In this document: piece after piece, positions 1 to 64,000 of the stretch | Layout of the letters: every line of letters begins with the position of its first letter | Numbering within the stretch: the first letter of the stretch is position 1 | Origin: Candidatus Omnitrophota bacterium | GTDB lineage: Bacteria > Omnitrophota > Gorgyraeia > 2-01-FULL-45-10 | NCBI GenBank assembly: GCA_041650935.1 | Contig: JBAZKH010000008.1 | Span: 8,825 to 72,824 of the forward strand | Direction of reading: 5' to 3' | DNA length: 64,000 bases | The notes under the pieces: generated by a model | The model's database searches: none | Seen by the model: only the letters and a program-made list of their open reading frames with translations | Told to the model about the DNA's origin: nothing | Program-made: the position numbers and the translations under genes

Positions 1-407
1 AACCGGTCCCGCGCTTACCAGGGCTTCTTTATTGGCAAGGGCGATACGCACCTTCTTTTTTGCGGCTTCCGCCAGCGGGACCAGCGCCGCCATGCCGGAG
101 ATCGCAAGCACGAGAACGTCAACGTCGCCCCTAGAGACAATCTCTTTCAAACCGTCCCGGCCCGAGACTATACGTATCCCCGACGGCAATGACCGCTTGA
201 GGTTTAAATTCTGTCTGCCGCGCCCTACGCATACGATTTTTGGCCTGAAACGCTGTGCCTGCCCGGCAAGGAGCCGGACATTCGACTCACAGGATAGCGC
301 CGTCACCTCAAATTCACCGTCCAACCGCGAAATAACATCGAGAGTGCTTGTGCCTATAGATCCCGTAGAACCGAGTATCGCTATTCGTTTCTTCACCCCG
401 TTAGACC
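1..407 (-). CDS. dxr: 1-deoxy-D-xylulose 5-phosphate reductoisomerase, N-terminal part; the gene continues past the window start
   Basis: The minus-strand translation from a GTG near 405-407 reads VKKRIAILGSTGSIGTSTLDV..., the canonical Dxr N-terminus (NADPH-binding GSTGSIG). A GGAGG Shine-Dalgarno sequence sits upstream. No stop codon is reached before coordinate 1. Confidence 0.85.
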
Positions 408-445
408 TCCAATAATCCCCGTTGACTCGAAAAGTCTAACGTGGT

Positions 446-1273
446 TCATCGTTTCATCAGCACCACAATATAAAAATAGAATATCGGGGTGGTAAAAAGA
501 AGGGAATCTATCAGGTCCAGCATCCCCCCGAACCCGGAAAGCGCCGAACCCGAATCCTTTACGCCGGAGTCCCTCTTAAGAAGCGACTCGGCAAGATCTC
601 CCACCTGCGCAAGTATCCCGAGAAGAACACCTAACACGATAAGATGACCATAAGGAAAATCGGGCAGAAAACTTTTGCTAGCCGCGGCGCTCATTACGCT
701 AAAGACCAACCCCCCCACGGTCCCTTCCACAGTCTTGTGCGGGCTTATCCTGGGGATGAGATTGTGCCTTCCAACAGCATTGCCGACAAGATAGGCCCCC
801 ACATCACCCATCTTTGTCACTAGAATCAGAAAAGCCACAAGCAAAGCGCCGTTATGCAGGAATTTCAGCTTTATGAAGAAGGAGAAGAACCACGCTATAT
901 AGAGAAGGCCGAATAATGTCACGGCAATGCTCATAAGCGCCTGGGAGCTGTCGCGGCGTATGAACTGCAATACAAAAATAAATAAACATGCTATGACTAT
1001 AAAGAACGGTTCAAGAGTAAAGTACCCTTCCCCGCCCATTTGAAAAAATATTATCAAAGGCACGCACATACCTATAACCACACCGAAGTGTTTATAAACG
1101 ACGATGCCCTTCCGCTCCGCCAGGCTGAAAAATTCCGCCAACCCTATCCCTATCATCACCATAGCAAGCGCAGCGAATACCCAGTTCGGGAAAAAGAATA
1201 TGACGAGCGCAACTAAAGTTACGATGAGAACGCTGGTCAATATCCGCTTGGTAAGGCTAAGATTATCCGCCAA
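446..1273 (-). CDS. cdsA: phosphatidate cytidylyltransferase (CDP-diglyceride synthase)
   Basis: The protein is multi-TM and carries PHKTVEG and GGMLDLIDS motifs. The ORF track extends it to 1483, overlapping uppS. A TTG at about 1273, just after the uppS stop and preceded by GGAGG, or an ATG at 1357, is a more plausible start. The uppS-cdsA-dxr order is a conserved arrangement. Confidence 0.8.
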   Translation of the reverse strand: MADNLSLTKRILTSVLIVTLVALVIFFFPNWVFAALAMVMIGIGLAEFFSLAERKGIVVYKHFGVVIGMCVPLIIFFQMGGEGYFTLEPFFIVIACLFIFVLQFIRRDSSQALMSIAVTLFGLLYIAWFFSFFIKLKFLHNGALLVAFLILVTKMGDVGAYLVGNAVGRHNLIPRISPHKTVEGTVGGLVFSVMSAAASKSFLPDFPYGHLIVLGVLLGILAQVGDLAESLLKRDSGVKDSGSALSGFGGMLDLIDSLLFTTPIFYFYIVVLMKR

Positions 1274-1970
1274 ATCTCCTCTCCCTCCTCTGGTATTCCA
1301 TAACGGCTTTCTTGAAATCCGCTTTTTTGAAATCCGGCCAGAATTTTTTCGTAACATAAAGTTCCGCATAGGCCATCTGCCATAACAAAAAATTCGACAC
1401 CCGGTATTCACCTGAAGTTCGTATAACAAGATCGGGATCCGGCAGATGGGCGGTATAGAGATGCCCCGCAAAGACGGCCTCATCTATATTTTGGGGGTCG
1501 ATACCGCCGGCGGCGGCTTCTTTAGCAATCTCGCGGGCCGCATGCACTATCTCCAGCCTCCCGCCGTAATTGAGCGCAAGGTTCAATGTCAGGGCGGTAT
1601 TGGCCGCTGTCGATTTCTCGACCCTCTCTACCCCGGCCCGGACAGCATCGGGAAGCCCGGCCCTGTCTCCCACCATAGAAAATCTTATATTATTTTCGTT
1701 AAGCCGCCGCTCCTCCCTGGCAAGATAATCCTCCAGTATTTTGAATAGAGCGCTCACTTCGCTCTTAGGCCTCTTCCAGTTCTCCGTGGAAAATGTATAG
1801 AGCGTCAATATCTTTACGCCCAGCTCTTTGGCGGCCGCTATTGCTTGTTCGACGCTCCGCGCGCCGGCGCGGTGGCCCGCGATCTTGGGCAGCCTGCGAG
1901 CAGCCGCCCATCTGCCGTTACCGTCCATTATAATCGCTACATGCTGAGGCGTATTGTTTGGATTATCCAC
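1263..1970 (-). CDS. uppS: undecaprenyl (isoprenyl) diphosphate synthase
   Basis: The HVAIIMDGNGRWA motif and the overall cis-prenyltransferase sequence are present. The gene starts with GTG. Confidence 0.9.
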   Translation of the reverse strand: MDNPNNTPQHVAIIMDGNGRWAAARRLPKIAGHRAGARSVEQAIAAAKELGVKILTLYTFSTENWKRPKSEVSALFKILEDYLAREERRLNENNIRFSMVGDRAGLPDAVRAGVERVEKSTAANTALTLNLALNYGGRLEIVHAAREIAKEAAAGGIDPQNIDEAVFAGHLYTAHLPDPDLVIRTSGEYRVSNFLLWQMAYAELYVTKKFWPDFKKADFKKAVMEYQRRERRFGG

Positions 1971-2153
1971 GGAATTCCCGAATAATATAATCCCAAATCC
2001 AACCTTACCTGGTATTATTTGTAATATTTGAAATTGGGATTTATTTGGTAGTATTTGGATTTTGTCATTTGATATTATCGCTAAATGGCAATGGGGGACT
2101 CTAACGATCCCCCATTGCCGTATTTCACATATTCACAAGTTTCCTGTATTCGA

Positions 2154-2837
2154 CTATTTAACGGCCTCCGTATCAGCCTGCGGAAGCTTGGATTCCTCCG
2201 CAGCTTTCGCCTCTTCGGAAACTTTCGTCTGTTCCTCTTCGTAGGACTTCTTAGTTACCTCTCGGGGTAGTATTATGATCTCGACCCTGCGGTTTTTGGA
2301 CCTGCCGGCCTTCGTCTCATTGGTATCGATCGGTTTATATTCACCGTAACCTATGGAAGACAATCTCTGCGGCTTCACGCTTTTGCCTATGAGATAATGC
2401 AGGACGTTTGTGGCGCGCGCGGAAGAGAGTTCCCAGTTAGACTTCCACCCCGAATGCTTTATCGGAACCGAATCGGTATGACCTTCTACGCCGATATCCC
2501 TGTCCGGGACCTCTTCATTAAGGACATTGGCGATCTTATCGAGGACGGGATACGCGTTCTTTTTAAGCTTTGCTTTGCCGGAATCGAATAATATGTCATT
2601 GGCCATTGTTATGACAAGGCCGCGTTTGGTCTGTTCCAACAGTATCTGGTTATCGCCTATCTCTTTGGCCAGCCTCTCTTCAAGCGACCGCTTGGCCTGC
2701 TCAAGCTCCTCGAGCTGGCTCGTAAGCTGCTTTATCTTGCGCTCCTGATCGGGCTTACCTTTGTAAAAATTGAGCGCACAACCATTCAGGCTGATCGCGA
2801 ATATTCCTATTAATAAAAATGCCGCAATTCTTTTCAT
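2154..2837 (-). CDS. OmpA/MotB-domain lipoprotein (Pal-like peptidoglycan-associated lipoprotein)
   Basis: An internal start MKRIAAFLLIGIFAISLNGC carries a lipobox. A coiled-coil is followed by an OmpA-like peptidoglycan-binding domain (NRRVEI). The track ORF 2154..2894 is over-extended at the 5' end. Confidence 0.75.
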   Translation of the reverse strand: MKRIAAFLLIGIFAISLNGCALNFYKGKPDQERKIKQLTSQLEELEQAKRSLEERLAKEIGDNQILLEQTKRGLVITMANDILFDSGKAKLKKNAYPVLDKIANVLNEEVPDRDIGVEGHTDSVPIKHSGWKSNWELSSARATNVLHYLIGKSVKPQRLSSIGYGEYKPIDTNETKAGRSKNRRVEIIILPREVTKKSYEEEQTKVSEEAKAAEESKLPQADTEAVK

Positions 2838-2974
2838 ACCTCTATCCCCCGATTTGTTGTAATTTAATTTTAGACAAACCGTCCCGGGCCGCAACTATTT
2901 CACCCCCCGCAGCGAGGGACTACCTTTATTTTTAAAATATTATCACTCGCCTAATTCAAAGTCAAGTAAAACCG

Positions 2975-4249
2975 CTAAGAGTCTTTGGAAAAGGTCTGTT
3001 TCCTGTCGCATCCGACCGAAATAAGTACTATCCTGGTCTTCAGCTCGCCCTGCATCCGCTTAAGGTAATTCCGCGCGTTCCTGGGCAGTTTCAGGTACGA
3101 GGTAACTTTTGTCGTATCCGCTTTCCAGCCCGGCAGTTCTTCGTATACGGGCTCGCATCCGGCCAGCACCCTGCTATTCGTCGGGAAATCCGTATACGTC
3201 CTGCCCTCGAACCTGTATGCCGTACATATCCTGATAGAATCGAGATCGTCTAATACGTCTAATTTTGTAACCACTATCTCATCGATACCGTTGACCATTA
3301 TAGAATGCCTTACGATCACGCTGTCGAAATGGCCGCACCGCCGCGGCCTGCCCGTCGTAGCGCCAAACTCCTTGCCTTTCTGCCGTATACGCTCCATCAG
3401 GTCCTTGCCAAACTCGGTGGGAAACGGCCCTTCGCCGACCCTTGTCGTATAAGCCTTCACAACCCCTATGACCTTGCCTATAGCGGTAGGCCCGACACCT
3501 GTCCCGGTGGAAGCGCCGCCGGCCGTAGAATTCGAGGATGTAACAAAGGGATATGTGCCGTGATCGACGTCGAGAAGCGTGCCCTGCGCGCCCTCGAATA
3601 ATATTTTTTTGCGCCGCTTTATGGCATCGTTAAGGACGACGGTCGTATTACACACGTATTTTTTTATCGCTTTGGCATAGGCGCGATACTCGCTATACAA
3701 TTCATCGAAAGAGTATCCCCCGACACCGTATATCTTATCAAATATGGCATTCTTCTCATCCAGATTTGCCGTCAATTTTTCCTTTAATACGGCATCGTCG
3801 AGCAAGTCCGCTACCCTTATGCCGGAACGCGCCACCTTATCGGCATAGCACGGGCCTATGCCTTTCTTGGTAGTGCCTATCTTTTTGCGCTTCGCTTCCT
3901 TAAGCTCGTCGAGCCGTTTATGGTACGGGAATATGACGTGGGCATTTTCGCTTACGAGTAATCTGCCGTCGACATCTATGCCGCGCTTCTTGAGTACATC
4001 GATCTCGTCGAGAAGCGCCTTGGGGTCGACCACAACACCGTTAGCTATTACGCATATCTTATGTTTGTGCAGTATTCCGGAAGGAATGAGATGAAGTATG
4101 AATTCGTCGTCATCGATCACAACCGTGTGGCCGGCATTGTTACCGCCCTGGTACCTTACAACATAGTCGACCTTCCGGGTAAATATGTCTATAACTTTAC
4201 CCTTGCCTTCATCACCCCACTGCGCACCCAGGATTACCAGATTTGCCAT
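2975..4249 (-). CDS. purA: adenylosuccinate synthetase
   Basis: The true start is MANLVILGAQWGDEGKGK, the PurA P-loop. The Arg-rich 40-aa N-terminal extension in the track ORF is spurious. Confidence 0.9.
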   Translation of the reverse strand: MANLVILGAQWGDEGKGKVIDIFTRKVDYVVRYQGGNNAGHTVVIDDDEFILHLIPSGILHKHKICVIANGVVVDPKALLDEIDVLKKRGIDVDGRLLVSENAHVIFPYHKRLDELKEAKRKKIGTTKKGIGPCYADKVARSGIRVADLLDDAVLKEKLTANLDEKNAIFDKIYGVGGYSFDELYSEYRAYAKAIKKYVCNTTVVLNDAIKRRKKILFEGAQGTLLDVDHGTYPFVTSSNSTAGGASTGTGVGPTAIGKVIGVVKAYTTRVGEGPFPTEFGKDLMERIRQKGKEFGATTGRPRRCGHFDSVIVRHSIMVNGIDEIVVTKLDVLDDLDSIRICTAYRFEGRTYTDFPTNSRVLAGCEPVYEELPGWKADTTKVTSYLKLPRNARNYLKRMQGELKTRIVLISVGCDRKQTFSKDS

Positions 4250-4259
4250 ACTTTTCATC

Positions 4260-4790
4260 CTATTTTTTCGGAGGCACCGGAGGCGCCTTCGGCGGCTGTG
4301 CCGGAACAGCAGGTGGCTGCGACGGGATAGTAACGGCGGGCGGTAACGCAGGCGGCGCGGGCGGTACATTCACCGCGGCAGCCTGCCGGGAAATCTGCTC
4401 GGCCCGTCTTATGTTCTCCAATTGCTTATTAAGTTTCTCCGTCCTTATACGCACCGCTTCAGTGCCGACTCTGGAAAATAACTTTGCCAACGCTTCCGCG
4501 TCCAGGTCTTCAAGCCTCTTACCGTTATAGGTATAAATTACATTACCTGCTGCGTCGGTCTCTTTCTTAAGTCCCTGAACGAAATTAATAATTTCGCCGG
4601 CTCGGTCCAAATTTTTCTTAATGCGCCCGAGCAACTCTTCTTTCGTCAATTCCGCCCGCGTTTGAGGTTTCCGGGCCGGTGTCTTATCCGCTGCGTCAGG
4701 TTTGACGGGTTCGGCAGAAAACAAATTCGCCGCCGCTAAGGCCGCGGCTATCATTACTCCCAAGACTATACTATTTTTTATTCCATTCAT
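4260..4790 (-). CDS. secreted hypothetical protein with a coiled-coil and a proline-rich C-terminal tail
   Basis: It has a signal-peptide-like start (MNGIKNSIVLGVMIAAALAAANLFSA) and a PPAPPALPPAV...PPKAPPVPPKK tail. No family was recognised. Confidence 0.5.
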   Translation of the reverse strand: MNGIKNSIVLGVMIAAALAAANLFSAEPVKPDAADKTPARKPQTRAELTKEELLGRIKKNLDRAGEIINFVQGLKKETDAAGNVIYTYNGKRLEDLDAEALAKLFSRVGTEAVRIRTEKLNKQLENIRRAEQISRQAAAVNVPPAPPALPPAVTIPSQPPAVPAQPPKAPPVPPKK

Positions 4791-4832
4791 CTCTACCTTA
4801 CGAACAACTAACAACGCACAACGAGCAGCGAA

Positions 4833-6071
4833 CTACGGCGCCATCGTAAATATCCTACGAGCTATCTCAGGATACTTAGCGATGAACCGCAGTTCATCCT
4901 CGGTAAGAGGCTGCTGCGTGTGGACATTTGCGTACCTGACCAGTTCGAGTATCTTTGCGGCATCCTTTTCGTTCTTAAACTTCACTTCGAGCTTATCGTA
5001 AACGTTCCTGAAACCCTTTATGCCGCTATATTCGCCCGCTGTAATCTGCCTGCCGGTATCGATTATCTCCGGTTCGCCCCTGCCAAGCTCCTCGAAATCG
5101 TAGAGCTCGTAGTTGCGCCTGTCTTTAAGGGCTCCGTCGGCGTGTATACCGGATTCGTGCGCAAACGCGTTAGCGCCTACGCCCGGCTGGTTTACCGGGA
5201 TCGGCACACCAAAAGCGTAAGAGGCGTATTTGGCGATCTTCCAGGCATGCGAAAGCTTCACTCTCTCGTCCAGCACATATTTCCCGCCGAACCCGCTGGA
5301 ATATTTAACCGCAAGTATGACGCTCACCAGGTCCGCGTTACCCGCACGTTCGCCCATGCCGTTCACGGTCGTATTTATGTAGGCATCCACACCCGCATCT
5401 ATGGCGGCTTTGGCACCCGCAACGGAGCATGCCACAACCATGCCCAGGTCGTTATGACAATGCAGTTCTATGGGCAACCTCACCTCTTCGGCCAATATCT
5501 TGACGCGCGCGTATATCGTGAAAGGATCGTCGTATCCCAGCGTGTCGCAGTATCTTACCCTCTCTGCACCGGCCTTCTTCGCTGCTCTCGAGAATTTTAT
5601 GAGATAATCGAGATGCGTCCTCGACGCGTCTTCGGCGTTCACGCCGACATATTTTACGCCGAGTTTCCTGGCCGTACGCACCGCCTCGACCATCTCTTTT
5701 ATAACGTCTTCTTTTGTATACTTACCCTGGAACTTGCCGTTTATCATCTGGTCCGATGTTGAAATAGAGAGATTAAGGTTTTCGATCTTTGTCATCTTAC
5801 AGGCCTTTTCAACATCATCTTTGATGGCCCTTATCCAGCCGCTGAGCATGATGGGCTTGAGAACTCCCATTTTTGCCAGCTCAAGGTTGGCGTTCAGGTA
5901 ATTTGTCTCGTGACGGGTCACAGGGAAACCGAATTCGGACTGTGCTACACCCATATCGTTCAGATACATGTTTATCATCGTCTTCTGGAGCTTTGCCAGA
6001 CCGAGTCTCGATGTCTGGACACCGTCTCTATTGGTAACGTCGACTATATAAATCTTATTTTGCTTTGCCAC
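4833..6071 (-). CDS. DRE-TIM metallolyase, LeuA/NifV family (short homocitrate/citramalate/2-isopropylmalate synthase-like paralogue)
   Basis: It carries an HCHNDLG metal-binding motif and an RDGVQ N-terminal motif. At 412 aa it lacks the LeuA C-terminal regulatory domain. Confidence 0.7.
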   Translation of the reverse strand: MAKQNKIYIVDVTNRDGVQTSRLGLAKLQKTMINMYLNDMGVAQSEFGFPVTRHETNYLNANLELAKMGVLKPIMLSGWIRAIKDDVEKACKMTKIENLNLSISTSDQMINGKFQGKYTKEDVIKEMVEAVRTARKLGVKYVGVNAEDASRTHLDYLIKFSRAAKKAGAERVRYCDTLGYDDPFTIYARVKILAEEVRLPIELHCHNDLGMVVACSVAGAKAAIDAGVDAYINTTVNGMGERAGNADLVSVILAVKYSSGFGGKYVLDERVKLSHAWKIAKYASYAFGVPIPVNQPGVGANAFAHESGIHADGALKDRRNYELYDFEELGRGEPEIIDTGRQITAGEYSGIKGFRNVYDKLEVKFKNEKDAAKILELVRYANVHTQQPLTEDELRFIAKYPEIARRIFTMAP

Positions 6072-6094
6072 CTGCGCACCTTCTTTCCGATCTG

Positions 6095-6150
6095 TAAAAT
6101 TTGAATTTCGTATTTGTTTAGAATTTCGATATTCGTATTTCGGGTTTAAA
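6095..6150. repeat. family 2 half-element, copy F4 (reverse orientation)
   Basis: Its reverse complement reads CTTTAAACCCGAAATACGAATATCGAAATTCTAAACAAATACGAAATTCAAATTTTAC. Confidence 0.7.
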
Positions 6151-7732
6151 GTTTTACCAATTTTAACTCGTATATGTTCTTCGACCCTCTTATCTCATCC
6201 AAAACCTTCTTCGGAACATTACTATCCACATTCCAAACACTTATGGCTTTACCGCCCTTCTCTTCGCGGCCGAACGATACGCTCGCCACGTTTATCTTAT
6301 TCTCGCCTAAGATGGTACCTATGTGGCCTATTATACCGGGCACATCCTTATTGAAGACGATGAGCATCGTCCCCTCGGGAACGCAGTCCACATAAAACTC
6401 GTCGATCTTCACGATACGCGGATCGACCTTTGTGAAGAGCGTCCCGCATAAGGAGCTCTTCATCTTGTCGGTCTCGACCTCGATCACTATAAGGCTGGCA
6501 AAATCCTGCAGTTCAGCCCTCTTCGAATCTATAACGGTTATACCGCGCTCTTTTGCCAGCACCATAGAATTCACGAAGTTTACCGTATCCTGCAGTATGG
6601 GCTTAAGCATGCCTTTTATTATCGTCGCGGTAAAAGGCGACAGGTCGTACTTCAAAAGGTCTCCCACGTACGTTATCTTAACCTTCTTTATATGCCCGTC
6701 GACAAGCTGCGCCTGGATAGCGCCCATATTTTCGGCCAGACGCAGATATGGTTCAAGGACCTTATACATTTCGGGATCGACGCACGGGACGTTAACCGCG
6801 TTCTTCACTCCACAGCCGAGGAGCGCGTCACGCACCGTATTCGCCACGTCTATTGCCACATTCATCTGCGCCTCTTCCGTAGAAGCACCGAGATGCGGGG
6901 TCAACACCACTTTCTCGAGCTTCGCCAGCTTTGAGTTCGTAGGCGGTTCCTCCTCGAATACGTCCAGCGCGGCGCCGGCCACCTTACCGGACTCTATGGC
7001 CCTGACAAGCGCCTCTTCATCTATTATACCGCCCCTCGCACAGTTGACGACCCTGACATTCCGCTTCATGACGGCGAATTCTTTATCCGATATTATATGC
7101 CTAGTCTCTTCCGTAAGAGGCGTATGGACCGTTATGTAGTCGGCATTTTTGTATATCGTCTTGAGGTCGACCAGCTCTATGCCAAGCTCCTTGGCCCTAT
7201 CGGCCGAGAGGAACGGATCATAAGCCAGCACCTTCATCCCGAAAGTAATGGCGCGCTTCGCTACCTCCGTGCCTATCCTGCCCAGACCCACTATGCCGAG
7301 CGTCTTGCCGTAGAGTTCCACGCCCATGAACTTTTTGCGCTCCCATTCGCCCCGCTTCACGGAAAGATCGGCCTGTGGTATATTACGGGAGAGGGCAAGT
7401 ATCATGGAAAAAGTATGCTCCGCCGTCGAAATAGTATTACCCGCGGGCGTATTGACGACGATTATCCCCTTCTTAGAGGCCGCCGCAACATCGACGTTGT
7501 CCAAACCGACCCCGGCCCTTCCTATTATTTTAAGCCTGGCGGCGGCGCCTATGACATCCTTGGTCACCTTGGTGGCGCTGCGCACCAGCAGGGCATCGTA
7601 ATCCTTGATCACCCGCTTAAGCTCTTCGGGCGTAAGTTTCGTATTAACGTCTACTTTGAATTCTTTCTCTTTCTCCAGTATTTCGACCGCTTCTTTCGAG
7701 AGCGAATCGCTGATCAAGACTTTGAATGACAT
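6146..7732 (-). CDS. serA: D-3-phosphoglycerate dehydrogenase
   Basis: The 528-aa protein has a 2-hydroxyacid dehydrogenase Rossmann motif (GLGRIG) and C-terminal ASB and ACT domains. Confidence 0.9.
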   Translation of the reverse strand: MSFKVLISDSLSKEAVEILEKEKEFKVDVNTKLTPEELKRVIKDYDALLVRSATKVTKDVIGAAARLKIIGRAGVGLDNVDVAAASKKGIIVVNTPAGNTISTAEHTFSMILALSRNIPQADLSVKRGEWERKKFMGVELYGKTLGIVGLGRIGTEVAKRAITFGMKVLAYDPFLSADRAKELGIELVDLKTIYKNADYITVHTPLTEETRHIISDKEFAVMKRNVRVVNCARGGIIDEEALVRAIESGKVAGAALDVFEEEPPTNSKLAKLEKVVLTPHLGASTEEAQMNVAIDVANTVRDALLGCGVKNAVNVPCVDPEMYKVLEPYLRLAENMGAIQAQLVDGHIKKVKITYVGDLLKYDLSPFTATIIKGMLKPILQDTVNFVNSMVLAKERGITVIDSKRAELQDFASLIVIEVETDKMKSSLCGTLFTKVDPRIVKIDEFYVDCVPEGTMLIVFNKDVPGIIGHIGTILGENKINVASVSFGREEKGGKAISVWNVDSNVPKKVLDEIRGSKNIYELKLVKL

Positions 7733-7752
7733 TACGCTATCTCCTTGCTTTC

Positions 7753-7881
7753 TTTAAATCCGAAATCCGAATATCGAAATTCTAAACAAATAAGAAATTC
7801 AAATTTTACAATTTTGAAACACTGGAGCTTGAAAAATTAGGATTTGTTTCGAATTTCGGATTTCGCGCTTCGGATTTATCC
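7753..7881. repeat. AT-rich palindromic intergenic element, family 2, copy F1
   Basis: The left half reads TTTAAATCCGAAATCCGAATATCGAAATTCTAAACAAATAAGAAATTCAAATTTTACAATTTTGAAA, and the inverted right half ends ...GATTTGTTTCGAATTTCGGATTT...CGGATTTATCC. Confidence 0.75.
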
Positions 7882-7886
7882 TTTTC

Positions 7887-9014
7887 TTATTGTAATATTT
7901 TTTCGGCCGCGGCCACACCCTTACCTGCACTGAACTTATATCCCAATTTCACGAGCGCCTGTTCCAGCGCCTTTATAGATTCGATCGTATGTTCCCTGTC
8001 TATTCCGCCCATGTGAGCAGCCCTGAATATCTTGCCCTTCAGGGTATCCTGTCCGCCGGCGAATGTAACGCCGAACTCCGTCTTCAGGAGCTTTATGATA
8101 TCGTCGGCGTTTATCCCCTCGGGGGCATTTATGCCGGTTACTGCGGCGGACGGGTGCCTGGAAAATACCGTAAGCCCCATCGTCTTACAAGCCTGGCGAA
8201 ATGCTTCCGACTGATTCACGTGCCGGGCGATGACCTTATCTATTCCCTCGGCATTGATCGTCTCCACCGCTTTCTTCAACCCGATGACCAAAGTTATCGC
8301 GGAAGTGAACGGCGTATCCGTATTGAGATAAGACTTCTGATATTTTTTGAAGTTAAAATAGAATTTCGGGAGCCGCGACGTTTCGACGGCTTTCCACGCC
8401 TTCTGGCTGACCGAACAGAACGACAGTCCCGGCGGTATCATCAGGCCCTTCTGCGAGCCGCAGACTGCTATATCGACTCCCCAGGCGTCGTTCTCGAAAT
8501 TATCAGCACCGAGACCGCTTATCACGTCGACGACAAATAATGCATCCGCCTTATTCACCACCCGGCCTATCGCCTTAATGTCGTATACTGTAGCGGTTGA
8601 TGTTTCGCAAAGCGTGGTATATACGCCCTTAACGCCGGGATTCTTCTTTAATAGTTCTTCGATCGTCTCCGGCTTCGGCGCGTCCCCCCATTCGACATCG
8701 AGCGCAATAACCTCGACTCCGTATGCCTTGGCGATGTCGCCGAACCTTTCGCCGAACTTACCGCCGCGCACCACTATTATCTTATCGCCGGCCGAGAGGC
8801 AGTTCACAATCGACGCTTCCATCGCCCCCGTCCCGCTCGAAGTAAACGTAAATAGATCCCCCGACGTTTTAAATATTTTCTTCAGGCCCTCGGTCGCGTC
8901 TTTGAATATGGCCTGATACTCTTTAGTCCGATGGTGTATCATCGGCCTGGCCATTTCGTTTCTTATCTCCTCGGGCACCGGCGTCGGTCCCGGCGTCATC
9001 AGATATTTCTTCAT
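7887..9014 (-). CDS. class V aminotransferase, probably phosphoserine aminotransferase of the AGXT-like type
   Basis: It has the class-V fold and a PLP-lysine region (SQKGLM). It lies adjacent to serA. The start is probably MKKYLMTPGPT. Confidence 0.8.
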   Translation of the reverse strand: MKKYLMTPGPTPVPEEIRNEMARPMIHHRTKEYQAIFKDATEGLKKIFKTSGDLFTFTSSGTGAMEASIVNCLSAGDKIIVVRGGKFGERFGDIAKAYGVEVIALDVEWGDAPKPETIEELLKKNPGVKGVYTTLCETSTATVYDIKAIGRVVNKADALFVVDVISGLGADNFENDAWGVDIAVCGSQKGLMIPPGLSFCSVSQKAWKAVETSRLPKFYFNFKKYQKSYLNTDTPFTSAITLVIGLKKAVETINAEGIDKVIARHVNQSEAFRQACKTMGLTVFSRHPSAAVTGINAPEGINADDIIKLLKTEFGVTFAGGQDTLKGKIFRAAHMGGIDREHTIESIKALEQALVKLGYKFSAGKGVAAAEKILQ

Positions 9015-9090
9015 GCTCAACCCCTTGTTAGTCACCAGTTACCAGTTGCCGGTTACCAGCCCACGTAAGCGCTGGCTGCTGGCAACCGAC

Positions 9091-9687
9091 TCATTTTTTC
9101 TTCGTTATATTCTCTACCACCTCGTCGACTATACCGTATTGCCTGGCCTCCACTGCCGACATGAAATAATCCCTGTCGGTATCTTTCTGTATCTTATCAA
9201 GAGACTGTTTGGTATGTTTGACGAATATCTCCTCTATCTTCGTGCGCAGGTGAAGTATCTCTTTGGCCTGTATGCTTATATCGGCCGCCTGGCCCTGGAC
9301 CCCGCCCCACGGCTGATGGATCATGATCCGCGCATGCGGAAGCGCATAACGCTTACCCGCCGTGCCGGCGGCCAGAAGTACCGCACCCATGCTAGAAGCC
9401 TGCCCCACGCAGTATGTATTGACATCCGGTTTCACGAACTGGATGGTATCGTATATTGCCAGGCCGCTCGTGACTGAGCCGCCGGGCGTATTTATATAGA
9501 TGTTTATATCCTTCTCCGGATCTTCCATCTGCAGGAATAACAGCTGGGCTATGATCAGGTTCGAAACGATATCGTCTATAGGCGTGCCGATAAAAATTAT
9601 CCTGTCTTTCAAAAGGCGCGAGTATATATCATAAGCCCTCTCGCCCCTCCCGGTCGACTCTATTACCATAGGAACCAATACACTCAT
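9091..9687 (-). CDS. clpP: ATP-dependent Clp protease proteolytic subunit
   Basis: It has the ClpP catalytic motifs ([11 protein letters not shown]). The start [10 protein letters not shown] is preceded by AGGAGG. Confidence 0.9.
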
Positions 9688-9834
9688 GGGAACCTCCTTT
9701 TTAAATGCCAAAGCTCAAATGTCAAATAAATCTCAAATTTTCAAATATTAACTATCCAAACTGATGTTTCGAGATTTGATATTTTGATTTTGAATTTCAT
9801 TTGTCATTTGGATTTTGTCATTTGTCATTACTAT

Positions 9835-11115
9835 CTAACCCTTCTCCGTCACTTCCGCGTTCGCGAGAAGGAACTGTATCACTTTTCCTTCTCTGATCTT
9901 AGCCTTAAGGTCCTCGACCATATCCTCTTTCTCATAAAAGCCGCGTACCTCATCCTCGCTCTTTCCACTACGCGCAGAGATGGCTTTATATGCTTCGACA
10001 AGATCCTTTTCACTTGCCGCGATCTTCTCCGCCTCGGCTATCGTATCGAGTATGAATAAAAGACGCACTTTCCGGACCGCTTCGTCTTTGAATTTTCCCC
10101 TCAGTTCTTCATTCTTTTTGTCAAGATCTTCTTTTTTAAATCCCTTCCTGAACAGCTGCTCCTTCGCGTCCTCGACCATGAAGTCGAGCTGCTTTGCCGT
10201 AAAACTCGCGGGAACAACAAATACATTATCGTCTATAAGCTTATTGAGGATCTGGTTCTCGAGAGCTATCTCGACGTTGGCTTTCGCGCGGGCTTCAAGC
10301 TCCCGCAATATTTCCGCCTTCAGGTCGGAGAGCTTCTCCTTTGCAAAAATCTTCGCGAATTCGTCGTTTAGGTCGGGCAGTTCCCGCCGCTTTATCTCCT
10401 TGGCCCTGATGTGGTATTTGGCGAGTTTTCCCGCAATCGTCTTGTCCGGGTGTTTTTCGGGAACGAGCGCTTCGATATCGCGTTCCTCGCCCTTATTCAT
10501 ACCTATCATCTTTTCGATAAGCACGGGAACGAGCGAATCTTTTTCGAGGAAGAGCCAGAGGTTCTGCCTCGTCTTGTGGGCGGGCTTTCCGTCTACCGAA
10601 CAGTCCAGATCGCTCACAACATAATCACCCATCTGCGCCGGCCTGTCTTCAACGGCAATGTACTTGGCATTCAGTTCGCGCAGGTTATTGAGCATCCTTT
10701 CGACTTCGTCATCGGCAACCCTGGGCTTGTTCTTTTCCACCTTAAGGCCCTTATAACTCTTTAACTTAAAGACAGGCCTGGTATCGACCTTTGCGCTAAA
10801 CGAGAGCGCGGTCTTGCCTTCGAATTTCACATCGCTTATCTCGGGCAATGCAGCCGGCAATATCTTATGTTCGACAACAGCGTCCCTGTAGGCTTCCGGG
10901 ATGAGACGTTTCAGGGCCTCTTCACTGGCGCTCTTGCCATAGTGCTTTTCCACCAGTTCTCGAGGCGCCCTGCCTGTCCTGAACCCCGGGATATTGGCAT
11001 ATTTCGTAATCTCGTCATAGACTTCGTCGAAAGCCTTCTCGATATTTTCCTGCGATACCGTGATCTCGAGAAGTAAAGCGCATTCCCCGATAGATTTTAT
11101 CTTTGATCCCACCAT
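9835..11115 (-). CDS. tig: trigger factor
   Basis: The 426-aa protein has trigger-factor architecture and lies immediately upstream of clpP. Confidence 0.85.
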   Translation of the reverse strand: MVGSKIKSIGECALLLEITVSQENIEKAFDEVYDEITKYANIPGFRTGRAPRELVEKHYGKSASEEALKRLIPEAYRDAVVEHKILPAALPEISDVKFEGKTALSFSAKVDTRPVFKLKSYKGLKVEKNKPRVADDEVERMLNNLRELNAKYIAVEDRPAQMGDYVVSDLDCSVDGKPAHKTRQNLWLFLEKDSLVPVLIEKMIGMNKGEERDIEALVPEKHPDKTIAGKLAKYHIRAKEIKRRELPDLNDEFAKIFAKEKLSDLKAEILRELEARAKANVEIALENQILNKLIDDNVFVVPASFTAKQLDFMVEDAKEQLFRKGFKKEDLDKKNEELRGKFKDEAVRKVRLLFILDTIAEAEKIAASEKDLVEAYKAISARSGKSEDEVRGFYEKEDMVEDLKAKIREGKVIQFLLANAEVTEKG

Positions 11116-11162
11116 TACTCCTTATTTTTCAAAAAAAAGATTATAGCATAATTGTTAAAAAA

Positions 11163-11885
11163 TTACATAGTGAATTTTTCACCGAGGTATATCTCGCGGG
11201 CTCTGGGATTCGATATGAGGTCCTCTTTGGGGCCGGATATCAGTATCTTTCCGTCGGCCATGAGGTAGGAACGATCCGTTATCGTCAGCGTCTCCCTTAC
11301 GTTATGGTCGGTCAAAAGGATGCCAAGCCCTTTGTTCCTGAGCTCCTTTATTATCTCCTGGCATTCCGCTACGGCTATAGGATCTATACCGCTGAAAGGC
11401 TCGTCAAGAAGGATGAACATCGGGTTCGTCACAAGCGCGCGCGTTATCTCCACCCTCCTCTTTTCACCTCCGGAAAGCGTATAAGCCTTGTTCCTGCGCA
11501 GATGCGCTATCTTAAGCTCGTTTAAGAGTTCGTCGCATCTTCTTCTGCGCTCCCTCGGGCAAAAACCGAGCGTCTCCAGGACGGCCATTATATTCTCCTC
11601 GACCGTGAGCTTGCGGAATATCGACGGTTCCTGTGAAAGATAGCCGATCCCGCACCTGGCGCGCGCGTGAAGCGGCATAGAGGTGATATCGCGTTTATCG
11701 AAGACGATCCGCCCCATATCGGGCTTGACTATTCCGGTAATCATGTAAAATGTCGTCGTCTTGCCGGCGCCGTTCGGGCCCAACAGTCCCACGACTTCGC
11801 CGCGCTTGACGTTTATATCTACGGAATTCACGACGCGTCTGGGGCCGTAAATCTTCACAAGTCCTGTTGTCTCTAGTAAATGCAT
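11163..11885 (-). CDS. lptB: LPS export ABC transporter ATP-binding protein
   Basis: It has Walker A (GPNGAGKTT), the signature LSGGEKRRVEI and Walker B motifs. The start is MHLLETTGLVKIY. Confidence 0.8.
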   Translation of the reverse strand: MHLLETTGLVKIYGPRRVVNSVDINVKRGEVVGLLGPNGAGKTTTFYMITGIVKPDMGRIVFDKRDITSMPLHARARCGIGYLSQEPSIFRKLTVEENIMAVLETLGFCPRERRRRCDELLNELKIAHLRRNKAYTLSGGEKRRVEITRALVTNPMFILLDEPFSGIDPIAVAECQEIIKELRNKGLGILLTDHNVRETLTITDRSYLMADGKILISGPKEDLISNPRAREIYLGEKFTM

Positions 11886-11892
11886 CCTCTTC

Positions 11893-12726
11893 TCATTTTT
11901 TATCCAGGGACAGAAAGTCGTCCTGAGCCTTGCCTTCCTGGTACAGGACAAGTTTGGGCTGTCCGGCCAGGATTATCTTCTTCTCTGTGGCAAGATATGT
12001 CGCCTTTTCACTGAAGGTCATATTCTCGCCGCGCTGAATTTTTACGCTGCCTTCGCAAACTATCGTCTTCACCGTCTTAGTCTCGGGATCGAGATAGACC
12101 GTGATCTTGTCAGCATCTATCGTACCTTCATCGTTTATAACATGGACATTCTTATTGAAGTATCCTTCGCCTTTTTCATAATTAAATTCAACCTCCGCAT
12201 CGCAGGTAATAATCGTCTTTGTCATCCTGGATTTATCCGCGGCGCGCGGCGGCCTCTCGGTTTTAGGCGAGCTTTCGACTACAAGCGGGAGGGCGATGAT
12301 ATCCCCGGAACTTTTAGGGGTATTCTCTATGACCGCCTTGACATTCTGTTCCAGCCTGACATTATTTTTAGACTTTGTATACAATCCCGTATCAGCCGTT
12401 ATCGTTGCGTTGGAATCCTTGCCGTAGGTAGCAGCCGTAATATTATTAATCCTTACCTCATCCTCGGAGAGCGACTCCGCCGACTGCCCCTTGACGTCCC
12501 ACTTCTTCGAGCCGTCATCCGCCAGTCCCTCAAGGTCGAAGGCCGTAACCGCATGCTTTACCTGGTCCGTCGTCGCGGCACTTTCGCCGGGCGCTGCCGG
12601 AGAATCCGACGAAACGCCTGCCGCCGGCTTTACCGTCTCTACGGCCTGCGCAACCGCTTCTCTCTTCCCGCAACCCGTGACGGCAAAACTAAGTATCACT
12701 GCCGCAATTATAAAAATATTTTTCAT
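11893..12726 (-). CDS. OstA-like LPS transport periplasmic protein (LptC/LptA-family lipoprotein)
   Basis: It has a lipobox (VTGC) and an OstA/LptA-like beta-jellyroll C-terminal region. It lies directly upstream of lptB. Confidence 0.55.
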   Translation of the reverse strand: MKNIFIIAAVILSFAVTGCGKREAVAQAVETVKPAAGVSSDSPAAPGESAATTDQVKHAVTAFDLEGLADDGSKKWDVKGQSAESLSEDEVRINNITAATYGKDSNATITADTGLYTKSKNNVRLEQNVKAVIENTPKSSGDIIALPLVVESSPKTERPPRAADKSRMTKTIITCDAEVEFNYEKGEGYFNKNVHVINDEGTIDADKITVYLDPETKTVKTIVCEGSVKIQRGENMTFSEKATYLATEKKIILAGQPKLVLYQEGKAQDDFLSLDKK

Positions 12727-12732
12727 ATGTTT

Positions 12733-13635
12733 TTAATTTTGATTTTTACGTTTTTTTGTCTTCCACCTGCGATGCATCCATACCCACTGATCGGGATACC
12801 GCCTGACGTATGATTCTACCACATTTGACCATTTCTGGGTATTGGAAATTAGATCCGCCTCTTTATTCCCGGTATCGACAAGTTCGACCGGTTCCTCTAT
12901 CGCTATCGTATGCCGCGCGCCCTCTCTTACGATGAAGACGGGAAGGAGGGCGGCGCCGCTTGCCCTTGCAAGCACAACCGGCCCGGAAGGCGTATATGCC
13001 TGGGCGCCGAAAAAATCGACAAAGACACCGTCGACGGAATCGACGTCCTGGTCGGCCACTATGCCCACGATCCAGTTCCGCTTTAACGTCTTCAGCATCT
13101 TCCTGGGCGACTCGTCGCGGTAGATGACTTCGACATCGCGCGATTTCCGCAGCTGATTCAAGAAATCGTCGTACTTTTTGAAGTATATCCGCCTGCCTAT
13201 CGTAACGCCGGGGCAGTCGTTCTCCCTGAGGGCGGCGGCCATAAGCTCCCAGCTTCCGAAATGGGCAGTCAACACAATTACGCCCCGCCCTTTTGCGTAC
13301 GCCGCATCGAGCCGTTCGCGGTTCCTAAAACCCACGAGACGATCCATCCTCGGCTTATCGAACCGCGGCAGGTTCACAAGCTCAACGGCATTCTTGCCGA
13401 GATTCTGAAAAACGCGCCTGGCTATCGCGTTAAGCTCGGTATCCGATTTTTCGGTGCCGAATACTGTCTTCAGGTTATCTATGGTAAGGCGTCTGTAACG
13501 CGGAAGCATATGGAAGGCGATCGTCCCAAATACGGACGCGAGCGCCAACCCGGTTTGCAGAGGGATTAACGTAAAGACAAAAGCGACGGCCCGGCCGATA
13601 TAATAAAGGTAGTAACGCCTTAATTTGAATTTCAT
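12733..13635 (-). CDS. lipid A biosynthesis (Kdo2-lipid IVA) acyltransferase, LpxL/LpxM family
   Basis: It has an N-terminal TM segment and an HFGSWE (HX4E) acyltransferase motif. Confidence 0.75.
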   Translation of the reverse strand: MKFKLRRYYLYYIGRAVAFVFTLIPLQTGLALASVFGTIAFHMLPRYRRLTIDNLKTVFGTEKSDTELNAIARRVFQNLGKNAVELVNLPRFDKPRMDRLVGFRNRERLDAAYAKGRGVIVLTAHFGSWELMAAALRENDCPGVTIGRRIYFKKYDDFLNQLRKSRDVEVIYRDESPRKMLKTLKRNWIVGIVADQDVDSVDGVFVDFFGAQAYTPSGPVVLARASGAALLPVFIVREGARHTIAIEEPVELVDTGNKEADLISNTQKWSNVVESYVRRYPDQWVWMHRRWKTKKRKNQN

Positions 13636-13678
13636 GATGTACGGTTATGCTTAGAACTCGCGTGCAATCAATTATACC

Positions 13679-16600
13679 TCATCTTGTTACTGTAATAGTA
13701 ACAACTTCCTCATCGGTAGCATCCATGATATCGCTGACCCGGAACTTGACATTGTAAGTGCCTACCTGATTTTTATTAGGCTTCCACGAAAAAACTCCGC
13801 TTAAGCTCATCCGAGGCGCCCCGAACGGCGCATTAATAACGTTGAACTTCAAATTATTCAGGTCGATAGGATCAGGATCGGTGGCGCTAAGCCTGATTGA
13901 CAGCTTTTCCCCGATCAATACCGCCTTGGGCCCTATCGGATTCAACACCGGCGGAGAATTCGGCACTTTTATCGTTATCGTTTCCGAAGACTGATTATTC
14001 TTTGAGTCTTTGGCCACAAAAAGCACCTTGAAATTTCCCACTTGGTACTTTGTGGGGCACCATGAAAATGCACCTGTCTGGCTATTCATATTGGCATTCG
14101 ATGGAGCATTATACATCTGATACGACACGGCATCGCCGTCCGGATCGGTAGCTTTTACCGTAAACTTGAGCGTCTCGCCCCTGTTGACGTTTTTATCACC
14201 TATGGGCGTTATTGCGGGAGAACCGTTCACGTTATTTACGGTTAAGATAACCTTTTCGGAATCGGTAAACGTGCCGTCTGAAGCTTTAAACGTCACATTA
14301 TAAATTCCCGCCTGCGTATAGCTTGGAGTCCAACCGAACACAGCCGCGCTCGAGCCGCCGAATATCGATTGACGTATCCCCAGTAGTCTAGCTCCGGCGG
14401 GCATGTTATCCACCGAAAATTGGAGCGCAGTTCCCTCGGGATCGGTAGCCGCGATCCTGAAGGTGAGAGATTTTCCTTCATCGATACTCTTGTTACCTAT
14501 GGGGGCTAAGAATGGCGGCAGTCCTTTATAACCATACCATCCCGTTAACTGAGGATCGTGGTGGAATGAGGGCCATGGCATTGGATTGAACGTGATACCG
14601 CTTTGCGCCGTACCGGGAATAAAGATCTCACCGTTTTTATCAATGCAATAAAGTTCGCCGTCGGTTCCATATCTAGTGCCAATCAATACCTCTAAATTAC
14701 CGTCACCATCCAGATCCGCCACTGCAGGGGTAGGCATAGGCGGGTAATAAGGCTGGAGTAGCGCCGTGTCGATGGCGCGCATCCATTTCCCCTGACCGTT
14801 CTTATCGATACAGCAAAGGTATACATTGTCATTCGAAAGACCGGTAAACAGTATCTCTGAAGAGCCGTCGCCGTCCATATCCGCGATTACAGCCGATGAA
14901 AGATCGATATAGCCAATCTTATATTCCCACTTCTTGCTGCCGTCTTTATTAAGGCAGTAAAGGCTACCCTGCACACTTGTTATTATTTCCAGCGAACCGT
15001 CTCCGTCCAAGTCCGCCACCGCCGGGCAATCGGAGACGCTCTCTTCTATATGGGTAAGCTTCTGGTCGGGATACGGATCATATACCCAACGCACACTTCC
15101 ATCATTAGCAAGACAGTACAGCTTTCTGCTCATGGAACCTACTATTATCTCGATTTTACCGTCACCGTCTAAATCGGCTGCGACCGAAGGGCTGCAGGGA
15201 GCGATTGTCTGCTGCTGCCATACCAATCCGCCATCCTTATTTATACAGTAAATCCCGTTACCGTTTACGGTGCTAACACTCACTATAATTTCCAATTTGC
15301 CGTCGTCGTTTACATCCGCTACCGTAGGCAATAAGAAAAGACTCCCATCAAGCCCTACCGTATGTTTCCATACAAGCTGCCCATCCTTATTCAAGCAGTG
15401 TATATCCGAGCCCGCGCACAATATTATCTCCTTGCTTCCATTTCCATCCAAATCCGCCATTACCGGCGACGCACAGTCCGTCTGTCCTGTGCTGTATTCC
15501 CATCTTTTCTCTCCATTAGCGGTAATGCAATAGATCCGCCCTGCACTGCCGGCGACAACAAGCACATCTCTTGCCGGAGGAGTAGCTCCCCTCCCGTTTA
15601 AATCCGTAACTACCGGCGATGAGCCCATAAGGAAACAATTAGGGTTTGAGCCTATAGATACAGACGGGCCTTCGGTCTGATATTCCCATATTTTTTTTCC
15701 TGCCTTATCAAGGCAGTAAAGCTTTCCTTCGTAAAATGTGCCGAATAATACTTCGAGAGCGCCATCCACATTTAAATCGGCTATAACCGGGGACATAGCG
15801 ATACTGTCGCCGGAACGGAACGGCCATCCCCAATGCGCGTAAACCGAATCATAGGCGGTATAGTTCGAAGAGTGCACTCCAAGACGTAATATATAATCGC
15901 CCCAAAGACCTTCGGCATCCCATGTACCCAGCGTTCCTTGTTCGACCGCGGAAAAACCTTCACTAATGGGGATCCAACTACCGTATGTCGTTTGGCCGCT
16001 TATAAGAATCTTTTTCTGACGATACTCTAATTCGTAATACCCAAAAGACTCCGCCGTCGCTGTGCCTTCTATGGTAACGTTATCGGTAAGGTACGACGCG
16101 CCTGATGCCGGAAATGTTATATCGGCCGTAGCAGCGGCAGGCGGGGTTACGATATTCATCGCGGCATGGGCGTTTATTCGTCCATATCCCAGCTCGGGGA
16201 TCCCTAAATCATCCGCGGAGACCTGTATAGTCCTCCTGATAACGTTATTTGTAAATTCCGGATGCTTCGATAGTATAAGCGCGGCTAGGCCGGCTACGTG
16301 CGGACATGCCATACTTGTCCCCTTGCACCTGAAATACCCGGCGTTTGAATCTCCGCGCGGCACAAAATAAATACCGCCGCCATACATATCCGTCCCGGCG
16401 GCTCTCAAAGAAAGAATATCGATTCCCGGCGCGGAAACATCTATTTTAGACCCCCAGTTCGAAAACGAAGCTTTTTTGTCATTGACATCCGTTGCGGCAA
16501 CGGCCATTACCGTATCGATGCCGGCGGGAATAAAAGTACTTGCGTCCGCGTTGTCGTTTCCGGCCGCGACAACACATACACAACCTTTCGAATCGGCATA

Positions 16601-17713
16601 GTGAAAAGCGTCTGTTAAAATCTGGCTGGGATCCGGGCCGCCCCACGAAGCACTGATTATGCCTGCGCCGTTATTGGCCGCGTAATAGATACAATCCGCA
16701 AGACTGGTGTCGTACCCGTCTCCATTATCATCCAATCCTTTTAACGCCATAACCTTCGCTTTCGGCGCTACTCCGATTATACCTACATTATTGTTCCCGA
16801 CAGCGGCAATCGTACCCGCGCAGTGTGTCCCATGGCCATAGTTATCCAAAGGGTCATTATCATTATAAGCAAAGTCCCAGCCTCTTATATCATCGACATA
16901 ACCGTTCCCATCATCATCAACGCCTGCAGCGCCATTCAACTCCGCCTTGTTTATCCATATATTCGCGGCTAAATCCGGGTGATTATAATCCACTCCCGTA
17001 TCTATAACAGCCGCCACCGCGCCTTCTCCCTGCGATATATCCCACGCCGCTTCGCACTGCATCTTCTTCAAACCCCACAGGTCGTCATAAGACTGCCCCC
17101 AGCTTCCGCGTGATAAATAATAAAGGTCGTTAGGGACCATTTGAGCCCTACGGATATAGTTAGGCTCGGCGTATTCTACGTTAGGATCCTCTTTAAGGCT
17201 ATTACAGGTAGTCAAAACATCCGCGGTTGTCTTCAGCACGTAAACAGAAAAAAGATCTCCGGCTGCTTCCGACGACGCTGCCGAAGCGGTAGATAGGGCT
17301 GCCTTACCGCTCGCCGTAATTGCCGCGGCCTTTTCGGCCAGTTTGGCCTGGCTTAAATTACGGGGTTTTAACTGATTGTGAAGGGACTGGAACACCGGCC
17401 TTTCTTCTTTCAAATTATACTTGGCTTTCAGGCCTGAAAGAAGACTCGTATCGCCGCTCGATCTTGCGGCATAGGTCATAGTATATAGCGTTTTTGACGG
17501 CTCTTTATGTTTAAGTTTTACGATAATTTCGTTAGCGGCAAAGTTTTGGGTTTTGGCAGTAGTCTGGTTATTCTGGCTAACGCTATTCGATGCCCTTTTG
17601 GCAACCGTTCCATCTTTACCCAGCATAACCGCACCGGCGGTCCCTATAAAAGACAACAAAACTACCAGGCAAAGCTGAAAAATGACAAATTTCAGAATAT
17701 TTTTTGTTTTCAT
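13679..17713 (-). CDS. secreted S8 subtilisin-family peptidase with an 8-bladed FG-GAP beta-propeller and tandem Ig/cadherin-like domains
   Basis: It has a signal peptide and an I9-like propeptide. The catalytic residues are D (AVIDTGVD), H (HGTHCAGT) and S (GTSMACPH). Eight xADLDGDGxxE FG-GAP repeats and four or more C-terminal Ig-like repeats follow. Confidence 0.85.
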   Translation of the reverse strand: MKTKNILKFVIFQLCLVVLLSFIGTAGAVMLGKDGTVAKRASNSVSQNNQTTAKTQNFAANEIIVKLKHKEPSKTLYTMTYAARSSGDTSLLSGLKAKYNLKEERPVFQSLHNQLKPRNLSQAKLAEKAAAITASGKAALSTASAASSEAAGDLFSVYVLKTTADVLTTCNSLKEDPNVEYAEPNYIRRAQMVPNDLYYLSRGSWGQSYDDLWGLKKMQCEAAWDISQGEGAVAAVIDTGVDYNHPDLAANIWINKAELNGAAGVDDDGNGYVDDIRGWDFAYNDNDPLDNYGHGTHCAGTIAAVGNNNVGIIGVAPKAKVMALKGLDDNGDGYDTSLADCIYYAANNGAGIISASWGGPDPSQILTDAFHYADSKGCVCVVAAGNDNADASTFIPAGIDTVMAVAATDVNDKKASFSNWGSKIDVSAPGIDILSLRAAGTDMYGGGIYFVPRGDSNAGYFRCKGTSMACPHVAGLAALILSKHPEFTNNVIRRTIQVSADDLGIPELGYGRINAHAAMNIVTPPAAATADITFPASGASYLTDNVTIEGTATAESFGYYELEYRQKKILISGQTTYGSWIPISEGFSAVEQGTLGTWDAEGLWGDYILRLGVHSSNYTAYDSVYAHWGWPFRSGDSIAMSPVIADLNVDGALEVLFGTFYEGKLYCLDKAGKKIWEYQTEGPSVSIGSNPNCFLMGSSPVVTDLNGRGATPPARDVLVVAGSAGRIYCITANGEKRWEYSTGQTDCASPVMADLDGNGSKEIILCAGSDIHCLNKDGQLVWKHTVGLDGSLFLLPTVADVNDDGKLEIIVSVSTVNGNGIYCINKDGGLVWQQQTIAPCSPSVAADLDGDGKIEIIVGSMSRKLYCLANDGSVRWVYDPYPDQKLTHIEESVSDCPAVADLDGDGSLEIITSVQGSLYCLNKDGSKKWEYKIGYIDLSSAVIADMDGDGSSEILFTGLSNDNVYLCCIDKNGQGKWMRAIDTALLQPYYPPMPTPAVADLDGDGNLEVLIGTRYGTDGELYCIDKNGEIFIPGTAQSGITFNPMPWPSFHHDPQLTGWYGYKGLPPFLAPIGNKSIDEGKSLTFRIAATDPEGTALQFSVDNMPAGARLLGIRQSIFGGSSAAVFGWTPSYTQAGIYNVTFKASDGTFTDSEKVILTVNNVNGSPAITPIGDKNVNRGETLKFTVKATDPDGDAVSYQMYNAPSNANMNSQTGAFSWCPTKYQVGNFKVLFVAKDSKNNQSSETITIKVPNSPPVLNPIGPKAVLIGEKLSIRLSATDPDPIDLNNLKFNVINAPFGAPRMSLSGVFSWKPNKNQVGTYNVKFRVSDIMDATDEEVVTITVTR

Positions 17714-18036
17714 TTTACCCTCCCGGGAGACCTGCTTTAACAGACGTTAAAAACAATTTTGCATACGCAATTCAAATGAAGCTCTCCGGCCTAAAGGCCG
17801 GAGTTTCCATTAGCCTGTTGGCGGAATTCTCCGAAGCAGAAAACCCTGTAATTCGACGTTCGTCACCGCCGCGACCTCACGCATTCATCTTTGAGCTTGA
17901 AAGCTCGGGGTTTTCTGCGAAGGAGGATAGATCTAATGTCTTCTACTGTATAACAATTATATAGCATAACGAAAGAGCTGGCAAGGCCAAATAGCTTAAT
18001 TTTTTATGCCTTAACAAAAAATTAGGAATATATCTT

Positions 18037-18567
18037 TTATTGGAAATACTCCGACGTAACTTCGTCCCACTTGTTCTGGGACTTGAGGATAATATCGCAG
18101 ATCTCGCGTACGGCGCCGCGGCCGCCTTTATTGACAGTGACGTAATGCGCGCAGGACTTTACCTCTTCGACCGCGTTAGAAACCGCGACGGCAAGGCCCA
18201 CGCGTTTCAATACGGGCAAATCTATGAGATCGTCTCCCATAAAACAGACCTCCGCCGCGGTAACGTTGAAACGCTTCAAAAGATCGTTAAAAGGCGTGAG
18301 CTTGTCCAGAAAACCCTGGTAGGCCCGCGCAACCCTGAGATCACGCGCCCTGTGTTTCACGATCTTCGATTTCTTCGCGGTGATTATAATCGTCCTCACC
18401 CCGCCCGTGGCCAGGAGAGTTATGCCGAAACCGTCCTGCACGTCGAAAAACTTCAGCTCTTCGCCGTAGCCGCTATATACTATGCGGCCGTCCGTCATAA
18501 CGCCGTCTATGTCAACGACAAGCATCTTTATACATTTTGCTTTCTCTAGAACGCTCTGATCTATCAT
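18037..18567 (-). CDS. kdsC: 3-deoxy-D-manno-octulosonate 8-phosphate phosphatase (HAD family)
   Basis: It has the VVDIDGVMTDG HAD motif, a length of 176 aa, and kds-operon context. Confidence 0.8.
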   Translation of the reverse strand: MIDQSVLEKAKCIKMLVVDIDGVMTDGRIVYSGYGEELKFFDVQDGFGITLLATGGVRTIIITAKKSKIVKHRARDLRVARAYQGFLDKLTPFNDLLKRFNVTAAEVCFMGDDLIDLPVLKRVGLAVAVSNAVEEVKSCAHYVTVNKGGRGAVREICDIILKSQNKWDEVTSEYFQ

Positions 18568-18606
18568 CTTTTTCGTCTTTCACCTTTCACGATATACGAA
18601 CAAGGA

Positions 18607-19566
18607 CTATACAAGCCCTGCCTTTAAAAGATCCTGGACATCCAGCAAGCCTACGGGGCGGCCCTTGCCGTCAACGACCGGAAGCTCGTCTATCTTCTTC
18701 GACCGGAGTATGTCAAAGGCCTCTGCGGCGAGCCTCTCCGCCCGTATGGTCGAGGGATTCCGCGTCATCACGTCCCGCACTCTCTTTTCGATCAGCCGCG
18801 GCTCGGTCTCGAGATGGCGCCTCAGGTCGCCGTCGGTAAATATCCCGACGAGCCGGCCTCTGGAATCGACAACGCCCGCCGAGCCCGCGCGCGCCTTAGT
18901 TATGGCAAGCAGTACCCGCTTTACGGGCGTATTCTCTTTCACTACCGGGTTCGCGGAACCGCTTCTCATAATATCGCCGACCTTGAGTATGAGACGCTTA
19001 CCGAGTATCCCGCCGGGATGGAAAAACGCAAAGTCCCTCTCCTTAAAACCTTTCTTCTCCAGAAGCGCCACGGCCAACGCATCGCCCATTGCGAGCATAG
19101 CCGTCGTAGATGCGGTGGGCGCGAGCCCCAGCGAACAGGCCTCCTTCTTTACGGAGACATCGATGGAAAAGTCCGCGAATCTTCCCAGGCTCGACTTAAC
19201 ATTGCCCGTAATGGCAACGAGCCTGGCCCCCATCTTCTTTATAATGGGCAGAAACTTCACGATCTCTTCGGTCTCACCGCTATTAGAGAGCGCGAGTATA
19301 AGGTCGTCCTTCGTCACGCGGCCGAGGTCGCCGTGGAGCGCCTCCGCCGGATGAAGGTATAGAGACGGTGTCCCTGTGGATGAGAGCGTCGCGGATATCT
19401 TCTGCGCGATGAAACCGGGTTTGCCCATCCCTGTGACTATAACGCGTCCCCTGATCCTGCAGATAACATTTACTATCCTGTCAAAATCAGGGCCCACCCT
19501 CGACACAAGACTTGAGAGCGCATCGCGTTCTATCTTAAGCACTTCTCTCGCTATATTTTTTGACAT
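18607..19566 (-). CDS. kdsD: arabinose 5-phosphate isomerase (SIS domain plus two CBS domains)
   Basis: It has the SIS domain (VIVTGMGKPG) followed by tandem CBS domains. Confidence 0.85.
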   Translation of the reverse strand: MSKNIAREVLKIERDALSSLVSRVGPDFDRIVNVICRIRGRVIVTGMGKPGFIAQKISATLSSTGTPSLYLHPAEALHGDLGRVTKDDLILALSNSGETEEIVKFLPIIKKMGARLVAITGNVKSSLGRFADFSIDVSVKKEACSLGLAPTASTTAMLAMGDALAVALLEKKGFKERDFAFFHPGGILGKRLILKVGDIMRSGSANPVVKENTPVKRVLLAITKARAGSAGVVDSRGRLVGIFTDGDLRRHLETEPRLIEKRVRDVMTRNPSTIRAERLAAEAFDILRSKKIDELPVVDGKGRPVGLLDVQDLLKAGLV

Positions 19567-19569
19567 ATA

Positions 19570-20388
19570 TTATCTGACCGCCTTCTCTATCCGCTTCAAT
19601 TTAAGAAGCAGTTCTTCAAGATCCTTTAACCTAACCATGTTCGGCCCGTCGCTTAAGGCAGCGTCCGGGTCCTCATGAACCTCCATAAAGATACCGTCGG
19701 CCGCGCAGGCAATCGCCGCCGCCGCAAGATATGGAATAAAGCGCCTGTCTCCTGCCGACTTATCGCCGAGCCCGCCCGGCATCTGGACCGAATGAGTGGC
19801 ATCATAGACCACGGGATAGCCGAAATCTCTCATTATAGGTATGGACCGGAAGTCGCTTACGAGATTATTGTATCCGAAGCTTACACCGCGGTCGGTAAGG
19901 ATTATCTTCTTATTTCCCGTCGACTCTATCTTTTTAATGACGTTCTTCATGTCCCATGGCGCCAGGAACTGGCCCTTCTTTATATTGATGACCCTGCCAG
20001 ATTCCGCCGCCGCAACAATGAGATCGGTCTGCCGGGACAGGAAGGCCGGTATCTGGATTATATCGAGTACTTTCGCGGCGGCTTTTATATCGGCCCTGCA
20101 ATGGACATCAGAGACCACCGGCACGCGCAGTTCCGTCTTGACCCTCTCCAGTATGGCAAGCCCTTTCCTGAGTCCGGGGCCGCGAAAAGAATCTATCGAC
20201 GTCCTGTTGGCTTTATCGAAGCTCGTCTTATAAACAAACGGGATACCGAGTTTCGCGGTTATTGCCTTCAGCGATTTTGCATGGCGCAGGGCGCTAGACT
20301 CCGACTCTATCACGCAGGGCCCCGCTATCAGGACAAACGGATTATCGCCGCCTAATTTAATATTGCCTATTTGGACATCCCGCATCAT
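19570..20388 (-). CDS. kdsA: 3-deoxy-8-phosphooctulonate synthase
   Basis: The N-terminus is IAGPCVIES, typical of the KDO8P synthase family. Confidence 0.9.
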   Translation of the reverse strand: MMRDVQIGNIKLGGDNPFVLIAGPCVIESESSALRHAKSLKAITAKLGIPFVYKTSFDKANRTSIDSFRGPGLRKGLAILERVKTELRVPVVSDVHCRADIKAAAKVLDIIQIPAFLSRQTDLIVAAAESGRVINIKKGQFLAPWDMKNVIKKIESTGNKKIILTDRGVSFGYNNLVSDFRSIPIMRDFGYPVVYDATHSVQMPGGLGDKSAGDRRFIPYLAAAAIACAADGIFMEVHEDPDAALSDGPNMVRLKDLEELLLKLKRIEKAVR

Positions 20389-21137
20389 AACTGTTCCCGC
20401 TCTTTTAACAATGCGTCTTCGGCCCTCTTCAAGTCCTCGGGCCTGTCGATCCCGATCGTATCGAGCTTCGTCTCGACTATCTTTATCTTGTAACCGTTTT
20501 CGATAACTCTCAGCTGTTCGAGCTTCTCTGCGTTTTCAAGCGTAGACTTGGGAAGGTTCCTGAATGTAAAGAGAAAGTCCTTGGTAAACGCATATAGTCC
20601 TATGTGCTTATAGTAGACCGGGCGCTTCGACTCGTCAACCTCGCTGGTCCTGTTATATGGGATGGCATAACGCGAGAAATATATCGCGTAACCGTTCTTG
20701 TCGAATACCACCTTAACGACGTTCGAATTCGTAAGCTCGGCATCGTCTTCCACTTTTTTTATCACCGTCGCCATCTGGGCCGTCTTCTCGTCCTGGAGCG
20801 CTATGACAAGACTGTCGATGATAAGGGGTTTGACAAGCGGTTCGTCTCCCTGTATATTCACCGCTATATCTACCGGCAGCGGGTTAACGACCTCGGCCAG
20901 CCTATCCGTTCCCGACGGCTGGTCGGGCGAGGTGTATACGGCTTTGCCGCCGAAGCCTTCCACAACTTTCATTATGCGTTCGTCATCGCAGGCAACTATG
21001 AGATCATCCAGCGTCTTCGACTTCTTAGCATTCTCCCACACGTGCTGTATGACCGGCTTCCCCAGAAGGTTGGCCAGCACTTTTCCCTCAAACCTCGTTG
21101 CGCCCCAACGCGCCGGTATTACTCCTATTACCCTCAT
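20385..21137 (-). CDS. kdsB: 3-deoxy-manno-octulosonate cytidylyltransferase (CMP-Kdo synthetase)
   Basis: The N-terminus is MRVIGVIPARWGATRF. It overlaps kdsA by 4 nt (ATGA). Confidence 0.9.
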   Translation of the reverse strand: MRVIGVIPARWGATRFEGKVLANLLGKPVIQHVWENAKKSKTLDDLIVACDDERIMKVVEGFGGKAVYTSPDQPSGTDRLAEVVNPLPVDIAVNIQGDEPLVKPLIIDSLVIALQDEKTAQMATVIKKVEDDAELTNSNVVKVVFDKNGYAIYFSRYAIPYNRTSEVDESKRPVYYKHIGLYAFTKDFLFTFRNLPKSTLENAEKLEQLRVIENGYKIKIVETKLDTIGIDRPEDLKRAEDALLKEREQL

Positions 21138-21140
21138 TTA

Positions 21141-22187
21141 TCAGGCTCCTTCAGAGTTCGACTTTTGACGCGCGTAGTAGAACTCCCTCTTTATCCTATC
21201 TAAAAGTTCATCCGGCGTCACTACCGCTATCCCCACTTTCCCCACGACGATACCGGCCGCGCAATTAGCTATATGCGCCGACATTACCGGGTCGGCGCCC
21301 GCCGCAAGCGCCAGTGTATAGGTTGCGATAACGGTATCGCCCGCGCCGGAGACATCGAAGACCTCCTGCGCTACCGTAGGTATCTGTTCCATCGGTTTAG
21401 ATTTCTGGAAAACGGCCATGCCGTTCTCGCCCAGCGTAATGAGCACGATCTTGCAATCGAGCCTGGTCAATAATGCCGCTCCCGCCCTGCGCAGTGTAGC
21501 GCCGTCTTTGATCTCGAACCCGACTGCCCTTGAGGCCTCGTGATTGTTCGGGGTGATTACGCTTACCCCTTTATAATACTTGAAATTTTCCTCTTTGGGG
21601 TCGACCGATATGATCTTACCGTACCGCTTGGCCACGGGGACCACTTTGCTGAGGAGCTTCGATGTTATAACGCCCTTTCCGTAATCCTCTATTATGACGG
21701 CATCGACCTTCTGCATAAGACTCCCGATATATTTGACAAGCCTGGATAGTATATCGCTGCTGAGCGGCTCGATATGCTCCTTATCGATCCTCACGACCTG
21801 CTGGTGCTGGGCCACAACACGCGTTTTGAGTATCGTCGGCCTGGAATCGTCCGTCAGGATACCGTCGGTATGGATACCTTTCTGCTCGAGTTCGCTCTTC
21901 AGGATCGCCCCGCGCTCATCGTCGCCGATTACGCCGGCCAGGTAGACGTTCGCGCCGAGAGAGCGCAGGTTACTGGCGACATTCGATGCTCCTCCCGGCA
22001 TAAAGCTCTCCTTCCTGACCCAGACGACCGGCACGGGAGCTTCCGGCGATATGCGGGAGACATCGCCCCACAGGAATTCATCCAGTATCAGGTCACCGAT
22101 AACGAGAACGCGTGTCCGCGAAAAATTCCTTATCTTCTTCAGTATTTTATCGAAGTTTACTGTATGCATGGCATCATATCTTTTCAA
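21141..22187 (-). CDS. hldA: D-glycero-beta-D-manno-heptose 7-phosphate kinase (PfkB family; HldE domain I / HldA-like)
   Basis: It has ribokinase-like motifs (GGASNVA, DVSGAGDT). It lies between the kds genes and the heptosyltransferases. Confidence 0.8.
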   Translation of the reverse strand: MKRYDAMHTVNFDKILKKIRNFSRTRVLVIGDLILDEFLWGDVSRISPEAPVPVVWVRKESFMPGGASNVASNLRSLGANVYLAGVIGDDERGAILKSELEQKGIHTDGILTDDSRPTILKTRVVAQHQQVVRIDKEHIEPLSSDILSRLVKYIGSLMQKVDAVIIEDYGKGVITSKLLSKVVPVAKRYGKIISVDPKEENFKYYKGVSVITPNNHEASRAVGFEIKDGATLRRAGAALLTRLDCKIVLITLGENGMAVFQKSKPMEQIPTVAQEVFDVSGAGDTVIATYTLALAAGADPVMSAHIANCAAGIVVGKVGIAVVTPDELLDRIKREFYYARQKSNSEGA

Positions 22188-23112
22188 TAATAGAACGGTA
22201 GAGCAGCGGGAACATTATCTCGTGATGGCCGATAATATTGTAACCCTTGCCGCCGGAAGACGTAGGCCGCGAAAGTATATTCTGGTAGGGCCTGTACTGG
22301 CTTATCATGTCGAAGTTGGCGGCGGTAAAGTCGTCAAGCTTATGACCAAGGTTCCGCGCCACCGTTACCGCTTTTAAAAATACTTCGGGCAATATAACCG
22401 CCGAACCGAAATTTATAAGCACGCCTTTTTCAAGCCTGCCCACGCTATAAATAAAGTTCCTGAAATCGAGAAGCGACCCCTCGCCCAGGGCCTCGCCGTT
22501 AGCTGAAGGATGCTGGTGAATGATGTCTGTACCTATCGCTACATGAACGGTCACCGGGATATTCAGCTTGCTGCCGGTCGCCAGTATGCTTAAATCCCTG
22601 TGCGGCTGGCGCGTCTTTACTATCCTGCCGCCGACGGCCTCGCCGATGCCTATGCCTTTACCGAACCCGTCATTTATCGCGCCGTTTATGAAGCTCGCCG
22701 TCTCCTTAGCCATTCCGAAGGAGCCGTCGAGTATGCCCTCCCCGACGTCCTCGCTCGTCCTGCCTATCAGGGCTATCTCGGTATCGTGGATTACTCCGGC
22801 ACCGTTCAAGGCAACCGCCTTTATGACGCCGCGCCTCATAAGGTCGACAACAAGCGGCGAAAGGCCGCACTTTATCACATGCGCGCCCATCATCAGGATC
22901 ACCATCCGCCGGCCCTTATAAGCGCGGACTATTTTATCGACCAACGTCTGAAAATTCCGGCTGACAAGGATGTCCGGCAGCGAGGCATAAAACTCCTTAA
23001 ACGATGCCCCTTTCCGGCCCGGCCTAGCAAAATCTTTTATCGATACCTTGCATTTTCGCGCATCGAGGGATATTGTCTTTATCTTAGCGAGGTCTACCCT
23101 CTCTCTTTTCAT
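22174..23112 (-). CDS. deoxyhypusine synthase-like (DHS family) protein
   Basis: The segments GAHVIKCGLSPLVVDLMRRGVIKAVALNGAGVIHDTEIAL and NIPVTVHVAIGTDII resemble the DHS core (TTAGGVEEDLIK and NIPVF...G). The match is recalled from memory, so it is tentative. Confidence 0.45.
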   Translation of the reverse strand: MKRERVDLAKIKTISLDARKCKVSIKDFARPGRKGASFKEFYASLPDILVSRNFQTLVDKIVRAYKGRRMVILMMGAHVIKCGLSPLVVDLMRRGVIKAVALNGAGVIHDTEIALIGRTSEDVGEGILDGSFGMAKETASFINGAINDGFGKGIGIGEAVGGRIVKTRQPHRDLSILATGSKLNIPVTVHVAIGTDIIHQHPSANGEALGEGSLLDFRNFIYSVGRLEKGVLINFGSAVILPEVFLKAVTVARNLGHKLDDFTAANFDMISQYRPYQNILSRPTSSGGKGYNIIGHHEIMFPLLYRSIIEKI

Positions 23113-23172
23113 CTGCGCACCTTCCTTTCAGCATAAAAGGGATATTTTAACATGAAGAGGAAAAAGCCGCTA

Positions 23173-23637
23173 CTACTTTTTATTGCGCTTCAGCTCTCCA
23201 TGGATATCTATTTCGATAACTTCCTCCAGCTTCACCTCAAATATGACAAATTTTTCGCTGATAAGTATTTCGAACGTATCATGGGTAGGGTGACCGCGGA
23301 CCTCATCTATAATATGCTGGGTCGTAAGGCGGACTTCCTTATCCATCATCTCTTTGCGCATCTTATTGTACAGCTTCCCCCGGGACATTATCTTTACCTT
23401 GCCATTGAGCTGGTACCCTTTTAAAGTCCTTGTATCGACGATCGACATCGATACTTGCGGGTTAGCTTTGAGATTCTTCCATGTCATTCCTATGACATAG
23501 TCTACAAGGTATATGTAATTACCTTCTCTCTTCAGGATGAATTTCGGCGCTGCGCTGGGATGCCCATCAAAATCGCAGGTAGCGACGCTGATGAACTCTC
23601 TTGTCTCCAAGAGATCGGCAAGCTCTTTAGGAAGCAT
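23173..23637 (-). CDS. pyridoxamine 5'-phosphate oxidase-like FMN-binding split-barrel protein
   Basis: At 154 aa it fits the PNPOx-like family pattern, with a conserved FISVAT segment. Confidence 0.55.
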   Translation of the reverse strand: MLPKELADLLETREFISVATCDFDGHPSAAPKFILKREGNYIYLVDYVIGMTWKNLKANPQVSMSIVDTRTLKGYQLNGKVKIMSRGKLYNKMRKEMMDKEVRLTTQHIIDEVRGHPTHDTFEILISEKFVIFEVKLEEVIEIDIHGELKRNKK

Positions 23638-23735
23638 ATTCCCTCTCAGGTTGTTCGTTTAGTGGATAGCATATAGCGCACGGCAAGCAGCGTTAAACTT
23701 TCCTATACCCTATCTACTATTATATACCGCATACC

Positions 23736-24809
23736 CTACACGCTGAACCTTACGTTAATAATGTCTCCGTCTTCTACTATATAATCTTTGCCTTTCAGAT
23801 AGAATTTTCCCGCGTTCTTCACCTTATCTTCTCCGCCCAGGGCCACGAGATCTCCGTACTTCATCACCTCTGCCCTTATAAAGCCCTTCTGAAGGTCCGA
23901 GTGTATCACGCCGGCCGCTTCCGGGGCGCTAGACCCCTTCCGTACGAGCCACTGCCGCACTTCGTCTTCGCCAACGGTGAAGAATGATATTAGATTTAAT
24001 GCCCTGGTCAGGGCGCGCGTAAGCATATCTATCGCGGACTCTTCTATGCCGAGCGAGCCCATAAATTCCCGCTTCTCCTCATCCGACTCAAGACCCGCTA
24101 TCTCCGTTTCGACTTTTGCCGAGACCTGCATAATTTCTATCCTGACGGGCGCAAATTCCGCCTTCAACCCGCCGGCGAATTTAGTCTCTTTTATTTCGCC
24201 TTCGGAAACGTTCAGGACGATCACCATATCCTTAAGCGTCACGAAAGGATAGCTTGTTATCAGCTTCCGCTCATCGGCGCTTAAGCTAAGGAGCCTCAAC
24301 GGCAAGGTCTTATCGAGATGGGCCTTAAGCCGCGAAAGCAGCTCGCGCTCCTTTATCGCCGCGTCCTCTTTTGTCTGCTTTATCTTCTGGTCCAGCCGCT
24401 CCATGCGTTTCTCTACAAAGATGAGGTCGTGAAGCAAGAGCTCCGAATTCACGGAATCTATGTCTCGCCTGGGATCGACGGAACCGTCCGCATGATATAC
24501 GGAATCGTCCTTAAAGACCCTGACAACATGGCATATGGCATCGAGTTCGTTTATGTCCGTAAATATCTCACCCTGCGCGATCGTATCCTTTTCGAGTTTC
24601 GGCAGTGTCTCTATATCAATCCGCGCCCGCACCTCTTTCCGCGGTTTATACATCCCCGCGAGCCTGTCGAAACGCGGATCTTTTATCTCGGCGACACCTT
24701 TGATCGGCTTGCCGGAAATGATCTCCTTCTCCGACGGCTTGTGGTTCGTGAGCAATTCGAAGAGCGTCTTCTTTCCCACCTGCGGCAAGCCTATTATTCC
24801 TATCTTCAC
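23736..24809 (-). CDS. ychF: ribosome-binding ATPase YchF
   Basis: The N-terminus is VKIGIIGLPQVGKKTLF, the YchF/Obg-like G domain. It has a C-terminal TGS domain. The gene starts with GTG. Confidence 0.9.
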   Translation of the reverse strand: MKIGIIGLPQVGKKTLFELLTNHKPSEKEIISGKPIKGVAEIKDPRFDRLAGMYKPRKEVRARIDIETLPKLEKDTIAQGEIFTDINELDAICHVVRVFKDDSVYHADGSVDPRRDIDSVNSELLLHDLIFVEKRMERLDQKIKQTKEDAAIKERELLSRLKAHLDKTLPLRLLSLSADERKLITSYPFVTLKDMVIVLNVSEGEIKETKFAGGLKAEFAPVRIEIMQVSAKVETEIAGLESDEEKREFMGSLGIEESAIDMLTRALTRALNLISFFTVGEDEVRQWLVRKGSSAPEAAGVIHSDLQKGFIRAEVMKYGDLVALGGEDKVKNAGKFYLKGKDYIVEDGDIINVRFSV

Positions 24810-24949
24810 GCGCGCACTTTCTCCTTCCGTATTCTGTTTAACAAATGATTAAAAAAATGCTCTCCATCTATTGCCTTTTCCCGTTTCCTGTGGCATACTT
24901 GATATAGATAAAAGAGGGATACGATAGCGAAAGCCATCGAGGCCTATCA

Positions 24950-24990
24950 CCTCCAAAAGAGACCCCGCAATTGAGGTCTTTTTTGTTATC
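24950..24990. terminator. putative bidirectional intrinsic terminator
   Basis: AGACCCCGCAATTGAGGTCTTTTTTGTT has a hairpin followed by a T-run on the plus strand. On the minus strand the hairpin is followed by TCTTTTGG, downstream of the GT9 operon. Confidence 0.35.
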
Positions 24991-24994
24991 TACT

Positions 24995-25030
24995 CCGTAG
25001 TCACATCACAGTAGACTGATACGAAAAATT
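24995..25030. repeat. family 1 end fragment E plus the conserved 3' tail
   Basis: The sequence TCACATCACAGTAGACTGATACGAAAAATT matches the right inverted repeat of copy A plus its flank (TAGACTGATACGAAAAATT), and it abuts a stop codon. Confidence 0.55.
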
Positions 25031-26101
25031 TTACCTCCCTAAAATTTTCGCGGCCGCCGCAAGCACCTCATCGACCGTTACCGCCTCGAGACACTGAAAA
25101 CCTTTCGCGCAGTCATGCGCGAGACATTCTATGCAGCCGACATCCTTATGGAGCACCACATCGCGCTTGCCTGTCGGCCCCCAGCGCTGCGGCGAAAGCC
25201 CTCTGTCGTGCCTGCCGAATATCGCGATCACAGGCGTACCGACGGCGCACGCTATATGGACCGGTCCGGAATCGTTCGATATGAATAGCCGCGCGCGCCT
25301 CAATACGCTTGCCACATCCGCAACGCTCGTCCTGCCCGCGAGGTTCAGACAATTTTTCTTTAAGCGATTCGATACTCTATCGCCCAGTTCTTTATCCGCG
25401 GCGGAGGCTACAACTATTATCTTTACGCCGTATCGCTCGATCAAGGCCTGCGCGGCCCTGGCAAACTTATCGGGGCTCCACCTCTTCGAAGGGCAGCTGG
25501 CGCCGGGGTTTATTGCCACACAAAGATCGTCTTTACCGATACCCCCCTCGCGCAGCATCTCATCCACCCTCACTTCGGAATGGCCGTTCACGGGCATATA
25601 AAGAGGCTTATCTTTCGGTTCCAGGCCTGTATACCGCAATATATCGAGGGTATAATCGATCTCGTGCTTTAAGCCGTATTGCTTGGTATGCGGCAGGCGG
25701 GTGGTGAGCAAAAACCCCCATTTCCTGTTATACCCTACCGTCTCTGGGATCCCGGCCAGTGAAACCAGAAGGTGCGTCCTCTTCGTCGGGTGCAGGATAA
25801 GGGCTATGTCGAATTTTTTACGGCGTAACGAGCGGATGAAACCCAAATTTCTCAACAGCCCCTTCTCCCGCCCGTTCTTATCGTAGACTATGATTTCATC
25901 GAGGTAAGGATTGCCTTCCAGTATATCCTTGGCATATCTCCTCACCATAAAAGCGATATAGCCATCGGGGCAGACGTCGCGGACAGCCTTGATCACGGGA
26001 GTCGAGAGCAAGACATCCCCTATCCTGTCGAGCCTCACGATCAACACCCGCTTCCCTTCATGCCTTTGGATTTTGGATTTTGGATTTTGGATTTTATTCA
26101 T
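25031..26101 (-). CDS. ADP-heptose:LPS heptosyltransferase (GT9)
   Basis: It has the GT9 N-terminus (RVLIVRLDRIGDVLL) and C-terminal motifs. An alternative GTG start at about 26047 would place the GGATTTT x4 repeat in the 5' UTR. Confidence 0.8.
   Translation of the reverse strand: MNKIQNPKSKIQRHEGKRVLIVRLDRIGDVLLSTPVIKAVRDVCPDGYIAFMVRRYAKDILEGNPYLDEIIVYDKNGREKGLLRNLGFIRSLRRKKFDIALILHPTKRTHLLVSLAGIPETVGYNRKWGFLLTTRLPHTKQYGLKHEIDYTLDILRYTGLEPKDKPLYMPVNGHSEVRVDEMLREGGIGKDDLCVAINPGASCPSKRWSPDKFARAAQALIERYGVKIIVVASAADKELGDRVSNRLKKNCLNLAGRTSVADVASVLRRARLFISNDSGPVHIACAVGTPVIAIFGRHDRGLSPQRWGPTGKRDVVLHKDVGCIECLAHDCAKGFQCLEAVTVDEVLAAAAKILGR
26068..26095. repeat. heptanucleotide tandem repeat (GGATTTT) of 4 units at the 5' end of a GT9 gene
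   Basis: The sequence ggatttt x4 encodes codons 2 to 11 (KIQNPKSKIQ) if the gene starts at ATG 26101. With a GTG start at 26047 it lies in the 5' leader. Confidence 0.8.
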
Positions 26102-27071
26102 ATCCTTCGATCATCATCCTGGCGGTATCGAATACAAGATCGGGAGAGATAAGACGCATACATTCATAGTTCCGCACACATTGCGCCTTTTCGCATGGCG
26201 CGCACGAAAGTTTCTCTTTTATAACAACATCGAATTCGCCCATCGGTCCGTACTTGCGCGGATCCGTGGGACCGAACAGCGCCACCACCTTCACGCCTAC
26301 CGCCGATCCGAGATGGAGCGGCGCGCTGTCATTCGTTATTAGCAGTTTGGCGCGTTTCAGGAGTCCGGCCAGCTGTCTGACGTTGGTCCTGCCGACAAAG
26401 TCGTGGCCCTTATGTTTCATCCGCGCGGTTATCTCCTTTACTATCGCCTCATCTTCTTTAAGTCCGACGAAGACGACGCTTACGCCGCATTCCGCTATCA
26501 ACCTGTCGGCAACCTGCGCGAACCCGTCGGTCGTCCACCTTTTCAAATGACTCTTTGCGCCGGCGTTTATCACGACAACAGGGCCGGTAACACCGCTGTC
26601 TTTAAGGAGTCTGTCGATATGCGCATCGTCTTCGCTTGTAATGTGTATATAGGGAGATTCTTTAAGATTATCTATCCCTACGGATTTCAGTCTGTAGAGA
26701 TGGTGCTCTGTCTTATGCATAAGACTGCGCGGAAATTTTTGTATCGTCGCGGTCCTGAACCGCGGCCCGATGAGCAGAGGAAATACGGTATTACGTATAT
26801 CCACAACCAGGTCGTATTTCAATTTTTTAAGCTTGATCTGCAGCCGCCTCTTCTGGATAATCGGCATATGCTTATCATATATAATGACCTTGAATATATG
26901 AGGGTCCTTCTCGAATATCTCTTTACCCTGCGGACCGACCATCACATCACACCGCGCGCCCGGGAACTCGCCCGAAAGCGCCTTGATGACGGGCGTAGTA
27001 AGGATGATATCGCCTATGTTACTCAAGGTTATTACAAGCATTCTCTTTACTTGTGTTTTGTCGATTATCAT
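26094..27071 (-). CDS. ADP-heptose:LPS heptosyltransferase (GT9), second paralogue
   Basis: It has GT9 motifs (MLVITLSNIGDIILTTP). The probable start is MIIDKTQVKRM. The track ORF is over-extended to 27170. Confidence 0.8.
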   Translation of the reverse strand: MIIDKTQVKRMLVITLSNIGDIILTTPVIKALSGEFPGARCDVMVGPQGKEIFEKDPHIFKVIIYDKHMPIIQKRRLQIKLKKLKYDLVVDIRNTVFPLLIGPRFRTATIQKFPRSLMHKTEHHLYRLKSVGIDNLKESPYIHITSEDDAHIDRLLKDSGVTGPVVVINAGAKSHLKRWTTDGFAQVADRLIAECGVSVVFVGLKEDEAIVKEITARMKHKGHDFVGRTNVRQLAGLLKRAKLLITNDSAPLHLGSAVGVKVVALFGPTDPRKYGPMGEFDVVIKEKLSCAPCEKAQCVRNYECMRLISPDLVFDTARMMIEGYE

Positions 27072-28078
27072 ATCCGGAACCCCGCCGCTTCTTTTAAAAC
27101 ATCCCCGACCTTTATGGCCGCCATACAGCGGTTGTCGGTACATGTAAGATCGTAGCATGGTATGTCGCACATATCGTTCTTCGATATAACCTTATAATTC
27201 CCTTCGCCATATGGTCCCGTAAGGGCGGACGCAGTCGGCCCGAAGAGGCCTATAGTCCGTGCCCTCATGGCGATCGCAAGATGCATCGGCCCGGTATCGT
27301 TGGCTATGACGAGAGCCGCTTTCGAAAATAACGCCCCGAGTTCCTTCAGCGTCGTAGCGCCGGCAGTTACCACGGCGGGGGATTTCATTATACTTTTTAT
27401 CTCTCCGGCAAGCTTTACGTCTTTCTTGGCGCCCGATATCACAATCTTAACGCCGTACAATTCCACCAGTTTATCCGCAAGCGCCGCAAAATTCTCCTTC
27501 GGCCACCGCTTAGGATCCCAGTTGCCGCCGGGGCACAAGACGACTATCCTGTCTTTTTCCGAAATACCCGATGCCCTGAGCAAAACCTCCACATTCCGCC
27601 TGTGCGCTTCGTCTATGAAAAATTCATAGGAGATGCTTTTGGGAACCATCCCGCATGCTCTGGCAATGTTAAGAAAATATTCGACTTTATGCTCTTCTTC
27701 GAGCGGCGTTTCGACAACCTTCGTCAGAAGCGCCGCCCTCTTCTTTGTGGGATAACCTATGCGCTCCCGTATGCCGGCTAGAAACGTTATAAGCGCCTTC
27801 GTAAACGACCTGTGCAGGAGATAGGCCGTATCAAACCTCTTCTTGCGAAGCGCAATGATGAGCCGAAGTTTCCCTAAAAGGCTCCTGTGCGCGCCCTCTT
27901 CGTCATATATGATTATTTCGTCAAGCCTCGGATTGAGTTCCAGCATCTCGGCGCACCGCGGGTGGAGGAGACAGGCAATGTAGCTGTCGGGATATGCGTC
28001 CCTGACGGCGCGTATAAACGGCGTCGAAAAGAGCGTATCGCCTATCCAGTTAACGTTGACTATAAGTATACGTTTCAT
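27068..28078 (-). CDS. ADP-heptose:LPS heptosyltransferase (GT9), third paralogue
   Basis: It has GT9 motifs (MKRILIVNVNWIGDTLF). Confidence 0.8.
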   Translation of the reverse strand: MKRILIVNVNWIGDTLFSTPFIRAVRDAYPDSYIACLLHPRCAEMLELNPRLDEIIIYDEEGAHRSLLGKLRLIIALRKKRFDTAYLLHRSFTKALITFLAGIRERIGYPTKKRAALLTKVVETPLEEEHKVEYFLNIARACGMVPKSISYEFFIDEAHRRNVEVLLRASGISEKDRIVVLCPGGNWDPKRWPKENFAALADKLVELYGVKIVISGAKKDVKLAGEIKSIMKSPAVVTAGATTLKELGALFSKAALVIANDTGPMHLAIAMRARTIGLFGPTASALTGPYGEGNYKVISKNDMCDIPCYDLTCTDNRCMAAIKVGDVLKEAAGFRI

Positions 28079-28090
28079 CGTAATCTTTCT

Positions 28091-28879
28091 CTATTTGAAA
28101 AATGCGTATAATCCCGTCGTCTCCGCCCAGAATACCAGGAGATTATCCGATGAGCGGGAGATCCTGACACGTTTAAGGGCATAGACATCTTCCGCTGACG
28201 CGCTCTCCGAAGGCGTCGATACGGCACAAACGTAACCTGCCGCCGCCGCCGCGGCCTTAGCCCTTCCGTCGAATGCGCCCATCGGGTAGCAAAAGGAGCT
28301 CACCCGCCTGCCGGTCCGCTCCTCCAGGATCCGCCTGGACCACCCCAACTCCTGTTTAAGGATATCATCGCTCGAGTTCAGGAGCCAATGGTGCTCTTTC
28401 GAATGGCTGCCTATCGCAATAATGCCGGAATCGGCCATCTCCCTTATCTCGTCCCAATTCATAAAATTCGGCGAAGTGCCGACCCAGTCTACAACGATAA
28501 ACATGGTAGCCGGTAATCCGTACTTCTTCAGAACAGGATACGCATACAGGTAATTATTGCGAAATCCGTCGTCGAATGTTATCGCCACGGTCTTTCGCGG
28601 CGGCATATCCTTCCGCTTGATATAGGCGGCGGCCTTTTCTAAAGAGACGACGTTGTAATGATTCTTATATAGAAACTCCATCTGCCTGGCAAAGCTCTCT
28701 GGAGAAACGGAGAGTTTGGTATCCTTATTGCCGCTATCGATCGAATGATACATCAGTATGGGAACGACATAAGCGGACTTTACGGCTATGACGGCCGCAA
28801 CGGCTGCCGCGGCAATCATTACCGCGACACCCGCCCATAACAGCCATCGGGGAAATCTTCTACCGTTTTTTCCGGGCAT
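28091..28879 (-). CDS. polysaccharide deacetylase (CE4 / NodB homology domain), membrane-anchored
   Basis: It has an N-terminal TM segment and the CE4 motifs ITFDDG and HS..H. Confidence 0.75.
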   Translation of the reverse strand: MPGKNGRRFPRWLLWAGVAVMIAAAAVAAVIAVKSAYVVPILMYHSIDSGNKDTKLSVSPESFARQMEFLYKNHYNVVSLEKAAAYIKRKDMPPRKTVAITFDDGFRNNYLYAYPVLKKYGLPATMFIVVDWVGTSPNFMNWDEIREMADSGIIAIGSHSKEHHWLLNSSDDILKQELGWSRRILEERTGRRVSSFCYPMGAFDGRAKAAAAAAGYVCAVSTPSESASAEDVYALKRVRISRSSDNLLVFWAETTGLYAFFK

Positions 28880-29969
28880 CGGCTACCTCTTTATACAACT
28901 GTATGACACCATCTGCCATCGCGTCAAGCGAAAAGTTCCCGCTCACGATCCGCCGCGCTTTATCGCCCATATCTTCTCTTAAAGCATCGTTAAGGAGAAG
29001 TTTTGCCGTCTCATCCGCCATAGCCTTGATATCACCCACGCCGACAAGTATTCCGTACGAGGGCGCCTTGATTATGTCGCTTATTCCCCCTATATCGGAA
29101 GCCACGCACGCCTTACCTGCGGCCATCGCTTCCAATAACGCGATGCCCAGCCCTTCCTTAACCGACGGAAAGACAAAGACATCCATAATCGAAAGTATTC
29201 TCGGGGTATTGATATCCGAAGGAATTATATGGATTGCATCCGTGATGTTTAACGCCCTTGCCAGGTTCTCGAGGGCAAGGGCCTCTTCGCCGCCGCCAAC
29301 GATAATACACTGGACACCGTTAACCTTATCGGCGATATAGGCCATGGCCTGGATCAGGTACCTCTGTCCCTTCACCTGCGAAAGTCTCCCGATCGTCCCG
29401 ACGATAGGGGCATCCCCCACCCCCAGTTCCTCTCTTACCGCGTTCTTTTCAGCCTCGGAATAGCGCCGCGCGAACCTGGCAATATCCACACCGCTGTATA
29501 TGAGCTTTATCCTCTCTTCGCTTACGCCGAGATCGCGCCTTAAGTGATCCTTGACAGCAGCGCTTATTGCGATCACCTTATTCCCCCAGGTATCGAAGAG
29601 TCTCCTCGAGCGTAACTTAAAGTATCCATGGCAGGTGGTAACATACGGCACGCCCGTAAGCATCGATGCCAGACAGGCGGCAACCTGCGACACTCTCGTG
29701 TGCGCATGTATAATATCGACATTCTCCGCCCTTATGATCCCGGCCAGGTGGAAGGCCGCCATTATCACTTTGGGCCCGAACTCGAATTTCGTCCTTATAT
29801 CCAGAAACTTATGCGGTATCTTTTTTGACAGGAGTTCGTTGCACAGCGTACCGCCGCTCGACGCCACTATTACATCCGCGCCCCTTACCTTAAGCGCCTC
29901 GGACAGGTTGAGGATATAATTCGCTATACCTCCTATATTTATATGCGTCGTCACCTGCAATACTTTCAT
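28860..29969 (-). CDS. glycosyltransferase family 4 (GT-B)
   Basis: The N-terminus is MKVLQVTTHINIGG. It has the C-terminal GT4 EX7E region (FPSVKEGLGIALLEAMA). Confidence 0.8.
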   Translation of the reverse strand: MKVLQVTTHINIGGIANYILNLSEALKVRGADVIVASSGGTLCNELLSKKIPHKFLDIRTKFEFGPKVIMAAFHLAGIIRAENVDIIHAHTRVSQVAACLASMLTGVPYVTTCHGYFKLRSRRLFDTWGNKVIAISAAVKDHLRRDLGVSEERIKLIYSGVDIARFARRYSEAEKNAVREELGVGDAPIVGTIGRLSQVKGQRYLIQAMAYIADKVNGVQCIIVGGGEEALALENLARALNITDAIHIIPSDINTPRILSIMDVFVFPSVKEGLGIALLEAMAAGKACVASDIGGISDIIKAPSYGILVGVGDIKAMADETAKLLLNDALREDMGDKARRIVSGNFSLDAMADGVIQLYKEVADARKKR

Positions 29970-29982
29970 CGCGTGCACCTTC

Positions 29983-32070
29983 CTATAGATACGGCCGCAT
30001 GGCCTCAAGTACTTCGTCGACCGTTATCCGCTTCATACATATAAAATTCTTTGCGCAGTTGGGACTGTAACACGGGCTGCATTTAAGTTCATCCTTCTTC
30101 GTTATGACCACGCAGTTCCCCGACGGCGGCGCATGCCGCGCGGGATCTGTGGGGCCGAAAAGCGCTATGCACGGAGTACCCACAGCCGCGGCTATGTGCA
30201 TCGGCGCGGAGTCCGGCGTAATATAGACCTTGAAATGCCCGATGAGGCCGGCGAGTTCCAGTATACTCGTCCGCCCTGCGGCTACGAGCGGCCGCGACTT
30301 AGCAGCCCTGGCTATGGCCCGGGCAAACTCCGCATCCTCTTCGGCTCCGGTCAGGACCGTCCGCAAATTGAACTCTTTGGCGAGCCTGTCGGATAGTTCG
30401 ACGATATTCAGGCTCGGCCAATTCTTCGTCACCCATCTGGATGACGCCCTGACATTCACTCCTACTAGCCCGGCAGACGGTGTCATCCATCCTTCCGCCA
30501 GCAGCTTATCGGCATGTTCCTTTTCCGATCCGGAGGGCCACAGCTCCAGGCGTTTATCCTGCGGCTTTATGGCTGCCATCCGCAGCGTCCTGAACTGGTG
30601 CTCGATCGGGTCGAGGTACGGCGCATCGTCCCGGAGGCGTTTGTTCAGAAGAAACGACAGTTTTTTATTGTCGTATCCGTAGCGAAGCGGCGCCAGGCTC
30701 AGTGCGGCAAGTATATGGCTGCGCTTCGAGTTCTGGAGATCGATAACGATATCAAAACAATGCTGCCGCAGTTCCCTGCCAAGGCGCCATAGTCCGGCAA
30801 TGCCGTGGTTTTTGCCGTTAAAATCGCAGACTATCCTTTCGTTTATATACGGGCACCTGTCGAGCGCCTCCTGTGATTGGACGCCGACCAGGACCTTTAT
30901 ATTGGCTTTCGGGTACCTGGCGCGTATCGCCCTGAGCGACGGCACGCTCAAAATAACGTCGCCTATAGCGCTCATCTTTATGACGAGGATATTCAGCGTC
31001 GCGACCGCCTCCTCATAGACCGCGAGCGTACGCCCCATCATCCTGTCGAGATTGAAATACGTTTCGACGCGCCGCCTCGATTCTATGGCTATATTTACCC
31101 AGAGCGTCCTCGCCCCGTAAAGCTCGGATATCTTAGCGGCTATATCTTTCGGATTTTGAGGCGCGCACAAAAGGCCCGTCTTCTTATCTTCAATGATGTC
31201 GACAACGCCGCCGACCTGCGTGGCAACCACCGGCACACCCGAGGCCTGGGCTTCTATAATAACCCTGCCGAATGCTTCCGGCGTTATTGTCGCGGATACC
31301 AGGACGTCGAGCCGGCTCATCACTTTCGGCACATCGTTGGTTGCCGGCAGAAAATCGATGACACTGGTCAACCCCAGCCTTCTTATCAAAAGCTCAAGGT
31401 CTTCTCTATATTTCTCCTTAGGCGCCGCGCCGGCTATTACAACCTTCAGATTCGGTATCTGGCGGCTCAGGATCGATATCGCTTTGATAAAATCAGCATG
31501 CCCTTTAAGCGGCGTTATCCTGGAGATCATGCCTACCGTAAAATATTCCGGCGAATGTGTCGACGGGTCCCTGAACGTAAACCTGTTCAGGTCCACGCCG
31601 CGCGGTATCAGGCGTATCCTGTCATACGGGACATTGAAATTGCTCACCATGTGCTTCGCCATTATGTTCGAAGCAACGATGACGTATTTGCCCCACCCCA
31701 TCGCCTCGCTCATCAGATGTTTCTTGTAATAGCCGTGGGCCGTCGTTATAAATGTCCTATTCGTCGACTTGCACGCGATATAGGCTATTAAAGCGGGTAC
31801 ACGCGAGCGCGCGTGGACAATGTCGATATCTTCCCTGCGGATTATTTCGCAGAGCGCTTTTATCATCCGCATCATACTAAAAACGGACTTTTTCCCGACA
31901 GGCAGATTGTAATGGCGAGCGCCTACGGCATCGAGTTCCCTCACGAGCCGGCCCCCGGCAGAGACCGTAATGGCCTTATGCCCATGCGCGACAAGGTACT
32001 TCGCGAGGTCTATAGTGCCGGTCTCGACTCCGCCGACATCCAGCGATGGAAGTATCTGCAGTATATTCAT
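29983..32070 (-). CDS. bifunctional glycosyltransferase: N-terminal GT4 fused to a C-terminal GT9 heptosyltransferase-like domain
   Basis: The first roughly 340 aa are paralogous to the neighbouring GT4 (VSATITPEAFGRVIIEAQA). The last roughly 340 aa have GT9 motifs (LNILVIKMSAIGDVILSVPS). Confidence 0.75.
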   Translation of the reverse strand: MNILQILPSLDVGGVETGTIDLAKYLVAHGHKAITVSAGGRLVRELDAVGARHYNLPVGKKSVFSMMRMIKALCEIIRREDIDIVHARSRVPALIAYIACKSTNRTFITTAHGYYKKHLMSEAMGWGKYVIVASNIMAKHMVSNFNVPYDRIRLIPRGVDLNRFTFRDPSTHSPEYFTVGMISRITPLKGHADFIKAISILSRQIPNLKVVIAGAAPKEKYREDLELLIRRLGLTSVIDFLPATNDVPKVMSRLDVLVSATITPEAFGRVIIEAQASGVPVVATQVGGVVDIIEDKKTGLLCAPQNPKDIAAKISELYGARTLWVNIAIESRRRVETYFNLDRMMGRTLAVYEEAVATLNILVIKMSAIGDVILSVPSLRAIRARYPKANIKVLVGVQSQEALDRCPYINERIVCDFNGKNHGIAGLWRLGRELRQHCFDIVIDLQNSKRSHILAALSLAPLRYGYDNKKLSFLLNKRLRDDAPYLDPIEHQFRTLRMAAIKPQDKRLELWPSGSEKEHADKLLAEGWMTPSAGLVGVNVRASSRWVTKNWPSLNIVELSDRLAKEFNLRTVLTGAEEDAEFARAIARAAKSRPLVAAGRTSILELAGLIGHFKVYITPDSAPMHIAAAVGTPCIALFGPTDPARHAPPSGNCVVITKKDELKCSPCYSPNCAKNFICMKRITVDEVLEAMRPYL

Positions 32071-32201
32071 AAGTCATTCCGCAATAAATTTTTCGCCGTC
32101 AGTCCGGCGCTTTTTCCGGCGGCCTGCAATTGATATGTTTAAGATTTTATGTCCCGCCTTTTATTTCCCGTTTCCCTGGCCAAATTTTTCGAAAACTCAG
32201 G

Positions 32202-32335
32202 AATATTATTTGGCGATGTGGCGAGCTTAGGCGTAAAAATTGCGAGGCAGCGTCCGAGCAATTTTTCTCGAGCGTAAATTTTACATGGTTAAAATTTACG
32301 CGTCCTAAGCTCACCACATCGCCAAATAATATTAG
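32202..32335. repeat. structured intergenic element with terminal inverted repeats, family 1, copy A (complete)
   Basis: It has terminal inverted repeats (GAATATTATTTGGCGATGTGGCGAGC and GCTCACCACATCGCCAAATAATATT) and two internal hairpins, AAAAATTGC[GAGGCAGCGTCCGA]GCAATTTTT and GCGTAAATTTTA[CATGGT]TAAAATTTACGC. Confidence 0.8.
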
Positions 32336-32357
32336 ACTGATACGAAAAATTATCTCC

Positions 32358-34301
32358 TTATATCAATTTTCGAACTGCCTCGAAAATCTTCTCCGCATCC
32401 TGCGGAAGTTTCACCGGGATCGTATCGCGCCATGCCTTTTCCAGCGCGGACGATAAACCGAATGCCTCGACGATAGTAATGTAACCCCTGTCCGACAAAC
32501 CCTTCAACGCCCGCTCATGCTTCGTCATAGAGTCTTTTTTCTTCGCAAGCTTGAAGACTACCACCTTCTTGCCGGCGCTGATCGCTTCGGAGATCATCGA
32601 GATCGATTCTTCCGAGACTACGGCAACCTTGCTGAGCGCGAGCATCCCGCTCACCGCTCCGTCAAGGTTTCGCTCGTTCGCAATGATTAGCAGTTTGCAC
32701 GCGGGATTACCCTGCAGCCTCTTCTTCAAAATATCTTCGACTGCCGGAGAGGTGCGTCTCGATGTCGTAACCAAAAGCTCTACGCCGCGAGACCCGATAA
32801 AGGATGTTAAACCATCGAGCGCCAAATTTATATTCTCTGCCGTCAGGGAAAATTCCGGGTTGCCGCCTCCTACAAACAGGCTTACCGCTTTGTCTGTCCC
32901 GATACCGGTGCTGCCCTTCAACTTTTCGCCGTCCCTTTTAAGGGACTCGTCGTCTACAAGGTTAGGCGCGAGATCAGTAGTAATAACGTTCTTTGCCTTC
33001 AAAAGATTGTCGTGTTTTGGGATGACCGCTAGATCGAATTTCCTAAGGCTCATCGGTATACCGGGCTTCATAACGACTATATTCCGCGCGCAATTCTCCT
33101 TCGACATGAATATATTCACCGGCGCAAGGCTCGACCCGCACGAGACGACAAATTCCGAATACGTCTTCATAAGCGTATCATACGTCTCTGCGGCAAGGCA
33201 TGATCTCATTATCCCCATACGGCCGTGGCACCGCCAGGTCGCGAAGACCGATGCGGCAGCAAGAAGCGCTCGGGAAAATCCGCTCTTATATTTCACATCT
33301 ACGACGACGACCCGCGTATCCGCTATCTTATACCCCTGGGTCGCCCGGGCGCGCTTTAACTGCCGCACAACAGCCATGGACTGGTTCAGGTGGCCGGCCT
33401 TGCCGTCATTAAGCACAAGTACCGTCCTGACCGGCGTCGATTTCCACCGCTTGTGGAGCCAGAGCCACTGGTCGGGATATTTCCTTATATACGCCTCAAG
33501 AAGCCGCGCGAACTTCTGGACGTTCTCCCTTACATCGCCGGGACTTTGAGTCTTCTGAAAATCTATATACTCTTCAAGGTAAAGTTTATGGTACGGCCCG
33601 CCCGTCCGCACGATGAAATTCGGCAATATCAGGGAGCCGGAGTGCTTGGCTATCTCGAAGGCTCCCGTATGATAAGACGCGGGTCTGCCGAAAAAATCTA
33701 CGAAGATACCGTTCTTGCCGGCGTCCTGGTCGGAGAGTATACCGACTATATTTTTATCACGGAGCGCCTTCAATATATTTTTGACCTCCATCCCCTTCCT
33801 TATTACCTTACAGCCGTTCGATTCCCGCAAAAGGTTCAAGAGCTCGTTCAAACGCTTCATCTTCTGCTCTCTGACAAGGACAAGGATAGGAAAACCTTCG
33901 ACGGAACTGACCAAGCTGGAGAGTTCCCAGTCGCCGAAGTGCGCGGTAAGGAGTATCGTCCCCCTGCCGGATTTGGCGGCGTTACGGATACGCTCCATAT
34001 TCATAACCTCGACATATCTGTCGACGTACCGCCGGTTGACCTTCGTAAGGTTCAGGATCTCGATGAAGGTCTGGACCATATTGCGGTAAACGTTTTTGGT
34101 AATGCGCCTCAGTTCTGCCGGAGACTTCTCTTTTGCGAATGCACTCTTCAGATTTGCGTACGCGACGACCCGCCTCGCCTTATTAAAGAAAAATACGGCA
34201 TCCCCGATGCGCCTGCCAAACCACAGCGACGCGCTGACCGGCACAAGGCCTAGTATCTTATTAAGCGCCCTTACGGCTATATAGGCTGCGTAATCTATCA
34301 A
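32358..34301 (-). CDS. fusion protein: LpxL-like lipid A acyltransferase domain plus ELM1/DUF1022 (GT-B-like) domain
   Basis: The N-terminal roughly 300 aa form a Lip_A_acyltransferase domain (HFGDWE). The C-terminal roughly 340 aa form an ELM1-family domain. It overlaps the 3' end of lpxK by about 40 nt. Confidence 0.7.
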   Translation of the reverse strand: MIDYAAYIAVRALNKILGLVPVSASLWFGRRIGDAVFFFNKARRVVAYANLKSAFAKEKSPAELRRITKNVYRNMVQTFIEILNLTKVNRRYVDRYVEVMNMERIRNAAKSGRGTILLTAHFGDWELSSLVSSVEGFPILVLVREQKMKRLNELLNLLRESNGCKVIRKGMEVKNILKALRDKNIVGILSDQDAGKNGIFVDFFGRPASYHTGAFEIAKHSGSLILPNFIVRTGGPYHKLYLEEYIDFQKTQSPGDVRENVQKFARLLEAYIRKYPDQWLWLHKRWKSTPVRTVLVLNDGKAGHLNQSMAVVRQLKRARATQGYKIADTRVVVVDVKYKSGFSRALLAAASVFATWRCHGRMGIMRSCLAAETYDTLMKTYSEFVVSCGSSLAPVNIFMSKENCARNIVVMKPGIPMSLRKFDLAVIPKHDNLLKAKNVITTDLAPNLVDDESLKRDGEKLKGSTGIGTDKAVSLFVGGGNPEFSLTAENINLALDGLTSFIGSRGVELLVTTSRRTSPAVEDILKKRLQGNPACKLLIIANERNLDGAVSGMLALSKVAVVSEESISMISEAISAGKKVVVFKLAKKKDSMTKHERALKGLSDRGYITIVEAFGLSSALEKAWRDTIPVKLPQDAEKIFEAVRKLI

Positions 34302-35307
34302 CCAGCTGCTCCTTCCCTGAAATAATATCCATTTCTATGACAAGCGTCATCACGGGATAGTCCCCAAAAGATAACGACATCCTGCGTAATTTGACTTCGT
34401 CCTTCTCGGTCGTAAGGATAAAATCGAACGATCTCTCATCGCATCTCTTCACGATAGGTCCGGTATCGGCCTGGCTGTAATTATAGTGATCGGCGAAGAC
34501 GATCTCTTCGGCGATGTCGGCGCCCAGGCGGCGGGCAGTATCGCTAAAGTAGCCCGGATCGCCTATACTCGACAAAAGAATTACGCGCTTACCCTTAAGA
34601 AAGTTTAAAGCGAGCTCCTTCCGCGCCTTCAGGTCGTAGAGACAGACGGGCTTGTGAAGCGCTTCGAGAAAGACGAGTGCGCCATTCAGTCTCTTTAACT
34701 CATCCTTCACCTGCACCAGCGCCGGACCCGGCTTATCGACTTTTGTAAAGACTATTACCGATGCGCGCTTTACGGCCTCCACAGGCTCCCTCAATATGCC
34801 CCGAGGGAAGAGCCGGCCGTTGCCGAACGGGTTGCGGGAATCGACCAGAATTATATCGAGATTGCGCTCGAGCTCCCAGTGCTGGAAACCGTCATCCAGC
34901 ACCGCGGTATCGCTGCCATAAAGCTTTATCGCCTTGTGCGCCGACTTCGTACGGTCTTCGCCGACAAGGATGGGCGTATCGGCAAGTTTGCGCCTGAGAA
35001 GAGTCTGTTCGTCCCAGCCGTAACCGCGGATAAGAACGCTCGCCTTCTTGCCAAGCTCCTCGTCGAGCAGCTTCACCAGCCGTATCACAAATGGTGTCTT
35101 GCCGGTACCGCCCAGAGTCAGGTTCCCGACGGATATTATCTTAAGCGGCACCCGGACGGATTTGAATATATGCGTCTTGTAAGCCAACCGCCGCAGTATA
35201 AGAGCAGCCCCGTACGCAAACGACAGGATGTAGAGAAAGAATTTTATAGGCGCATATATAGCGTCGTCACGCCTATCGGTCATCAATGAATATATGAATT
35301 CACGCAT
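34261..35307 (-). CDS. lpxK: tetraacyldisaccharide 4'-kinase
   Basis: It has the LpxK P-loop (ISVGNLTLGGTGKTP). The start is probably MREFIYSLM, 2 nt after the waaA stop. Confidence 0.85.
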   Translation of the reverse strand: MREFIYSLMTDRRDDAIYAPIKFFLYILSFAYGAALILRRLAYKTHIFKSVRVPLKIISVGNLTLGGTGKTPFVIRLVKLLDEELGKKASVLIRGYGWDEQTLLRRKLADTPILVGEDRTKSAHKAIKLYGSDTAVLDDGFQHWELERNLDIILVDSRNPFGNGRLFPRGILREPVEAVKRASVIVFTKVDKPGPALVQVKDELKRLNGALVFLEALHKPVCLYDLKARKELALNFLKGKRVILLSSIGDPGYFSDTARRLGADIAEEIVFADHYNYSQADTGPIVKRCDERSFDFILTTEKDEVKLRRMSLSFGDYPVMTLVIEMDIISGKEQLVDRLRSLYSRKGA

Positions 35308-36577
35308 TGAGGAATACCGCCATTTCGCCCAAGACCCGTCCCGTAGCGCCCATATTGTCGACGACAACCTGTTTGGCGGCTCTGCCCATCTCAAGGCGCC
35401 GCTTTTCATCCGTCAGCAGGTTGTAGAGGGCGGGTACCAGGTCATCACCGCTATCGACCTGCGCGGCCGCGGATGAGGCCAGAAAGGCCTCGGCTATATC
35501 CTTAAAATTGAACATATGCTGGCCGAATATTACGGGCTTCTCATGGACAGCAGGCTCTATCGGGTTCTGTCCGCCGTGTTTTATAAGGCTGCCTCCGACG
35601 AAGACTATGGTCGCTATAGAATAGAAGTCTCCCAGGCGGCCGATGGTGTCGAGAATGTAGATCCGTCGTTCGTCGTTCGTCGTTCGTCGTTCGTCGGAGC
35701 CGGATAACCGGACCGGCTGGAAGCCGAGTTTCTTTGCGGCCTCGGCGACCTCGCCCGCTCTTTCGATATGGCGGGGAGCGATCAGCAGTTTAAGCTTCGG
35801 GAAATCTTCGATTAAATCTTTATATGCAGCGATAACGGCGCATTCTTCGCCCGGATGCGTCGACCCTGCCACTATAAGCTCGTCTCCCGTAGCCATCCCC
35901 AGCTCTTTTTTTAATACGTCGCCGCTTATCCTGCCCGCCTTGACCCGGATATCGAATTTCATATTCCCGGCGACCTTTACTCTTTCGGGCCTGGCGCCAA
36001 GAGCTATTATCCTGTCCGCGTCCATCTTCGACTGCATGCAAAGAACGTTAATGTTCCGCAATATCTTCCTTAAGAACCGGCTTACCATCTCGTACTTCCC
36101 AAAAGACCTGTCCGATATCCTGCCGTTGATGAGTATGGCCGGTATGGCGCGGCGTTCTATCTCTTTTAAAAAATTAGGCCATATCTCAGTCTCGACCATG
36201 ATGTACATATTAGGCCTCACTATACCTATAACTTTCTTCACTATAAATGAAAAATCGAGCGGAAAATATATCACAACGGCATCATCCGCAAATAACTTCT
36301 TTGCCAGGTCGCCGCCCGTCTTAGTTATCGTCGAAAAAACTATCGGCCGCGAGGGGAACTTCTCGCGCATAAGCGGGATAAGGCTCCTGCATAACGCAAC
36401 CTCCCCTACGCTCACCGCCTGAATCCATATCGCGCCGCGCGCCTTCGCAAGCGCCGCGCGCTTCGCCCTGCCGTATACGCCGAACCGCTCGAGAAAATCC
36501 CTGTGCAGTTTGCCTTTGAATATCAGCGTCGGTAGATAGAAGATCGAGAATAACGCGAATCCTATGTCGTACAACAT
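35300..36577 (-). CDS. waaA: 3-deoxy-D-manno-octulosonic acid transferase
   Basis: The 425-aa protein is of the KdtA family (GT30). It contains the GTCGTTC heptamer repeat. Confidence 0.85.
   Translation of the reverse strand: MLYDIGFALFSIFYLPTLIFKGKLHRDFLERFGVYGRAKRAALAKARGAIWIQAVSVGEVALCRSLIPLMREKFPSRPIVFSTITKTGGDLAKKLFADDAVVIYFPLDFSFIVKKVIGIVRPNMYIMVETEIWPNFLKEIERRAIPAILINGRISDRSFGKYEMVSRFLRKILRNINVLCMQSKMDADRIIALGARPERVKVAGNMKFDIRVKAGRISGDVLKKELGMATGDELIVAGSTHPGEECAVIAAYKDLIEDFPKLKLLIAPRHIERAGEVAEAAKKLGFQPVRLSGSDERRTTNDERRIYILDTIGRLGDFYSIATIVFVGGSLIKHGGQNPIEPAVHEKPVIFGQHMFNFKDIAEAFLASSAAAQVDSGDDLVPALYNLLTDEKRRLEMGRAAKQVVVDNMGATGRVLGEMAVFLNA
35665..35696. repeat. heptanucleotide tandem repeat (GTCGTTC) of about 4.6 units inside the waaA coding sequence
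   Basis: The sequence is gtcgttc gtcgttc gtcgttc gtcgttc gtcg. In the reading frame it encodes DERRTTNDERR. Confidence 0.85.
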
Positions 36578-36854
36578 CTTACTCCTAAATTTTTACGGGT
36601 CCTGCCGCAAATTTATGGGTCCTGTCCTCGGTCGCCTTTCGGTGCTCCTTCGGCCTCGCGGGTTTACAATATCGTGAGAAACTAGGCGCGTATCTAAGTG
36701 CCGCCAGAATTGCTTACGATATTTTAAGTCTTAAGCAGTGTCGCCCTGACAATGGCAATTCTAAGCGGCGGCACCCCATCCGCTTCGGCCTTGTGCGCAC
36801 CTCAAGGCTGGACCTCGGCCACCCATAAATTTGCCTAGCCTAGTTATCCATAAC

Positions 36855-36880
36855 GTAGCTACCGTTTAAACGTCAGCTAC
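36855..36880. repeat. GTAG-N6-TTTAAA-N6-CTAC palindrome P1, at the 3' end of the HNH gene
   Basis: The sequence is GTAGCTACCGTTTAAACGTCAGCTAC. Confidence 0.6.
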
Positions 36881-36883
36881 TTA

Positions 36884-37555
36884 TTACTTGCTTGCTTTGA
36901 AATGTTTTTCTAGCGGTATTTCATCAAGTATTTCGGATAACAAATTCCGTTTTTTCCTATTGCAATCAAAGCAAAGCAATCGTAAGTTATCAACAGATGT
37001 CGTACCGCCTTTCGAAAATGGAATAAGATGATCAAATTCCATCTTATTGTCAGGTACGGGCTTAAAACATTTTTGACAAATCTGCCCATCTCTTCGAACC
37101 ACTTTCAACATAACATCCCTAGGAATCTCTCGTGATAGACGCCTTATTTCTTTTGTTTCTGTGAATGGTTCGGCGTTAAAATATACGGGACAAATATGTC
37201 CAAAGATTCTACAACTAATTTCTTTTAATATTCCAGAGATTTCAACAGGGTAATCACTCGTCTTAAAATCCAAAATACATTTAATAAAAAATTTCTTACG
37301 ATTTTTATCTAATTTTTTACCACCTTGAAGTCTTCCCGTAGAAATACACTCTTTTAAGTATTCATTATGCTCAATAGCCTCACTACGTATAGGAGGAATT
37401 ATAGGGAATTGTTCAACTAAAGGTCCATAAGGACAGTATTTTATTTCCCAGCACGGTTTACAAACTAGCGATTGTTTATATCTTACTATTTTAACAATCT
37501 CTGTCGAGGGTGTTTGTATGGAGAATCCCAGAACTTTTTTTAGACACTTTTCCAT
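36884..37555 (-). CDS. HNH endonuclease with a Cys-rich N-terminal region (orphan, in an AT-rich islet)
   Basis: It has a C-terminal HNH motif (DHLIPFSKGGTTSVDNLRLLCFDCNRKK). The gene is about 35% GC, against a neighbourhood well above 50%. Confidence 0.7.
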   Translation of the reverse strand: MEKCLKKVLGFSIQTPSTEIVKIVRYKQSLVCKPCWEIKYCPYGPLVEQFPIIPPIRSEAIEHNEYLKECISTGRLQGGKKLDKNRKKFFIKCILDFKTSDYPVEISGILKEISCRIFGHICPVYFNAEPFTETKEIRRLSREIPRDVMLKVVRRDGQICQKCFKPVPDNKMEFDHLIPFSKGGTTSVDNLRLLCFDCNRKKRNLLSEILDEIPLEKHFKASK

Positions 37556-37610
37556 ATTTTACGAACGCTTTCCACTCTTGTTTTCCCAGTAAAATTTTTC
37601 GCATCCGTTG

Positions 37611-37742
37611 AAATGTGATGTGGCGATGTGGTGAGCAGGGCGTTAAAAGTTCGAGGCAGCGTACGAGAACTTTTATCGAGCGAAATTTTCACATGGCTGA
37701 AAATTTCGCGTCCTAAGCGAGCCACATTGACACAGCACATTT
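37611..37742. repeat. structured intergenic element, family 1, copy B
   Basis: It has the same architecture as copy A, with hairpins TAAAAGTTC[GAGGCAGCGTACGA]GAACTTTTA and GCGAAATTTTCA[CATGGC]TGAAAATTTCGC, and compensatory stem changes relative to copy A. Confidence 0.8.
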
Positions 37743-37772
37743 ACTGCTACATCGAAAAATTTTACGCACTCC

Positions 37773-38645
37773 TTACGCCCGCGGATGAGCTTTGTCGTAT
37801 ACCGTCTTCAGGCGGTCCATCGTCACGTGCGTATATATCTGCGTCGTCGACAAATTCGCGTGCCCCAGAAGCTCCTGAACGCTGCGCAAGTCCGCGCCGC
37901 GGTCGAGCATATGCGTCGCAAACGAATGGCGCAAGCTATGCGGCGATATGTGCTCCGACATACTGCATAGTTTTATATACTTATCGAGTATGCGCCGCAC
38001 ACTCCTGTCCCAGAGGCGCGTCCCGTTCTTCCCGAGAAAGACCGCTTCCTTATCCTTAACCTTCATCCCTTCGCGTTTATCGATATACCGCCTGAGCGCC
38101 GAAACGGCGGGTGAACCTATCGGCACCATCCGCTCCTTCGAGCCCTTACCGAAGACCTTTATGACCTCGCCGATCAGATCGACATTCCTCATATTCAGCC
38201 CTACAAGCTCGCTCACCCGGATGCCGCCCGAGTATATTGTTTCGAGGATAGCCGTGTCCCTGAGGGCGAAGACGTCATCCCCTCCGGGGCATTGGAGCAG
38301 TCTCGCCACCGCTTTTTCGTCCAGGACCACGGGCAGCCTCTTATCCAGTTTGGGAGTAGAGACGGCGGTAATCGGATTCGCCTTGATATGCCCTTCGCGG
38401 TACAGGAACCTGAAGAAGCTCCGTAAACTCGCGAGTTTGCGCGCTATCGTCCTCTTCGCGTAGTTCCGCCCGCGCAATTCCGCAAGAAATTTGCGCAATA
38501 GAAGATGGTCGATCGCCGAGACGTCCTTATCGCCGAGAAACCGGCTGAAAGATTCCAGATCTATCCGGTAATTCAGGATAGTATGCGGCGACGAATTTCT
38601 CTCGACATCGAGATAATTTATGAACTTTTCGATAAATCTCTGCAT
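37773..38645 (-). CDS. xerC: tyrosine site-specific recombinase XerC/XerD family
   Basis: It has the catalytic region (HSLRHSFATHMLDRGADLRSVQELLGHANLSTTQIYTHV). It lies immediately downstream of topA, as in dprA-topA-codV neighbourhoods. Confidence 0.8.
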   Translation of the reverse strand: MQRFIEKFINYLDVERNSSPHTILNYRIDLESFSRFLGDKDVSAIDHLLLRKFLAELRGRNYAKRTIARKLASLRSFFRFLYREGHIKANPITAVSTPKLDKRLPVVLDEKAVARLLQCPGGDDVFALRDTAILETIYSGGIRVSELVGLNMRNVDLIGEVIKVFGKGSKERMVPIGSPAVSALRRYIDKREGMKVKDKEAVFLGKNGTRLWDRSVRRILDKYIKLCSMSEHISPHSLRHSFATHMLDRGADLRSVQELLGHANLSTTQIYTHVTMDRLKTVYDKAHPRA

Positions 38646-40655
38646 CTATAGTACGACTTCGCCTTCCTTCTCTTTTTCGGGGAGCTTCTTTGAGGTGAAT
38701 GTGCATTTGGGATATTTGGTGCATCCGAAGAACATACCCCGCGTCGAGCGCCTCTGGACAAGCTCACCGCCGCAGCCCGTCGGGCACTTCACGCCGGAAG
38801 TTATCGATTTCGCATTTTTACATTCGGGGTAACCGGAACAGCTCAAGAACTTGCCGCGCCTGCCCCATTTGATGATCATGGGCCTGCCGCACAGCTCACA
38901 TACCTGGTCGGTGGCTTCTATCTCCTTCTTCACGTCCTTCATCTCAAGTTTCGCGGCCTCGACCGAGTGCATAAACGGCGAATAGAACGCTTTTAGGACC
39001 GTGAGCCAGTCCGCCTCCCCCTCTTCTATCCCGTCGAGTTCGTCTTCCATCCTCGCCGTAAATTCGACGTCGAGTATCTTGGGAAAATGCTTCATCAGGA
39101 GCTCGATGACTATGGTGCCGAGCTCCGTCGGATAGAAATAGCCCGATTCGCGCCTGACGTAGTCCCTGGCCGTTATCGTTTGGATGATCGGTGCGTATGT
39201 CGACGGGCGGCCGATACCCAGTTCTTCGAGCGTCTTAACAAGGCTCGCGTCCGAATATCTCGGAGGAGCCTTGGTAAAATGCTGCGCCGGTATCAGGTTG
39301 AGGAGGTCGAGCGCTAATCCTATCGAAAGTGCCGGTAATTTCGTCTTCGCCTCGCCGCCGTCTTCTTTTTCTTTCTCCTTTTCGGCTTCATATACCGCAG
39401 TATAGCCGTCGAAGACCACGGTCGCGGCGCCCGCTTTAAAGAGATAATCCCCGGCCTTTATATCGACCGTCGTCTGCGAATAGATAGCAGGAGACATCTG
39501 GCTGGCGACGAACCGGTTCCATATAAGCTGGTAAAGCTTTAGCTGCTCTCCCGAGAGATACTGTTTTATAGAATCAGGGCTTCGCAGAGGAAGCGTAGGC
39601 CTTATCGCCTCGTGCGCCTCCTGCGCGCTCTTTCTCGCTTTATAGAAATTCGGCGTATCCGGGTAATACTTATTACCGTAGGTCGCCAGTATATAATCTT
39701 TGACCGCGGCCTGCGCGTCCTTGGAGATGCGCACCGAATCCGTCCTCATGTACGTTATAAGACCGACTGAACCTTCGTCTCCGATCTCGACGCCTTCGTA
39801 AAGGACCTGCGCGACATGCATCGTCTTGGCTCCGGAAAATCTCAATTTATTGAACGCCTCCTGCTGGAGTTTGCTCGTTGTAAACGGCGGGTAAGGGTTT
39901 TTCCGCTTCCGCGACTCGCGCAGGTCGCTTACCACGAAGGACTCTTTCTTCAGGTGTTCCACGATCCTGTCCGCGTCATGTTTATGTTTTACCTCTATAT
40001 CCGCGTTTTTATACTTATCCAGCTTGGCCGTAAACTTATCTTTGGGGTGGTCGGCTTTGCGTTTAAGCTCCGCCTCTACGCTCCAGTATTCCTGCGGGAC
40101 GAATTTATTTATCTCCTTCTCGCGCTCGACTATCAGACGTACCGCCACCGACTGTACGCGTCCGGCAGAGAGTCCCCGCGCTACCTTCTTCCAGAGTATC
40201 GGGCTTATCGAATAACCGACGATGCGGTCAAGGATACGGCGCGCCTGCTGGGCGTTTACAAGGCTCATATTTATGTCGCGCGGATGTTTGAACGCGGCGA
40301 CGACCGCGTCTTTGGTTATCTCATCGAATTCTACCCTGTAACATTTCTTATTCTCGCCGCTCAACTGGTTCTTAAGGTGCCAGCTTATCGCTTCGCCTTC
40401 ACGATCAGGGTCGGCGGCCAGGTATATGGTCGTCTTTGTTTTGGCCTCTTTCTTAAGCATCGACAGGTTCTTCTTCCTGTCTGACATAACGATATATTGC
40501 GGAGTAAAGTCATTCTCCACATCGACACCAAGCTTCGATTTGGGCAGGTCTATGATATGGCCCATGCTCGCGACGACTTTATAGTGTGAGCCAAGGAACT
40601 TATTTATCGTCTTTGCTTTGGCCGGCGACTCGACTATTACCAGATTTTTTGCCAT
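38646..40655 (-). CDS. topA: DNA topoisomerase I
   Basis: It has a Toprim N-terminus (LVIVESPAKAKTINKFLG) and C-terminal C4 zinc ribbons. Confidence 0.85.
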   Translation of the reverse strand: MAKNLVIVESPAKAKTINKFLGSHYKVVASMGHIIDLPKSKLGVDVENDFTPQYIVMSDRKKNLSMLKKEAKTKTTIYLAADPDREGEAISWHLKNQLSGENKKCYRVEFDEITKDAVVAAFKHPRDINMSLVNAQQARRILDRIVGYSISPILWKKVARGLSAGRVQSVAVRLIVEREKEINKFVPQEYWSVEAELKRKADHPKDKFTAKLDKYKNADIEVKHKHDADRIVEHLKKESFVVSDLRESRKRKNPYPPFTTSKLQQEAFNKLRFSGAKTMHVAQVLYEGVEIGDEGSVGLITYMRTDSVRISKDAQAAVKDYILATYGNKYYPDTPNFYKARKSAQEAHEAIRPTLPLRSPDSIKQYLSGEQLKLYQLIWNRFVASQMSPAIYSQTTVDIKAGDYLFKAGAATVVFDGYTAVYEAEKEKEKEDGGEAKTKLPALSIGLALDLLNLIPAQHFTKAPPRYSDASLVKTLEELGIGRPSTYAPIIQTITARDYVRRESGYFYPTELGTIVIELLMKHFPKILDVEFTARMEDELDGIEEGEADWLTVLKAFYSPFMHSVEAAKLEMKDVKKEIEATDQVCELCGRPMIIKWGRRGKFLSCSGYPECKNAKSITSGVKCPTGCGGELVQRRSTRGMFFGCTKYPKCTFTSKKLPEKEKEGEVVL

Positions 40656-40678
40656 TAAACTCTCCTAAGTTTTTGATG

Positions 40679-41584
40679 CTAATCTTCCGTTCTTATATAC
40701 TGCTTCCCGGGTAACTGTTTAACCAGCTTCTTCAACTCCAGGCTCAAAAGCATCTGCGATACCTTCGCATGCTCCATGCCGGATATCCTCAGGATCTCGT
40801 CTATGTAAAGAGGCGTTTCGGATAAGCTCTTATAAATTTTCCGCTCGTCTTCGGTCAGCGAATTATAGACATACGCTTTCGTCTGCCGGAATATCTTCGC
40901 ATCCAGGAGCTCCCTCTCATCCGCCGAGGCAGGTTCTGTCTTTATAGCCAGCTCCTCCAGTATGTCGTCGACAGACTGTATCAGGCACGCACCGTCCTTT
41001 ATGAGCTCGTTGGCGCCGGAACTCCTGCTTGACGATACTTTGCCGGGGACCGCGAATACGGTGCGCCCCTGTTCGGCCGCGAAGTTCGCGGTGATGAGCG
41101 CGCCCGAATTGCGCGCGGCCTCGACCACAACGACGCCGAGAGAAAGCCCGCTTATGATGCGGTTGCGGGCCGGGAAATGCTGCGCAAGCGGCGGCGCGTC
41201 ATCACCGTATTCCGTAATAACCGCGCCCGACCTTGCGATTTCTCCGTACATATCCTTGTTCTGCGGCGGGTAGATGATATTATGACCGCTGCCCATAACC
41301 GCGATCGTCCTGCCCCGCGCCTTAAGCGCTCCGCGGTGCGCCGCCGAATCTATACCCACAGCCATTCCGCTTACGACCGTCACGCCGCGCGCGGCAAGCT
41401 CGAAGCCGAACCGTTCGCTCGTCTCAAGCCCGTATTGCGTCGCCCGCCGGGAGCCCACTATCGCCACCGCCATCTCATCACGCTCGAGCAGCGCGCCGTT
41501 GACATATAATGCCTTCGGCGGCGTGTGGATATTCTTCAGATTCTTCGGATACTCCGCATCCGTCAGTTCAATTTTACGTATCAT
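40679..41584 (-). CDS. dprA: DNA processing protein A (Smf)
   Basis: The 301-aa protein has a Rossmann-like DprA core (GSRRATQYG, GMAVGIDSAAH). Confidence 0.85.
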   Translation of the reverse strand: MIRKIELTDAEYPKNLKNIHTPPKALYVNGALLERDEMAVAIVGSRRATQYGLETSERFGFELAARGVTVVSGMAVGIDSAAHRGALKARGRTIAVMGSGHNIIYPPQNKDMYGEIARSGAVITEYGDDAPPLAQHFPARNRIISGLSLGVVVVEAARNSGALITANFAAEQGRTVFAVPGKVSSSRSSGANELIKDGACLIQSVDDILEELAIKTEPASADERELLDAKIFRQTKAYVYNSLTEDERKIYKSLSETPLYIDEILRISGMEHAKVSQMLLSLELKKLVKQLPGKQYIRTED

Positions 41585-41632
41585 ATCTTTCTGTATCGAA
41601 ATTTATTAGTCCTGTCCCCTTCTATCATCTCC

Positions 41633-41700
41633 CGAGCGCAATTTTCACATGGCTGAAAATTACGCATCCCTGCGAGATGCCAACCCCGAGAGGGGATTCC
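41633..41700. repeat. family 1 partial copy D plus an adjacent GC-rich hairpin
   Basis: The partial copy reads GCGCAATTTTCACATGGCTGAAAATTACGC and is followed by CCCCGAGAGGGGATTCCCCTCGGG. Confidence 0.6.
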
Positions 41701-41717
41701 CCTCGGGATCGAAAAAA

Positions 41718-42035
41718 TTATTTCCTCTTTATGCCGATAAGGCCGAACAGGGTCCAACTGCCTATTATTATAAGCGCCGTCAGGCTGACCGCATTCAGAA
41801 CTATGATCTTCCGCGTTATAGTCTCTTTTTCGCGCCTGAATATATCGAGTATATAATCTTCTTCCGATGAGTTTCTCAGCGCGTTACCGGACTTTATCTT
41901 CGTCATCATCATCGTCGTCGCCTTATCGTTAAGCGACATCGCTTTCCTGATGAGCGGCATACCGATAACGCCGTAATTGAATGCGAGAATAAGTACGAGC
42001 GTCGCCCCGATCCAGATTCTGGCTTTTAAAGTCAT
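41718..42035 (-). CDS. small two-TM membrane protein, hypothetical
   Basis: The ORF has two hydrophobic helices and no recognisable family. The start is uncertain. Confidence 0.4.
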   Translation of the reverse strand: MTLKARIWIGATLVLILAFNYGVIGMPLIRKAMSLNDKATTMMMTKIKSGNALRNSSEEDYILDIFRREKETITRKIIVLNAVSLTALIIIGSWTLFGLIGIKRK

Positions 42036-42111
42036 ATATAGCCTTTCCGCAATTTCAAATTTCAAATACTGCAAATACTACCAGGGAAGGTTGGGATTTG
42101 GAATTTTGAAT

Positions 42112-42624
42112 TTATTTGTCATTACACTTCGCTATCTTTATTATCTCTTCGACAGCCTGCCGCGCCGTAAGTTTGCCCGTGTCTATAGAATGATCTGCTT
42201 TTGCATATAGAGGCGCCCTTTTAGCAAGGAGCGTCCGTATCTTCAGCTTCGGATCCTCGACGTTAAGGAGCGGCCTGTGCTTATATTTCTTCGTCCGCGC
42301 CATTATCGCTTCTTCATCGGCCGTGAGGCATATAACGATACCGCCGGACTTCAAGCTCTCCATATTCTCCGGCCTTATAACCACCCCTCCGCCCGTATCG
42401 ATTACGAGGTTATCCTGGACGGAAAGATCGCGCACAACCGCGCTTTCGACATCGCGGAAATAATCTTCACCCTCTTTGGTAAATATCTCATTTATCGTCC
42501 GCCGTTCCCTCTTTTCGATAAGGTCATCGATCGAGACGTAGCGAAGCCCGAGCTCATTTGCGATCTTTATCGCGATCGTCGTCTTGCCCGTGCCCATAAA
42601 ACCGATCAGAACAATGTTACGCAT
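42112..42624 (-). CDS. aroK: shikimate kinase
   Basis: It has the motif MRNIVLIGFMGTGKTT. Confidence 0.85.
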   Translation of the reverse strand: MRNIVLIGFMGTGKTTIAIKIANELGLRYVSIDDLIEKRERRTINEIFTKEGEDYFRDVESAVVRDLSVQDNLVIDTGGGVVIRPENMESLKSGGIVICLTADEEAIMARTKKYKHRPLLNVEDPKLKIRTLLAKRAPLYAKADHSIDTGKLTARQAVEEIIKIAKCNDK

Positions 42625-42771
42625 AAATTTCTTGAAGGTTAAGGTTACTACACTTAAATAAGCTTAAGGTTACAGGCACAAACCGACTTAAGTTAAGGCC
42701 CTAGCCTCAACCTTACCTATATCTCACTCGGCAGCCTAAACCTTAACTCCGCCTCACTCTGCAACCTCGTC

Positions 42772-43896
42772 TCAGAATTTCCTAATTTGGCTCAGGTACC
42801 CGTCGAAATTACGGCGCATCTCGGATACGGAATCGCCGCCGAACTTCCCGATCATGGCGTTCGCGATCTCTATGGCGGTAACGGCCTCGGCTATTACGCC
42901 GGCGGCCGGCACTGCGCACGTATCCGATCGCTCAACCGCCGCCTTAAACGCCTTTCGCGTCTTTATGTTAACGCTGGCGAGCGGCTTACGCAGTGTCGCT
43001 ATCGGTTTCATATACGCGCGTATCCTTATATCCTCACCGTTCGTCATCCCGCCTTCTATACCGCCCGCGTTATTCGTCCGCCTGTAATACCCCTTTTTCT
43101 TCGAGTAAAATATCTCATCATGAGCGCCGGAGCCGCGCATACCGGCGAGCCCCTGTCCTGCTCCGAACCCAACCGCCTTTACCGCCTGTATCGACATGAC
43201 AGCCTGCGCGAGTATACCGCCTATGCGCCTGTCCCACTGCGTGTAACTGCCGAGCCCGGCCGGAACACCGCCTACGATCACTTCGAACGCGCCGCCAAGA
43301 GTATCGCCTTCCGCCTGCGCCCTGGCTATCTCTCTGCACATGAGTACCGACGCGGCGCTGTCGGCGCATCTTACCGGAGATTTTTCCGAAAACGTAATTA
43401 TCTGTTTATATCCGAGGTTGTTTGACCGCGATTCCACCTTACCGATCGCCGTTACGTGGCTGGTTATGCGAATACCGAATTCCGACAGGAGTATCTTACA
43501 GACTGCCCCTACGCCGACCCTGGCGGCGGTCTCCCTGGCGCTCGCGCGCTCAAGGACGTCCCTGACATCATCGAGGCCGTACTTCATCGCGCCCGCAAGG
43601 TCCGCGTGCCCGGGCCTGGGCTGGAGGACAACCGGCAGCCTGTCTATAGACTGGTCGACATTTTTGATCATGATGGTTATCGGACTGCCTATCGTGCGCA
43701 GGCGGCGCAACCCGGAGAGGATCTCGGCGCTATCGCGCTCTATCTTCATGCGGCCGCCGCGGCCGTAGCCGGCCATCCGCCTGCAAAGCTCTTCGTTAAT
43801 GAGCGAGCTCTCCACCTTCAGTCCTGCCGGCATACCGTCGAGTATCGCGAGCATGCACTTTCCGTGCGACTCACCGCTGGTCAAATACCTGAGCAT
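42772..43896 (-). CDS. aroC: chorismate synthase
   Basis: The N-terminus is MLRYLTSGESHGK. Confidence 0.9.
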   Translation of the reverse strand: MLRYLTSGESHGKCMLAILDGMPAGLKVESSLINEELCRRMAGYGRGGRMKIERDSAEILSGLRRLRTIGSPITIMIKNVDQSIDRLPVVLQPRPGHADLAGAMKYGLDDVRDVLERASARETAARVGVGAVCKILLSEFGIRITSHVTAIGKVESRSNNLGYKQIITFSEKSPVRCADSAASVLMCREIARAQAEGDTLGGAFEVIVGGVPAGLGSYTQWDRRIGGILAQAVMSIQAVKAVGFGAGQGLAGMRGSGAHDEIFYSKKKGYYRRTNNAGGIEGGMTNGEDIRIRAYMKPIATLRKPLASVNIKTRKAFKAAVERSDTCAVPAAGVIAEAVTAIEIANAMIGKFGGDSVSEMRRNFDGYLSQIRKF

Positions 43897-43932
43897 AAAT
43901 GCCTCCTGGTTAAATCGAATTTCGATTTAAAT

Positions 43933-44709
43933 TCAAAACAATCCTCCAAACAAAAGACTTATAATCTTATTTCCGAAAAATATCGAAACCAAAGCCGCCG
44001 CCGAAAGGAACGGGCCGTAAGGAATGATCTCCGCGCCTTTTCTCAATTTTAAGATTATGCCGGGCACTGCGCCCAGGAAAGGCGCAATGAAGAATGTCAA
44101 AATGACCAGCTTCAACCCTATAAAAGAACCGATCATAGCCATCAGCTTGACGTCCCCGCCGCCCATCGCCTCTTTTTTGAATGCCGCCTTTCCTATCGCT
44201 CCCATAAAGTATATACTCCCTGCCCCGGCGAGCGCACCCGCAGCCGAGCCTATTATGGCGCGGGAGCGCATCGTCTCATTGAGGATAGACGGAAAGATAA
44301 AAGCGAGTAAAAACCCCGCCGCGAGCCCGCCAAGCGATATCTCGTCGGGTATCTCCTGTATCTCGAAATCGACAAAGGTCGCGACTATCAGGCCGCAGGT
44401 CATTATAGAGTATGTAAAAAATTTCGGTGTAATACAGAACTTTAAAAAGAGCGCTGTAAGCACAAGGGCCGTCAACGCCTCGACTACCGGATACCTTAAC
44501 CGTATCCGCGCTTTACACGACCTGCATTTGCCGCCCAGCGCGGCGTAGCTAAAAACAGGGATATTGTCATACCAGGCGATGGCCTTCTTGCACTTCGGAC
44601 AATGGGACGCGGGAACGACTATGGATTCCCCTTTAGGCATCCTGTAGATGCATACGTTAAGGAAACTGCCGAGAACCAGTCCGAACAGAAAAACCGCCAT
44701 TACTGCCAT
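43933..44709 (-). CDS. prepilin (type IV leader) peptidase, A24 family
   Basis: It has an N-terminal C4 zinc site (CPKC...CRSC) and multiple TM segments with the A24 architecture. Confidence 0.8.
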   Translation of the reverse strand: MAVMAVFLFGLVLGSFLNVCIYRMPKGESIVVPASHCPKCKKAIAWYDNIPVFSYAALGGKCRSCKARIRLRYPVVEALTALVLTALFLKFCITPKFFTYSIMTCGLIVATFVDFEIQEIPDEISLGGLAAGFLLAFIFPSILNETMRSRAIIGSAAGALAGAGSIYFMGAIGKAAFKKEAMGGGDVKLMAMIGSFIGLKLVILTFFIAPFLGAVPGIILKLRKGAEIIPYGPFLSAAALVSIFFGNKIISLLFGGLF

Positions 44710-44714
44710 AGATT

Positions 44715-44807
44715 ATTAAATCCGAAATTCGAATATCGAAATTCTAAACAAATACGAAATCCTAAATTCCAATTTGGAAAATTCAGATTTCGCGATTCGG
44801 ATTTATC
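44715..44807. repeat. family 2, copy F2
   Basis: It reads TTAAATCCGAAATTCGAATATCGAAATTCTAAACAAATACGAAATCCTAAATTCCAATTTGGAAAATTCAGATTTCGCGATTCGGATTTATCC. Confidence 0.75.
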
Positions 44808-44821
44808 CTCCCTTTTCCAGT

Positions 44822-44848
44822 TTGTAGGGCAGGTTTAAACCTGCCCTA
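44822..44848. repeat. GTAG-N6-TTTAAA-N6-CTAC palindrome P2, overlapping the aroE stop codon
   Basis: The sequence GTAGGGCAGGTTTAAACCTGCCCTAC is a perfect palindrome. Confidence 0.65.
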
Positions 44849-45709
44849 CTGCTGCGCACTACTCTTTAGCGCCTCTTTCAGCGCCTTCTTCATTACGCTC
44901 ACAGGTGAGCGCGCGCCCGTCCATATCTCAAAAGCCATCGCGCCCTGGTATAAGAGCATACCCATACCTGTCACTGCGTGGAGTTTAAGCGCGGACGCCG
45001 CCCTCACAAGCTCCGTCCACGGCCTGTTATAGACGCAATCGTAAATATATAGCCCGTAATGCAGGAGCGCCGGGTCGACAGGCGATGGATCGCCCTGCTT
45101 CATCCCTATCGGCGTAGCGTTTATTAAAAGCTCGGATCCCTTTAAAGCGCTTTTGAAATCCCCGGTATGGATTACCGCGAGCCGCTTATCATCAAAGTAC
45201 TTCTTGTAGTGCTCTTTCAAATCATCCGTCTTTGCGGTATCGATATCGAAAACGGATATCCTCCTCGGTGAATTGCCCAGATACATTATAACCGCCCTGG
45301 CGGCGCCGCCCGCGCCCAGGACGAAGATATTCTTTCCTTCAGGCTCGAACTTCATGTCCTCTACAAGGGAACGGTAGAAGCCGGGTCCGTCCGTATTGTA
45401 CCCGCAGAGCAAGCCGTCCTCGGCAAATTTTATAGTGTTGACCGCGCCGAGGCGCCGCGCATTCTCATCAATGGTGCCTTTACGCTCCAGAAGCTCCTTA
45501 GCTTTTATCTTGTGCGGGATCGTAACGTTAAGGCCGGAGATATTATTGGCCCTGGCGTTCTTCAAAAAGTCATCCAGCTTTCCGGGCTCGACGTCGTATA
45601 GAAGATATTCCGCATCGATGCCAAGCGCGGAGAAAGCCGCATTTTGCATCGCGGGTGAAAGCGAATGCTTCACTGGATGGCCGATAAGTCCGTATTTAAG
45701 TCTTGCCAT
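44846..45709 (-). CDS. aroE: shikimate dehydrogenase
   Basis: It has the AroE fold motifs (GAGGAARA). Confidence 0.85.
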   Translation of the reverse strand: MARLKYGLIGHPVKHSLSPAMQNAAFSALGIDAEYLLYDVEPGKLDDFLKNARANNISGLNVTIPHKIKAKELLERKGTIDENARRLGAVNTIKFAEDGLLCGYNTDGPGFYRSLVEDMKFEPEGKNIFVLGAGGAARAVIMYLGNSPRRISVFDIDTAKTDDLKEHYKKYFDDKRLAVIHTGDFKSALKGSELLINATPIGMKQGDPSPVDPALLHYGLYIYDCVYNRPWTELVRAASALKLHAVTGMGMLLYQGAMAFEIWTGARSPVSVMKKALKEALKSSAQQ

Positions 45710-45757
45710 AGTTATTACGCGATCAGGCGATCTTACTTAATCGCCAAATCGCTTCCG

Positions 45758-47272
45758 TTATCTACGCTTATAGACTAGCTTATTCGCGGCGTTCAGATAC
45801 GCCTTGACGCTCGCTTCTATAATATCGGTCGACGCGCCGCGGCCCGAAACAATGCCGCCTTTGGAGGCGATCTTTACAGAGACCTCTCCAAGCGCATCTT
45901 TGCCGCTTGTAACGGATCTTATCTGGTAATCTATAAGCTTGCCGGTCTGCCCGGTAATCTTATCGATCGCTTTGTAGCAGGCATCGACAGGCCCGTCGCC
46001 GGCAGAGGTTGCCGCCAGGACCCTGCCGTTAAATTTAAGTTTTATCGTCGCGGTAGGCTTAACTTCGTCCCCGGAGGCGGTGTAAAAATGGGCCAGATGG
46101 AACTTTTCCGGGATCCTCGATATCTCTTCATCGACTATCGTCTCGAGATCCTCGTCGAAGATCTCCTTCTTCTTATCCGCCAGTTTCTTGAAACGGTCAA
46201 AGGCAATATCGATCTGTTCCTTCGTCAAATCGAATCCCATCTTCTTCAGCCGCTCCGCGAACGCGTGACGGCCGGAATGCTTGCCCAGCACCAGGCGTGT
46301 CTCTTCGAAACCGACATCCTCAGGTTTCATTATTTCGTATGTGATACGCTCCTTCAAGACCCCGTCCTGATGGATGCCGGCTTCATGGCTGAAGGCGTTC
46401 GATCCGATGATCGCCTTGTTCGGCTGCACTATCATGCCTGTCAGCTTCGATACGAGCCGGCTCGTCTTATACAGCTCTTTTGTATTTACTCCTGTAGAAA
46501 TGCCCCTGAAGATGTCGTTCCTCGTCCTGATCGCCATCACTATCTCCTCCAGCGAGGCATTGCCGGCCCTCTCTCCCAGGCCGTTTACCGTACATTCTAC
46601 CTGGCGCGCGCCGTTTAGCACGGCGGCAAGAGAATTCGACACGCCCAACCCCAGATCATTATGGCAATGGACGGATATGACACACTTACCGATATTGGGC
46701 ACGTTATCTTTTATGCCCTTTATGATACCGGCGAATTCGAACGGCGTCGTATACCCGACCGTATCCGGAATGTTGACGGTTGAGGCGCCGGCCGCGATTA
46801 CGGATTCGACCACCTTATAAAGAAAGTCCATATCCGTCCTCGATGCATCCTCAGGCGAAAACTCTATATCGCCGCACCTGGCCCTGGCGTACTTTACACT
46901 TGCAACGGCCAGCTTCAATATCTCGTCTTCGGCTTTTTTCAGCTTATACTTCATATGTATCTTCGACGTAGCCAGGAAGACGTGTATTCGCGGCCGCGCG
47001 GCGTTCTTTAAGGCATCGTGGGCAGCGTCTATATCCTTCTCGATCGCCCTCGCCAGGCCGCAGATAATGGGCCGCCTGACGGCCTTTGCGACGCTCTTCA
47101 CGGCCTCGAAGTCACCCGGGCTCGATATGGGAAATCCCGCCTCAATAACGTCCACACCCAGGACGGCCAGCTGTCTGGCTATCTCGAGTTTCTCGTTGAT
47201 ATTGAGGCTCGCTCCCGGCGATTGTTCCCCGTCGCGCAGTGTTGTGTCGAATATTATAATTTTCCCGTCCAT
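45758..47272 (-). CDS. leuA: 2-isopropylmalate synthase
   Basis: It has the N-terminal TLRDGEQ motif, an HCHND motif and a C-terminal LeuA dimerisation/regulatory domain. It lies downstream of the ilv genes. Confidence 0.85.
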   Translation of the reverse strand: MDGKIIIFDTTLRDGEQSPGASLNINEKLEIARQLAVLGVDVIEAGFPISSPGDFEAVKSVAKAVRRPIICGLARAIEKDIDAAHDALKNAARPRIHVFLATSKIHMKYKLKKAEDEILKLAVASVKYARARCGDIEFSPEDASRTDMDFLYKVVESVIAAGASTVNIPDTVGYTTPFEFAGIIKGIKDNVPNIGKCVISVHCHNDLGLGVSNSLAAVLNGARQVECTVNGLGERAGNASLEEIVMAIRTRNDIFRGISTGVNTKELYKTSRLVSKLTGMIVQPNKAIIGSNAFSHEAGIHQDGVLKERITYEIMKPEDVGFEETRLVLGKHSGRHAFAERLKKMGFDLTKEQIDIAFDRFKKLADKKKEIFDEDLETIVDEEISRIPEKFHLAHFYTASGDEVKPTATIKLKFNGRVLAATSAGDGPVDACYKAIDKITGQTGKLIDYQIRSVTSGKDALGEVSVKIASKGGIVSGRGASTDIIEASVKAYLNAANKLVYKRR

Positions 47273-47305
47273 AGTCTCACCTCAAAATAAATTTTTCGCT
47301 GTAAC

Positions 47306-47440
47306 AATAATATGATATGTCAATGTGGTTCGTTCAGGACGCACAATTTTCAGCCATGTGAAAATTGTGCTCCGTAAAAGTTCTCGTACGCTGCCTCGAA
47401 CTTTTAAGGCCTGCGCTCACCACATCGCCATATCACATTC
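47306..47440. repeat. structured intergenic element, family 1, copy C (core inverted)
   Basis: It is the reverse complement of copy B over about 125 bp. Its second hairpin is GCACAATTTTCA[GCCATG]TGAAAATTGTGC. Confidence 0.8.
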
Positions 47441-47457
47441 CTGACTTGTAGAAAAAT

Positions 47458-48450
47458 TTATTTTTCCATCCAAGGCATCATCTTCCTCAAGTCCGAGCCG
47501 ACCTTCTCGATCTGGTGAGCGCACTCTTTGTCCAGTATCGCTTTATAGTTGGGCCTGCCCGCCTCATTCTCCTTGATCCATTCGCGCGCGAACTTACCCG
47601 ACTTTATCTCTTTGAGAATCTTCTGCATCACTTTACGCGTCCTGTCGGTTATTATCTTCTTGCCGCGGGTGATATCGCCGTAACACGCGGTATTCGAAAC
47701 CCTGCATCTCATCCCGCTTATGCCGTACTGCTGGATAAGGTCCGTGATGAGTTTGAGCTCATGCAGCACCTCGAAGTACGCGATCTCCGGCTGGTAACCG
47801 GCCGCGATCAGCGTATCGAATCCCGCCTTGATAAGTTCCGACGCGCCGCCGCAGAGGACCGCCTGTTCGCCGAAAAGATCTGTCTCCGTCTCCTCGTCGA
47901 ATGTCGTCTCGATAACGCCTGCTCTCGTCCCGCCGATGCCTTTGGCATACGCAAGCGCTATATTCCGCGCGTTGCCGGTAGCATCCTGATAGACCGCTAC
48001 CAGGCACGGGACACCTTTACCTTCCTCGTACATCCTGCGCACAAGCGCGCCCGGGCCTTTTGGAGCGACCATGATGACGTCGATCTTCTTCGAAGGTTTA
48101 ATCTGTTTGAATCTTATATTGAACCCGTGCGAAAAGAGGAGCGCCTTGCCCTTCGTCATATTTTCGGCGATCTCGTCCTTGTAGACCTTCGCCTGGACAT
48201 GGTCCTCAGTCAGCACCTGGATAATATCAGCCTGCGCCGAGGCCTCTTTAGCGGAAACAGGGTTAAAGCCGTCCTTCTTCGCCTGCTCATAATTTTTCGT
48301 ACCGGGAAGTTCGCTCACGATAACACTGCACCCCGAGTCGCGTAAATTCAGGCTCTGGCTCCGGCCCTGTATGCCGTATCCGATAACGGCGATCTTTTTG
48401 CCCTTCAACAAATTCAAATCCGCATCCTTTTCATAATAGATCTTTGCCAT
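47458..48450 (-). CDS. ilvC: ketol-acid reductoisomerase
   Basis: It has the class I KARI motif (GYGIQG). Confidence 0.9.
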
Positions 48451-48475
48451 TTCTTTTAACCCCTTTCTTTGTTTT

Positions 48476-48580
48476 GACTTTAAATTCGAAACTCTAAATC
48501 CGAAATCCTAAACAAATACCAATTTTCAAAATTCGAATTTGTGATTTGTTTCGAATTTCGATATTTGAATTTCGTGCTTA
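48476..48580. repeat. family 2, copy F3
   Basis: It contains CTAAATCCGAAATCCTAAACAAATACCAATTTTCAAAATTCGAATTTGTGATTTGTTTCGAATTTCGATATTTGAATTTCG. Confidence 0.7.
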
Positions 48581-49093
48581 TTCATTTACTTCCGGTTTTC
48601 CCTCAACCTTCAGTCCTTTATCCTCCGTGCTCATCGCAACCCTGCCGGTCCTCACCACCTCCAATATCCCGAAAGGACGCAGGAGTTCGAGAAGCCCATG
48701 GATCTTTGTCTGGTCGCCTACGACCACGATACTGATCGACTTAGCCCCGGCGTTCTCTATCCCTGCCCCGGCCGATTCTATGGCCTCCAGGACCTCTTTC
48801 CTGTTCTTTGCCGTCACGGAGACCTTTAAAAGAATGAGCTCCCTGTCTATAAATTCGCCGTCCTTGAAATCGACGACCTTTATGACATCGATAAGCTTAT
48901 TGAGCTGTTTCTTTATCTGTTCGAGCGTCCGGTCGTCGCCCTCGACGACTATCGTCATCCTGGAGACGGTCGGATCCTCTGTCTCGCCGACAGCGAGCGA
49001 GCTGATATTGAATCCGCGCGCGCTGAATAGCCCGGATATACGCGCCAGGACGCCGAACTTGTTCTCGACTAAGACTGATATTGTATGCTTCAT
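48578..49093 (-). CDS. ilvN: acetolactate synthase small (regulatory) subunit
   Basis: It has an ACT domain. The start MKHTISVLVENKFGVL is preceded by GAGGG. Confidence 0.85.
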   Translation of the reverse strand: MKHTISVLVENKFGVLARISGLFSARGFNISSLAVGETEDPTVSRMTIVVEGDDRTLEQIKKQLNKLIDVIKVVDFKDGEFIDRELILLKVSVTAKNRKEVLEAIESAGAGIENAGAKSISIVVVGDQTKIHGLLELLRPFGILEVVRTGRVAMSTEDKGLKVEGKPEVNE

Positions 49094-49195
49094 ATCCCTC
49101 GCTAACTGGGTTTTAGGTCTTAGCTCATAGGTCATAGCTCATAGGCGTTGGGAAACGCGGCCCTATGACCTAAGAGCTATGAACTAAGAGCTAAC

Positions 49196-50878
49196 TTACG
49201 CCAGCCCTCCGTCCATCATCTTATTTATCGCCTGTCCCGCAGGCACCATCGGGAAGACATTCTCCTCTTCCTCAACGTGAAAATCGATAAAAACACAATT
49301 ATCAATCTTGAGCGCGCGTTCGATGGCCGGACGCACCTCTTCGGTCTTCGTGACCCTTATACCTGCCGCACCGTAGCTCTCCGCCAGCTTTACAAAGTCG
49401 GGGCATGTTCCTCCCAGGCACGTGTAAGAATAACGTTTGCCGTAGAATAACTCCTGCCACTGCCTGACCATTCCGAGATAAGAGTTATTCAGTATCGCAA
49501 CTTTGACGGGCAGTTTATTGATAACCGCCGTCGCGAGTTCCTGGATATTCATCTGTATCGAACCGTCACCTGCGATGTCGAAGACCACCGCCTTGGGCTT
49601 GCCTATCTGGGCGCCGATTGCCGCGGGGAAACCATAGCCCATCGTCCCCAACCCGCCGGATGAAAGCATCGTCCTGGGTTTAAGGAACTTGTAGAATTGC
49701 GCGGCCCACATCTGGTGCTGGCCAACTTCCGTACAGATTATCGCCTCACCCTTCGTGGCGCGCCATATCTCTTCCAGGACATACTGCGGCTTGATCTTAC
49801 CGCCGGTCTTATATTTCAGCGGATGTTTCGCCTTCCAATCCTCGACCCGCTTTATCCAATCTTTCGTATCCGGCCTCTTGACGGCTTTATTAAGACGCTT
49901 CAACACCATTTTAGCATCACCGACTATCGGGATATCGACTTCGACCGACTTCGAAACGCTGGCAGGGTCGATATCTATGTGGATGACCTTGGCATGCGGG
50001 GCAAATTCATCGACTTTACCGGTAACCCTGTCGTCGAATCTCGCGCCCACGGAAATTATCAGGTCCGACTCCATTATCGAATGGTTCGCATAGGCCGTGC
50101 CGTGCATGCCGAGCATGCCGAGTGACAATTCATGGTCCTGCGGGAAAACGCCCAGCCCAAGGAGCGTCATCGTCACCGGTATCTCGTTCTTTATCGCGAG
50201 CTCACGCACCTCTTCCGACGCGCCGGATATGACAGCGCCGCCGCCTACGTAAAGTATCGGCCGCCTCGATTCGGAGATAGCTTTCGCCGCCCGTTTTATC
50301 TGGCCCGGGTGACCCTCATAAGTGGGCTTGTACCCGCGGATATTAACGCTATCGGGGTAGATAAATTCGGTCTCCTGCATCTGGATATCGGAGGGCAGGT
50401 CTATCAATACCGGGCCCGGCCGGCCTGTGGACGCTATATGAAACGCCTCTTTTATGATCCGGGCAAGGCCCTTTATGTCTTCGATAAGATAATTATGCTT
50501 CGTTATCGGCCTGGTTATGCCGGTTATATCGGCTTCCTGGAACGCATCGTTGCCTATTAAGAACGACTTTACCTGGCCGGTTATCGCAACCATCGGGACC
50601 GAATCCATATAAGCCGTGGCAATGCCTGTGACGAGGTTAGTCGCTCCCGGTCCGGAAGTTGCCAGGCAGACGCCGACCTTACCGGTCGCTCGGGCATAAC
50701 CGTCCGCAGCATGAGCGGCGGCCTGCTCGTGACGCGTCAGTATCAGCTTTATCGGCGCGTTATAAAGCGCGTCGAAAATAGGCAGTACCTGACCGCCGGG
50801 ATAGCCGAATATGACGTCGACACCCTCTTTCCTCAAGCATTCGATCAGTATGCGCGCACCAGTCATTTTCATAGTCAA
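49196..50878 (-). CDS. ilvB: acetolactate synthase large subunit
   Basis: The 560-aa protein has thiamine-diphosphate enzyme motifs. Confidence 0.9.
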
Positions 50879-50931
50879 ACCACCATTTCGTCATTCGTGA
50901 AACGTGAAGCGATAAAATCCTACAGCTTCTT

Positions 50932-51020
50932 TATTTGGTGTTTTTATAGACGTCGACAACTAATTCTTTTCCTAGTTTCCATACATCAAGATCTCTGAAG
51001 TTTACTATTTTCCCGTCCAT
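50932..51020 (-). pseudogene. 29-aa remnant matching the N-terminus of four-helix-bundle proteins of the 23S rRNA intervening-sequence protein family
   Basis: The short ORF MDGKIVNFRDLDVWKLGKELVVDVYKNTK* resembles the family N-terminus (FEDLEVWQKA.EL...IYK.T). It lies in the ilvD-ilvB spacer. Confidence 0.35.
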
Positions 51021-51047
51021 AACGCTTCACTCTTCACGTACGACGCT

Positions 51048-52703
51048 TCACGCCTTCAGCACAGCTCCTCCGCTCGCCGACAAAACCATCTTCGCATAAC
51101 GCGCTAAATACCCTTCGCGCTCTTTCGGCTCCGGAGCCCTCCACGTAGACATCCGTTTCTTTATCTCATCATTGCTGACTAAAAGTTCCAGCTTCCTGGC
51201 CGGGATGTCTATCTCTATTTCATCGCCATCACGCACGATCGCTATGACGCCTCCGGCTTGTGCCTCTGGCGCAATGTGTCCTATGCACGGCCCCTGTGTA
51301 CCACCCGAGAACCGTCCGTCCGTAATCAAAGCAACATCATCGGCTAAGCCCATCCCCACTATAGCGGCGGTCGGTGAGAGCATCTCCCTCATGCCGGGGC
51401 CGCCCTTCGGCCCTTCGTAACGGATAACAACGCAGTCGCCCTTCTTTATCTTACCTTCCATAATCGCCTGCATCGAAGCCTCTTCGGAATCGAAGACACG
51501 CGCTTTTCCTTTAAACTTCATCATCGCGTCGGAGACGGCCGTCTGTTTTACGACGGCGCCTTCGGGCGCAAGATTGCCCTTTAAAACCGCAATACCGCCC
51601 TCTTTGTGATAAGCATTTTTGTAATCCCTAATAACGTTCTCGTCCAGGATCTGCGCGTCATTGGCTATCTGGCTTATCATCTTGGAGCTACAGGTCATGA
51701 CGTCGTTAAGCTGATTCCTCATCCGCTTGATTATCGCCGGTATCCCGCCTGCTGAATCCAGGTCTTCCATGAAATGTTCGCCTCCGGGAAGAATATTTGC
51801 GATGTGCGGCGTATGTTTCGAGATCTCATCGAACATCTCGATCGGGACATCGACGCCGAACTCTTTTGCGACCGCTATGATGTGCAGGACCGTATTCGTC
51901 GAGCCGCCGAGCGCCATATCTACCTTAATAGCGTTCTCGAACGCCTCTTTCCTGCAGATCGTCCGCGGCAGGATGTTACGGCGGACGAGATTGACGATCC
52001 TCTCTCCGGATTCCTGCGCGATCCTATCCTTCTTTGCCGAAACCGCCAGAGCCGTCGCGCATCCCGGAACGCTCATCCCGAGCGCCTCGGTCACGCACGC
52101 CATCGAGTTTGCCGTGTAGAGCCCCTGGCAGGCGCCCGCGCCCGGGCATGCGCACATCTCTAGGGCACTCAACTCGTCCTGTGAAATGTCACCCTTCTTA
52201 AATCGTCCGACCGCTTCAAACGTATCCTTGACCAGAGAAAGCCTCCGACCCCTCAAATTCCCGCTCATCATGGGCCCTGCCGTAACGACGACCGTCGGTA
52301 CGTTCAGTCGCCCCGAAGCCATGAGCATACCGGGGGTAATCTTATCGCAGTTCGTCAGGCAGACAAGGCCATCGAATTGATGCGCCTTCATGATGCATTC
52401 GATCATATCTGCAATGAGCTCACGCGTAGCAAGCGAATACTTCATACCCGTATGCCCCATAGCTATACCATCGCACACACCAGGTATACCAAAGAAGAAC
52501 GGCACCCCGCCCGCGGCGGCTATCCCGCGTTCTATAAAGCGCTCGAGCCTGGCCATGTGTATGTGGCCGGGTATGATATCGGTCCTGGACGTAGCAACGG
52601 CTATAAAGGGCTTAGCCATATCCTCTTTGGATATGCCTGTTGCGTACAAAAGACTCCGCGCCCCTGCGCGTTCAACACCTTTTTTAATCTTATCGCTTCT
52701 CAT
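51048..52703 (-). CDS. ilvD: dihydroxy-acid dehydratase
   Basis: The 551-aa protein is of the IlvD/EDD family (CDKITPG). Confidence 0.9.
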
Positions 52704-52793
52704 ATAGAGGTACCTCCAAATAGAGTAAGATTATATAATAATATAAGCTATATTGTCAAAAGAATTACGGTAATAGGTAGTATACTCTATTGT

Positions 52794-52819
52794 GTAGCCG
52801 ACATTTAAATGTCGGCTAC
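52794..52819. repeat. GTAG-N6-TTTAAA-N6-CTAC palindrome P3, about 90 nt 3' of the giant gene
   Basis: The sequence GTAGCCGACATTTAAATGTCGGCTAC is a perfect palindrome. Confidence 0.65.
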
Positions 52820-52909
52820 GACGGAGAGCTTCTTTTGGCTAAACTGTTGCGAATTACGCAGATCTGAGGAGGGTTTCCTGTAGGACACGCTGACAGATAT
52901 CTTGCCGGT

Positions 52910-55900
52910 TTACGCAGCCCTTAGAAGAACTTCCTGTAAATGCTTAAGGCGGATTTGTTCGCCGGTATCGGCCGGTATGATAGGTTTGAGGATAAAGTTC
53001 AGCTTATTTATGAAGTCGACGGGGTTCTCTTTAAGCTCTCTTAATGGGATATACCTGCTTGCGCAACGCTGGGTCAAAAGACTATATAACCTGTAGAAAG
53101 ATTCGTTGTCATCGTTCAGGTAGGCCCTGCCCACCCCTATCAATCCTTCCAGATTGGTCAGGTTCCCCGCCTTAACCCTCTGACCATCAAGATTGATATA
53201 AATAACCCTGGCCTTTAATCTGTTAAGTTCTTTTATCTGGGCTTCGTTCAAACGCTCCAGGGGCAGGATCGTAACGGTGTTGTCGTCTATATTCTCACGG
53301 GCAAAAGATACAAGTTCGTCTATATTATCCTCGAAACTCACCCTGTCTTTTGTCAGCTTCGATATCTCCGTAAGGAATGGCTCCTGGCCGGGCGCGGCAT
53401 ACCCCGACCATGCTTTAATCGTGTAATCCTTTTCCGAGAGGCTCGCCTTTCCATATAGATAATCGACTATATGAAGCTTGATTGCTTCTCCGGCAAACGG
53501 GCATATCGCCGGAGGGATATTGCCCTGGCGCAATAACGGCTTATCATCTCCTTTGCCGGTCTTCAGTTTTACGCTGATCGCCACGTTAATTAAATTACGG
53601 GCATGTTCCCGCGTCTTATTATTAAGGTCTATCATCATATCGGAAAATTTATACTTTCCGTTTACATTCACAAATATACCGAGTTCCACCAAAGGCTTGA
53701 CCGCCTGATTATAAACCCTGGCCGCAAAATGTCGCTTGCCGCGGGGCTCGGTCATGCCGGGGCAGATATCGCTTTTAATGCTGAATCCTTCGCCCAGCGC
53801 CTTCTCAAGCAGCCCCCCGGGCCCGTTATCATATTTTATCATCATCAAAAACTCCGCCGGGTTACCCATTAGCCATCGGGAAACCGCGGGATCTTGAGTT
53901 GCGGAATCTTTCGCGGGATCTTGCCGGGTTATGTCATGTGGTCTTCCCGGAATCTTACCCGGCAAGGGCACGCTGCCCGGAATCTTACCCGGCAAAGGCA
54001 TGAGTTGCGGAATCTTGCCGGGTAAGGTCATGTGGTCTTCCCGGATCTTACCCGGCAAGGGCATGTCACCCGGCGCAGGCGCATCTGTGGACTTTTCACC
54101 AAAACGATCTAAGCGTATATACATTTCATCGATCAAACCCTCAGACTCTTTGATATCGACTGCGCCGGGATACATTGCCGCAAACTGCCGGTGAAATTTC
54201 TGAGCATCGCCGGTCGACGCCGGATGAGTGCGGTAATATTTCCCATCTCCGTTTTTCTTCATCTCTAAAATAGCCGCGCTCATAAGTGAATAGGCAACCC
54301 ACCGGTATTGTCTTCTTACATACATACCGTTCGACTCAAAATGATCGCCAATTAGTTTATAATCATAAAGCCCGACCGGCTCATCACCGTAATATCCGAT
54401 GACCGCAATATATTCTCCGATATCCCATTCCCGCTTTGTTTCGCTCGGCTTCTGCGCAGCCTCATGCGAAAGAGCGGCAAACCAGGCATTGCATTCTTCG
54501 ATCAACGAATCCAACCGCACGTCAGATTTTTGTTCGTCTGACAGGTTTTTATACAAGCGGAATGTTACTGATGGAAGAACCTTTTTAGAGGTATCCGAGA
54601 TTAGTCCATTCTGCTGCGCCTGCCCACCGCTCGCAAAATACGGTTCGCCGCCGGCTTGCTTGATTACAGACATCTGACGCTCATCTGCCAGCGTCTTGCC
54701 GGGTACCGGCATGAGTGTAGCTTCGGCATCCGCGGAATCTTTCGCGGAATCTTGCTGTGCGGAATCTTGCCGGGTAAGGTCATGTTGCCTTCCCGGAATC
54801 TTACCCGGCAAGGGCACGCTGCCCGGAATCTTGCCGGGTAAGGTCATGTTGTCTTCCCGGATCTTACCCGGCAAGGGCATGTTGGTATCCAGAGCGTCAC
54901 GTTTTGCGTCCCCATCTTCCTGCGGGCATTCTCCTGCAAGCGTTGCTAACCTTGCTTCAAAAGAAGATTCACTTAAGTTTTCCAATAGATAGGTCAGCTG
55001 TAAATTGTTCGGATGCCGCACAAGCTCTTTTCTGATTGCCGTTTCGACTTCGCGAGGAAATATCTTAGCGATCTCGACAAGGGCCGAATACGCACAACTG
55101 CTCGCATGATCTGGAGGATAACCTACGGCAAATATTAAATCATCTATCGCAGATCTGCCGAGAGCTATTATCTGCTTTTTCAGGCCTAATCTCTTATCTG
55201 CATCAGCATTATCCAACTTACTAAGTAGATCTTCCGTTTTCAGGGACGTGCCACTTTGGGACATTTCGCTATCCGCGTCGGCCGCACCTTCATCTAGCGC
55301 AACCTTTGTCCCATCGGATTGGACGGCACCCACTGCAGAAATCAGCTCCCATTTATACTCGTTTTTCCTTACTTCCTTAAAATCAAATGCCGCGGCAATT
55401 TTGCCGATCCATCCTCCATCCGAAGTATCTATAGCTTCCACAGATCGCAATTCCGGCAATGCTCTTAACCACGATAAAGCAGCAGCAAATAGCTTTGTGC
55501 CTACGCCCGCCTTTTGATAAGATCCCCGCACCGTCATTTCATCTATAAACCCTTCCCCCGCGTCATCTGTATGGCTTACTATCGCATATCCTATAACCTC
55601 ATTATTATTTCTCGCCACAAAAACTTTCCCCGGCCTCATCCACTTGCCATCCATTATCGACCTAAGGTAACGATTAGAAGATTCTGCGTAGGAAGGATGC
55701 ATATTACCGCCCGTAAGATAACCTTCTTCCCAAATTTTAGTAATTGCACCTATGTCGCCCGGATTTGCCGGTTCTATAATAGGCTCTGCGGGTCCTAGGG
55801 ACGGCTCTACCGGTCGCGCGCCTTGCTGTACGGCTGGGATGGCACCTTCTGGACCGTCCTTGTATTCCGCACCGCTCGCAAAATGTGGCTGGCCGCCGGC

Positions 55901-58900
55901 TTGCTTGATTACAGACATCTGACGCTCATCTGCCAGCGTCTTGCCGGGTACCGGCATGAGTGTAGCTTCGGCATCCGCGGAATCTTTCGCGGAATCTTGC
56001 TGTGCGGAATCTTGCCGGGTAAGGTCATGTTGCCTTCCCGGAATCTTACCCGGCAAGGGCATGTCACCCGGCGCGTCCATTTTTGACACGTCCCCTTTGT
56101 CAGCAACCCCGTCGTTTCTAACCTGGTTAGATTTGTCAGGTTGCGCGGGTTGCTGCGCCATCCTCTTATTTCTCTCGTTAAGATATTTCCACCGTTTAAG
56201 CATTTCGGTATCGACATGGGGGATAATTCCATTTATACTATACCGTATATCAGGATAGGGGCGGAATATGTCCGATTTCACTCTAAAAATATCAAACTTA
56301 GAGATGCTTTTCAAAACATCGGGCGAGGCATTTTTTATAAAAAATTTCAGGCTCATGCCCGAATCGCCATATAACATAAGCATTGCCAGGGACACAAATG
56401 TCATCCCATAACCATGCTGCCGGGGCAGATTTGGATATATTTGGTTAATTTTCACAACGCAGCCTTGTGGTGTTATTATTCTAAGCGGACAAGATAATCT
56501 TCCGCCGTCCCGGAATTTATTTTTATCAGAATTATGTACAAAAACGGCAAACTTTGTATTCTTATCATATTTAATCCTATCTCTTTCATCTTCCGATAGA
56601 GGCAAATCGTCATCATCTTCCCATCTCGCAAAACTTATATAATAACCCTGGGCAAAAAATTCTTCTATCCTTTGATTTAAGAGTGCTCTTTGTACTAGAT
56701 ACAAATCTGAAGGTGAAACTGTCCCTATTCCTGAGATTAAACCTGTCCCCCGGGCCGGATATAACAGCGGTTCCGAACTACGCGGAATGGTTTCGCCTTC
56801 GTCCTTCGGCGCTACGATGCTCTGCTTAGGCTGATTGGACCTGGCATCCGTACGATCACAACGGCTACCCACAATTCCCGAATAACGATATTCCTTAAGA
56901 GGCTCGGCGCTAAAGTATTTCTTCATAACATATGGAATAAAATGGAATCCGTCCGGCGCATACACCTCTTCGGTGGCAATCGCTTCTACACTCCATCCCG
57001 TATAATTCCGCTCGAGCGTATTTGCCAAATTCCCGAAAAATTTCGATACCAGACGGGATCCCTGCATACCTTCATCGATGGAAAGCCTGTCGATTTCCAT
57101 CATCTCCATGTCGGCATGCACCCTGAGAGCAAATACGAACTTAAGGCTTTCGTTAGCCGGGCGATAATGCCATATAAAATCTGCCCTGGGGTCAATGCGT
57201 TCGGCTTTGTCTATGACTATCTTATAGTCGATGACAGCGCCTCCCTCCGAAACGGTGGAAATGGCCGCTGCTACATACTCACCGGCAGGCACTTCGGCCA
57301 ATGCCTTCTTAAACTCCGGCAGACCCTGGCCTATCTTTTCCTGGATGCTGATGATTCGCACCTCTCTGCCATCGTTAAGATCGCTAAATCGTTTTAACAA
57401 CTCTGTTCCGGCAAGAAGCGATGTCAGGTTTATGCCTTCCTCCGGAGGCACGATGCTCTGCTTCCGCTGGTTAAACCTGGCACTCGACTGGCTCCGGCCA
57501 TGGCGGCCGCCTCCGAACTGCCTCTGCCACGGCTCCGGCGAAACATTCCGCGCACCCGCTATCTCTAAGTCCAGCGGTTCGATTTCCGGAGTAACGCCTC
57601 GTTGTACGGGCGGTGTCGCAAGAGTCTTCTGCGCAGGCGCATCGGCCGCATTTGTAGCAACATCCTTATTTCTAACCTGGTTAGATTCGCCGGGTTGCGC
57701 GGGTTGACCCGGAACATTGCCGGGCAAGGGCATGTCGGCATCCGCGGAATCTTGCCGGGTTATGTCATGCTGTCTTCCCGAAATCTTACCCGGCAAGGGC
57801 ATGTCACCCGGCGCGTCCCTTTTTGACACGTCCCCGCTAACTATGCGCTCTCCTTGCTCAAAAACGCAACCTGTTTCAGCGAATGATTTTAACAATGATC
57901 TGGTTATCTTGTTTTTTGTCTTTGGAATCAAATATTTCGGAATAGGCCTAGTCTCGGAGTATGTAAAATTGATAGCAACGGGTTCTATTCCAAAGTTAAA
58001 AAGCATGCCAACAAGTTCAACAACCCTGCGATTAATAGCCGGATCGGTAACCTCCCCCTCCTCAATAGGCGCGATAGCGTCATAGTCGATCGTAATTACC
58101 GCCGGCCCGGTTACCCTGCCCCTTAACGCTTTTATCGAATCAAAGATATTGGTTTTGCCGTAACATTCTATATCTTCCGGATTGGGGCGATATAACAGGG
58201 TCGTTCCGTCATCAACAGCCCTGACCCATATTCGGCGACCCGTGCTAAATCCGCCTTTCCAAAGCCTGCGCATCCAGTTACCGCAACTCAAAAGCTTAAC
58301 ACTCGGAGCATTTGCAGAATCCGGATGATGGTCAATATTTATTATAGTGGTATTTTTATCGGCAATGCCTTGTTTCTGCAGTTTCTTAACCCATCCAAAC
58401 ATCTCACGGTGGTTATTACACACCTTTACCGGTATAGTAACATCACCACGCCTTAACCACTTGACCTTCCCAAATTCTTTCACCTGCATAGCGGAATCTT
58501 TCGCGGAATCTTGCCGGGTTATGTCATGTGGTCTTTCCGGAATCTTGCCCGGCAAAGGCATGAGTTGCGGAATCTTGCCGGGTAAGGTCATGTTGTCTTC
58601 CCGGATCTTACCCGGCAAGGGCATGTCACCCGGCGCGTCCATTTTTGGCACGTCCCCATCACCCCTTTTATTCCCGCTGTTCTGCCTCTTCCATGCCTCG
58701 AGAGTATCTTTATCTACGGGAGGAAGCGCGCAATGGATATCATGCGTATTATCAAAATCCTCCCGGCTGTTGATCTCGATAGCATCCATTTCGGATAAAC
58801 TCTGGTACAATTTCGGCCTTGCGCAATAGATCGAAAATCTCTGTCTCACGTTCTCTTTGCCGGTAAGCAGGAATAACGCTACAGCCAGTGCGATTCGGCC

Positions 58901-61900
58901 GAATTGTTTGCCGTCCCGCAGCATTTGCGGAGAAAAACCTTTCAGCACTACGCTTCCGTCGCGCCTTACAAGCAGGTCAAAGCTTCCTTCCCAAGAGGTA
59001 TCCCTGAAATATTTCCCCGCTTCCGACTTTGACGATCTATAGTGCCTGACATATACCGGATTCCATACTCCGGGCTTCTGGATAGCGCCCCCTTCCGTTT
59101 CGATATAATAGCCGCTGCCTAAAAATGCCTCGACCTTGCTTCGCAGTGGTACAGGCGGAGGTGCCGCCGTTTTGCGCTCGTCAACAGGGGATAAGCTCAA
59201 AATACCTCTGCGGTTTTTTCCTTTCCGTCTATCTTTGACACTTCGCGCTTCAGATATAACCTTTACCCTATCGATCGCAAGATTGACAAAATCATTATGG
59301 TTAGCATAAAGGATAGGCCTGTTTCCATGAAAATCGACCATTAGCCACCTGGCGTTTTCGACATATTTCCCTGCCGGCCGCGGTTCCGGCAATTTCTGAT
59401 ACTCTTTCCTGGTAAGATGAATGTGCCTCACCACAGTTTCTATCCATGCATTGTCCGTATTCCTGGCGTCATCTACATACCCGCGGTATAATTCGACCGC
59501 CTTACCGGCATCGATCTTTATGCCGGTCTTCTTCTCGAGTTGTGCGGAGAGCGCCGCTACTATATCATTTTCAGCCGCCATCATTCCTCCGGGTATCGCC
59601 CATTGGCCGCAGTCGGCGCGTTTTATAGAGAGCATCTGCACCCTGCCGGGCTCGCCGTATGTCACGATCAGATCGACTGCAAAATTCGCACCCCATTTCC
59701 CGAGGACACCCCGGCCTCTAAGACCCGTCCTCCCGCGCGGATTGAGCGGACGTTTTTTATCATCCTCACGCACCGGCCCTTCATAGCTGGTAAGCACGCG
59801 CCCTATCTTAGTAATATCCTCAGGGTCGGCGTAACCGTCCGGATTACGGGTCACGTCATTCGCTAACACTTCCCTATCTACATAATATTCAGGGTTATAT
59901 TCCTTAAACGGGAAATCCCACGACACCGCATGCGAAGGGACAGGATAGCGGAAAGGATAGATAAAAGGGTTTTCACGCGCTTCCTTTAGCATTAATGCGG
60001 CAGACCTGCGTACATCTTTAAGGAATTCCCTGCGCCCGGTGTCGCGTTCCAACGTATCAAGCACGCCAAGTGTGCAATTTACCTCTCTCACAATATATGC
60101 AAGCGTTTCGTTCGCCAATCGCCTCATGTAACGCACCTGGTATTCCTGGTCCTCGGCGCTGACATGCCGGCATACGGGCATGCTGGATCCCGTAAGGTAT
60201 CTGCAAAGATTTTCGATAAACATGTACGGATCTCCGCGCCATAGTTCCATCAGGACCAGCTTCCGCTGGAGATGGACCGGCAGGACCCCTGTCTCGCTAT
60301 GTTGAACGGCAATTACGCACTCTTCGGTCCGCGAAAAACAGTCTTTAGCCTCCTGGGGACTATTATTTATATTGAACCAGATGCCGAGCAGTTCAAATAT
60401 TTCGGCAGTTTCTCTAAAAGCAGCCTGCGCATTAACATCTCCGGGCGGATAGGCGGACGGGTATCGCTTCCTTAATTCATCATAGCTTCTTTTAGTTTCC
60501 GCATATTTTTTGTTCAATATCATACGAAGCGCTCCGCTTCTTCCAAGCATGCCAACAACTTTTTTAGCCCGCCGGGGCGGGATAATCTCTTCTATCGCCT
60601 TAACCCTGTTCAGGTCGCCGGCATCAAGCCCCAGGTCTTTCTTCAGTGTCTCAAATAGGCGGGCGCCGGGAACTTCACCTCTATGCTCTAGCGAATACGG
60701 CTTGACGTAACTCCAGAGTTCCGATATCCTTTCTTCCCGCGTCTGTTTTCTATGCGCAGCTTCAGGTTTTTTCGTTACAGAGCCGGAAAGTATTGCGCTG
60801 GGGGCGTCGAGCGGCTTCACACTATGAGACGCGTCTTTTTTGGCCTCACTTTTCGCGGAATCCTGCTGCGCGGAATCTTTCGCGGAATCTTGCCGGGTTA
60901 TGTCATGTGGTCTTTCCGAGATATTACCAGGCAAGGGCACGGTGCCCGGAATCTTGCCGGGTAAGGTCATGTTGTCTTCCCGGATCTTACCCGGCAAGGG
61001 CATGTCACCCGGCGTGTCCATTTTTGGCACGTCCTTCTCATCGCTGCCATCACGTTTATAATGCACCACGAGCGGCGCCCAAAACGCGAACATGTTGTAA
61101 AAACCGTGGGTAATAATATTCGCTAGAAGGTGTATCCTGAAGGCGTATACGGCACTACCCGCGGCCGCCGCCAGCATGATTATATTGGGAGCGTCAAAAT
61201 AGATAAAAACAAGATACGGTATTCCCGCCAGGACAGCGGGCATCGATAACCATATAACACATATCCCCGTAAAACGGGTCAGCCAGTGATACCATCTCTC
61301 GTTCTTATGTTTTTTAAAAAGGCTCGGTAGATTGAAGATATTGGCCAATTCATCGCACTCGACAACCGCCGCGTACCAGCTAACCAGGAACCTCTTGGTT
61401 AGCTTCGAGCGATCTTGCCATCTCCAGGATGGGTAAGTCCTAAAGAATCGTACGACACGCCTTAGAGGAGATTGTAAAACCGGGCTGGCAGCGCCTTTCG
61501 CTTTAATCAAACCTTCTTGAGTTCTTCTTTCTTCGTCATACCTGCCGGGATGGAGAACTATCTCCGTAAGGTCCCGCATAAACTTCCGGCATTCCAGGCG
61601 GTTCGATACGCCATCCAATTTATAGTTATCGAAATGTTTCAATATTTCGGGCTCTGGGACACTGTCGCCTATGAGAGCCTCCAGGCCTTCTACAAAATGC
61701 TTCTCGAACGATTTCCTGCCGTCACCGCCATTACGCGACAAGATAAGATTACTTATAAGCTGGCAGCGTCTATATGGGTCGCTGCTGCTGCGCGCGATCT
61801 TAAGGTAAACATTCATAAGGCCTTCATTCTTTATATCGTAGTCTATATCCGAGATCCGTTCGTAGAGACTGAATGCCATCCTTAGGGTAAACGGGTCGTC

Positions 61901-64000
61901 CGAGGTATCCAGTATCCTCTCCAAGGCTGCGACATAATCTTTCCCGCAGCCGCCCAGTTTCGAATCGAAGGTATCGACGGGGTAAGGGTCTTCGCTTTTG
62001 ATACCTGCGCGCTCCAGCTTTCGCGCCAATACGTTCAACGCTACAAAAGCTTCTTCGTCATTGCCATCCAGCCCGGCAATAAGCATATCGGACGACATAC
62101 CGTACATTTTTCTTTGCCTATTATACAAAGAAAAATCAGCAATCTCTCCCGCGAACGAATTAAATAGAGTCGGCCCATAGCTAAACTCGGGCCTGTCGCG
62201 CCTATGGCTGTATATGAGCCTTAATAATAGCGACCTCCTTGCTCCTCTTATAGCAGAGCTAACCCGCTGCGCGAGATCTGCCTCCGGATCATTTTCCAGC
62301 TCCAGCATACTGAGAAATTCTATAACCGAATCCTCGTTCATATCCAACAGGTATTCTACGACTCTCATCTCCAGTATTCTCATATGGCGGCTTAACGACC
62401 AATCTTTGCCGCGCTGTTTGGAGTCTGGTATAGTGTAATATACGGCTTTAATGACATCTTCTTCGTATTTTTTCGGCAAATTGTCCAGGAAGAAAAGATC
62501 GCCTACGCGGTGTTTAACCATTTTCCTCCATCCTATCCCGCTAAAATTCCGTTCGATTTCGTCCAAGAAATAAAAATATTTGAATGTAGCCCGGGCAACA
62601 ACGCGGCTGTCGCAGTGGACCAAGAAATTATTTATCGGATCCCCTCGCGTATCCGGGCCGGCGGTTGAGGAAAGAGCGGCATGCCTGGTAACTTCGATAA
62701 GCGCTTCGAAGACCTGGTCCTCCAGACGAGCTTCGAGGTCTTCTTCAGTTTCGCTATTCGTGTCGCCGCCTGCCGGAACGCTACCGCCGGAGACGTCCCA
62801 GAGCCTTACAAACATCCTTGCGAGAGGACTCAACACCGCCGCGAGATACGTCGCGGCCGGGATACCGCTCCACGCATACCGGCCGAGCGGCGCGAATGCG
62901 CTGCCGCCCAGAAGCGGGCCGCCGGAAGAAAGATTAGCGCTACGTTTATCGCCCCGATTACGATAATCATAGTATTTCCTTATTACTTCTGCCGCCTTTT
63001 TATAAAGATCGGATGTTATCCCTGCTTCGAAGGTCTCCAGTCCGTGCATTAAATCGATAATGCTTTTCATGGCTTCACTGAACTTGTTGTAACGAAATGG
63101 TTTTAGGATAAACCAACCCCGCTGGACATCCAGTATATACGCCATAGCATCAAGCGCTTCATCAACTGCAATTACCTTTTCCGCCGCTTTTAAAAAACGT
63201 TCGATAGCGCCGTTTTTGAAATCGATGCCGGAAGATAATATCGCTTTGCTGATCGCTTTATCAATGTTGGAAAATTCTTTCGTAAGCGCACTACCCAGGC
63301 CAGTCTTCACCTGATGAGATTCAACTATAACTATGAATGAGCATAATATTACATCCCAAATTATGCCGAAGGGAAAAACCCAGGCCAGGTGCGCTATGTA
63401 AACAATTAAAACGAGCGACAGGATCGATAGCGACATATTAAACAATGCGGCTGAAAAAGATAACCATATTTGCGCACGCACCCATCTTTTGTTTAAATAA
63501 GCCGGTTCATAGTCTTCAAGACCCGGCTCATCGCCTTCAAGACCTGTAGGACCTGCCGCGATATTGACGTCACCCGTGTCTTCGCTGTCGAAGATCGAGC
63601 CGGATTCGATATAGGCCTTATGAAGCTCTTCCCAATTCAGGAGGTATTTATACTTTTTGAAAAGATGCGTCAAGTCGCGGGAATTTGTGTGGTAATCGTA
63701 CGCAAGTTCTTTGGCTTCGGGGTTACCTTTGACCCAGACATCTTTGAAGACCTTGGGATCCGGAGGAATAACCGAGCTCTGGAGAAGTTCCAGCCGCTTG
63801 GCTTCCCACTTACCTATCTCGTCCTTTTCGTGGGAAATTATTTCTTTCGAGGCCTTATAGTCCGCAGCTGCATAACGGCCGGCATCGTCCAGCTTATCCT
63901 GGTCATAATAAAATTTTTCATCGATAAATATGACGGGCAAATCGTTCCATTTCCACAGGCCAACTTTCGCAAACTGCCCCCTATTCGCGAACATGCCCGG
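52910..64000 (-). CDS. giant modular protein of at least 3694 aa: an N-terminal multi-TM region, then a NUDT9-like degenerate Nudix domain, an arginase/deacetylase-fold domain, four to five GNAT-like domains, a HEAT-like region and a C-terminal domain of unknown family, joined by six near-identical PLPGKIP linkers
   Basis: A single ORF runs from 63994, or from beyond the window, to 52910. See the findings for the individual domains and linkers. Confidence 0.8.
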   Translation of the reverse strand, partial: PGMFANRGQFAKVGLWKWNDLPVIFIDEKFYYDQDKLDDAGRYAAADYKASKEIISHEKDEIGKWEAKRLELLQSSVIPPDPKVFKDVWVKGNPEAKELAYDYHTNSRDLTHLFKKYKYLLNWEELHKAYIESGSIFDSEDTGDVNIAAGPTGLEGDEPGLEDYEPAYLNKRWVRAQIWLSFSAALFNMSLSILSLVLIVYIAHLAWVFPFGIIWDVILCSFIVIVESHQVKTGLGSALTKEFSNIDKAISKAILSSGIDFKNGAIERFLKAAEKVIAVDEALDAMAYILDVQRGWFILKPFRYNKFSEAMKSIIDLMHGLETFEAGITSDLYKKAAEVIRKYYDYRNRGDKRSANLSSGGPLLGGSAFAPLGRYAWSGIPAATYLAAVLSPLARMFVRLWDVSGGSVPAGGDTNSETEEDLEARLEDQVFEALIEVTRHAALSSTAGPDTRGDPINNFLVHCDSRVVARATFKYFYFLDEIERNFSGIGWRKMVKHRVGDLFFLDNLPKKYEEDVIKAVYYTIPDSKQRGKDWSLSRHMRILEMRVVEYLLDMNEDSVIEFLSMLELENDPEADLAQRVSSAIRGARRSLLLRLIYSHRRDRPEFSYGPTLFNSFAGEIADFSLYNRQRKMYGMSSDMLIAGLDGNDEEAFVALNVLARKLERAGIKSEDPYPVDTFDSKLGGCGKDYVAALERILDTSDDPFTLRMAFSLYERISDIDYDIKNEGLMNVYLKIARSSSDPYRRCQLISNLILSRNGGDGRKSFEKHFVEGLEALIGDSVPEPEILKHFDNYKLDGVSNRLECRKFMRDLTEIVLHPGRYDEERRTQEGLIKAKGAASPVLQSPLRRVVRFFRTYPSWRWQDRSKLTKRFLVSWYAAVVECDELANIFNLPSLFKKHKNERWYHWLTRFTGICVIWLSMPAVLAGIPYLVFIYFDAPNIIMLAAAAGSAVYAFRIHLLANIITHGFYNMFAFWAPLVVHYKRDGSDEKDVPKMDTPGDMPLPGKIREDNMTLPGKIPGTVPLPGNISERPHDITRQDSAKDSAQQDSAKSEAKKDASHSVKPLDAPSAILSGSVTKKPEAAHRKQTREERISELWSYVKPYSLEHRGEVPGARLFETLKKDLGLDAGDLNRVKAIEEIIPPRRAKKVVGMLGRSGALRMILNKKYAETKRSYDELRKRYPSAYPPGDVNAQAAFRETAEIFELLGIWFNINNSPQEAKDCFSRTEECVIAVQHSETGVLPVHLQRKLVLMELWRGDPYMFIENLCRYLTGSSMPVCRHVSAEDQEYQVRYMRRLANETLAYIVREVNCTLGVLDTLERDTGRREFLKDVRRSAALMLKEARENPFIYPFRYPVPSHAVSWDFPFKEYNPEYYVDREVLANDVTRNPDGYADPEDITKIGRVLTSYEGPVREDDKKRPLNPRGRTGLRGRGVLGKWGANFAVDLIVTYGEPGRVQMLSIKRADCGQWAIPGGMMAAENDIVAALSAQLEKKTGIKIDAGKAVELYRGYVDDARNTDNAWIETVVRHIHLTRKEYQKLPEPRPAGKYVENARWLMVDFHGNRPILYANHNDFVNLAIDRVKVISEARSVKDRRKGKNRRGILSLSPVDERKTAAPPPVPLRSKVEAFLGSGYYIETEGGAIQKPGVWNPVYVRHYRSSKSEAGKYFRDTSWEGSFDLLVRRDGSVVLKGFSPQMLRDGKQFGRIALAVALFLLTGKENVRQRFSIYCARPKLYQSLSEMDAIEINSREDFDNTHDIHCALPPVDKDTLEAWKRQNSGNKRGDGDVPKMDAPGDMPLPGKIREDNMTLPGKIPQLMPLPGKIPERPHDITRQDSAKDSAMQVKEFGKVKWLRRGDVTIPVKVCNNHREMFGWVKKLQKQGIADKNTTIINIDHHPDSANAPSVKLLSCGNWMRRLWKGGFSTGRRIWVRAVDDGTTLLYRPNPEDIECYGKTNIFDSIKALRGRVTGPAVITIDYDAIAPIEEGEVTDPAINRRVVELVGMLFNFGIEPVAINFTYSETRPIPKYLIPKTKNKITRSLLKSFAETGCVFEQGERIVSGDVSKRDAPGDMPLPGKISGRQHDITRQDSADADMPLPGNVPGQPAQPGESNQVRNKDVATNAADAPAQKTLATPPVQRGVTPEIEPLDLEIAGARNVSPEPWQRQFGGGRHGRSQSSARFNQRKQSIVPPEEGINLTSLLAGTELLKRFSDLNDGREVRIISIQEKIGQGLPEFKKALAEVPAGEYVAAAISTVSEGGAVIDYKIVIDKAERIDPRADFIWHYRPANESLKFVFALRVHADMEMMEIDRLSIDEGMQGSRLVSKFFGNLANTLERNYTGWSVEAIATEEVYAPDGFHFIPYVMKKYFSAEPLKEYRYSGIVGSRCDRTDARSNQPKQSIVAPKDEGETIPRSSEPLLYPARGTGLISGIGTVSPSDLYLVQRALLNQRIEEFFAQGYYISFARWEDDDDLPLSEDERDRIKYDKNTKFAVFVHNSDKNKFRDGGRLSCPLRIITPQGCVVKINQIYPNLPRQHGYGMTFVSLAMLMLYGDSGMSLKFFIKNASPDVLKSISKFDIFRVKSDIFRPYPDIRYSINGIIPHVDTEMLKRWKYLNERNKRMAQQPAQPDKSNQVRNDGVADKGDVSKMDAPGDMPLPGKIPGRQHDLTRQDSAQQDSAKDSADAEATLMPVPGKTLADERQMSVIKQAGGQPHFASGAEYKDGPEGAIPAVQQGARPVEPSLGPAEPIIEPANPGDIGAITKIWEEGYLTGGNMHPSYAESSNRYLRSIMDGKWMRPGKVFVARNNNEVIGYAIVSHTDDAGEGFIDEMTVRGSYQKAGVGTKLFAAALSWLRALPELRSVEAIDTSDGGWIGKIAAAFDFKEVRKNEYKWELISAVGAVQSDGTKVALDEGAADADSEMSQSGTSLKTEDLLSKLDNADADKRLGLKKQIIALGRSAIDDLIFAVGYPPDHASSCAYSALVEIAKIFPREVETAIRKELVRHPNNLQLTYLLENLSESSFEARLATLAGECPQEDGDAKRDALDTNMPLPGKIREDNMTLPGKIPGSVPLPGKIPGRQHDLTRQDSAQQDSAKDSADAEATLMPVPGKTLADERQMSVIKQAGGEPYFASGGQAQQNGLISDTSKKVLPSVTFRLYKNLSDEQKSDVRLDSLIEECNAWFAALSHEAAQKPSETKREWDIGEYIAVIGYYGDEPVGLYDYKLIGDHFESNGMYVRRQYRWVAYSLMSAAILEMKKNGDGKYYRTHPASTGDAQKFHRQFAAMYPGAVDIKESEGLIDEMYIRLDRFGEKSTDAPAPGDMPLPGKIREDHMTLPGKIPQLMPLPGKIPGSVPLPGKIPGRPHDITRQDPAKDSATQDPAVSRWLMGNPAEFLMMIKYDNGPGGLLEKALGEGFSIKSDICPGMTEPRGKRHFAARVYNQAVKPLVELGIFVNVNGKYKFSDMMIDLNNKTREHARNLINVAISVKLKTGKGDDKPLLRQGNIPPAICPFAGEAIKLHIVDYLYGKASLSEKDYTIKAWSGYAAPGQEPFLTEISKLTKDRVSFEDNIDELVSFARENIDDNTVTILPLERLNEAQIKELNRLKARVIYINLDGQRVKAGNLTNLEGLIGVGRAYLNDDNESFYRLYSLLTQRCASRYIPLRELKENPVDFINKLNFILKPIIPADTGEQIRLKHLQEVLLRAA

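Follow-up and report, generated by a model that had tools for sequence, protein, structure and literature searches.

Gene-less inverted-repeat elements of a probable intervening-sequence type in amino acid biosynthesis operons of a Candidatus Omnitrophota bacterium

Four AT-rich sequences between co-directional genes of a Candidatus Omnitrophota window (the whole 64-kb stretch of DNA that was analysed) are proposed here to be gene-less copies of a selfish element with inverted repeats that belongs to the intervening sequence (IVS) type; three are complete and one is a half, and this reading is given a probability of about 0.8. The signature of the family is a pair of inverted arrays of 7-nt units around a gene for a four-helix-bundle protein, and the window elements are best filed as IVS-type elements outside rRNA, without the gene and with heptamer-array arms. 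In the literature that was covered, IVSs are described in 16S and 23S rRNA genes only (PMC4990558); they have been known since 1990, and the literature leaves open their origin, their movement and the role of the small protein (PMC4990558, PMC11270868). The results below suggest a much larger family, found in the gene spacers of many phyla and mostly in gene-less form, of which the cases in rRNA show only a small part. The copies themselves most likely act as passengers, neutral or slightly harmful to the operons, and not as regulators on which the host depends.

The four copies and their neighbours, with gene assignments by Pfam, are as follows.

7752 to 7883 (arms 7749-7810 and 7823-7884): F1, full palindrome, in the gap that separates the serC-like stop (7887) from the serA start (7732)
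6092 to 6156: F0, single arm (half element, reversed), in the gap that separates serA from the cimA/leuA-like gene
44709 to 44814 (arms 44710-44771 and 44759-44811): F3, full, shorter palindrome, in the gap that separates aroE from the prepilin peptidase gene
48474 to 48587 (arms 48474-48535 and 48526-48587): F4, full palindrome, in the gap that separates ilvN from ilvC
6146 to 7732, minus strand: serA, D-3-phosphoglycerate dehydrogenase, flanked by F1 and F0
7887 to 9035, minus strand: class-V aminotransferase, serC-like, transcript-upstream of F1
4833 to 6071, minus strand: HMGL-like (cimA/leuA-like) gene, downstream of F0
44846 to 45709, minus strand: aroE, shikimate dehydrogenase, upstream of F3
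43933 to 44709, minus strand: prepilin peptidase (A24), downstream of F3
48578 to 49135, minus strand: ilvN, acetolactate synthase small subunit, upstream of F4
47458 to 48450, minus strand: ilvC, ketol-acid reductoisomerase, downstream of F4

An nhmmer arm profile found exactly seven arms in the window (E=1.6e-8 to 4.2e-16, with the next match at E=0.26), which confirms the four AT-rich copies, three full palindromes and one half, recognized in the initial annotation. The gene order is serC-like, F1, serA, F0 and cimA/leuA-like; aroE, F3 and prepilin peptidase; and ilvN, F4 and ilvC, all of them co-directional pairs in apparent operons, in which each copy follows a stop codon and precedes the ribosome-binding site of the next gene. 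The serA ribosome-binding site (AAGGAG) is kept between F1 and the serA ATG, the terminal TTTAAAC of F0 overlaps the serA stop codon (6146-6148), F3 ends 7 nt ahead of the prepilin peptidase ATG, and F4 lies directly 3' of the ilvN stop codon (48578-48580), about 25 nt ahead of the ilvC ATG. The minus strand holds almost every gene of the window, and the serA protein has a counterpart of 100% identity in a Candidatus Omnitrophota MAG. It is true, as first noted, that all copies lie 5' of the four genes; this is uninformative, because nearly all genes point in one direction and each copy lies equally close behind a stop codon.

The window elements are small and non-coding (106-132 nt), with terminal inverted repeats and several copies, which are traits of the MITE type. 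Identity among F0, F1-left and F3-left is 90-91% (F0 matches the F1 arm over 68 nt at 90%), and F4 is the most diverged, with 72-83%. The 11-mer AAATCCGAAAT, allowing at most one mismatch, occurs 14 times in the window against 2.8 expected, a count that 0 of 100 shuffles reached. The GC content is about 27-35% in the elements and about 51% in the window, which does not agree with the description of the genome as otherwise GC-rich. The three full copies form long imperfect hairpins (-30 to -40 kcal/mol, z -2.5 to -4.9) with inverted arms that are 77-81% complementary, including F1 (81% complementary over 37 nt; -35.4 kcal/mol, z=-2.5) and F4 (-30 kcal/mol, z=-4.9); the half copy F0 has no fold (z=+0.24). 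One Logan contig ends inside F1 and F0.

Searches for known features in the window gave negative results: no match and no rRNA with Rfam 15 at the gathering threshold, and no tRNA in a tRNA scan. A relaxed Rfam search with F1 returned only plant microRNA precursor models, far under their cut-offs, as would a generic long hairpin, and F1 had no match in the phage database. An intrinsic terminator scan found none in any element, the stems being AU-rich and ending in only three U residues. No ORF of the PF05635 family was found in the window, its relatives or the sampled part of the source genome, and a literature search on the sequence strings returned no relevant paper.

Four related genomes were compared at the ser sites and three at the ilv and aro sites, two genomes being common to both sets. 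The four relatives at the ser sites (SerA 85-88% identical) share the serC-serA-cimA gene order, with serC-serA gaps of 28, 27, 6 and 7 nt against 154 nt in the window, and serA-cimA gaps of 15, 18, 37 and 25 nt against 74 nt. Similarly, in the three relatives at the other sites (IlvC 87-91% identical) the ilvN-ilvC gap is 23, 84 and 73 nt against 127 nt in the window, and the aroE-pilD gap is 10, 16 and 67 nt against 136 nt. A search with the arm profile through 122,959 nt of sequence from these syntenic relatives gave no family arm. Since the four sites are empty in syntenic relatives and no arm occurs in their 122,959 nt, the window copies are insertions, recent and lineage-specific, in otherwise tightly packed operons, and the ser, ilv and aro operons work without them in the relatives. 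The F4 junction is clean: the relative L264 reads TAA|ACAAAGAAAGG, the window reads TAA[element]AACAAAGAAAGG, and the ilvN C-terminus (...EGKPEVNE*) and stop codon agree with those of the relatives. As the F4 flanks can still be aligned, the insertion is placed between the stop codon and the ribosome-binding site, and at most 1-3 A residues are permitted as a target duplication. Inspection by eye, with no statistic attached, found no recurrent direct repeats at the outer boundaries of 83 full elements. Because no target-site duplication was seen by eye and no mobilizing enzyme is known, the word mobile refers here to presence and absence between relatives.

The aligned arms follow the scheme AAAT-CCGAA-nnn-CGAA-nnn-CGAA-AT(C/T)-CGAA-ACAAAT, then more 7-nt units such as TCAAAAT. 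The arm, about 55-65 nt long and AT-rich, is thus a degenerate array with four CGAA at 7-nt spacing, followed by AAACAAAT and further 7-nt units; CGAA is nearly invariant and the three intervening positions vary freely (AAT, GCA and TAT are common). A 17-nt arm pattern retrieved at least 49 IMG/VR contigs and at least 120 genome loci (169 pattern-derived loci), and sequences selected by the pattern served to build the arm profile; outside the stretch covered by the search pattern, AAACAAAT and CGAAGCACGAA/CGAATATCGAA recur as blocks across phyla. About half of the at least 49 IMG/VR contigs are real members, 12 of them with paired inverted arms, and 117 of the 120 listed genome loci were confirmed by the profile, and in most of these another arm, in inverse orientation, lies at a distance of 100-250 nt. 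The Bacteroidota loci L116 and L117, as well as L072, matched the pattern only and were not counted as members because the profile did not confirm them.

The confirmed genome loci are all from MAGs, and their phylum labels depend on MAG binning. By a tally of record titles, the listed matches include about 44 Planctomycetota (among them Kuenenia), about 31 Desulfobacterota/"delta" and about 21 CPR/Patescibacteria, with fewer from Nitrospirota, Aminicenantes, Omnitrophica, Verrucomicrobiota, Kiritimatiellia, Victivallales, Binatia, WOR-3 and Ignavibacteriae, and a few labelled Proteobacteria. The family members adjoin unrelated genes in many phyla, and the full copies mostly occupy nearly the whole spacer, leaving 0-30 nt to the adjoining genes. 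The 59 full copies that could be classified among the listed matches, using naive longest-ORF gene calls at the fetched loci, lie between convergent (18), co-directional (31) and divergent (10) gene pairs.

Members of the family also occur inside rRNA, in a Saccharibacteria MAG (L123), which has five full elements in 3.5 kb, four of them inside the LSU rRNA located by Rfam at 3425-6545. In this gene, 179 nt replace an 8-nt loop near LSU model position 165, 211 nt replace a 6-nt loop near position 285, and another insertion lies in the helix-25 region near position 583. Replacement of a hairpin loop in 23S rRNA is the defining behaviour of rRNA IVSs, which take the place of the tetraloops in helices 9, 25 and 45 and are excised by RNase III (PMC4990558). 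In the rRNA genes of CPR bacteria, a survey reported many uncharacterized insertions of less than 200 bp at IVS sites, together with 23S_rRNA_IVP genes (PMC11270868). The four window copies lie between protein-coding genes and so differ from the L123 copies in location, but they share two other marks of IVSs, an extended stem formed by complementary termini (the three full copies) and a sporadic presence among close relatives (all four sites). Some copies elsewhere are enclosed by a GC-rich hairpin whose loop they occupy (L120, L134 and L145, as well as the rRNA helices), an unquantified observation that hints at a preference for hairpin loops as insertion sites.

The full-length form of the element was found with its protein gene. 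In an Ignavibacteriae MAG (L152) the arms enclose a 143-aa ORF that matches PF05635, '23S rRNA intervening sequence protein' (E=1.2e-12), and in a Gemmataceae MAG (L158) they enclose a 121-aa homologue between two co-directional host genes; both proteins also match TIGR02436, 'four helix bundle protein', and the PDB entry 2rld. Metagenome loci were fetched with these two proteins, and among the best 80 of 551 relatives family arms are present in 74, with one arm on each side, inverted and abutting the gene, in 60 (median unit 489 bp). The 5' arm runs into the ATG of the PF05635 gene (...AAACAAATTCAAATG), whose product is a four-helix bundle of about 120 aa. The 60 bracketed units have a co-directional upstream neighbour in 39 of 41 cases (median gap 8 nt) and a co-directional downstream neighbour in 29 of 35 (median gap 22 nt); from this co-orientation and the short gaps, the protein gene appears to rely on host transcription. 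The arm variants GAAGCNCGAA and GAATATCGAA separated the 5' and 3' sides poorly as polarity markers (25 vs 17 and 14 vs 20 of 60), and an assignment of polarity to the gene-less copies on this basis was dropped.

Among the listed pattern-derived loci outside the window there are 83 gene-less paired elements and 2 that carry the protein gene. What the gene-less copies retain, namely the CAAATGAC region around the start codon and the inner portion of the 3' arm, fits an origin by internal deletion. The window copies are thus non-autonomous, MITE-like derivatives of an IVS-type element. The larger form with a PF05635 gene behind tandem heptamers, which is also typical of IVSs, occurs in the family and not among the gene-less window copies.

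An ordinary MITE, that is, a deletion derivative of a conventional insertion sequence whose transposase (DDE or other) is encoded elsewhere and for which the four-helix-bundle gene is passenger cargo, would also be small and non-coding with terminal inverted repeats, several copies and insertion polymorphism. This explanation survives best among the alternatives and is still unlikely. Neither a transposase nor a RAYT was found between separated arms in the 169 listed pattern-derived loci, where PF05635 is the only gene bounded by the arms (the other genes between arms are ordinary host genes with a separate element on each side). The arms adjoin the PF05635 gene directly in the 60 bracketed loci, up to its start codon, and no target-site duplication was seen by eye. 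To our knowledge, PF05635/TIGR02436 proteins have no transposase activity. The suggestion of a MITE that targets promoters thus stands in part: the copies are gene-less insertions derived from a larger inverted-repeat element, but promoters are not targeted and there is no transposase. Comparable MITEs are Correia/NEMIS of Neisseria and ERIC of enterobacteria: these repeats, too, are palindromic and non-coding, measure about 100-150 bp, lie in intergenic regions that are transcribed and vary in presence from one relative to the next. When transcribed, Correia elements are cleaved by RNase III. Unlike Correia and ERIC, which are each confined to one lineage, the present family spans many phyla and has arms made up of 7-nt units; insertion of Correia elements duplicates a TA target, and their origin is transposase-based, whereas the full-length form here has PF05635 and no transposase. 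REP/BIME sequences with a RAYT were rejected, since the arms are about 55-65 nt long, AT-rich and made of 7-nt units, and the gene they flank is PF05635 and not a Y1 transposase. An integron attC site was also rejected, as the arm consensus has, by inspection, no GTTRRRY core and the flanks are housekeeping genes in conserved synteny.

If the window copies are of the IVS type, the element would reside in host transcripts, where pairing of its two arms would close off the insertion as a hairpin, with no disturbance of the RNA on either side. By analogy with the rRNA IVSs of Salmonella, Leptospira and Coxiella, the stem would probably be cut by RNase III, whose excision of rRNA IVSs has been demonstrated in these three genera (PMC4990558). 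A cut by RNase III in the operons of the window would split the polycistronic mRNA and part the upstream and downstream cistrons. In full-length copies the protein gene would be transcribed from the host gene, and the gene-less window copies presumably moved in trans.

The pairing of the arms was compared within and between units. In the protein-carrying units the arm-arm match is 66.0% within a unit and 65.4+/-0.55% between units, and in the gene-less elements complementarity is 70.3% within and 72.3+/-0.5% between elements. There is no covariation between arms in either set and no G-U asymmetry as a sign of the folding strand (222 vs 220); pairing at the variable positions is not selected. 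A selected, fully paired RNA helix was therefore dropped, what is conserved being the CGAA blocks at 7-nt spacing. These blocks give short paired stretches, and they look more like repeated protein contacts than RNA pairing. Many stems are interrupted, and this, with the unselected pairing at variable positions, weakens the inference of an RNase III substrate, which still stands with moderate confidence.

A domesticated RNA element, in which a hairpin acquired by insertion now directs processing or stability of the RNA between cistrons and so uncouples the expression of neighbouring amino acid biosynthesis genes, would fit the intercistronic sites in the ser, ilv-leu and aro operons, the long hairpins and the cutting of equivalent rRNA IVS stems by RNase III (PMC4990558). 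It ranks behind the ordinary MITE as an improbable explanation, because all four sites are empty in relatives, the neighbours of the family across phyla are unrelated genes, no pairing-preserving covariation was found and one of the window copies is a decayed half. The same occurrence of family members beside unrelated genes in many phyla led to the rejection of an attenuator or the site of an amino acid regulator (Lrp, CodY or ARG boxes).

A shared promoter or UP element, as the initial annotation had considered, would make the copies AT-rich promoters or enhancers of serA, the leuA-like gene, the prepilin peptidase gene and ilvC. The copies are indeed AT-rich and stop 7-30 nt short of a start codon or ribosome-binding site, and F3 has one weak gene-sense -35/-10 match (9/12). 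However, this match ends at the ATG itself, F4 has no gene-sense match and F1 has 9/12 matches in antisense only, so that the gene-sense matches are inconsistent. The relatives do without the element at the ser junctions (6-37 nt) and likewise at the ilv and aro sites, and keep the same operons. A promoter role is also unfit for a family with copies between convergent genes (18 of the 59 listed) and inside 23S rRNA, and it is very unlikely. The window copies are probably passengers rather than regulators of the serine and branched-chain amino acid genes. The least likely of all is an array bound by a host DNA-binding protein (nucleoid-associated or an amino acid regulator) whose likeness across phyla arose by convergence on a simple repeat: CGAA fixed every 7 nt with three free positions between does resemble repeated protein contacts, but the AAACAAAT and CGAAGCACGAA/CGAATATCGAA blocks recur across phyla beyond the pattern used for the search, and a host regulator explains neither the insertion polymorphism nor the rRNA copies nor the tie to one gene family.

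Taken as IVS-type elements, the family members resemble the S23p IVSs of Coxiella and Leptospira (PMC4990558), whose complementary ends form a long stem with a loop that can hold a four-helix-bundle gene; similarly to them, they are AT-richer than the host, sporadic, co-oriented with the host transcript and able to replace a hairpin loop. In the Coxiella IVS, the S23p start is immediately preceded by a tandem array of 3-4 heptamers (GACAGAT), and RNase III makes its 5' cut at the first of them (PMC4990558), and the present family likewise has its tandem 7-nt repeats directly ahead of the start of the protein gene. The differences are that the window copies lie between protein-coding genes and have no gene, that the family unit is CGAAATN and not GACAGAT, and that RNase III excision, demonstrated for Coxiella, is proposed here by analogy. 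Short gene-less 23S IVSs (Salmonella helix-25/45; CPR insertions of <200 bp, PMC11270868) are comparable in their length of about 100-200 nt, extended hairpin and patchy occurrence; they are, however, defined by their rRNA location, and the likeness to the Salmonella IVSs drawn here is one of size, hairpin and occurrence. The protein also connects the family to Avd, the accessory protein of DGRs, which has a PF05635-like fold as a pentamer of four-helix bundles and works with nucleic acid and a reverse transcriptase (PMC10053308). The elements differ from DGRs in having no adjacent reverse transcriptase, template repeat or variable repeat, and the relation is one of protein family only. On the wider proposal given below, movement via an RNA intermediate would be conceivable, as the PF05635 family works with a reverse transcriptase in DGRs.

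Distant PF05635 genes were found in cultured bacteria as well, on Nostoc, Anabaena, Planktothrix and Chlorohelix plasmids, with cas1/cas2, drmD/MmeI and fabH/M20 as neighbours. Six of eight such genes are co-directional with their annotated neighbours, and the two cas1-cas2 cases are opposite. On both sides of these genes lie arrays of about four heptamers, inverted relative to each other, the unit of which is lineage-specific (AATTCAA, AATTCGC, GTAAAAA, AATCCCC/AATCGTA and GAAGGAT). In an independent sample of 25 diverse IMG/VR PF05635 loci, a period-7 array (at least 17/21 matches) adjoins the gene in 19, against 1 of 50 control stretches at the same level, and another period was preferred in only 1 of the 25; where flanks were inspected, the upstream and downstream arrays were mutually inverse. 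Intergenic 7-nt arrays that often end just before start codons are also known as the cyanobacterial STRR and the TAACTGA repeats of Beggiatoaceae (PMC4679880). These differ from the present family in having been described as direct arrays without a linked protein, and the searchable literature has no mention of a PF05635 link to them, whereas the cyanobacterial PF05635 genes above are bracketed by such 7-nt arrays. No paper stating a general association of PF05635 with heptamer arrays was found in the part of the literature that was covered, and a prior description is possible.

A wider and rather doubtful proposal is that PF05635/TIGR02436 proteins specifically recognize 7-nt arrays, each lineage its own heptamer, and that together with these arrays they form a general class of transcript-resident mobile elements across phyla, of which the rRNA IVSs would be the subset noticed first. 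Such a class, if it exists, would span rRNA helices, operon junctions and defence-gene clusters, and could explain part of the tandem heptamer repeats seen in cyanobacteria and elsewhere among bacteria. For the family described here, the arrays offer a concrete, testable partner for the abundant PF05635 proteins, kin of Avd, and a possible explanation for some enigmatic heptamer repeats. In practice, the elements break metagenome assemblies, inflate intergenic regions and mimic regulatory sequences. The window also has further palindromes of 7-nt units that were absent from the initial annotation, at 9712-9834, 42051-42123, 1991-2042 and 26062-26097.

The family of inverted-repeat elements, whose arms are 7-nt arrays with CGAA, shares the window with further palindromes of 7-nt units, period-7 arrays and unrelated repeats, which are listed here by window position.

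9712-9834, AT-rich palindrome of 7-nt units (24% GC) filling the tig-clpP junction
42051-42123 and 1991-2042, pair of small palindromes related to each other, each directly 3' of a stop codon
26062-26097, gene strand, near-perfect (AATCCAA)x4 array, with a stop codon immediately before it and the next ATG 4 nt on
35661-35698, (TCGTCGT)x4-5 period-7 run within the minus-strand ORF 35300-36577
32182-32333, 37592-37741, 41633-41669 and 47289-47459, unrelated repeat family
44822-44845, GC-rich hairpin GGGCAGGTTTAAACCTGCCC, overlapping the aroE stop codon (44846), 16 nt from F3, the family copy at the aroE/prepilin peptidase junction
53885-61045, 22 copies of a CCCGGAATCTTACCCGGCAAGGGCATG unit (~29-34 nt), clustered within the 3694-aa ORF 52910-63994

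The palindrome at 9712-9834 is built from AATGACA, AAATCCA and TCAAAAT units and their inverse, and the tig-clpP junction that it fills measures 147 nt in the window versus 12-36 nt in syntenic relatives (n=4). It is similar to the inner portion of the family arms but has no CGAAAT units, and is therefore probably a sister subfamily of the CGAA-arm family. The palindromes at 42051-42123 and 1991-2042, which have units of the AAATTCA/AAATCCC type and a mutual complementarity of 81%, are possibly further members of the same element class. The (AATCCAA)x4 array looks like a solitary 5' arm, and the (TCGTCGT)x4-5 run is probably a coding repeat.

The comparison of the two arms covered 86 gene-less elements, drawn from the window and from loci L003-L171. 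Arms of the same element were slightly less alike than arms of different elements, both overall (70.3% versus 72.3+/-0.5%) and at variable columns (37.1% versus 42.7+/-1.3%), which points to a systematic difference between the two arms, but the arm markers tried resolved no polarity.

The unrelated repeat family has a hairpin, GAGCGAAATTTTCACATGGCTGAAAATTTCGCG, inside and inverted repeats of the CCACATCGCC type outside. One copy fills the ilvC-leuA junction, and it looks like an insertion too, since this junction measures 185 nt in the window versus 10-68 nt in relatives. The CCCGGAATCTTACCCGGCAAGGGCATG units presumably represent a repeated protein module, and the GC-rich hairpin beside F3 has no U tract.

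F1 and F0, the family copies on either side of serA (F0 being a single arm), act as assembly breakpoints in an independent serA assembly, the 1767 bp Logan contig SRR8542065_2600817 (L002), which has one end within F1 and the other within F0; these breaks are consistent with many element copies in the source community.

Elsewhere, the family also occurs at RNA genes. In a Saccharibacteria MAG (L123, CAZUCU010000009.1), hairpin loops of the 23S rRNA gene (3425-6545) carry four family elements, with a fifth shortly upstream of the gene, and the 23S rRNA is probably in several pieces through fragmentation. In a Parcubacteria MAG (L071), a full element (1938-2160) begins 2 nt past the 3' terminus of a tRNA gene.

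On Anabaena, Nostoc and Pseudanabaena plasmids (L256, L257, L260), four-helix-bundle genes that have heptamer arrays adjoin cas1/cas2, in two cases lying between cas2 and cas1 in opposite orientation. This adjacency may account for the former listing of the protein family as CRISPR-associated (PMC3936711). Such genes with arrays are also contained in defence gene clusters of Planktothrix and Chlorohelix plasmids (L262, L263), flanked by DISARM drmD and an MmeI-type enzyme or by a helicase and an N6 methylase.

Follow-up and report, generated by a model that had tools for sequence, protein, structure and literature searches.

In a Candidatus Omnitrophota MAG, three GT9 genes lie in tandem, and the third carries, just behind its start codon, a perfect and translated heptamer array, (AAAATCC)4.4. 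By itself this array would pass for an unremarkable phase-variation candidate, with weak evidence of switching; taken together with its relatives, it seems to be not so much a demonstrated on/off switch as an instance of a phylum-wide tendency to retain in-frame heptamer arrays at set positions within LPS genes. We favour, with middling confidence, the reading that it is a self-homogenising and slippage-prone heptamer array, STRR-like in kind, situated at a permissive site in the translated tail of the protein.

The window is the whole stretch of DNA that was analysed, 64 kb in length, and its relevant features are listed in Table 1. On the minus strand the 5′ end of gene 3 reads ATG AAT (AAAATCC)4 AAA GGC ATG AAG GGA AGC GGG GTG TTG, and the plus-strand wording of the array is TTTGGAT/GGATTTT. 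TRF reports a period-7 array of 4.4 copies with 100% matches and a score of 62, and an exact scan for perfect arrays (at least 3 copies, units of 5–12 nt) finds only two in the whole window: the gene 3 array and, within waaA, CGTCGTT ×4.7. Both repeats had been pointed out in the preliminary description—GGATTTT just after the gene 3 ATG and a second heptamer in the waaA gene of the same LPS locus—and both are confirmed, the first by TRF and exact scan as perfect over 4.4 copies. The 5′ codons of gene 3 were correctly named as its place, although these are codons 3–12 (K3 to Q12, peptide KIQNPKSKIQ) and not 2–11. Markov-1 shuffles of the window yielded no period-7 arrays in the same scan, and AAAATCC×3 with up to 3 mismatches has this array as its sole match in the window (0.01 expected).

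Table 1. Features of the window discussed in the text.
Feature	Positions	Strand	Remarks
Perfect heptamer array, (AAAATCC)×4.4	26065..26095	(-), coding strand	TRF, exact scan
Second perfect heptamer array, ×4.7	35664..35696	(-)	GACGAAC/AACGACG on coding strand; in-frame waaA loop, DERRTTNDERR, about codons 294-305
GT9 gene 3	25031..26101	(-)	356 aa; heptosyltransferase II-like
GT9 gene 2	26094..27071	(-)	325 aa from ATG at 27071, overlapping gene 1 stop as ATGA
GT9 gene 1	27068..28078	(-)	336 aa; starts MKRILIV, without tail
ATG start of GT9 gene 3	26099..26101	(-)	Overlaps stop of upstream GT9 gene (ATGAATAA)
TAA stop of upstream GT9 gene	26094..26096	(-)	Last two bases are first two of array
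GTG, codon 19, then TTG	26045..26047	(-)	Alternative start of preliminary description; not conserved
TGA for n = 0, 3 or 6 units	26041..26043	(-)	Overlaps GTGTTGA; n = 3 gives 17-aa peptide
TGA for n = 2, 5 or 8 units	26058..26060	(-)	10 nt before GTG; n = 5 gives 16-aa peptide
Intergenic hairpin	7745..7880	(-)	Arms are AAATCCG/AAATTCG runs and complement; z = -4.2
Intergenic hairpin	9712..9834	(-)	AAATGAC/AAAATCC/AAATTCA units
Short intergenic run, AAATTCAAAATTCCAAATCC	42075..42113	(-)	AAAWYCN family
Intergenic hairpin	44715..44800	(-)	AAAWYCN family
Intergenic hairpin	48455..48560	(-)	AAAWYCN family

As expected of heptanucleotide or STRR-like repeats, units of 7 nt are over-represented relative to other periods, both in the window and in the loci of other species. 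Seven is the commonest TRF period in the window, and under a uniform criterion there are four arrays at lag 7 and none at the other lags from 6 to 15. The same criterion applied across 161 loci gives 30 arrays at lag 7 versus 5, 5, 1 and 3 at lags 6, 8, 9 and 10; each of lags 6 and 8–15 has at most 5, and shuffles have 0. No inverted partner of the array was found nearby (26040–26110 has neither a complementary arm nor a terminal repeat, and shows no target-site duplication), the region around the gene 3 start is unstructured (z = +0.7), and an Rfam scan of the window matched no family.

Gene 3 matches PF01075 (Glyco_transf_9) at 127.2 bits over residues 88–332 (cutoff 22) and the heptosyltransferase II model TIGR02195 at 139.2 bits, a narrow pass of its cutoff of 134.6, in agreement with its first naming as a GT9 heptosyltransferase. 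The score with the heptosyltransferase III model TIGR02201 is 133.6 bits, below the cutoff of 170.2; since the one pass is narrow and the other score close, the exact acceptor specificity is uncertain. The three tandem GT9 genes share the window with hldE, waaA and lpxK, and from this gene context gene 3 is a putative ADP-heptose transfer enzyme of the LPS inner core. Position 1 of the TIGR02195 profile corresponds to residue 18, and VLIVRLDRIGDV is the match to the GT9 profile start. Residues 1–14 have pLDDT values below 50 and the first strand (β1) comprises residues 18–22; the array is predicted by this model to encode a disordered tail preceding strand β1.

Judged by its conservation, the upstream ATG that overlaps the previous stop is the start of gene 3, and the array is therefore translated. 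All 12 of 12 relatives, whose tails measure 12–81 nt, keep the ATGA[AG]TAA overlap in frame with the core, and among those with tails longer than 12 nt the overlap ATG is in frame in 9 of 9. The preliminary description had also considered a start at the downstream GTG, with the repeats in a 21-nt leader between stop and start. That start is contradicted by the relatives, as the GTG at codon 19 is confined to the window (GTT, GTC or GTT in the nearest relatives, ATA/ATT/ATC elsewhere); the distance was also misjudged, being 46 nt from the TAA (26096–26094) to the GTG (26047–26045), with about 20 nt between the repeat end and the GTG. With the conserved ATG upstream of it, the array does not occupy the position that control by leader or promoter spacing would call for. 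An SD-like GAAGGGAAG precedes the GTG and TTG codons, and the GTG might be a fallback or re-initiation codon, perhaps a weak one.

Full-length product of gene 3 is obtained in silico only with 1, 4 or 7 units, and with other numbers translation from its ATG ends after 9–24 codons. The earlier claim that repeat length can shift the frame is borne out to this extent, and the array shares with contingency loci a unit that is not a multiple of 3, a place inside an open reading frame (here downstream of the conserved ATG), and the loss of full-length product, in silico, when one unit is gained or lost. Because only 1, 4 or 7 units are in frame, the array is a mutational hotspot for enzyme loss and so a potential switch.

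The junction between genes 2 and 3 was compared in 94 species-level junction DNAs, picked without regard to frame, and in about 150 orthologous proteins. Not one out-of-frame allele was seen in either set, both of which derive from consensus assemblies that are blind to minority OFF subpopulations. The two genes are fused in frame in 59 of the 94 junctions, and there the array is an in-frame linker. Length differences between close relatives are always in frame, being 7 aa (P0005/P0150 and P0030/P0047, the latter pair with 5- and 2-unit alleles) or 12 aa (P0081/P0146), and an entire array of 36 nt can be present in one and absent from the other of two proteins at least 90% identical. The 22 members of the P0117 cluster all keep 16 codons; compensated frameshifts were considered as the source of their differing tails and rejected, as the DNA alignment has dense substitutions and no indels. 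Copy-number polymorphism that includes out-of-frame alleles, as contingency loci have it, is absent from the 94 junctions and the cluster members examined. What stands of the phase switch first proposed is the dependence of frame on unit number, in silico; out-of-frame alleles are wanting and copy-number polymorphism among relatives is slight. Exact-protein look-up of both start variants in public assemblies returned no record, and an exact-flank scan of metagenome contigs permitting 1–9 units gave 0 matches.

Some orthologues with apparently shortened N-termini were candidate OFF alleles. The one read at the DNA level, P0112/L081, has an in-frame ATG and a 16-codon tail, and its short N-terminus is a start choice by the gene caller, as is probably that of P0023, judged from gene spacing. 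Three loci taken for frameshifted fusions (L016, L055 and L022) proved to be separate genes with their own starts; at the L022 junction the ATG is lost and in-frame GTGs are retained. Start positions for these GT9 genes vary by gene caller, and many 'two-gene' versus 'fused' calls differ at this linker only, a practical matter for annotation.

Heptamer arrays are present at the GT9 junction in many Omnitrophota, with a different unit in each. Self-match at lag 7 is 0.329 at the junction versus about 0.25–0.28, and lag 7 ranks first in 25 of the 94 junctions. At least 9 of 10 residues can be encoded by a single heptamer in 21 of 70 GT9 tails or linkers, and at a looser threshold of 8 of 10 this rises to 29 of 70, with 29 different units; the remainder of the same 114 proteins, used as a control, contains no heptamer-encodable stretches. 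In many orthologues the tail is array-free (MSKK/MNKR), or the array is built of unrelated, GC-rich units. The protein tree and the unit types are incongruent, in that close relatives (83–88% identical proteins) may have wholly different units at identical length and distant ones may share units. The array of the sister species (L001) also has 4 units and is an AAAATCC/AAATGAC mosaic matching window spacers at 9712–9834 and about 2060. Between the window and this species the tract is identical at 28 of 31 positions, as against 55% at third codon positions and 8 of 17 in the rest of the tail; the contrast with third positions indicates that the tract is not evolving as free neutral sequence. 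In-frame inverted repeats occur in the linkers of seven other loci (L035, L073, L063, L064, L043, L016 and L013). The presumed ancestral context at the junction is ATGAATAAA.

The waaA array shows the same pattern as the GT9 junction—site fixed, length fixed, unit species-specific. The WaaA loop is encodable by one heptamer in 19 of 89 cases and has an identical length in 60 of 87, and no length polymorphism was seen within WaaA clusters. In most Gram-negative bacteria waaA is usually essential. In Omnitrophota, coding arrays occupy a few fixed sites: the junction or linker of the two GT9 genes, a loop between the domains of the upstream GT9 (in L030 with an in-frame insert of the AAAWYCN family, KIQNPKSKIKNKSKIQ), the WaaA loop and a loop of ManC. 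Coding arrays number 16 in 327 kb of GT9 open reading frames versus 3 in 258 kb of other open reading frames, all three in ManC, in a comparison where most flanking families are LPS-related and where arrays that share a homologous site do not count as separate events. The 41 orthologues of HldE and the 36 of a 312-aa family are free of arrays. All coding arrays found lie in LPS or polysaccharide genes (GT9, WaaA, ManC), the sample being centred on LPS loci.

Related units are dispersed between the genes. AAAWYCN ×3 has 17 matches in the window versus 0.33 expected. The family recurs beside stops and starts in intergenic spacers, and it is found in the loci of other species as well. The similar stretches noted before at about 2040–2080, 9780–9835 and 42090–42125 do exist, and all belong to this family. 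Intergenic copies form hairpins with z-scores of -4.2 and -6.6. Dispersed related units, mainly intergenic and in part hairpin-forming, are a mark of STRR-like repeats, seen here within 64 kb of genome.

Under the favoured reading, slippage together with length-neutral copying between adjacent units, by misalignment during replication, would keep the units of an array alike, while the unit sequence would drift from species to species; we infer this homogenisation step. Purifying selection on the host protein would hold the array in frame, stop-free and near a fixed length, and the arrays occupy intergenic spacers, often as both arms of a hairpin, and a few permissive sites in LPS-core genes. 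The comparative record is better matched by a repeat that is tolerated and maintains itself than by an on/off switch selected to flip at high frequency. Against this reading count the enrichment of coding arrays in polysaccharide genes, which is what contingency loci would lead one to expect (in a sample that is LPS-centred), the persistence of perfect arrays at ancient sites, and the close match of the tract to that of L001, unlike freely evolving neutral sequence; simple in-place drift also does not predict units that fail to follow the protein tree. Somewhat unlikely, in our judgement, is that the repeat structure is itself selected, arrays of about 31–36 nt being actively maintained at fixed LPS-core sites either as phylum-wide, surface-diversifying frameshift switches or via a dedicated tract-rewriting or homogenising process; maintenance in either form would explain different units in close relatives and shared units in distant ones.

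We regard it as doubtful that the array is a true contingency locus, selected for its mutability, in which a slipped-strand change of one unit flips the third heptosyltransferase and reversibly alters the LPS core, for example for phage or host escape, with the waaA, GT9 and manC arrays as a combinatorial switch set. A non-triplet unit early in the reading frame of an LPS glycosyltransferase gene, pure over 4.4 units and setting the reading frame by its number, is what such a locus would have, and the restriction of the coding arrays found to polysaccharide genes, the 2- and 5-unit alleles in P0047 and P0030, and the maintenance of the repeat at the same sites phylum-wide while its unit changes, as if the repeat itself were selected, are consistent with it. 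There is also precedent in Neisseria pglE, whose phase-variable heptamer is (CAAACAC)4-24 (PMC5320596). Known loci are highly length-polymorphic, however, whereas lengths here are near-fixed (the 16-aa class; the WaaA loop in 60 of 87), the sister species has 4 units too, and out-of-frame alleles number 0 in 94 frame-blind junction DNAs or about 150 proteins. The arrays are also short, at 4–5 units, and the same unit families occur in intergenic hairpins, where a frameshift is impossible. An OFF switch is implausible in the normally essential waaA, and within the window the nearby GTG with its SD-like GAAGGG could soften the OFF state of gene 3.

An improbable alternative is that the AAAWYCN run directly behind the start codon, rich in A and devoid of G, works in cis as an RNA or DNA element—either an unstructured initiation or coupling region, or a putative multi-site platform for a post-transcriptional regulator—with its translation incidental. 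Its near-identity to the L001 tract (28 of 31, versus 55% at third positions), the unstructured start region (z = +0.7), the location exactly where stop and start overlap, the setting for translational coupling, and the recurrence of the family by stops and starts in spacers of the window and of other species would all suit such an element, as would the precedent of TAACTGA, whose 2–6 copies mostly lie a short way ahead of start codons (PMC4679880). It accords poorly with the many orthologues that are array-free or have unrelated GC-rich units and with arrays deep within open reading frames (the upstream GT9 loop, the WaaA loop), and neither an Rfam match in the window nor a candidate binding protein was found.

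Hardly probable is an origin as a mobile, hairpin-type miniature element comparable to Rickettsia palindromic elements, the array being an arm or remnant of an AAATCCG/AAATTCG intergenic hairpin whose in-frame insertion was tolerated at the junction. Junction arrays elsewhere mostly have units unrelated to any visible hairpin, the sequence at 26040–26110 lacks the marks of insertion noted above, and neither a transposase nor any other mobilising function turned up, even though array and hairpins have AAAWYCN units in common, the L001 mosaic matches window spacers, linkers of seven other loci contain in-frame inverted repeats, whole 36-nt arrays come and go between proteins at least 90% identical, and unit types are discordant with the protein tree. 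A leader-spacing switch, in which gene 3 would start at the GTG (26047) and an untranslated repeat leader would tune expression, is largely refuted and very improbable: the SD-like sequence ahead of GTG and TTG and the profile start matched by VLIVRLDRIGDV speak for it, but the GTG is found in the window alone, the ATG overlapping the stop is retained, in frame without exception across tails of 12–81 nt, and 59 of the 94 junctions have the tract as an in-frame linker within a fusion protein.

Several known systems resemble the array in part. The tetranucleotide-repeat genes lic and lgtC of H. influenzae are contingency loci, and what the array has in common with such loci, found in glycosyltransferase genes for LOS/LPS and for protein glycosylation, is a non-triplet repeat near the 5′ end of the coding sequence of a surface-glycan glycosyltransferase, with unit number setting the frame. 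The glycosyltransferase gene pglE of Neisseria, (CAAACAC)n with 4–24 units, is listed as phase variable, and one of its listed alleles has 4 heptamer units, as does ours (PMC5320596). Copy number at such loci varies widely (4–24 in pglE) and OFF alleles are common among strains, whereas the Omnitrophota arrays are near-fixed in length without an OFF allele, lie also in waaA and in intergenic hairpins, and belong to an uncultured environmental phylum. Cyanobacterial STRRs are hairpin-forming tandem repeats of 7 bp for which no function is known; like them, the arrays described here have 7-bp units, are dispersed and mostly intergenic, and can form hairpins between co-transcribed genes (PMC2670836). 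They differ in phylum and in units, and in that several Omnitrophota arrays lie in open reading frames, in frame, with conserved site and length. With a Candidatus Omnitrophota host and different units, the array does not belong to the canonical cyanobacterial STRRs; it is STRR-like in behaviour and outside the named cyanobacterial families.

Among other elements, Rickettsia palindromic elements are said, after Ogata et al. 2000, to be palindromes of 100–150 bp with conserved sequence. Like them, the arrays occur in intergenic DNA as well as in frame within conserved proteins, at sites that are permissive and exposed on the surface; unlike them, the Omnitrophota inserts are tandem heptamers of 30–36 nt with variable units. 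TAACTGA direct repeats are known from marine Beggiatoaceae, some Cyanobacteria and Bacteroidetes (MacGregor 2015, PMC4679880), and in Beggiatoaceae a binding platform for a post-transcriptional regulator has been proposed (PMC4679880). The likeness extends to 2–6 direct heptamer copies near start codons and to occasional copies at protein ends (e.g. MurG), read as insertions tolerated at peripheries (PMC4679880), but TAACTGA is one unit with forward stop codons, whereas the Omnitrophota arrays are translated, are built of many units and contain no stop codon in any of the three frames. As quoted in that paper, a survey of long SSRs (units of 5–11 nt) found heptanucleotides to be the most abundant class in some genomes and proposed slippage by a polymerase whose footprint is about 7 nt (Mrazek 2007, via PMC4679880). 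So far as the survey is quoted there, the dominance of heptanucleotides is common to both and genomes with long SSRs are mostly those of non-pathogens, but coding regions favour multiples of 3, unlike the Omnitrophota heptamers, which stay in frame inside conserved enzymes. Our literature search found no paper tying Omnitrophota to heptanucleotide repeats or phase variation.

Conserved enzymes normally purge non-triplet repeats. In Omnitrophota, heptamer arrays stay in frame at the same sites and lengths phylum-wide while their units turn over between close relatives, and one of their host genes, waaA, is usually essential. If mutational drive is responsible, these arrays would be a clean natural system for the concerted evolution of microsatellites under frame constraint, and would bear on the long-unexplained bias toward 7-nt repeats seen in STRRs and heptanucleotide long SSRs. 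If instead the arrays are selected, contingency-locus biology would reach beyond host-adapted pathogens to environmental candidate phyla, and in the form of frameshift switches they would diversify the surfaces of uncultured, possibly host-dependent nanobacteria.

TRF reports TTTGGAT x4.4 with 100% matches on the + strand, and an exact scan of the 64 kb (perfect arrays, 3 or more copies, units of 5–12 nt) returns two arrays only, this one and CGTCGTT x4.7 in waaA; Markov-1 shuffles contain no perfect period-7 array. Both heptamer repeats of the preliminary description, at the start of a GT9 gene and in waaA, are thus confirmed, the second being in frame. Nearly all of the window's genes lie on the – strand, on which the upstream gene ends in ...GAA GGA TAT GAA TAA and the next begins ATG AAT (AAAATCC)4 AAA GGC ATG AAG GGA AGC GGG GTG TTG ATC GTG AGG. 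The ATG is overlapped by the upstream stop (ATGAATAA), and on this reading the array forms codons 3–12 (KIQNPKSKIQ), one codon further on than the 2–11 first given.

Three GT9 genes stand here in tandem, each stop overlapping the next start, and this gene is the last of them; hldE, waaA and lpxK belong to the same locus. The gene's protein, identical to the 'lipopolysaccharide heptosyltransferase II' P0001 from a Candidatus Omnitrophota MAG, matches PF01075 and just passes TIGR02195 (139.2 bits vs 134.6), the first position of the profile aligning to residue 18. An AlphaFold model (30-sequence alignment) has pLDDT below 50 for residues 1–14 and the first strand at residues 18–22, from which the repeat is predicted to encode a disordered tail ahead of the GT9 fold.

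It had also been suggested that the repeat could lie in a 21-nt leader between the upstream stop and a GTG start. That GTG is codon 19, 46 nt past the stop, and because the nearest species have GTT, GTC or GTT at the equivalent codon and other relatives have ATA, ATT or ATC, GTG cannot, judging from these sequences, be the general start of the gene. The ATG over the upstream stop (ATGA[AG]TAA), by comparison, is conserved among relatives and in frame with the core in 12/12 genuine cases (tails of 12–81 nt) and in 9/9 with tails longer than 12 nt, and in 59 of 94 distinct junctions between the second and third GT9 genes the two are fused in one ORF with the tract as an in-frame linker. On these comparisons the array is translated, and we reject the leader reading.

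Most Omnitrophota junctions (L001–L080, loci related to the window) have a GT9–GT9 fusion ORF of ~680 aa whose linker is formed by a heptamer array, or in some cases by an inverted repeat that keeps the frame; the window's clade has two separate genes, with stop and start overlapping. GC-rich inverted repeats stand in frame within the linker or tail of L035, L073, L063, L064, L054, L043, L016 and L013 (for example GGGGACAGGTTGAAC..., CCTGCCTGTCCGGCAGGCAGG and GGGGACTGTCCCC), and hairpin-type sequence is therefore translated there as part of the protein. A 695-aa ORF in the window is an apparent GT4–GT9 fusion, its N-terminal half resembling the neighbouring GT4 and its C-terminal half carrying the GT9 motif ILVIKMSAIGDVIL.

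When the gene is rebuilt in silico with 0–8 units, the full protein results from 1, 4 or 7 units only; with three, translation stops after 17 codons (the TGA there overlaps GTGTTGA), and with five after 16, where a TGA lies 10 nt ahead of the GTG. The length-dependent frame proposed earlier therefore holds, and the array has the structure that a slipped-strand switch needs; the GTG peculiar to the window has an SD-like GAAGGG and might permit some re-initiation.

Copy number was compared among relatives. L001, the sister species (85% aa identity), shares the tail of 18 codons; it too has four units, of which one differs (AAAATCC AAATGAC AAAATCC AAAATCC). Among proteins at least 82–90% identical, tails differ by exactly 7 aa, or 3 units, in the pairs P0005/P0150 and P0030/P0047, and by 12 aa, the whole array, in P0081/P0146. 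Within one cluster, 22 members keep 16 codons each, their DNA being free of indels and densely substituted within the array. No out-of-frame allele occurs in the 94 junction DNAs, which were chosen solely by homology to the downstream domain; one apparent truncation, considered as an OFF candidate, was merely the gene caller's choice of start.

In ~120 orthologues the N-terminus follows one pattern: M[NSD]K, an insert that varies, and [YF]K[KR]-ILIVR[LT]DRIGDV, with tail lengths peaking at 4, 9 and 16 aa. The inserts represent heptamers translated in all three frames: of 70 tails or linkers, 21 have at least 9 of 10 residues that a single heptamer can encode, and 29 qualify at a looser 8-of-10 threshold, with 29 different units, one each; the remainder of the same 114 proteins has no single-heptamer-encodable stretch. 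Junction DNA is enriched in lag-7 and lag-14 self-matches (best lag 7 in 25/94), and under one uniform criterion period 7 dominates periods 6–15, both in the window and across 689 kb of loci.

The WaaA loop is equal in length in 60/87 Omnitrophota orthologues and 7 aa shorter or longer in a few; within clusters of at least 90% identity its length does not vary. One heptamer can encode it in 19/89 orthologues, and the species between them use more than 12 different units. These units are species-specific and discordant with the protein tree: proteins 83–88% identical carry unrelated ones (GCAGTAC, GAACGAC, CACGATT, GAGATAC), and an identical unit recurs between proteins just 57–77% identical. 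Further coding arrays occur in upstream GT9 genes—that of L030 is of the AAAATCC family, translated KIQNPKSKIKNKSKIQ—and at one site (~codons 160–185) of ManC, mannose-1-phosphate guanylyltransferase, in genes adjoining GT9 paralogues. All coding arrays found are in polysaccharide genes.

Similar intergenic stretches, as first described, are borne out as an AAAWYCN family (AAATCCG, AAATTCG, AAATGAC, AAAATCC) with 17 window matches vs 0.33 expected, present also in other Omnitrophota loci. Its runs form the A-rich arm of long hairpins, the complement forming the other; the GT9 array itself lacks a partner arm and is unstructured. The hairpins (~90–135 nt) lie directly upstream of SD and start sites, with arms of AAATCCG/AAATTCG-type runs and their complement and conserved ends (..AAATCCGAA ... 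TTCGGATTTAA..). Two others have both arms 7- or 14-nt periodic (AGCTCTT AGTTCAT... / GGTAACT...) with units unlike AAAWYCN. No window sequence, the hairpin family included, matches Rfam.

Repeat features in the window and in related loci
Feature	Location	z	Remarks
GT9 gene 3 array	26065–26095		coding strand –
waaA array, perfect x4.7	35664–35696		gene 35300–36577, – strand; encodes DERRTTNDERR, in-frame WaaA loop
Array, upstream GT9 interdomain loop	L030, L036, L063, L038
Array, upstream GT9 N-terminus	L070
ManC arrays, in frame, ~4 units	L101:2390–2427, L107:3003–3040, L127:2929–2968		AAGCCGC, GTCACAC, GTCACCA
ACGAACA x5.4, single array	4800–4837		+ strand; in a spacer; unstructured; right past stop of gene 4833–6071; one mismatch off waaA unit family, opposite orientation
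AAAWYCN hairpin	7745–7880	-4.2
AAAWYCN hairpins	44715–44800, 48455–48560, 9712–9834
Further hairpin family members	6072–6145, 1990–2075
Hairpin, other heptamer-periodic arms	49105–49200	-6.6	strong, intergenic
Hairpin, other heptamer-periodic arms	9025–9095	-2.7	strong, intergenic
Second inverted-repeat family	32071–32357, 37556–37772, 47273–47457, 41585–41717, 24810–25030		intergenic
Giant ORF	52910–63994		3694 aa
TRF arrays within giant ORF	53947–54065, 54760–54879, 57708–57805, 58497–58626, 60904–61005
Apparent GT4–GT9 fusion ORF	29983–32070		695 aa
GT9–GT9 fusion ORFs	L019:1511–3568, L030:1481–3541		examples

The second inverted-repeat family is long and unrelated; it begins directly past stop codons with AATTTTTCG(T/A).., has GCGATGTGGTGAGC...GCTCGCCACATCGCC-type arms flanking a AAATTTTCAGCCATGTGAAAATTT core, and could be an ncRNA or a MITE. 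The giant ORF has imperfect repeats of ~30–35 and 64 nt (CCGGAATCTTACCCGGCAAGGGCATG...); repeat-rich giant proteins are common in Omnitrophota, and its product is of that kind.

We give about an even chance to the array being a repeat of STRR-like character that maintains itself at a permissive site. The most economical mechanism, in our view, would be intra-array misalignment—slippage together with length-neutral copying between units—acting jointly with purifying selection on the host protein. This reading agrees with the reported dominance of heptanucleotides among long SSRs and the proposal of polymerase slippage (Mrazek 2007, as relayed in PMC4679880), with the hairpin-forming 7-bp STRRs of cyanobacteria (PMC2670836), and with TAACTGA repeats described as tolerated peripheral insertions (PMC4679880).

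That the array is a real phase-variation switch seems rather unlikely. The heptamer repeat of the Neisseria pglE glycosyltransferase is a known switch (PMC5320596), and the location of all coding arrays found in polysaccharide genes favours one here, as does repeat structure persisting where neutral sequence should decay. The comparison of the window with L001 also speaks for a switch, the tract being 28/31 identical, third codon positions 55% and the rest of the tail 8/17. However, the arrays are short and nearly fixed in length, OFF alleles are absent among the 94 junctions, waaA is usually essential, and the same unit families also occur in intergenic hairpins. An RNA-level role is improbable and a mobile-element origin slightly more so, both being compatible with the STRR-like reading.

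Taken singly, the array belongs to kinds already known; our literature search returned no account of heptamer arrays that keep site and length but vary in unit within conserved LPS enzymes throughout a phylum, a pattern which to our knowledge is undescribed. As a class, the heptamer arrays are phylum-wide and site-specific within a few LPS genes, homogeneous within species, divergent between species, and constrained in frame and length.

Follow-up and report, generated by a model that had tools for sequence, protein, structure and literature searches.

A structured repeat family was confirmed as real in the window (the whole 64,000-nucleotide stretch of Candidatus Omnitrophota DNA that was analysed) and in relatives of its copies outside it, with a unit of about 175 nt (full copies 173-176 nt) once the outer inverted repeat is included, rather than the approximately 130 bp of the original prediction. 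The family was previously uncatalogued and most resembles REP and MITE elements, from which it is distinguished by a branched fold with invariant loops and a closing helix common to several families, and further by the exact sharing of the host's stop codon and by sites that are used more than once. For Omnitrophota, an uncultivated phylum whose cells are very small, we know of no described interspersed repeats and, to our knowledge, of no genetic tools; the family offers a ready marker of genome plasticity in this phylum, as well as an unusually clean natural data set for structure covariation.

Copies and database searches

Three full copies, one truncated copy, and two solo ends were located in the window, and all five places at which recurrence had been predicted hold related sequence. 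Copy A (32180-32352, + strand; profile E=1.1e-31) has the closing-helix halves AAATTTTTCG at 32182-32191 (left) and CGAAAAATT at 32343-32351 (right), arms at 32202-32231 (left) and 32304-32333 (right) that a repeat search matched over 30 nt with 97% complementarity, hairpin P3 at 32232-32270 (loop GAGGCAGCGTCCGA, 32244-32257), and hairpin P4 at 32272-32301 (loop CATGGT, 32284-32289). The stop codon of the gene upstream of copy A lies at 32358-32360, with the element 6 nt beyond it. This copy is atypical in that its right arm perfectly complements its left arm, the family's fixed mismatches having been lost. Copy B (37589-37764, + strand; profile E=1.8e-53) has the closing-helix halves TAAAATTTTTCG at 37590-37601 and CGAAAAATTTTA at 37753-37764, arms at 37611-37640 (left) and 37712-37742 (right), hairpin P3 at 37641-37678 (loop 37653-37666), and hairpin P4 at 37680-37709 (loop CATGGC, 37692-37697); it lies 8-9 nt beyond the stop codon of a xerC-like gene (37773-37775) and gave RNA-fold z-scores of -7.4 on the + strand and -5.6 on the - strand. 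Copy C (47288-47460, - strand; profile E=5e-44) is inverted with respect to A and B, as had been predicted, but the inversion takes in the whole element with its spacers and not the core alone. A repeat search aligned 37639-37741 with 47309-47411 (copies B and C; 103 nt, 87%, inverted). The ilvC stop codon (47458-47460) is the terminal TAA of copy C, and the leuA start codon is found 15 nt past the other end.

The partial copy predicted at 41633-41680 is related to the others but does not belong to the same family: copy D (41630-41720, + strand; profile E=2.6e-10, model positions 88-176) is truncated and corresponds to the right half of a sister-family member, whose arms differ. It contains hairpin P4 (41636-41666), a CCCCGAGAGGGGATTCC-type right arm, and the right closing-helix half CGAAAAAATTA, inside which falls the stop codon of a 118-aa gene (41718-41720). 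Fragment E (24995-25033, + strand) is a solo right end (..CACATCACAGTAGACTGATACGAAAAATTTTA) carrying the TAA stop (25031-25033) of a heptosyltransferase gene (25031-26101, - strand); it has 19 nt in common with copy A (TAGACTGATACGAAAAATT), and TATCAGTCTA is common to these two only. A second solo end at 32084-32104 (+ strand; GGACTGACGGCGAAAAATTTA on the - strand) is located about 85 nt downstream of copy A in the sense direction, just before the start of the gene at 29983-32070 (- strand), and resembles, as judged by eye, the spacer and closing-helix half of full copies such as that of L212 (L-numbers are labels of element-bearing or syntenic loci outside the window, e.g., L022, L129, and L231). 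The window genes around the copies are all housekeeping genes on the minus strand, and the neighbours include heptosyltransferases, a lipid A acyltransferase fusion, the xerC-like gene, topA, dprA, leuA, and ilvC. The motif AATTTTTCG, which the original prediction had taken for a conserved tail linking the stop codon to the element, is half of the outer inverted repeat and is present at both ends; the window contains 11 occurrences where 1.45 would be expected, six of them flanking A, B, C, and E.

A loose-pattern scan of a genome collection returned 118 matches, 116 of them by chance in G+C-rich genomes, and the two true copies (L022 and L089) both came from Candidatus Omnitrophota MAGs. With a tighter pattern covering both loops, at least 112 metagenome loci were obtained, in which a profile built from 31 copies found at least 53 good copies; the relatives thus number at least 55 in total (about 53 metagenome copies and the 2 Omnitrophota MAG copies). 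The IlvC protein of the window is 91% identical to an Omnitrophica MAG protein, and this match, with that of the HNH protein described below, places the window itself in Omnitrophota; look-ups by exact sequence of the IlvC and HNH proteins gave no entry. No Rfam 15 covariance model matched the window or 12 of the loci at its gathering score, and at E<=10 these sequences yielded snoRNA/miRNA noise only. Viral contigs gave three chance matches and no true copy, a plasmid collection gave no match to the repeat, and a full-text literature search found no description of the family; the Rfam and literature results agree with the prediction that it had gone unrecognised.

Secondary structure and covariation

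We refer to the strand bearing the loop GAGGCAGCGTMCGA as the top strand and derived a consensus from 36 aligned copies. Each full copy lies between the two halves of an outer inverted repeat, (G)TAAAATTTTTCG...CGAAAAATTTTA(C), which in the window copies has AAATTTTTCG as its left half and CGAAAAATT(T) as its right half and is separated from the inner arms by 9-12 unpaired bases. On the top strand, the consensus runs from (G)TAAAATTTTTCG through a spacer and the left arm AATGTGATGTGGCGATGTGGTGAGCAGGG to hairpin P3 (CGTTAAAATTTC, loop GAGGCAGCGTACGA, GAAATTTTAYCG, then A) and hairpin P4 (GCGNAATTTTCA, loop CATGGC, TGAAAATTNCGC, then GT), and from there through the right arm CCCTGCGAACCACTCGACACAGCACATT and a second spacer to CGAAAAATTTTA(C). 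The resulting fold, which is possible on either strand, is a rod composed of the closing helix P1 (12 bp), an internal loop of 9-12 nt, the arm helix P2 (29 bp, interrupted by fixed mismatches and a single bulged T), and a junction with P3 and P4, in both of which the loop is invariant and the stem covaries freely. Terminal inverted repeats are present as predicted; their near-perfect pairing is peculiar to copy A, as the consensus has fixed mismatches and the bulged T. The two predicted hairpins, with the 14-nt loop GAGGCAGCGT(A/C)CGA, the CATGG loop, and compensatory differences in their stems, hold across the 36 copies.

Over these 36 copies the four-helix fold has 58 pairs, 94.5% of the cells being paired, and double (compensatory) changes occur at 30 of the 58. 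The covariation score was 0.198 against 0.082 in shuffles, with none of 500 shuffles reaching the observed value, and pairing fell to 36-51% when partners were slid by 1-3 columns. RNAalifold, which had been proposed as a check, predicts the same fold with compensatory changes at 22 of 44 pairs. P4 is 99.8% paired, although one of its positions is AU in 17 copies, CG in 17, and UA in 2, and another is CG in 26, UA in 9, and GC in 1. Both loops are kept in three copies that were found through synteny alone, and loop conservation is therefore not an artefact of the search pattern. Selection on structure, as originally proposed, is the best reading of the covariation of stems around fixed loops.

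The two strands differ in how well they fold. P2 has fixed mismatches on the top strand (A.G in 27 of 36 copies, G.A in 25 of 36, and tandem G.A/A.G in 30-31 of 36), and at the base of P3 a bulged T plus T.C/T.T are fixed on the same strand. The top strand is the better RNA fold in 34 of the 36 copies (mean -75.8 vs -68.0 kcal/mol) and has 24 G.U pairs against 12 A.C pairs; on the transcribed (bottom) strand, the fixed mismatches are pyrimidine-pyrimidine. A scan for intrinsic terminators found no G+C-rich hairpin with a U tract at any element, and a promoter scan found no consensus promoter attributable to the element, which must therefore be read through.

Placement at stop codons

Both neighbouring long ORFs are on the bottom strand, antisense to the loop strand, in about 39-43 copies (about 40 of 43), and the opposite orientation was seen in just two copies, L153 and window copy C. 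The element's terminal TAA doubles as the stop codon of the upstream gene in about 25 of 40 copies, and in nine further copies this stop codon is found 2-21 nt from the element; the far-end TAA, serving as an internal control, coincides with the end of a long ORF only 1-2 times. Database gene calls for L232 and L234 agree with this placement. The original prediction had every copy just 3' of a stop codon, and its gene-3'-end location is upheld with a precision beyond what was claimed; in the window the wording fits A and B, whereas C, D, and E share the TAA itself. Many copies are inside operons, 12-95 nt from the next start codon, and most leave no space for a promoter. Judged by GC skew, genes are on the G-rich strand in every locus. 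Gene direction and replication direction are thereby confounded throughout, so the orientation bias is not assignable to a single-strand DNA mechanism over selection at the RNA level.

Presence and absence at orthologous sites

Eight syntenic loci were obtained through homologues of IlvC. The ilvC-leuA junction is filled in the window; in L232/L233 an element turned the other way occupies the identical TAA; and the junction is empty (4-68 nt) in L231, L234, L236, L237, L238, and L239, with the IlvC C-terminus (..WMEK/..WMQK) and stop unmoved across filled and empty loci alike. At the 3' end of xerC, the window has the AAAAGTTC sub-family 8 nt past the stop, L234/L235/L217 have the AAAAATTGC sub-family right at the stop, L236 has a fourth family, and L237 and L238 are empty, running directly into kdtA. 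The site of copy D is empty in L234/L235, and one orthologous site holds different families in L212 and L129. From these filled and empty sites and their differing occupants it follows that elements have been gained and lost and that the same sites have been reused. Two further candidate empty-site pairs from blasting flanks (L162/L173 and L184/L199) were too diverged or not collinear. The original prediction had set selection on structure against a MITE; the filled and empty sites, the occurrence of both orientations, and the different sub-families are the behaviour of mobile DNA, and in this family conservation of structure and mobility are not alternatives.

No consistent direct target duplication was found at the junctions. 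The ends are inverted and not direct, the length of the left T-run tracking that of the right A-run, and AAAATTTT was rejected as a palindromic target duplication because these run lengths vary together in the manner of an inverted repeat. The junctions are consistent with seamless insertion immediately behind TAA, the symmetry of the ends preventing the definition of a one-sided target. Copies are 78-94% alike across genomes and cluster neither by genome nor by locus, and orthologous copies are 81-89% identical, as opposed to 66-84% for the adjacent 300 nt of coding DNA.

Sister families and nested insertions

Diverged copies have the same closing helix, P3 stem, and P4 hairpin but different arms, so that the family belongs to a superfamily. 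The arms of the second family are themselves short palindromes, of GGGGATTCC type, and its P3 loops are GAGCGAGACTGCGA or GAGTAGATACGA; full copies are found at L129:3025-3197 and L129:304-433, and window copy D corresponds to the right half of one of this kind. In a third family the P3 loop contains an 85-nt insert (L129:5005-5245), and the fourth, found after xerC in L236, has unrelated arms with the same closure, AAAATTTTTCG...CGAAAATTT. We consider it unlikely that the closing helix (G)TAAAATTTTTCG/CGAAAAATTTTA(C) marks a bacterial mobile unit of a new kind: a superfamily of folded single-strand cassettes with interchangeable structured cores that would home seamlessly and strand-specifically to TAA stops by an unrecognised enzyme, and that would persist because the closed rod holds the upstream stop and the downstream start together, preserving operon expression. 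The interchangeable cores would comprise at least four hairpin families and possibly also the 225-nt RNA gene described below.

The elements nest into one another. A chimera at L129:200-470 has the outer helices of the 225-nt element enclosing a second-family hairpin in the reverse of its usual orientation, and L229 and L120 have inserts of about 65 nt inside P4. An IS110-family insertion sequence (371-aa DEDD transposase) is inside the P3 stem at L136:551-1893, and a frameshifted, decayed IS5-like element (DUF772) is in the P4 loop, with CATGG on both sides, at L222:504-2115; both have their own, unrelated ends. IS110-family elements are known to target REP-like hairpins.

Candidate partner enzymes

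In the window and about 60 element-bearing loci, no transposase, whatever its kind, was seen to adjoin the elements or to be bracketed by them. A tblastn search using an Omnitrophota RAYT as query gave no relative in either the window or the loci, and about 2 Mb of loci yielded no parent insertion sequence sharing the element's termini. L231:497-1132, in a syntenic Omnitrophota genome, encodes a RAYT-like Y1 transposase (211 aa, PF01797), which is flanked there by three copies of the palindrome TTTTCCACCCCGGGGTGGAAA (472-495, 1150-1175, and 1240-1265). As a partner of the hairpin element it was rejected, since this sole RAYT seen is flanked by TTCCACCCCGGGGTGGAA and not by the hairpin element. 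In L236 and L231, the ilvC-leuA and alr-ilvD spacers are taken up by CCCCGG-type palindromes resembling those around the RAYT gene. Together, the L231 RAYT and the palindromes indicate that Omnitrophota also have classical REP/RAYT systems in the same niche.

A second candidate was an HNH endonuclease of 223 aa (36884-37555, - strand), encoded between copy B and the 225-nt element at a dip to 44% G+C. The best NCBIfam match of its domain is the IscB HNH (IscB/Cas9-like; E=3.7e-10, far below the family cut-off), and an NCBI Omnitrophota MAG encodes a protein with 100% identity to it. Its homologues, numbering more than 1,300 at full length (about 230 aa) in Omnitrophota and Patescibacteria, often adjoin Mrr-like or PD-(D/E)XK genes. 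The gene is absent from the same site in L234, L237, and L238 and was found in no other element-bearing locus. It was rejected as an IshB/IscB-like partner, the inspected homologues being in restriction/defence-like contexts without the element or a bracket motif.

Other repeats and structured elements

A second uncatalogued structured element of about 225 nt is present at 36609-36835 of the window (- strand), at L210:952-1175, L129:3346-3572, and L183:4175-4397, and at about 10 more places; in about a third of the loci it comes after hairpin elements, which belong to three families. Its fold is rod-like (z=-7.9), with 16 of 45 pairs showing compensatory changes, and G.U pairs are conserved on the gene-sense strand. 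The element also has the invariant stretches GGATGGGGGTG, ACAGATAC, TTGTAAACCCC, and GGCAGGACCC and a TATATA box about 10 nt upstream; in its type 1 copies, the same AAATTTTTCG/CGAAAAATTT helix forms the closure. No Rfam match was found for this element, which looks like a putative sRNA gene. Between 53885 and 61045 of the window, a 29-nt unit (CCCGGAATCTTACCCGGCAAGGGCATG) is repeated 22 times, in groups of two to five spaced 30-35 nt apart; such groups recur six times, at intervals of about 0.7-2.3 kb, and look like putative binding-site arrays upstream of a gene set that is itself repeated. Another intergenic repeat, A+T-rich and about 55-70 nt long (..AAATTTGAATTTCGTATTTGTTTAGAATTTCGATATTCG..), has no relation to the hairpin family and occurs in both orientations and with up to 91% identity at 6084-6157, 7752-7887, 44709-44809, and 48477-48589. 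A c-di-GMP-I riboswitch (65.5 bits) was found at L124:3900-3993, on an element-bearing Omnitrophota contig.

Discussion

We give an even chance to the reading that this is a REP/REPIN/MITE-like mobile repeat, non-autonomous and dependent on its structure, whose insertion beside TAA is seamless and which is co-transcribed. Such an element would be moved in trans by an enzyme reading the folded single strand, for which the closest precedent is a Y1/HUH transposase of the RAYT or IS200-IS605 type. The fixed loops and fixed asymmetries would represent protein contacts and the strand choice made by this enzyme, and the covarying stems, the seamless junctions by a short TAA-containing target, and the strand bias could all derive from it. 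Surviving insertions would be those that spare the upstream stop codon and the downstream ribosome-binding site, which may explain why most copies share the stop codon. The transcribed copy would be a closed hairpin inside the operon mRNA, formed as its two ends pair, and would limit polar damage by keeping the stop and the next start close. The IS110-family insertion in one copy and the L231 RAYT supply a context that fits a REP-like niche. Several observations weigh against a mobile repeat: there is no adjacent transposase, and the L231 RAYT has a different palindrome; in size and elaboration the element far exceeds known REPs and REPINs; the GTAG tag by the arms is a weak majority only; and the better-folding strand is antisense to the genes and, by analogy with IS608, is not the strand expected on the lagging-strand template. 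If the reading is right, this is a mobile element that shares the host's stop codon at most of its sites and has struck the same site repeatedly, and finding the mobilising enzyme would either extend the REP/RAYT paradigm to larger branched hairpins or reveal a new stop-codon-seeking insertion mechanism.

As copies are more alike than the adjacent coding DNA, purifying selection by the host fits at least as well as selfish spread. The main rival reading, possible though on the unlikely side, is that the element is a host-maintained cis-acting RNA module in operon mRNAs, its copies spread by occasional transposition or recombination. A closed hairpin after the stop codon would then stabilise the upstream message, be a processing site, or preserve or tune coupling to the next gene, with the conserved loops as putative protein-binding sites. 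The near-constant orientation relative to transcription, the exact placement at stops just before the next ribosome-binding site, the covariation of the stems, the cross-species conservation above that of adjacent coding DNA, and the need for read-through in an element with no promoter or terminator consensus of its own all speak for such a module. On the other hand, it is the transcribed strand that folds more weakly in 34 of 36 copies, has the pyrimidine-pyrimidine mismatches, and is disfavoured 24:12 by the G.U pairs; the ilvC-leuA housekeeping junction does without the element in six of eight related genomes; and copy C and the L232 copy are in opposite orientations at the same ilvC site. 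Were the RNA functional, it would be a widespread intercistronic regulator in Omnitrophota.

We consider it improbable that the element is a classical MITE, i.e., a deletion derivative of a DDE-transposase insertion sequence (IS630/Tc1-like) whose TA target was duplicated. T/A flanks are found on both sides of the terminal inverted repeats in most copies, and the element is small, has no ORF, is present in many copies, and shows presence/absence polymorphism, all as expected of a MITE. A TA duplication at the stop codon would, however, need A or G as the next base, and the far-end TA is in most cases followed by C or T instead (by T at the ilvC site), which disfavours such a duplication. Neither the 40:2 orientation bias nor the perfect covariation of the internal hairpins is expected of cut-and-paste transposition, and no longer, transposase-bearing element with the same ends was seen.

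It is very improbable that the covariation is a functionless mutational by-product of template switching in quasi-palindromes. Many of the double changes are transversions without single-change intermediates, as such a process would produce, and copy A shows just such an arm-to-arm conversion in P2. Template switching should nevertheless erase the P2 mismatches and the bulged T, which are kept in 25-31 of 36 copies, and it leaves the invariant loops, the closing helix across four families, and the orientation bias unexplained. We attach hardly any credence to an attC-like recombination site, suggested by the gene-3' position, fixed orientation, structure over sequence, unpaired spacer, and extrahelical base but lacking RYYYAAC/GTTRRRY cores, an integrase, or a cassette array and flanked by syntenic housekeeping genes, or to an independent small-RNA gene read from the loop-bearing strand, whose tandem G.A motifs recall structured RNAs but which has no sigma-70-type antisense promoter (though TTGACA-N17-TATAAT is used elsewhere in these genomes) and in most copies no room for one.

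Comparison with known systems

Like integron attC sites, the element is found at gene 3' ends in a single orientation, often with the stop codon inside the site, and conserves structure over sequence with paired boxes, an unpaired spacer, and extrahelical bases. It differs in having no core-site consensus (the termini GTAAAAT.../...ATTTTAC do not match the attC core RYYYAAC...GTTRRRY), integrase, or array, and in that the element and not the neighbouring gene is gained and lost; the sole nearby tyrosine recombinase is the xerC-like gene in its conserved dprA-topA-xerC context. Palindrome-associated elements derived from IS200/IS605 (PATEs) have imperfect hairpins with an extrahelical T, as it does, and would resemble it in seamless, strand-specific insertion by a short specific sequence, with which its junctions are compatible, but they have separate sub-terminal hairpins and no terminal inverted repeat, whereas here the two ends pair; no TnpA was found near the elements. 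In common with ERIC, Correia (NEMIS/CREE), YPAL, and RUP elements, which are 100-170 bp long, it has terminal inverted repeats with TA at the ends, a location between operon genes, RNA hairpins, and presence/absence among strains. It is set apart from these by the lack of sequence similarity (no Rfam match), a very strong orientation bias, covarying internal hairpins with fixed loops, no demonstrable TA duplication, and the existence of several families sharing only their termini. The general features of MITEs, namely terminal inverted repeats, small size, the lack of an ORF, multiple copies, and insertion polymorphism, are all present.

The comparison with the REP/REPIN-RAYT systems of E. coli, Pseudomonas, and Stenotrophomonas is two-sided. 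One account of REP sequences describes a conserved GTAG or CGTC tag at one end of the unit (PMC3733652). Here, GTAG before the left arm and CTAC after the right arm are found in roughly half of the 36 copies, the others having GCAG, TCAG, TTAG, or ATAG. The element differs in its 175-nt length (REPs are 20-40 nt and REPINs about 70-110 nt), three-way junction, two extra invariant-loop hairpins, AT-rich closing helix, and exact sharing of the stop codon, and no cognate RAYT was found. What it has in common with them is that it consists of two inverted units that pair into one long hairpin, is extragenic, and occurs in many copies; like them, it is a non-coding palindromic intergenic repeat placed just after genes, with conserved stem imperfections, and, as is here in part inferred, it would be mobilised in trans, long-lived in its lineage, targeted by IS110, and co-transcribed with operons.

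Follow-up and report, generated by a model that had tools for sequence, protein, structure and literature searches.

SSR contingency loci are well described in the LPS glycosyltransferase genes of Haemophilus influenzae and Neisseria, where tetranucleotide or homopolymer tracts occur in lic2A, lgtC, lex2A and lgtA. Non-triplet microsatellites in bacterial genes are usually selected against or are taken as contingency switches of pathogens. Microsatellites that hold orthologous positions while their motif turns over, a pattern known as concerted evolution, are known mainly from eukaryotes. In work by Vioque in 1997, STRR heptamers of heterocystous cyanobacteria were reportedly located inside the variable P12 helix of RNase P RNA, with different strains said to bear different heptamers at the same RNase P site.

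Heptanucleotide units also occur in H. influenzae, as (AATTTTG)14 inside hmw1A, with a frameshift, and as (AACAACC)1-13 in a TonB-dependent receptor gene (PMC2651432). In most bacterial genomes the long SSRs are most often heptamers, which may have arisen from polymerase slippage and are mostly non-coding (PMC4679880, PMC4692102). As these sources summarise, Mrazek and co-workers in 2007 described 7-nt long SSRs with a copy number of typically 2-6 and a preference near 4 (PMC4679880, PMC4692102). Named examples include the GGGNATC repeats of Xanthomonas and Nostoc and the TAACTGA repeats of Beggiatoaceae (PMC4679880, PMC4692102). A literature search on phase variation or tandem repeats in members of the Omnitrophota gave no paper.

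The locus described here is a heptanucleotide tract in the waaA gene of a Candidatus Omnitrophota genome, within a stretch of 64,000 nucleotides that was analysed as a whole and is referred to as the window. As in the Haemophilus and Neisseria loci, a repeat whose unit is not a multiple of three lies within or 5' in the ORF of an LPS glycosyltransferase, and one unit shifts the frame. Those loci, however, have many units, range from 1 to 38 between strains and exist as ON and OFF alleles, whereas the waaA tract has 4.7 units and a constant length, with no OFF allele seen. They also concern enzymes of outer-core decoration in host-adapted species, while waaA encodes a normally essential Kdo transferase and its host belongs to an uncultured environmental phylum. 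The tract shares with bacterial heptamer SSRs the dominance of the heptamer, and the window, like other genomes, has intergenic arrays that often form inverted pairs. In contrast to this class, which is mostly intergenic and under-represented in coding DNA, the waaA tract is intragenic, in frame and conserved in position while its unit changes. The STRR repeats are similar in occupying a permissive, variable part of an essential gene, but theirs is an RNA gene in which frame is irrelevant, whereas waaA must keep its frame and tolerates one length class in three.

The waaA gene and its LPS cluster

35300..36577, minus strand: waaA (Kdo transferase), 425 aa, frame intact (Pfam, NCBIfam, NCBI name, 2XCI)
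34261..35307, minus strand: lpxK, 348 aa (NCBI/Logan call), overlapping the end of waaA by 8 nt

The waaA ORF matches Pfam PF04413 (Glycos_transf_N) at 3.8e-60 with 202.9 bits, above the curated cut-off of 23.9. It matches the NCBIfam lipid IV(A) Kdo transferase models at 3e-106, yet stays under their equivalog cut-offs, as the best model, NF004388, scores 355 bits against a cut-off of 438. NCBI lists an identical protein from a Candidatus Omnitrophota MAG as 3-deoxy-D-manno-octulosonic acid transferase. Residues 40-396 align with Aquifex WaaA (PDB 2XCI) at E = 2e-31, and in the AlphaFold model (mean pLDDT 86.8, pTM 0.82) strands and helices alternate in a GT-B-like manner. The protein belongs, as a divergent member, to the Kdo transferase family, whose activity is essential in most Gram-negative bacteria.

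The gene stands at the head of a minus-strand series that continues with lpxK, an lpxL-ELM1-like fusion, a GT4-GT9 fusion and a GT4 gene. A polysaccharide deacetylase and three GT9 heptosyltransferase-like genes extend this block, beyond which lie a PfkB-family sugar kinase and then kdsB, kdsA and kdsD. As for a gene that shapes a surface structure, the setting of waaA is an LPS cluster (kdsD, kdsA, kdsB, three GT9 genes, GT4 genes, lpxL and lpxK). Independent assemblies were found with lpxK as the anchor.

The heptanucleotide tract

35664..35696, minus strand: heptanucleotide tract, 4.7 perfect copies of GACGAAC on the coding strand, CGTCGTT on the plus strand (TRF, sequence, exact-run scan)

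TRF gives this array a period of 7 and 4.7 copies, with 100% matches and zero indels. It is the same array that the earlier note had placed at 35665-35696 as about 4.6 copies of GTCGTTC, read in another rotation. The note's placement of the array in the waaA frame is confirmed by translation of the 425-aa ORF, in which the tract encodes DERRTTNDERR within the stretch ...RLSGSDERRTTNDERRIYILDTIG....

An exact-run scan of the 64 kb window detected two perfect short tandem repeats, both of period 7, and 20 shuffles of the sequence contained no such run at any period from 1 to 15, which rules out a chance origin. Nor is an assembly artefact credible, since Logan contig L165 equals the window base for base across 31 of the 33 tract nucleotides and 3.4 kb downstream, and orthologues from many samples bear tracts at the same site. 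The probability that the tract is either a chance match or an artefact is therefore negligible. It was also considered as a hairpin arm, like the intergenic heptamer arrays, and this was rejected: a search for an inverted partner of the tract found none, and the RNA fold shows no structure beyond shuffled controls (z = +0.40).

The loop encoded by the tract

35663..35698, minus strand: codons for WaaA residues 294-305 (SDERRTTNDERR), a hypervariable loop (alignments, AlphaFold, 2XCI)

The tract-coded loop joins two beta strands of the C-terminal domain, at residues 287-290 and 305-308, and holds the sole residues of the AlphaFold model with a pLDDT below 50 (295-297 and 299-301). Alignments of 33 and 120 Omnitrophota WaaA proteins show a hypervariable loop between 'RLS' and 'IYILDTIG', equal in length in most. 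It is absent in some orthologues and 7 residues shorter or longer in a few, and Aquifex WaaA (2XCI) is 8 residues shorter here. The waaA locus L006 has an in-frame, GC-rich palindromic insertion of 33 nt inside the tract, and L019 has a much longer palindromic element at the loop, also in frame. Two genes that are 98% identical, P0026 and P0131, have 9 of their 26 differences within 15 nt of the loop. The loop is surface-exposed, disordered and permissive to changes in both length and sequence.

The tract was considered as a lineage-specific insert and rejected, as the loop has the length of most orthologues, which is comparable to that in E. coli. The suggestion in the earlier note of a tolerated low-complexity insert holds as far as tolerance is concerned; the tract is not an insert, since orthologue loops are mostly of equal length.

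Most orthologues display a 7-residue internal periodicity in this loop with peptides that are unrelated to each other (STPTPNTQHPTP, LNHGPWTMDHGP, LNEQRTANNEQR, SHITHYALHITP and LPGPRSPVPGPR). Each such peptide is a single heptamer read in three frames. One heptamer accounts for at least 7 of 12 residues in 46 of the 72 standard-length loops, against 4 of 144 control windows taken from the same proteins.

These data bear on whether selection acts on the repeated peptide, (ERRTTND)n, because it serves the protein, for example as a charged membrane-facing or regulatory loop. Peptides resembling NERR...NDERR do return in several distant orthologues, but wherever the peptide is shared the codon choice is identical as well. 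In other orthologues the peptides are unrelated (PTPNTQHPTP, HGPWTMDHGP, PGPRSPVPGPR), each consisting of three frames of its own heptamer, and the loop, with its pLDDT below 50, can be lost or interrupted. A selected peptide is thus very improbable.

Heptamer tracts in related waaA genes

Within a large Omnitrophota clade, orthologous waaA genes were found on comparison to have heptanucleotide tracts at these same codons. At the DNA level, clear tracts are carried by only 9 sequences, the window and eight loci. In the register used for comparison with relatives the window tract is (ACGAACG)4.7. With the same codons and register, L007 has a perfect (ACCATGG)4.4, L018 (ACGCCCG)3.3, L160 (CCAACAC)3.4 and L082 (ACGAACG)3.4. 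In L008 two copies of ACGAATC are followed by two of ACGAACG, in L085 two copies of ACGATAT by two of ACGATAA, and L122 has (CTCACGA)n at the same codons. The same scans found no heptamer pattern in WaaA of Acidobacteriota, Verrucomicrobiota and other phyla. A metagenome scan with a single protein was dominated by a generic pattern and gave only ~6 close loci.

The tract persists across 40-45% protein divergence. Codons GAA, CGA, ACG, AAC and GAC are shared by the window, L008 and L082, and because these codons are identical despite a protein identity of 57-59%, it is the DNA repeat that is conserved rather than the peptide. Identical codons at such divergence would not be expected from protein-level selection, and a repeat at the protein level was rejected on the same grounds, the peptides being unrelated while codon use is identical.

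The presence of different units at the same codons points to concerted evolution of an old tract, and the AABB blocks of L008 and L085 appear to be products of the duplication of neighbouring units. As in eukaryotic concerted repeats, waaA units from one species resemble each other more closely (mean identity 0.74) than do units that occupy the same place in the tracts of different species (0.59). Unlike in the eukaryotic cases, this is a non-triplet unit in a bacterial coding sequence. Events of three units stay in frame and homogenise only at a 21-nt period, so a perfect 7-nt periodicity would require either the gain and loss of single units, with frameshifted intermediates, or length-neutral misaligned copying.

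A second tract and heptamers elsewhere in the genomes

26065..26095, minus strand: second perfect heptanucleotide tract, 4.4 copies of AAAATCC on the coding strand, within the first 12 codons of the GT9 gene
25031..26101, minus strand: GT9 heptosyltransferase II-like gene (Pfam; NCBI name)

The ATG of this GT9 gene overlaps the stop codon of the GT9 gene upstream (TATGAATAA), and the tract encodes an N-terminal extension, MNKIQNPKSKIQRHEGK. In the closest relative, L003, the ATG is the same, the extension is equally long and there is no start codon at the positions where the window has GTG and TTG candidates, which argues that the extension is translated. Among 78 GT9 orthologues the extension falls mainly into length classes of 3, 8 and 15 aa, the step from 8 to 15 aa being 7 aa or 3 units. 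The extensions are species-specific, heptamer-encoded peptides (MNKVRGQRSEVRGQK, MGKVSGFRVQGSGFR, MSKAKSEKLKAKSYK, MNRNRKPQTENRKPK and others). The heptamer-tract phenomenon therefore recurs at a second LPS-core gene, here at its 5' end.

Perfect repeats with at least 3 copies were counted in 552 kb of Omnitrophota DNA: 10 have period 7, compared with 2 for periods 5, 6 and 8-11 together. One of the ten lies in a housekeeping gene, as topA (topoisomerase I) of L070 contains (CAGGGGT)4.4, a 7-aa insertion relative to TopA of the window and of L160. Intergenic regions of the window hold imperfect heptamer arrays of the AAATCCG type, often as inverted pairs just 5' of genes. The tandem 7-nt units, low copy number and dominance of heptamers are those of the bacterial heptamer long SSRs. 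The location differs, as the tracts in waaA and at 26065-26095 are both intragenic, while the imperfect arrays of the window are intergenic.

Two narrower interpretations of this distribution were rejected. Heptamers are not an Omnitrophota speciality, since Acidobacteriota loci are equally rich in heptamer arrays. A specific enrichment in LPS genes was also dismissed, as the LPS cluster makes up ~28% of the window, so that both tracts would fall there by chance with a probability estimated at ~0.08, and the topA tract also opposes it.

Slippage outcomes and variant alleles

The earlier note had reasoned that gain or loss of a 7-nt unit would shift the frame, and this logic is borne out in silico. 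If one or two units are added or removed, the product has 318-347 aa and misses the C-terminal ~120 aa, while a change of three units keeps the frame. The truncated proteins lack D310, G328-S330, G335-N338 and E341, which are invariant across 120 orthologues. The tract is mechanically able to turn the gene off by slipping.

Two features of a contingency locus are therefore present, namely a repeat in the ORF whose unit is not a multiple of three (7 nt, 4.7 perfect copies) and, in silico, loss of the product upon unit change. The coexistence of ON and OFF alleles in nature was not seen among the loci sampled, of which few (9) are clear tract bearers at the DNA level. No frameshifted waaA allele was present among 29 close-clade Omnitrophota DNA loci in which the loop was located. 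Ten clusters at 90% identity, comprising 29 sequences (27 WaaA), likewise contained none, although protein-based sampling is biased toward intact genes. In the seven of these ten clusters that clearly bear tracts, the loops are identical within each cluster and no change in copy number was found. Strain variation was also sought via protein clusters, where P0026 and P0131 form the sole divergent pair, and their 9 changes in 15 nt involve no unit change.

Contig breaks in an independent assembly

The Logan assembly of run SRR8542065 is independent of the window and derives from the same population. Logan uses k=31, with all 31-mers distinct by construction and singleton k-mers dropped (PMC12424806). 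Four of its contigs are 100% identical to the window: L171 (40572-37705), L165 (35693-32278), L172 (31578-26066) and L173 (26094-22864). L165 starts with four copies of CGAACGA followed by CGG, L172 ends in ...AAAATCCAA, and L173 starts with AAATCCAAAATCC....

In a simulated 31-mer graph, the window alleles alone produce zero branches, while a co-occurring allele with at least one extra unit produces exactly the boundaries of L165, L172 and L173. Alleles that are one or two units shorter give other boundaries. In another species, P0043/L007, a perfect 31-nt tract is unbroken in Logan, so tracts alone do not break contigs. Because the breaks match the simulation with longer alleles, longer perfect runs of each heptamer are deduced to be present in the SRR8542065 reads. 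The additional 31-mers may be copy-number variants of both loci, in frame or not, or they may stem from a run of the same heptamer at another locus or in another species. PCR stutter is a less likely source, since only signatures of expansion are seen.

Competing explanations

The interpretation favoured here, held at roughly even confidence, is that the tract is an old, slippage-prone heptanucleotide microsatellite in a permissive WaaA loop, homogenised by repeated slippage or misalignment and kept in frame by purifying selection, with OFF variants as by-products. The common ancestor of a large Omnitrophota clade would have had a tract of ~5 units at these codons, probably ACGAACG-like. Its repetitiveness would be upheld by recurrent gain and loss of units or by misaligned copying during replication, and a base change in one unit could spread to the others, giving each lineage its own unit. 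Purifying selection on WaaA would purge out-of-frame lengths and leave in-frame genomes with 5 units and rarely 2 or 8. Slips of a single unit would have to occur and would give a truncated, inactive WaaA, presumably as by-products of a genome-wide bias to 7-nt slippage rather than as states of a selected ON/OFF switch. If homogenisation at 7 nt took the single-unit route, OFF states would be at least transiently viable. This account is favoured by the generality of the heptamer process, with 10 repeats against 2 and a tract in topA, and by the zero OFF alleles seen. Several observations sit less easily with it. Lineages would have passed through single-unit events or length-neutral misaligned copying, and both perfect SSRs of the window are in LPS-core glycosyltransferases, one of them at the 5' end in the classic contingency architecture. 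Persistence over 40-45% protein divergence is also long for a neutral repeat of 5 units, and the k=31 breaks in Logan fit longer alleles of both tracts.

These same observations are the strength of an adaptive alternative, in which second-order selection keeps the waaA and heptosyltransferase tracts because they let the LPS core be turned ON and OFF reversibly. Such a switch would yield subpopulations with truncated LPS that might, for example, escape phage or attach differently to a host or prey. The unit is not a multiple of three and a change of one or two units truncates the enzyme, while the GT9 tract follows a conserved ATG that is translationally coupled and precedes the catalytic domain, and the GT9 orthologues differ by 7 aa (3 units) at a time and have units of their own. 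Perfection of the tract over deep time would need single-unit events. The ends of L165, L172 and L173 are the nodes predicted for at least one extra unit at both tracts and do not fit shorter alleles or the window allele alone, and the intact P0043/L007 tract of 31 nt argues against breakage by tracts as such. However, the Logan 31-mers could reflect an in-frame variant with three more units, another locus or another species. The relatives contain zero OFF alleles and the loops are identical within tract-bearing 90% clusters. The tract has a mere 4.7 units, and the length of the loop is near-invariant at 5 units, compared with 1 to 38 in H. influenzae heptanucleotide SSRs (PMC2651432). Furthermore, most Gram-negative bacteria cannot do without a Kdo transferase, the housekeeping gene topA has a tract of similar kind, and long bacterial SSRs are usually heptamers (PMC4679880, PMC4692102). 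It is accordingly possible, but somewhat doubtful, that the tracts are maintained as such a switch. The wider proposition that the two LPS-core genes, in a non-pathogenic phylum, are genuine contingency loci, with slippage competence selected clade-wide despite unit turnover and the Kdo transferase itself turned ON and OFF, is similarly tentative. The phase-variation switch proposed in the earlier note is upheld in its frameshift logic, in the LPS-core cluster around the gene and in the signs of a mutable tract; the lack of OFF alleles, the few units, the near-constant length and the topA tract speak against it. As OFF alleles were not seen among the loci sampled and the signs of copy-number variation are indirect, the waaA tract is not filed as a contingency locus, and its use as a phase switch is no more than possible.

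A role at the nucleic-acid level that is independent of the exact sequence would explain why the tract keeps its position, phase and length as its sequence changes. The 7-nt periodicity might slow transcription or translation, at a point that would fall between the two halves of the C-terminal domain, or bind a protein, for example of the cold-shock type. The binding of CspB to heptamer repeats is mentioned in PMC4679880, and many genes of the window have an intergenic heptamer array just 5' of them. Yet the RNA is unstructured compared with shuffles (z = +0.40) and has no inverted partner, the tract or the entire loop is missing in many orthologues, and the units span AT-rich to GC-rich compositions. 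This role is improbable.

Implications for Omnitrophota

The waaA tract belongs to the known class of bacterial heptamer SSRs and differs from it in being intragenic, constrained by frame and conserved in position with turnover of its unit. It offers a clean natural example of the concerted evolution of a frame-constrained repeat with one viable length class out of three. Contig breaks in small-k assemblies are explained by such tracts, which could be mistaken for frameshifts or pseudogenes in the annotation of MAGs. If slippage is used as a switch, LPS would be phase-variable outside host-adapted pathogens, and this would include turning a Kdo transferase ON and OFF. This raises the possibility that ultra-small Omnitrophota vary their LPS core through slippage at two genes.

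Heptamer tracts in other coding sequences

The heptanucleotide tract in waaA, the Kdo transferase gene, has counterparts in two other genes:

Window 26065-26095: (AAAATCC)4.4 within ORF 25031-26101 (-), the window's second perfect heptanucleotide run
L070 3285-3315: (CAGGGGT)4.4 within the topoisomerase I gene of a distant Omnitrophota-like MAG

The (AAAATCC)4.4 tract falls within the 5' end of the coding sequence of a GT9 gene, heptosyltransferase II-like in type. In the orthologues of this gene the N-terminus is extended, mostly by 3, 8 or 15 aa, and in each case the orthologue's own heptamer encodes the extension. Breaks in the Logan contigs flank the tract on both sides. In L070, the topoisomerase I gene has a ThiS-like N-terminus fused on, and the tract adds 7 aa relative to the TopA of the window.

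Changes in the WaaA loop of relatives

In two relatives, the hypervariable loop of WaaA carries in-frame palindromic insertions:

L006, about 10880-10920: GC-rich palindromic insertion of 33 nt, in frame
L019, about 1300-1500: inverted-repeat element, far longer than that of L006, in frame

The element in L019 encodes a peptide containing ...HCEEPKATKQSQKRDCFAPSGLAMTE... and resembles a small mobile palindromic element. In two strains whose waaA genes are 98% identical (L161/L162 vs L163/L164), 9 of the 26 differences fall within 15 nt of the loop (waaA positions 885-899), giving the loop peptides TERTT and AKTPA, respectively. This cluster has the appearance of a multi-nucleotide change, not of substitutions that arose independently.

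Surroundings of waaA and the LPS cluster

Features in the window around waaA and beyond include:

29983-32070 (-): GT4 and GT9 heptosyltransferase fusion, LPS cluster
32291-32310 and 37699-37718 (-): two-copy intergenic motif, ATGTGG..GCTTAGGACGCG.AAATTTT.A.CCATGT
32358-34301 (-): fusion of a lipid A acyltransferase with an ELM1-like (PF06258) domain, LPS cluster
36884-37555 (-): HNH-endonuclease-domain ORF of 223 aa, between xerC and waaA
52910-63994 (-): giant ORF of >3694 aa, continuing past the window edge

Copies of the intergenic motif flank the HNH-waaA-lpxK-lpxL block on both sides and are the end points of the Logan contigs L165 and L171, which suggests additional genomic copies of the motif. 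The syntenic relative L160 keeps both fusions of the LPS cluster. It carries a serpin gene in the slot of the HNH ORF, hence the place between xerC and waaA resembles a variable site of insertion. The giant ORF contains numerous DNA repeats of 30-35 nt and 64 nt (CGGAATCTTGCCGGGTAAGG...), and its only Pfam hits are to GNAT and NUDIX domains.

Intergenic heptamer arrays

Imperfect heptamers are also arrayed between genes of the window:

7735-7890, 9700-9840, 42030-42125, 44700-44850, 48450-48590 and 49100-49200: inverted-pair heptamer elements
4800-4837: single-arm array of ~5 imperfect TTCGTTG-like units (coding strand)

Each of the six paired elements consists of two mutually inverted arrays, with the unit types AAATCCG / CGGATTT, AAATTCG, and TAGGTCA / TGACCTA. 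They sit immediately 5' of ribosome-binding sites, would be expected to form long hairpins, and look like a dispersed family. The single-arm array lies between the stop codon of one gene and the start of the next; its unit matches the complemented waaA unit at all positions but one, probably by coincidence.

Eight Acidobacteriota/Vicinamibacterales loci (L042, L052, L055, L057, L066, L077, L079, L080) are rich in intergenic heptamer arrays, frequently as inverted pairs such as CCAATCC / GGGATTG in L079, with copy numbers reaching 10.6 (L057). Heptamer arrays are therefore not specific to Omnitrophota.
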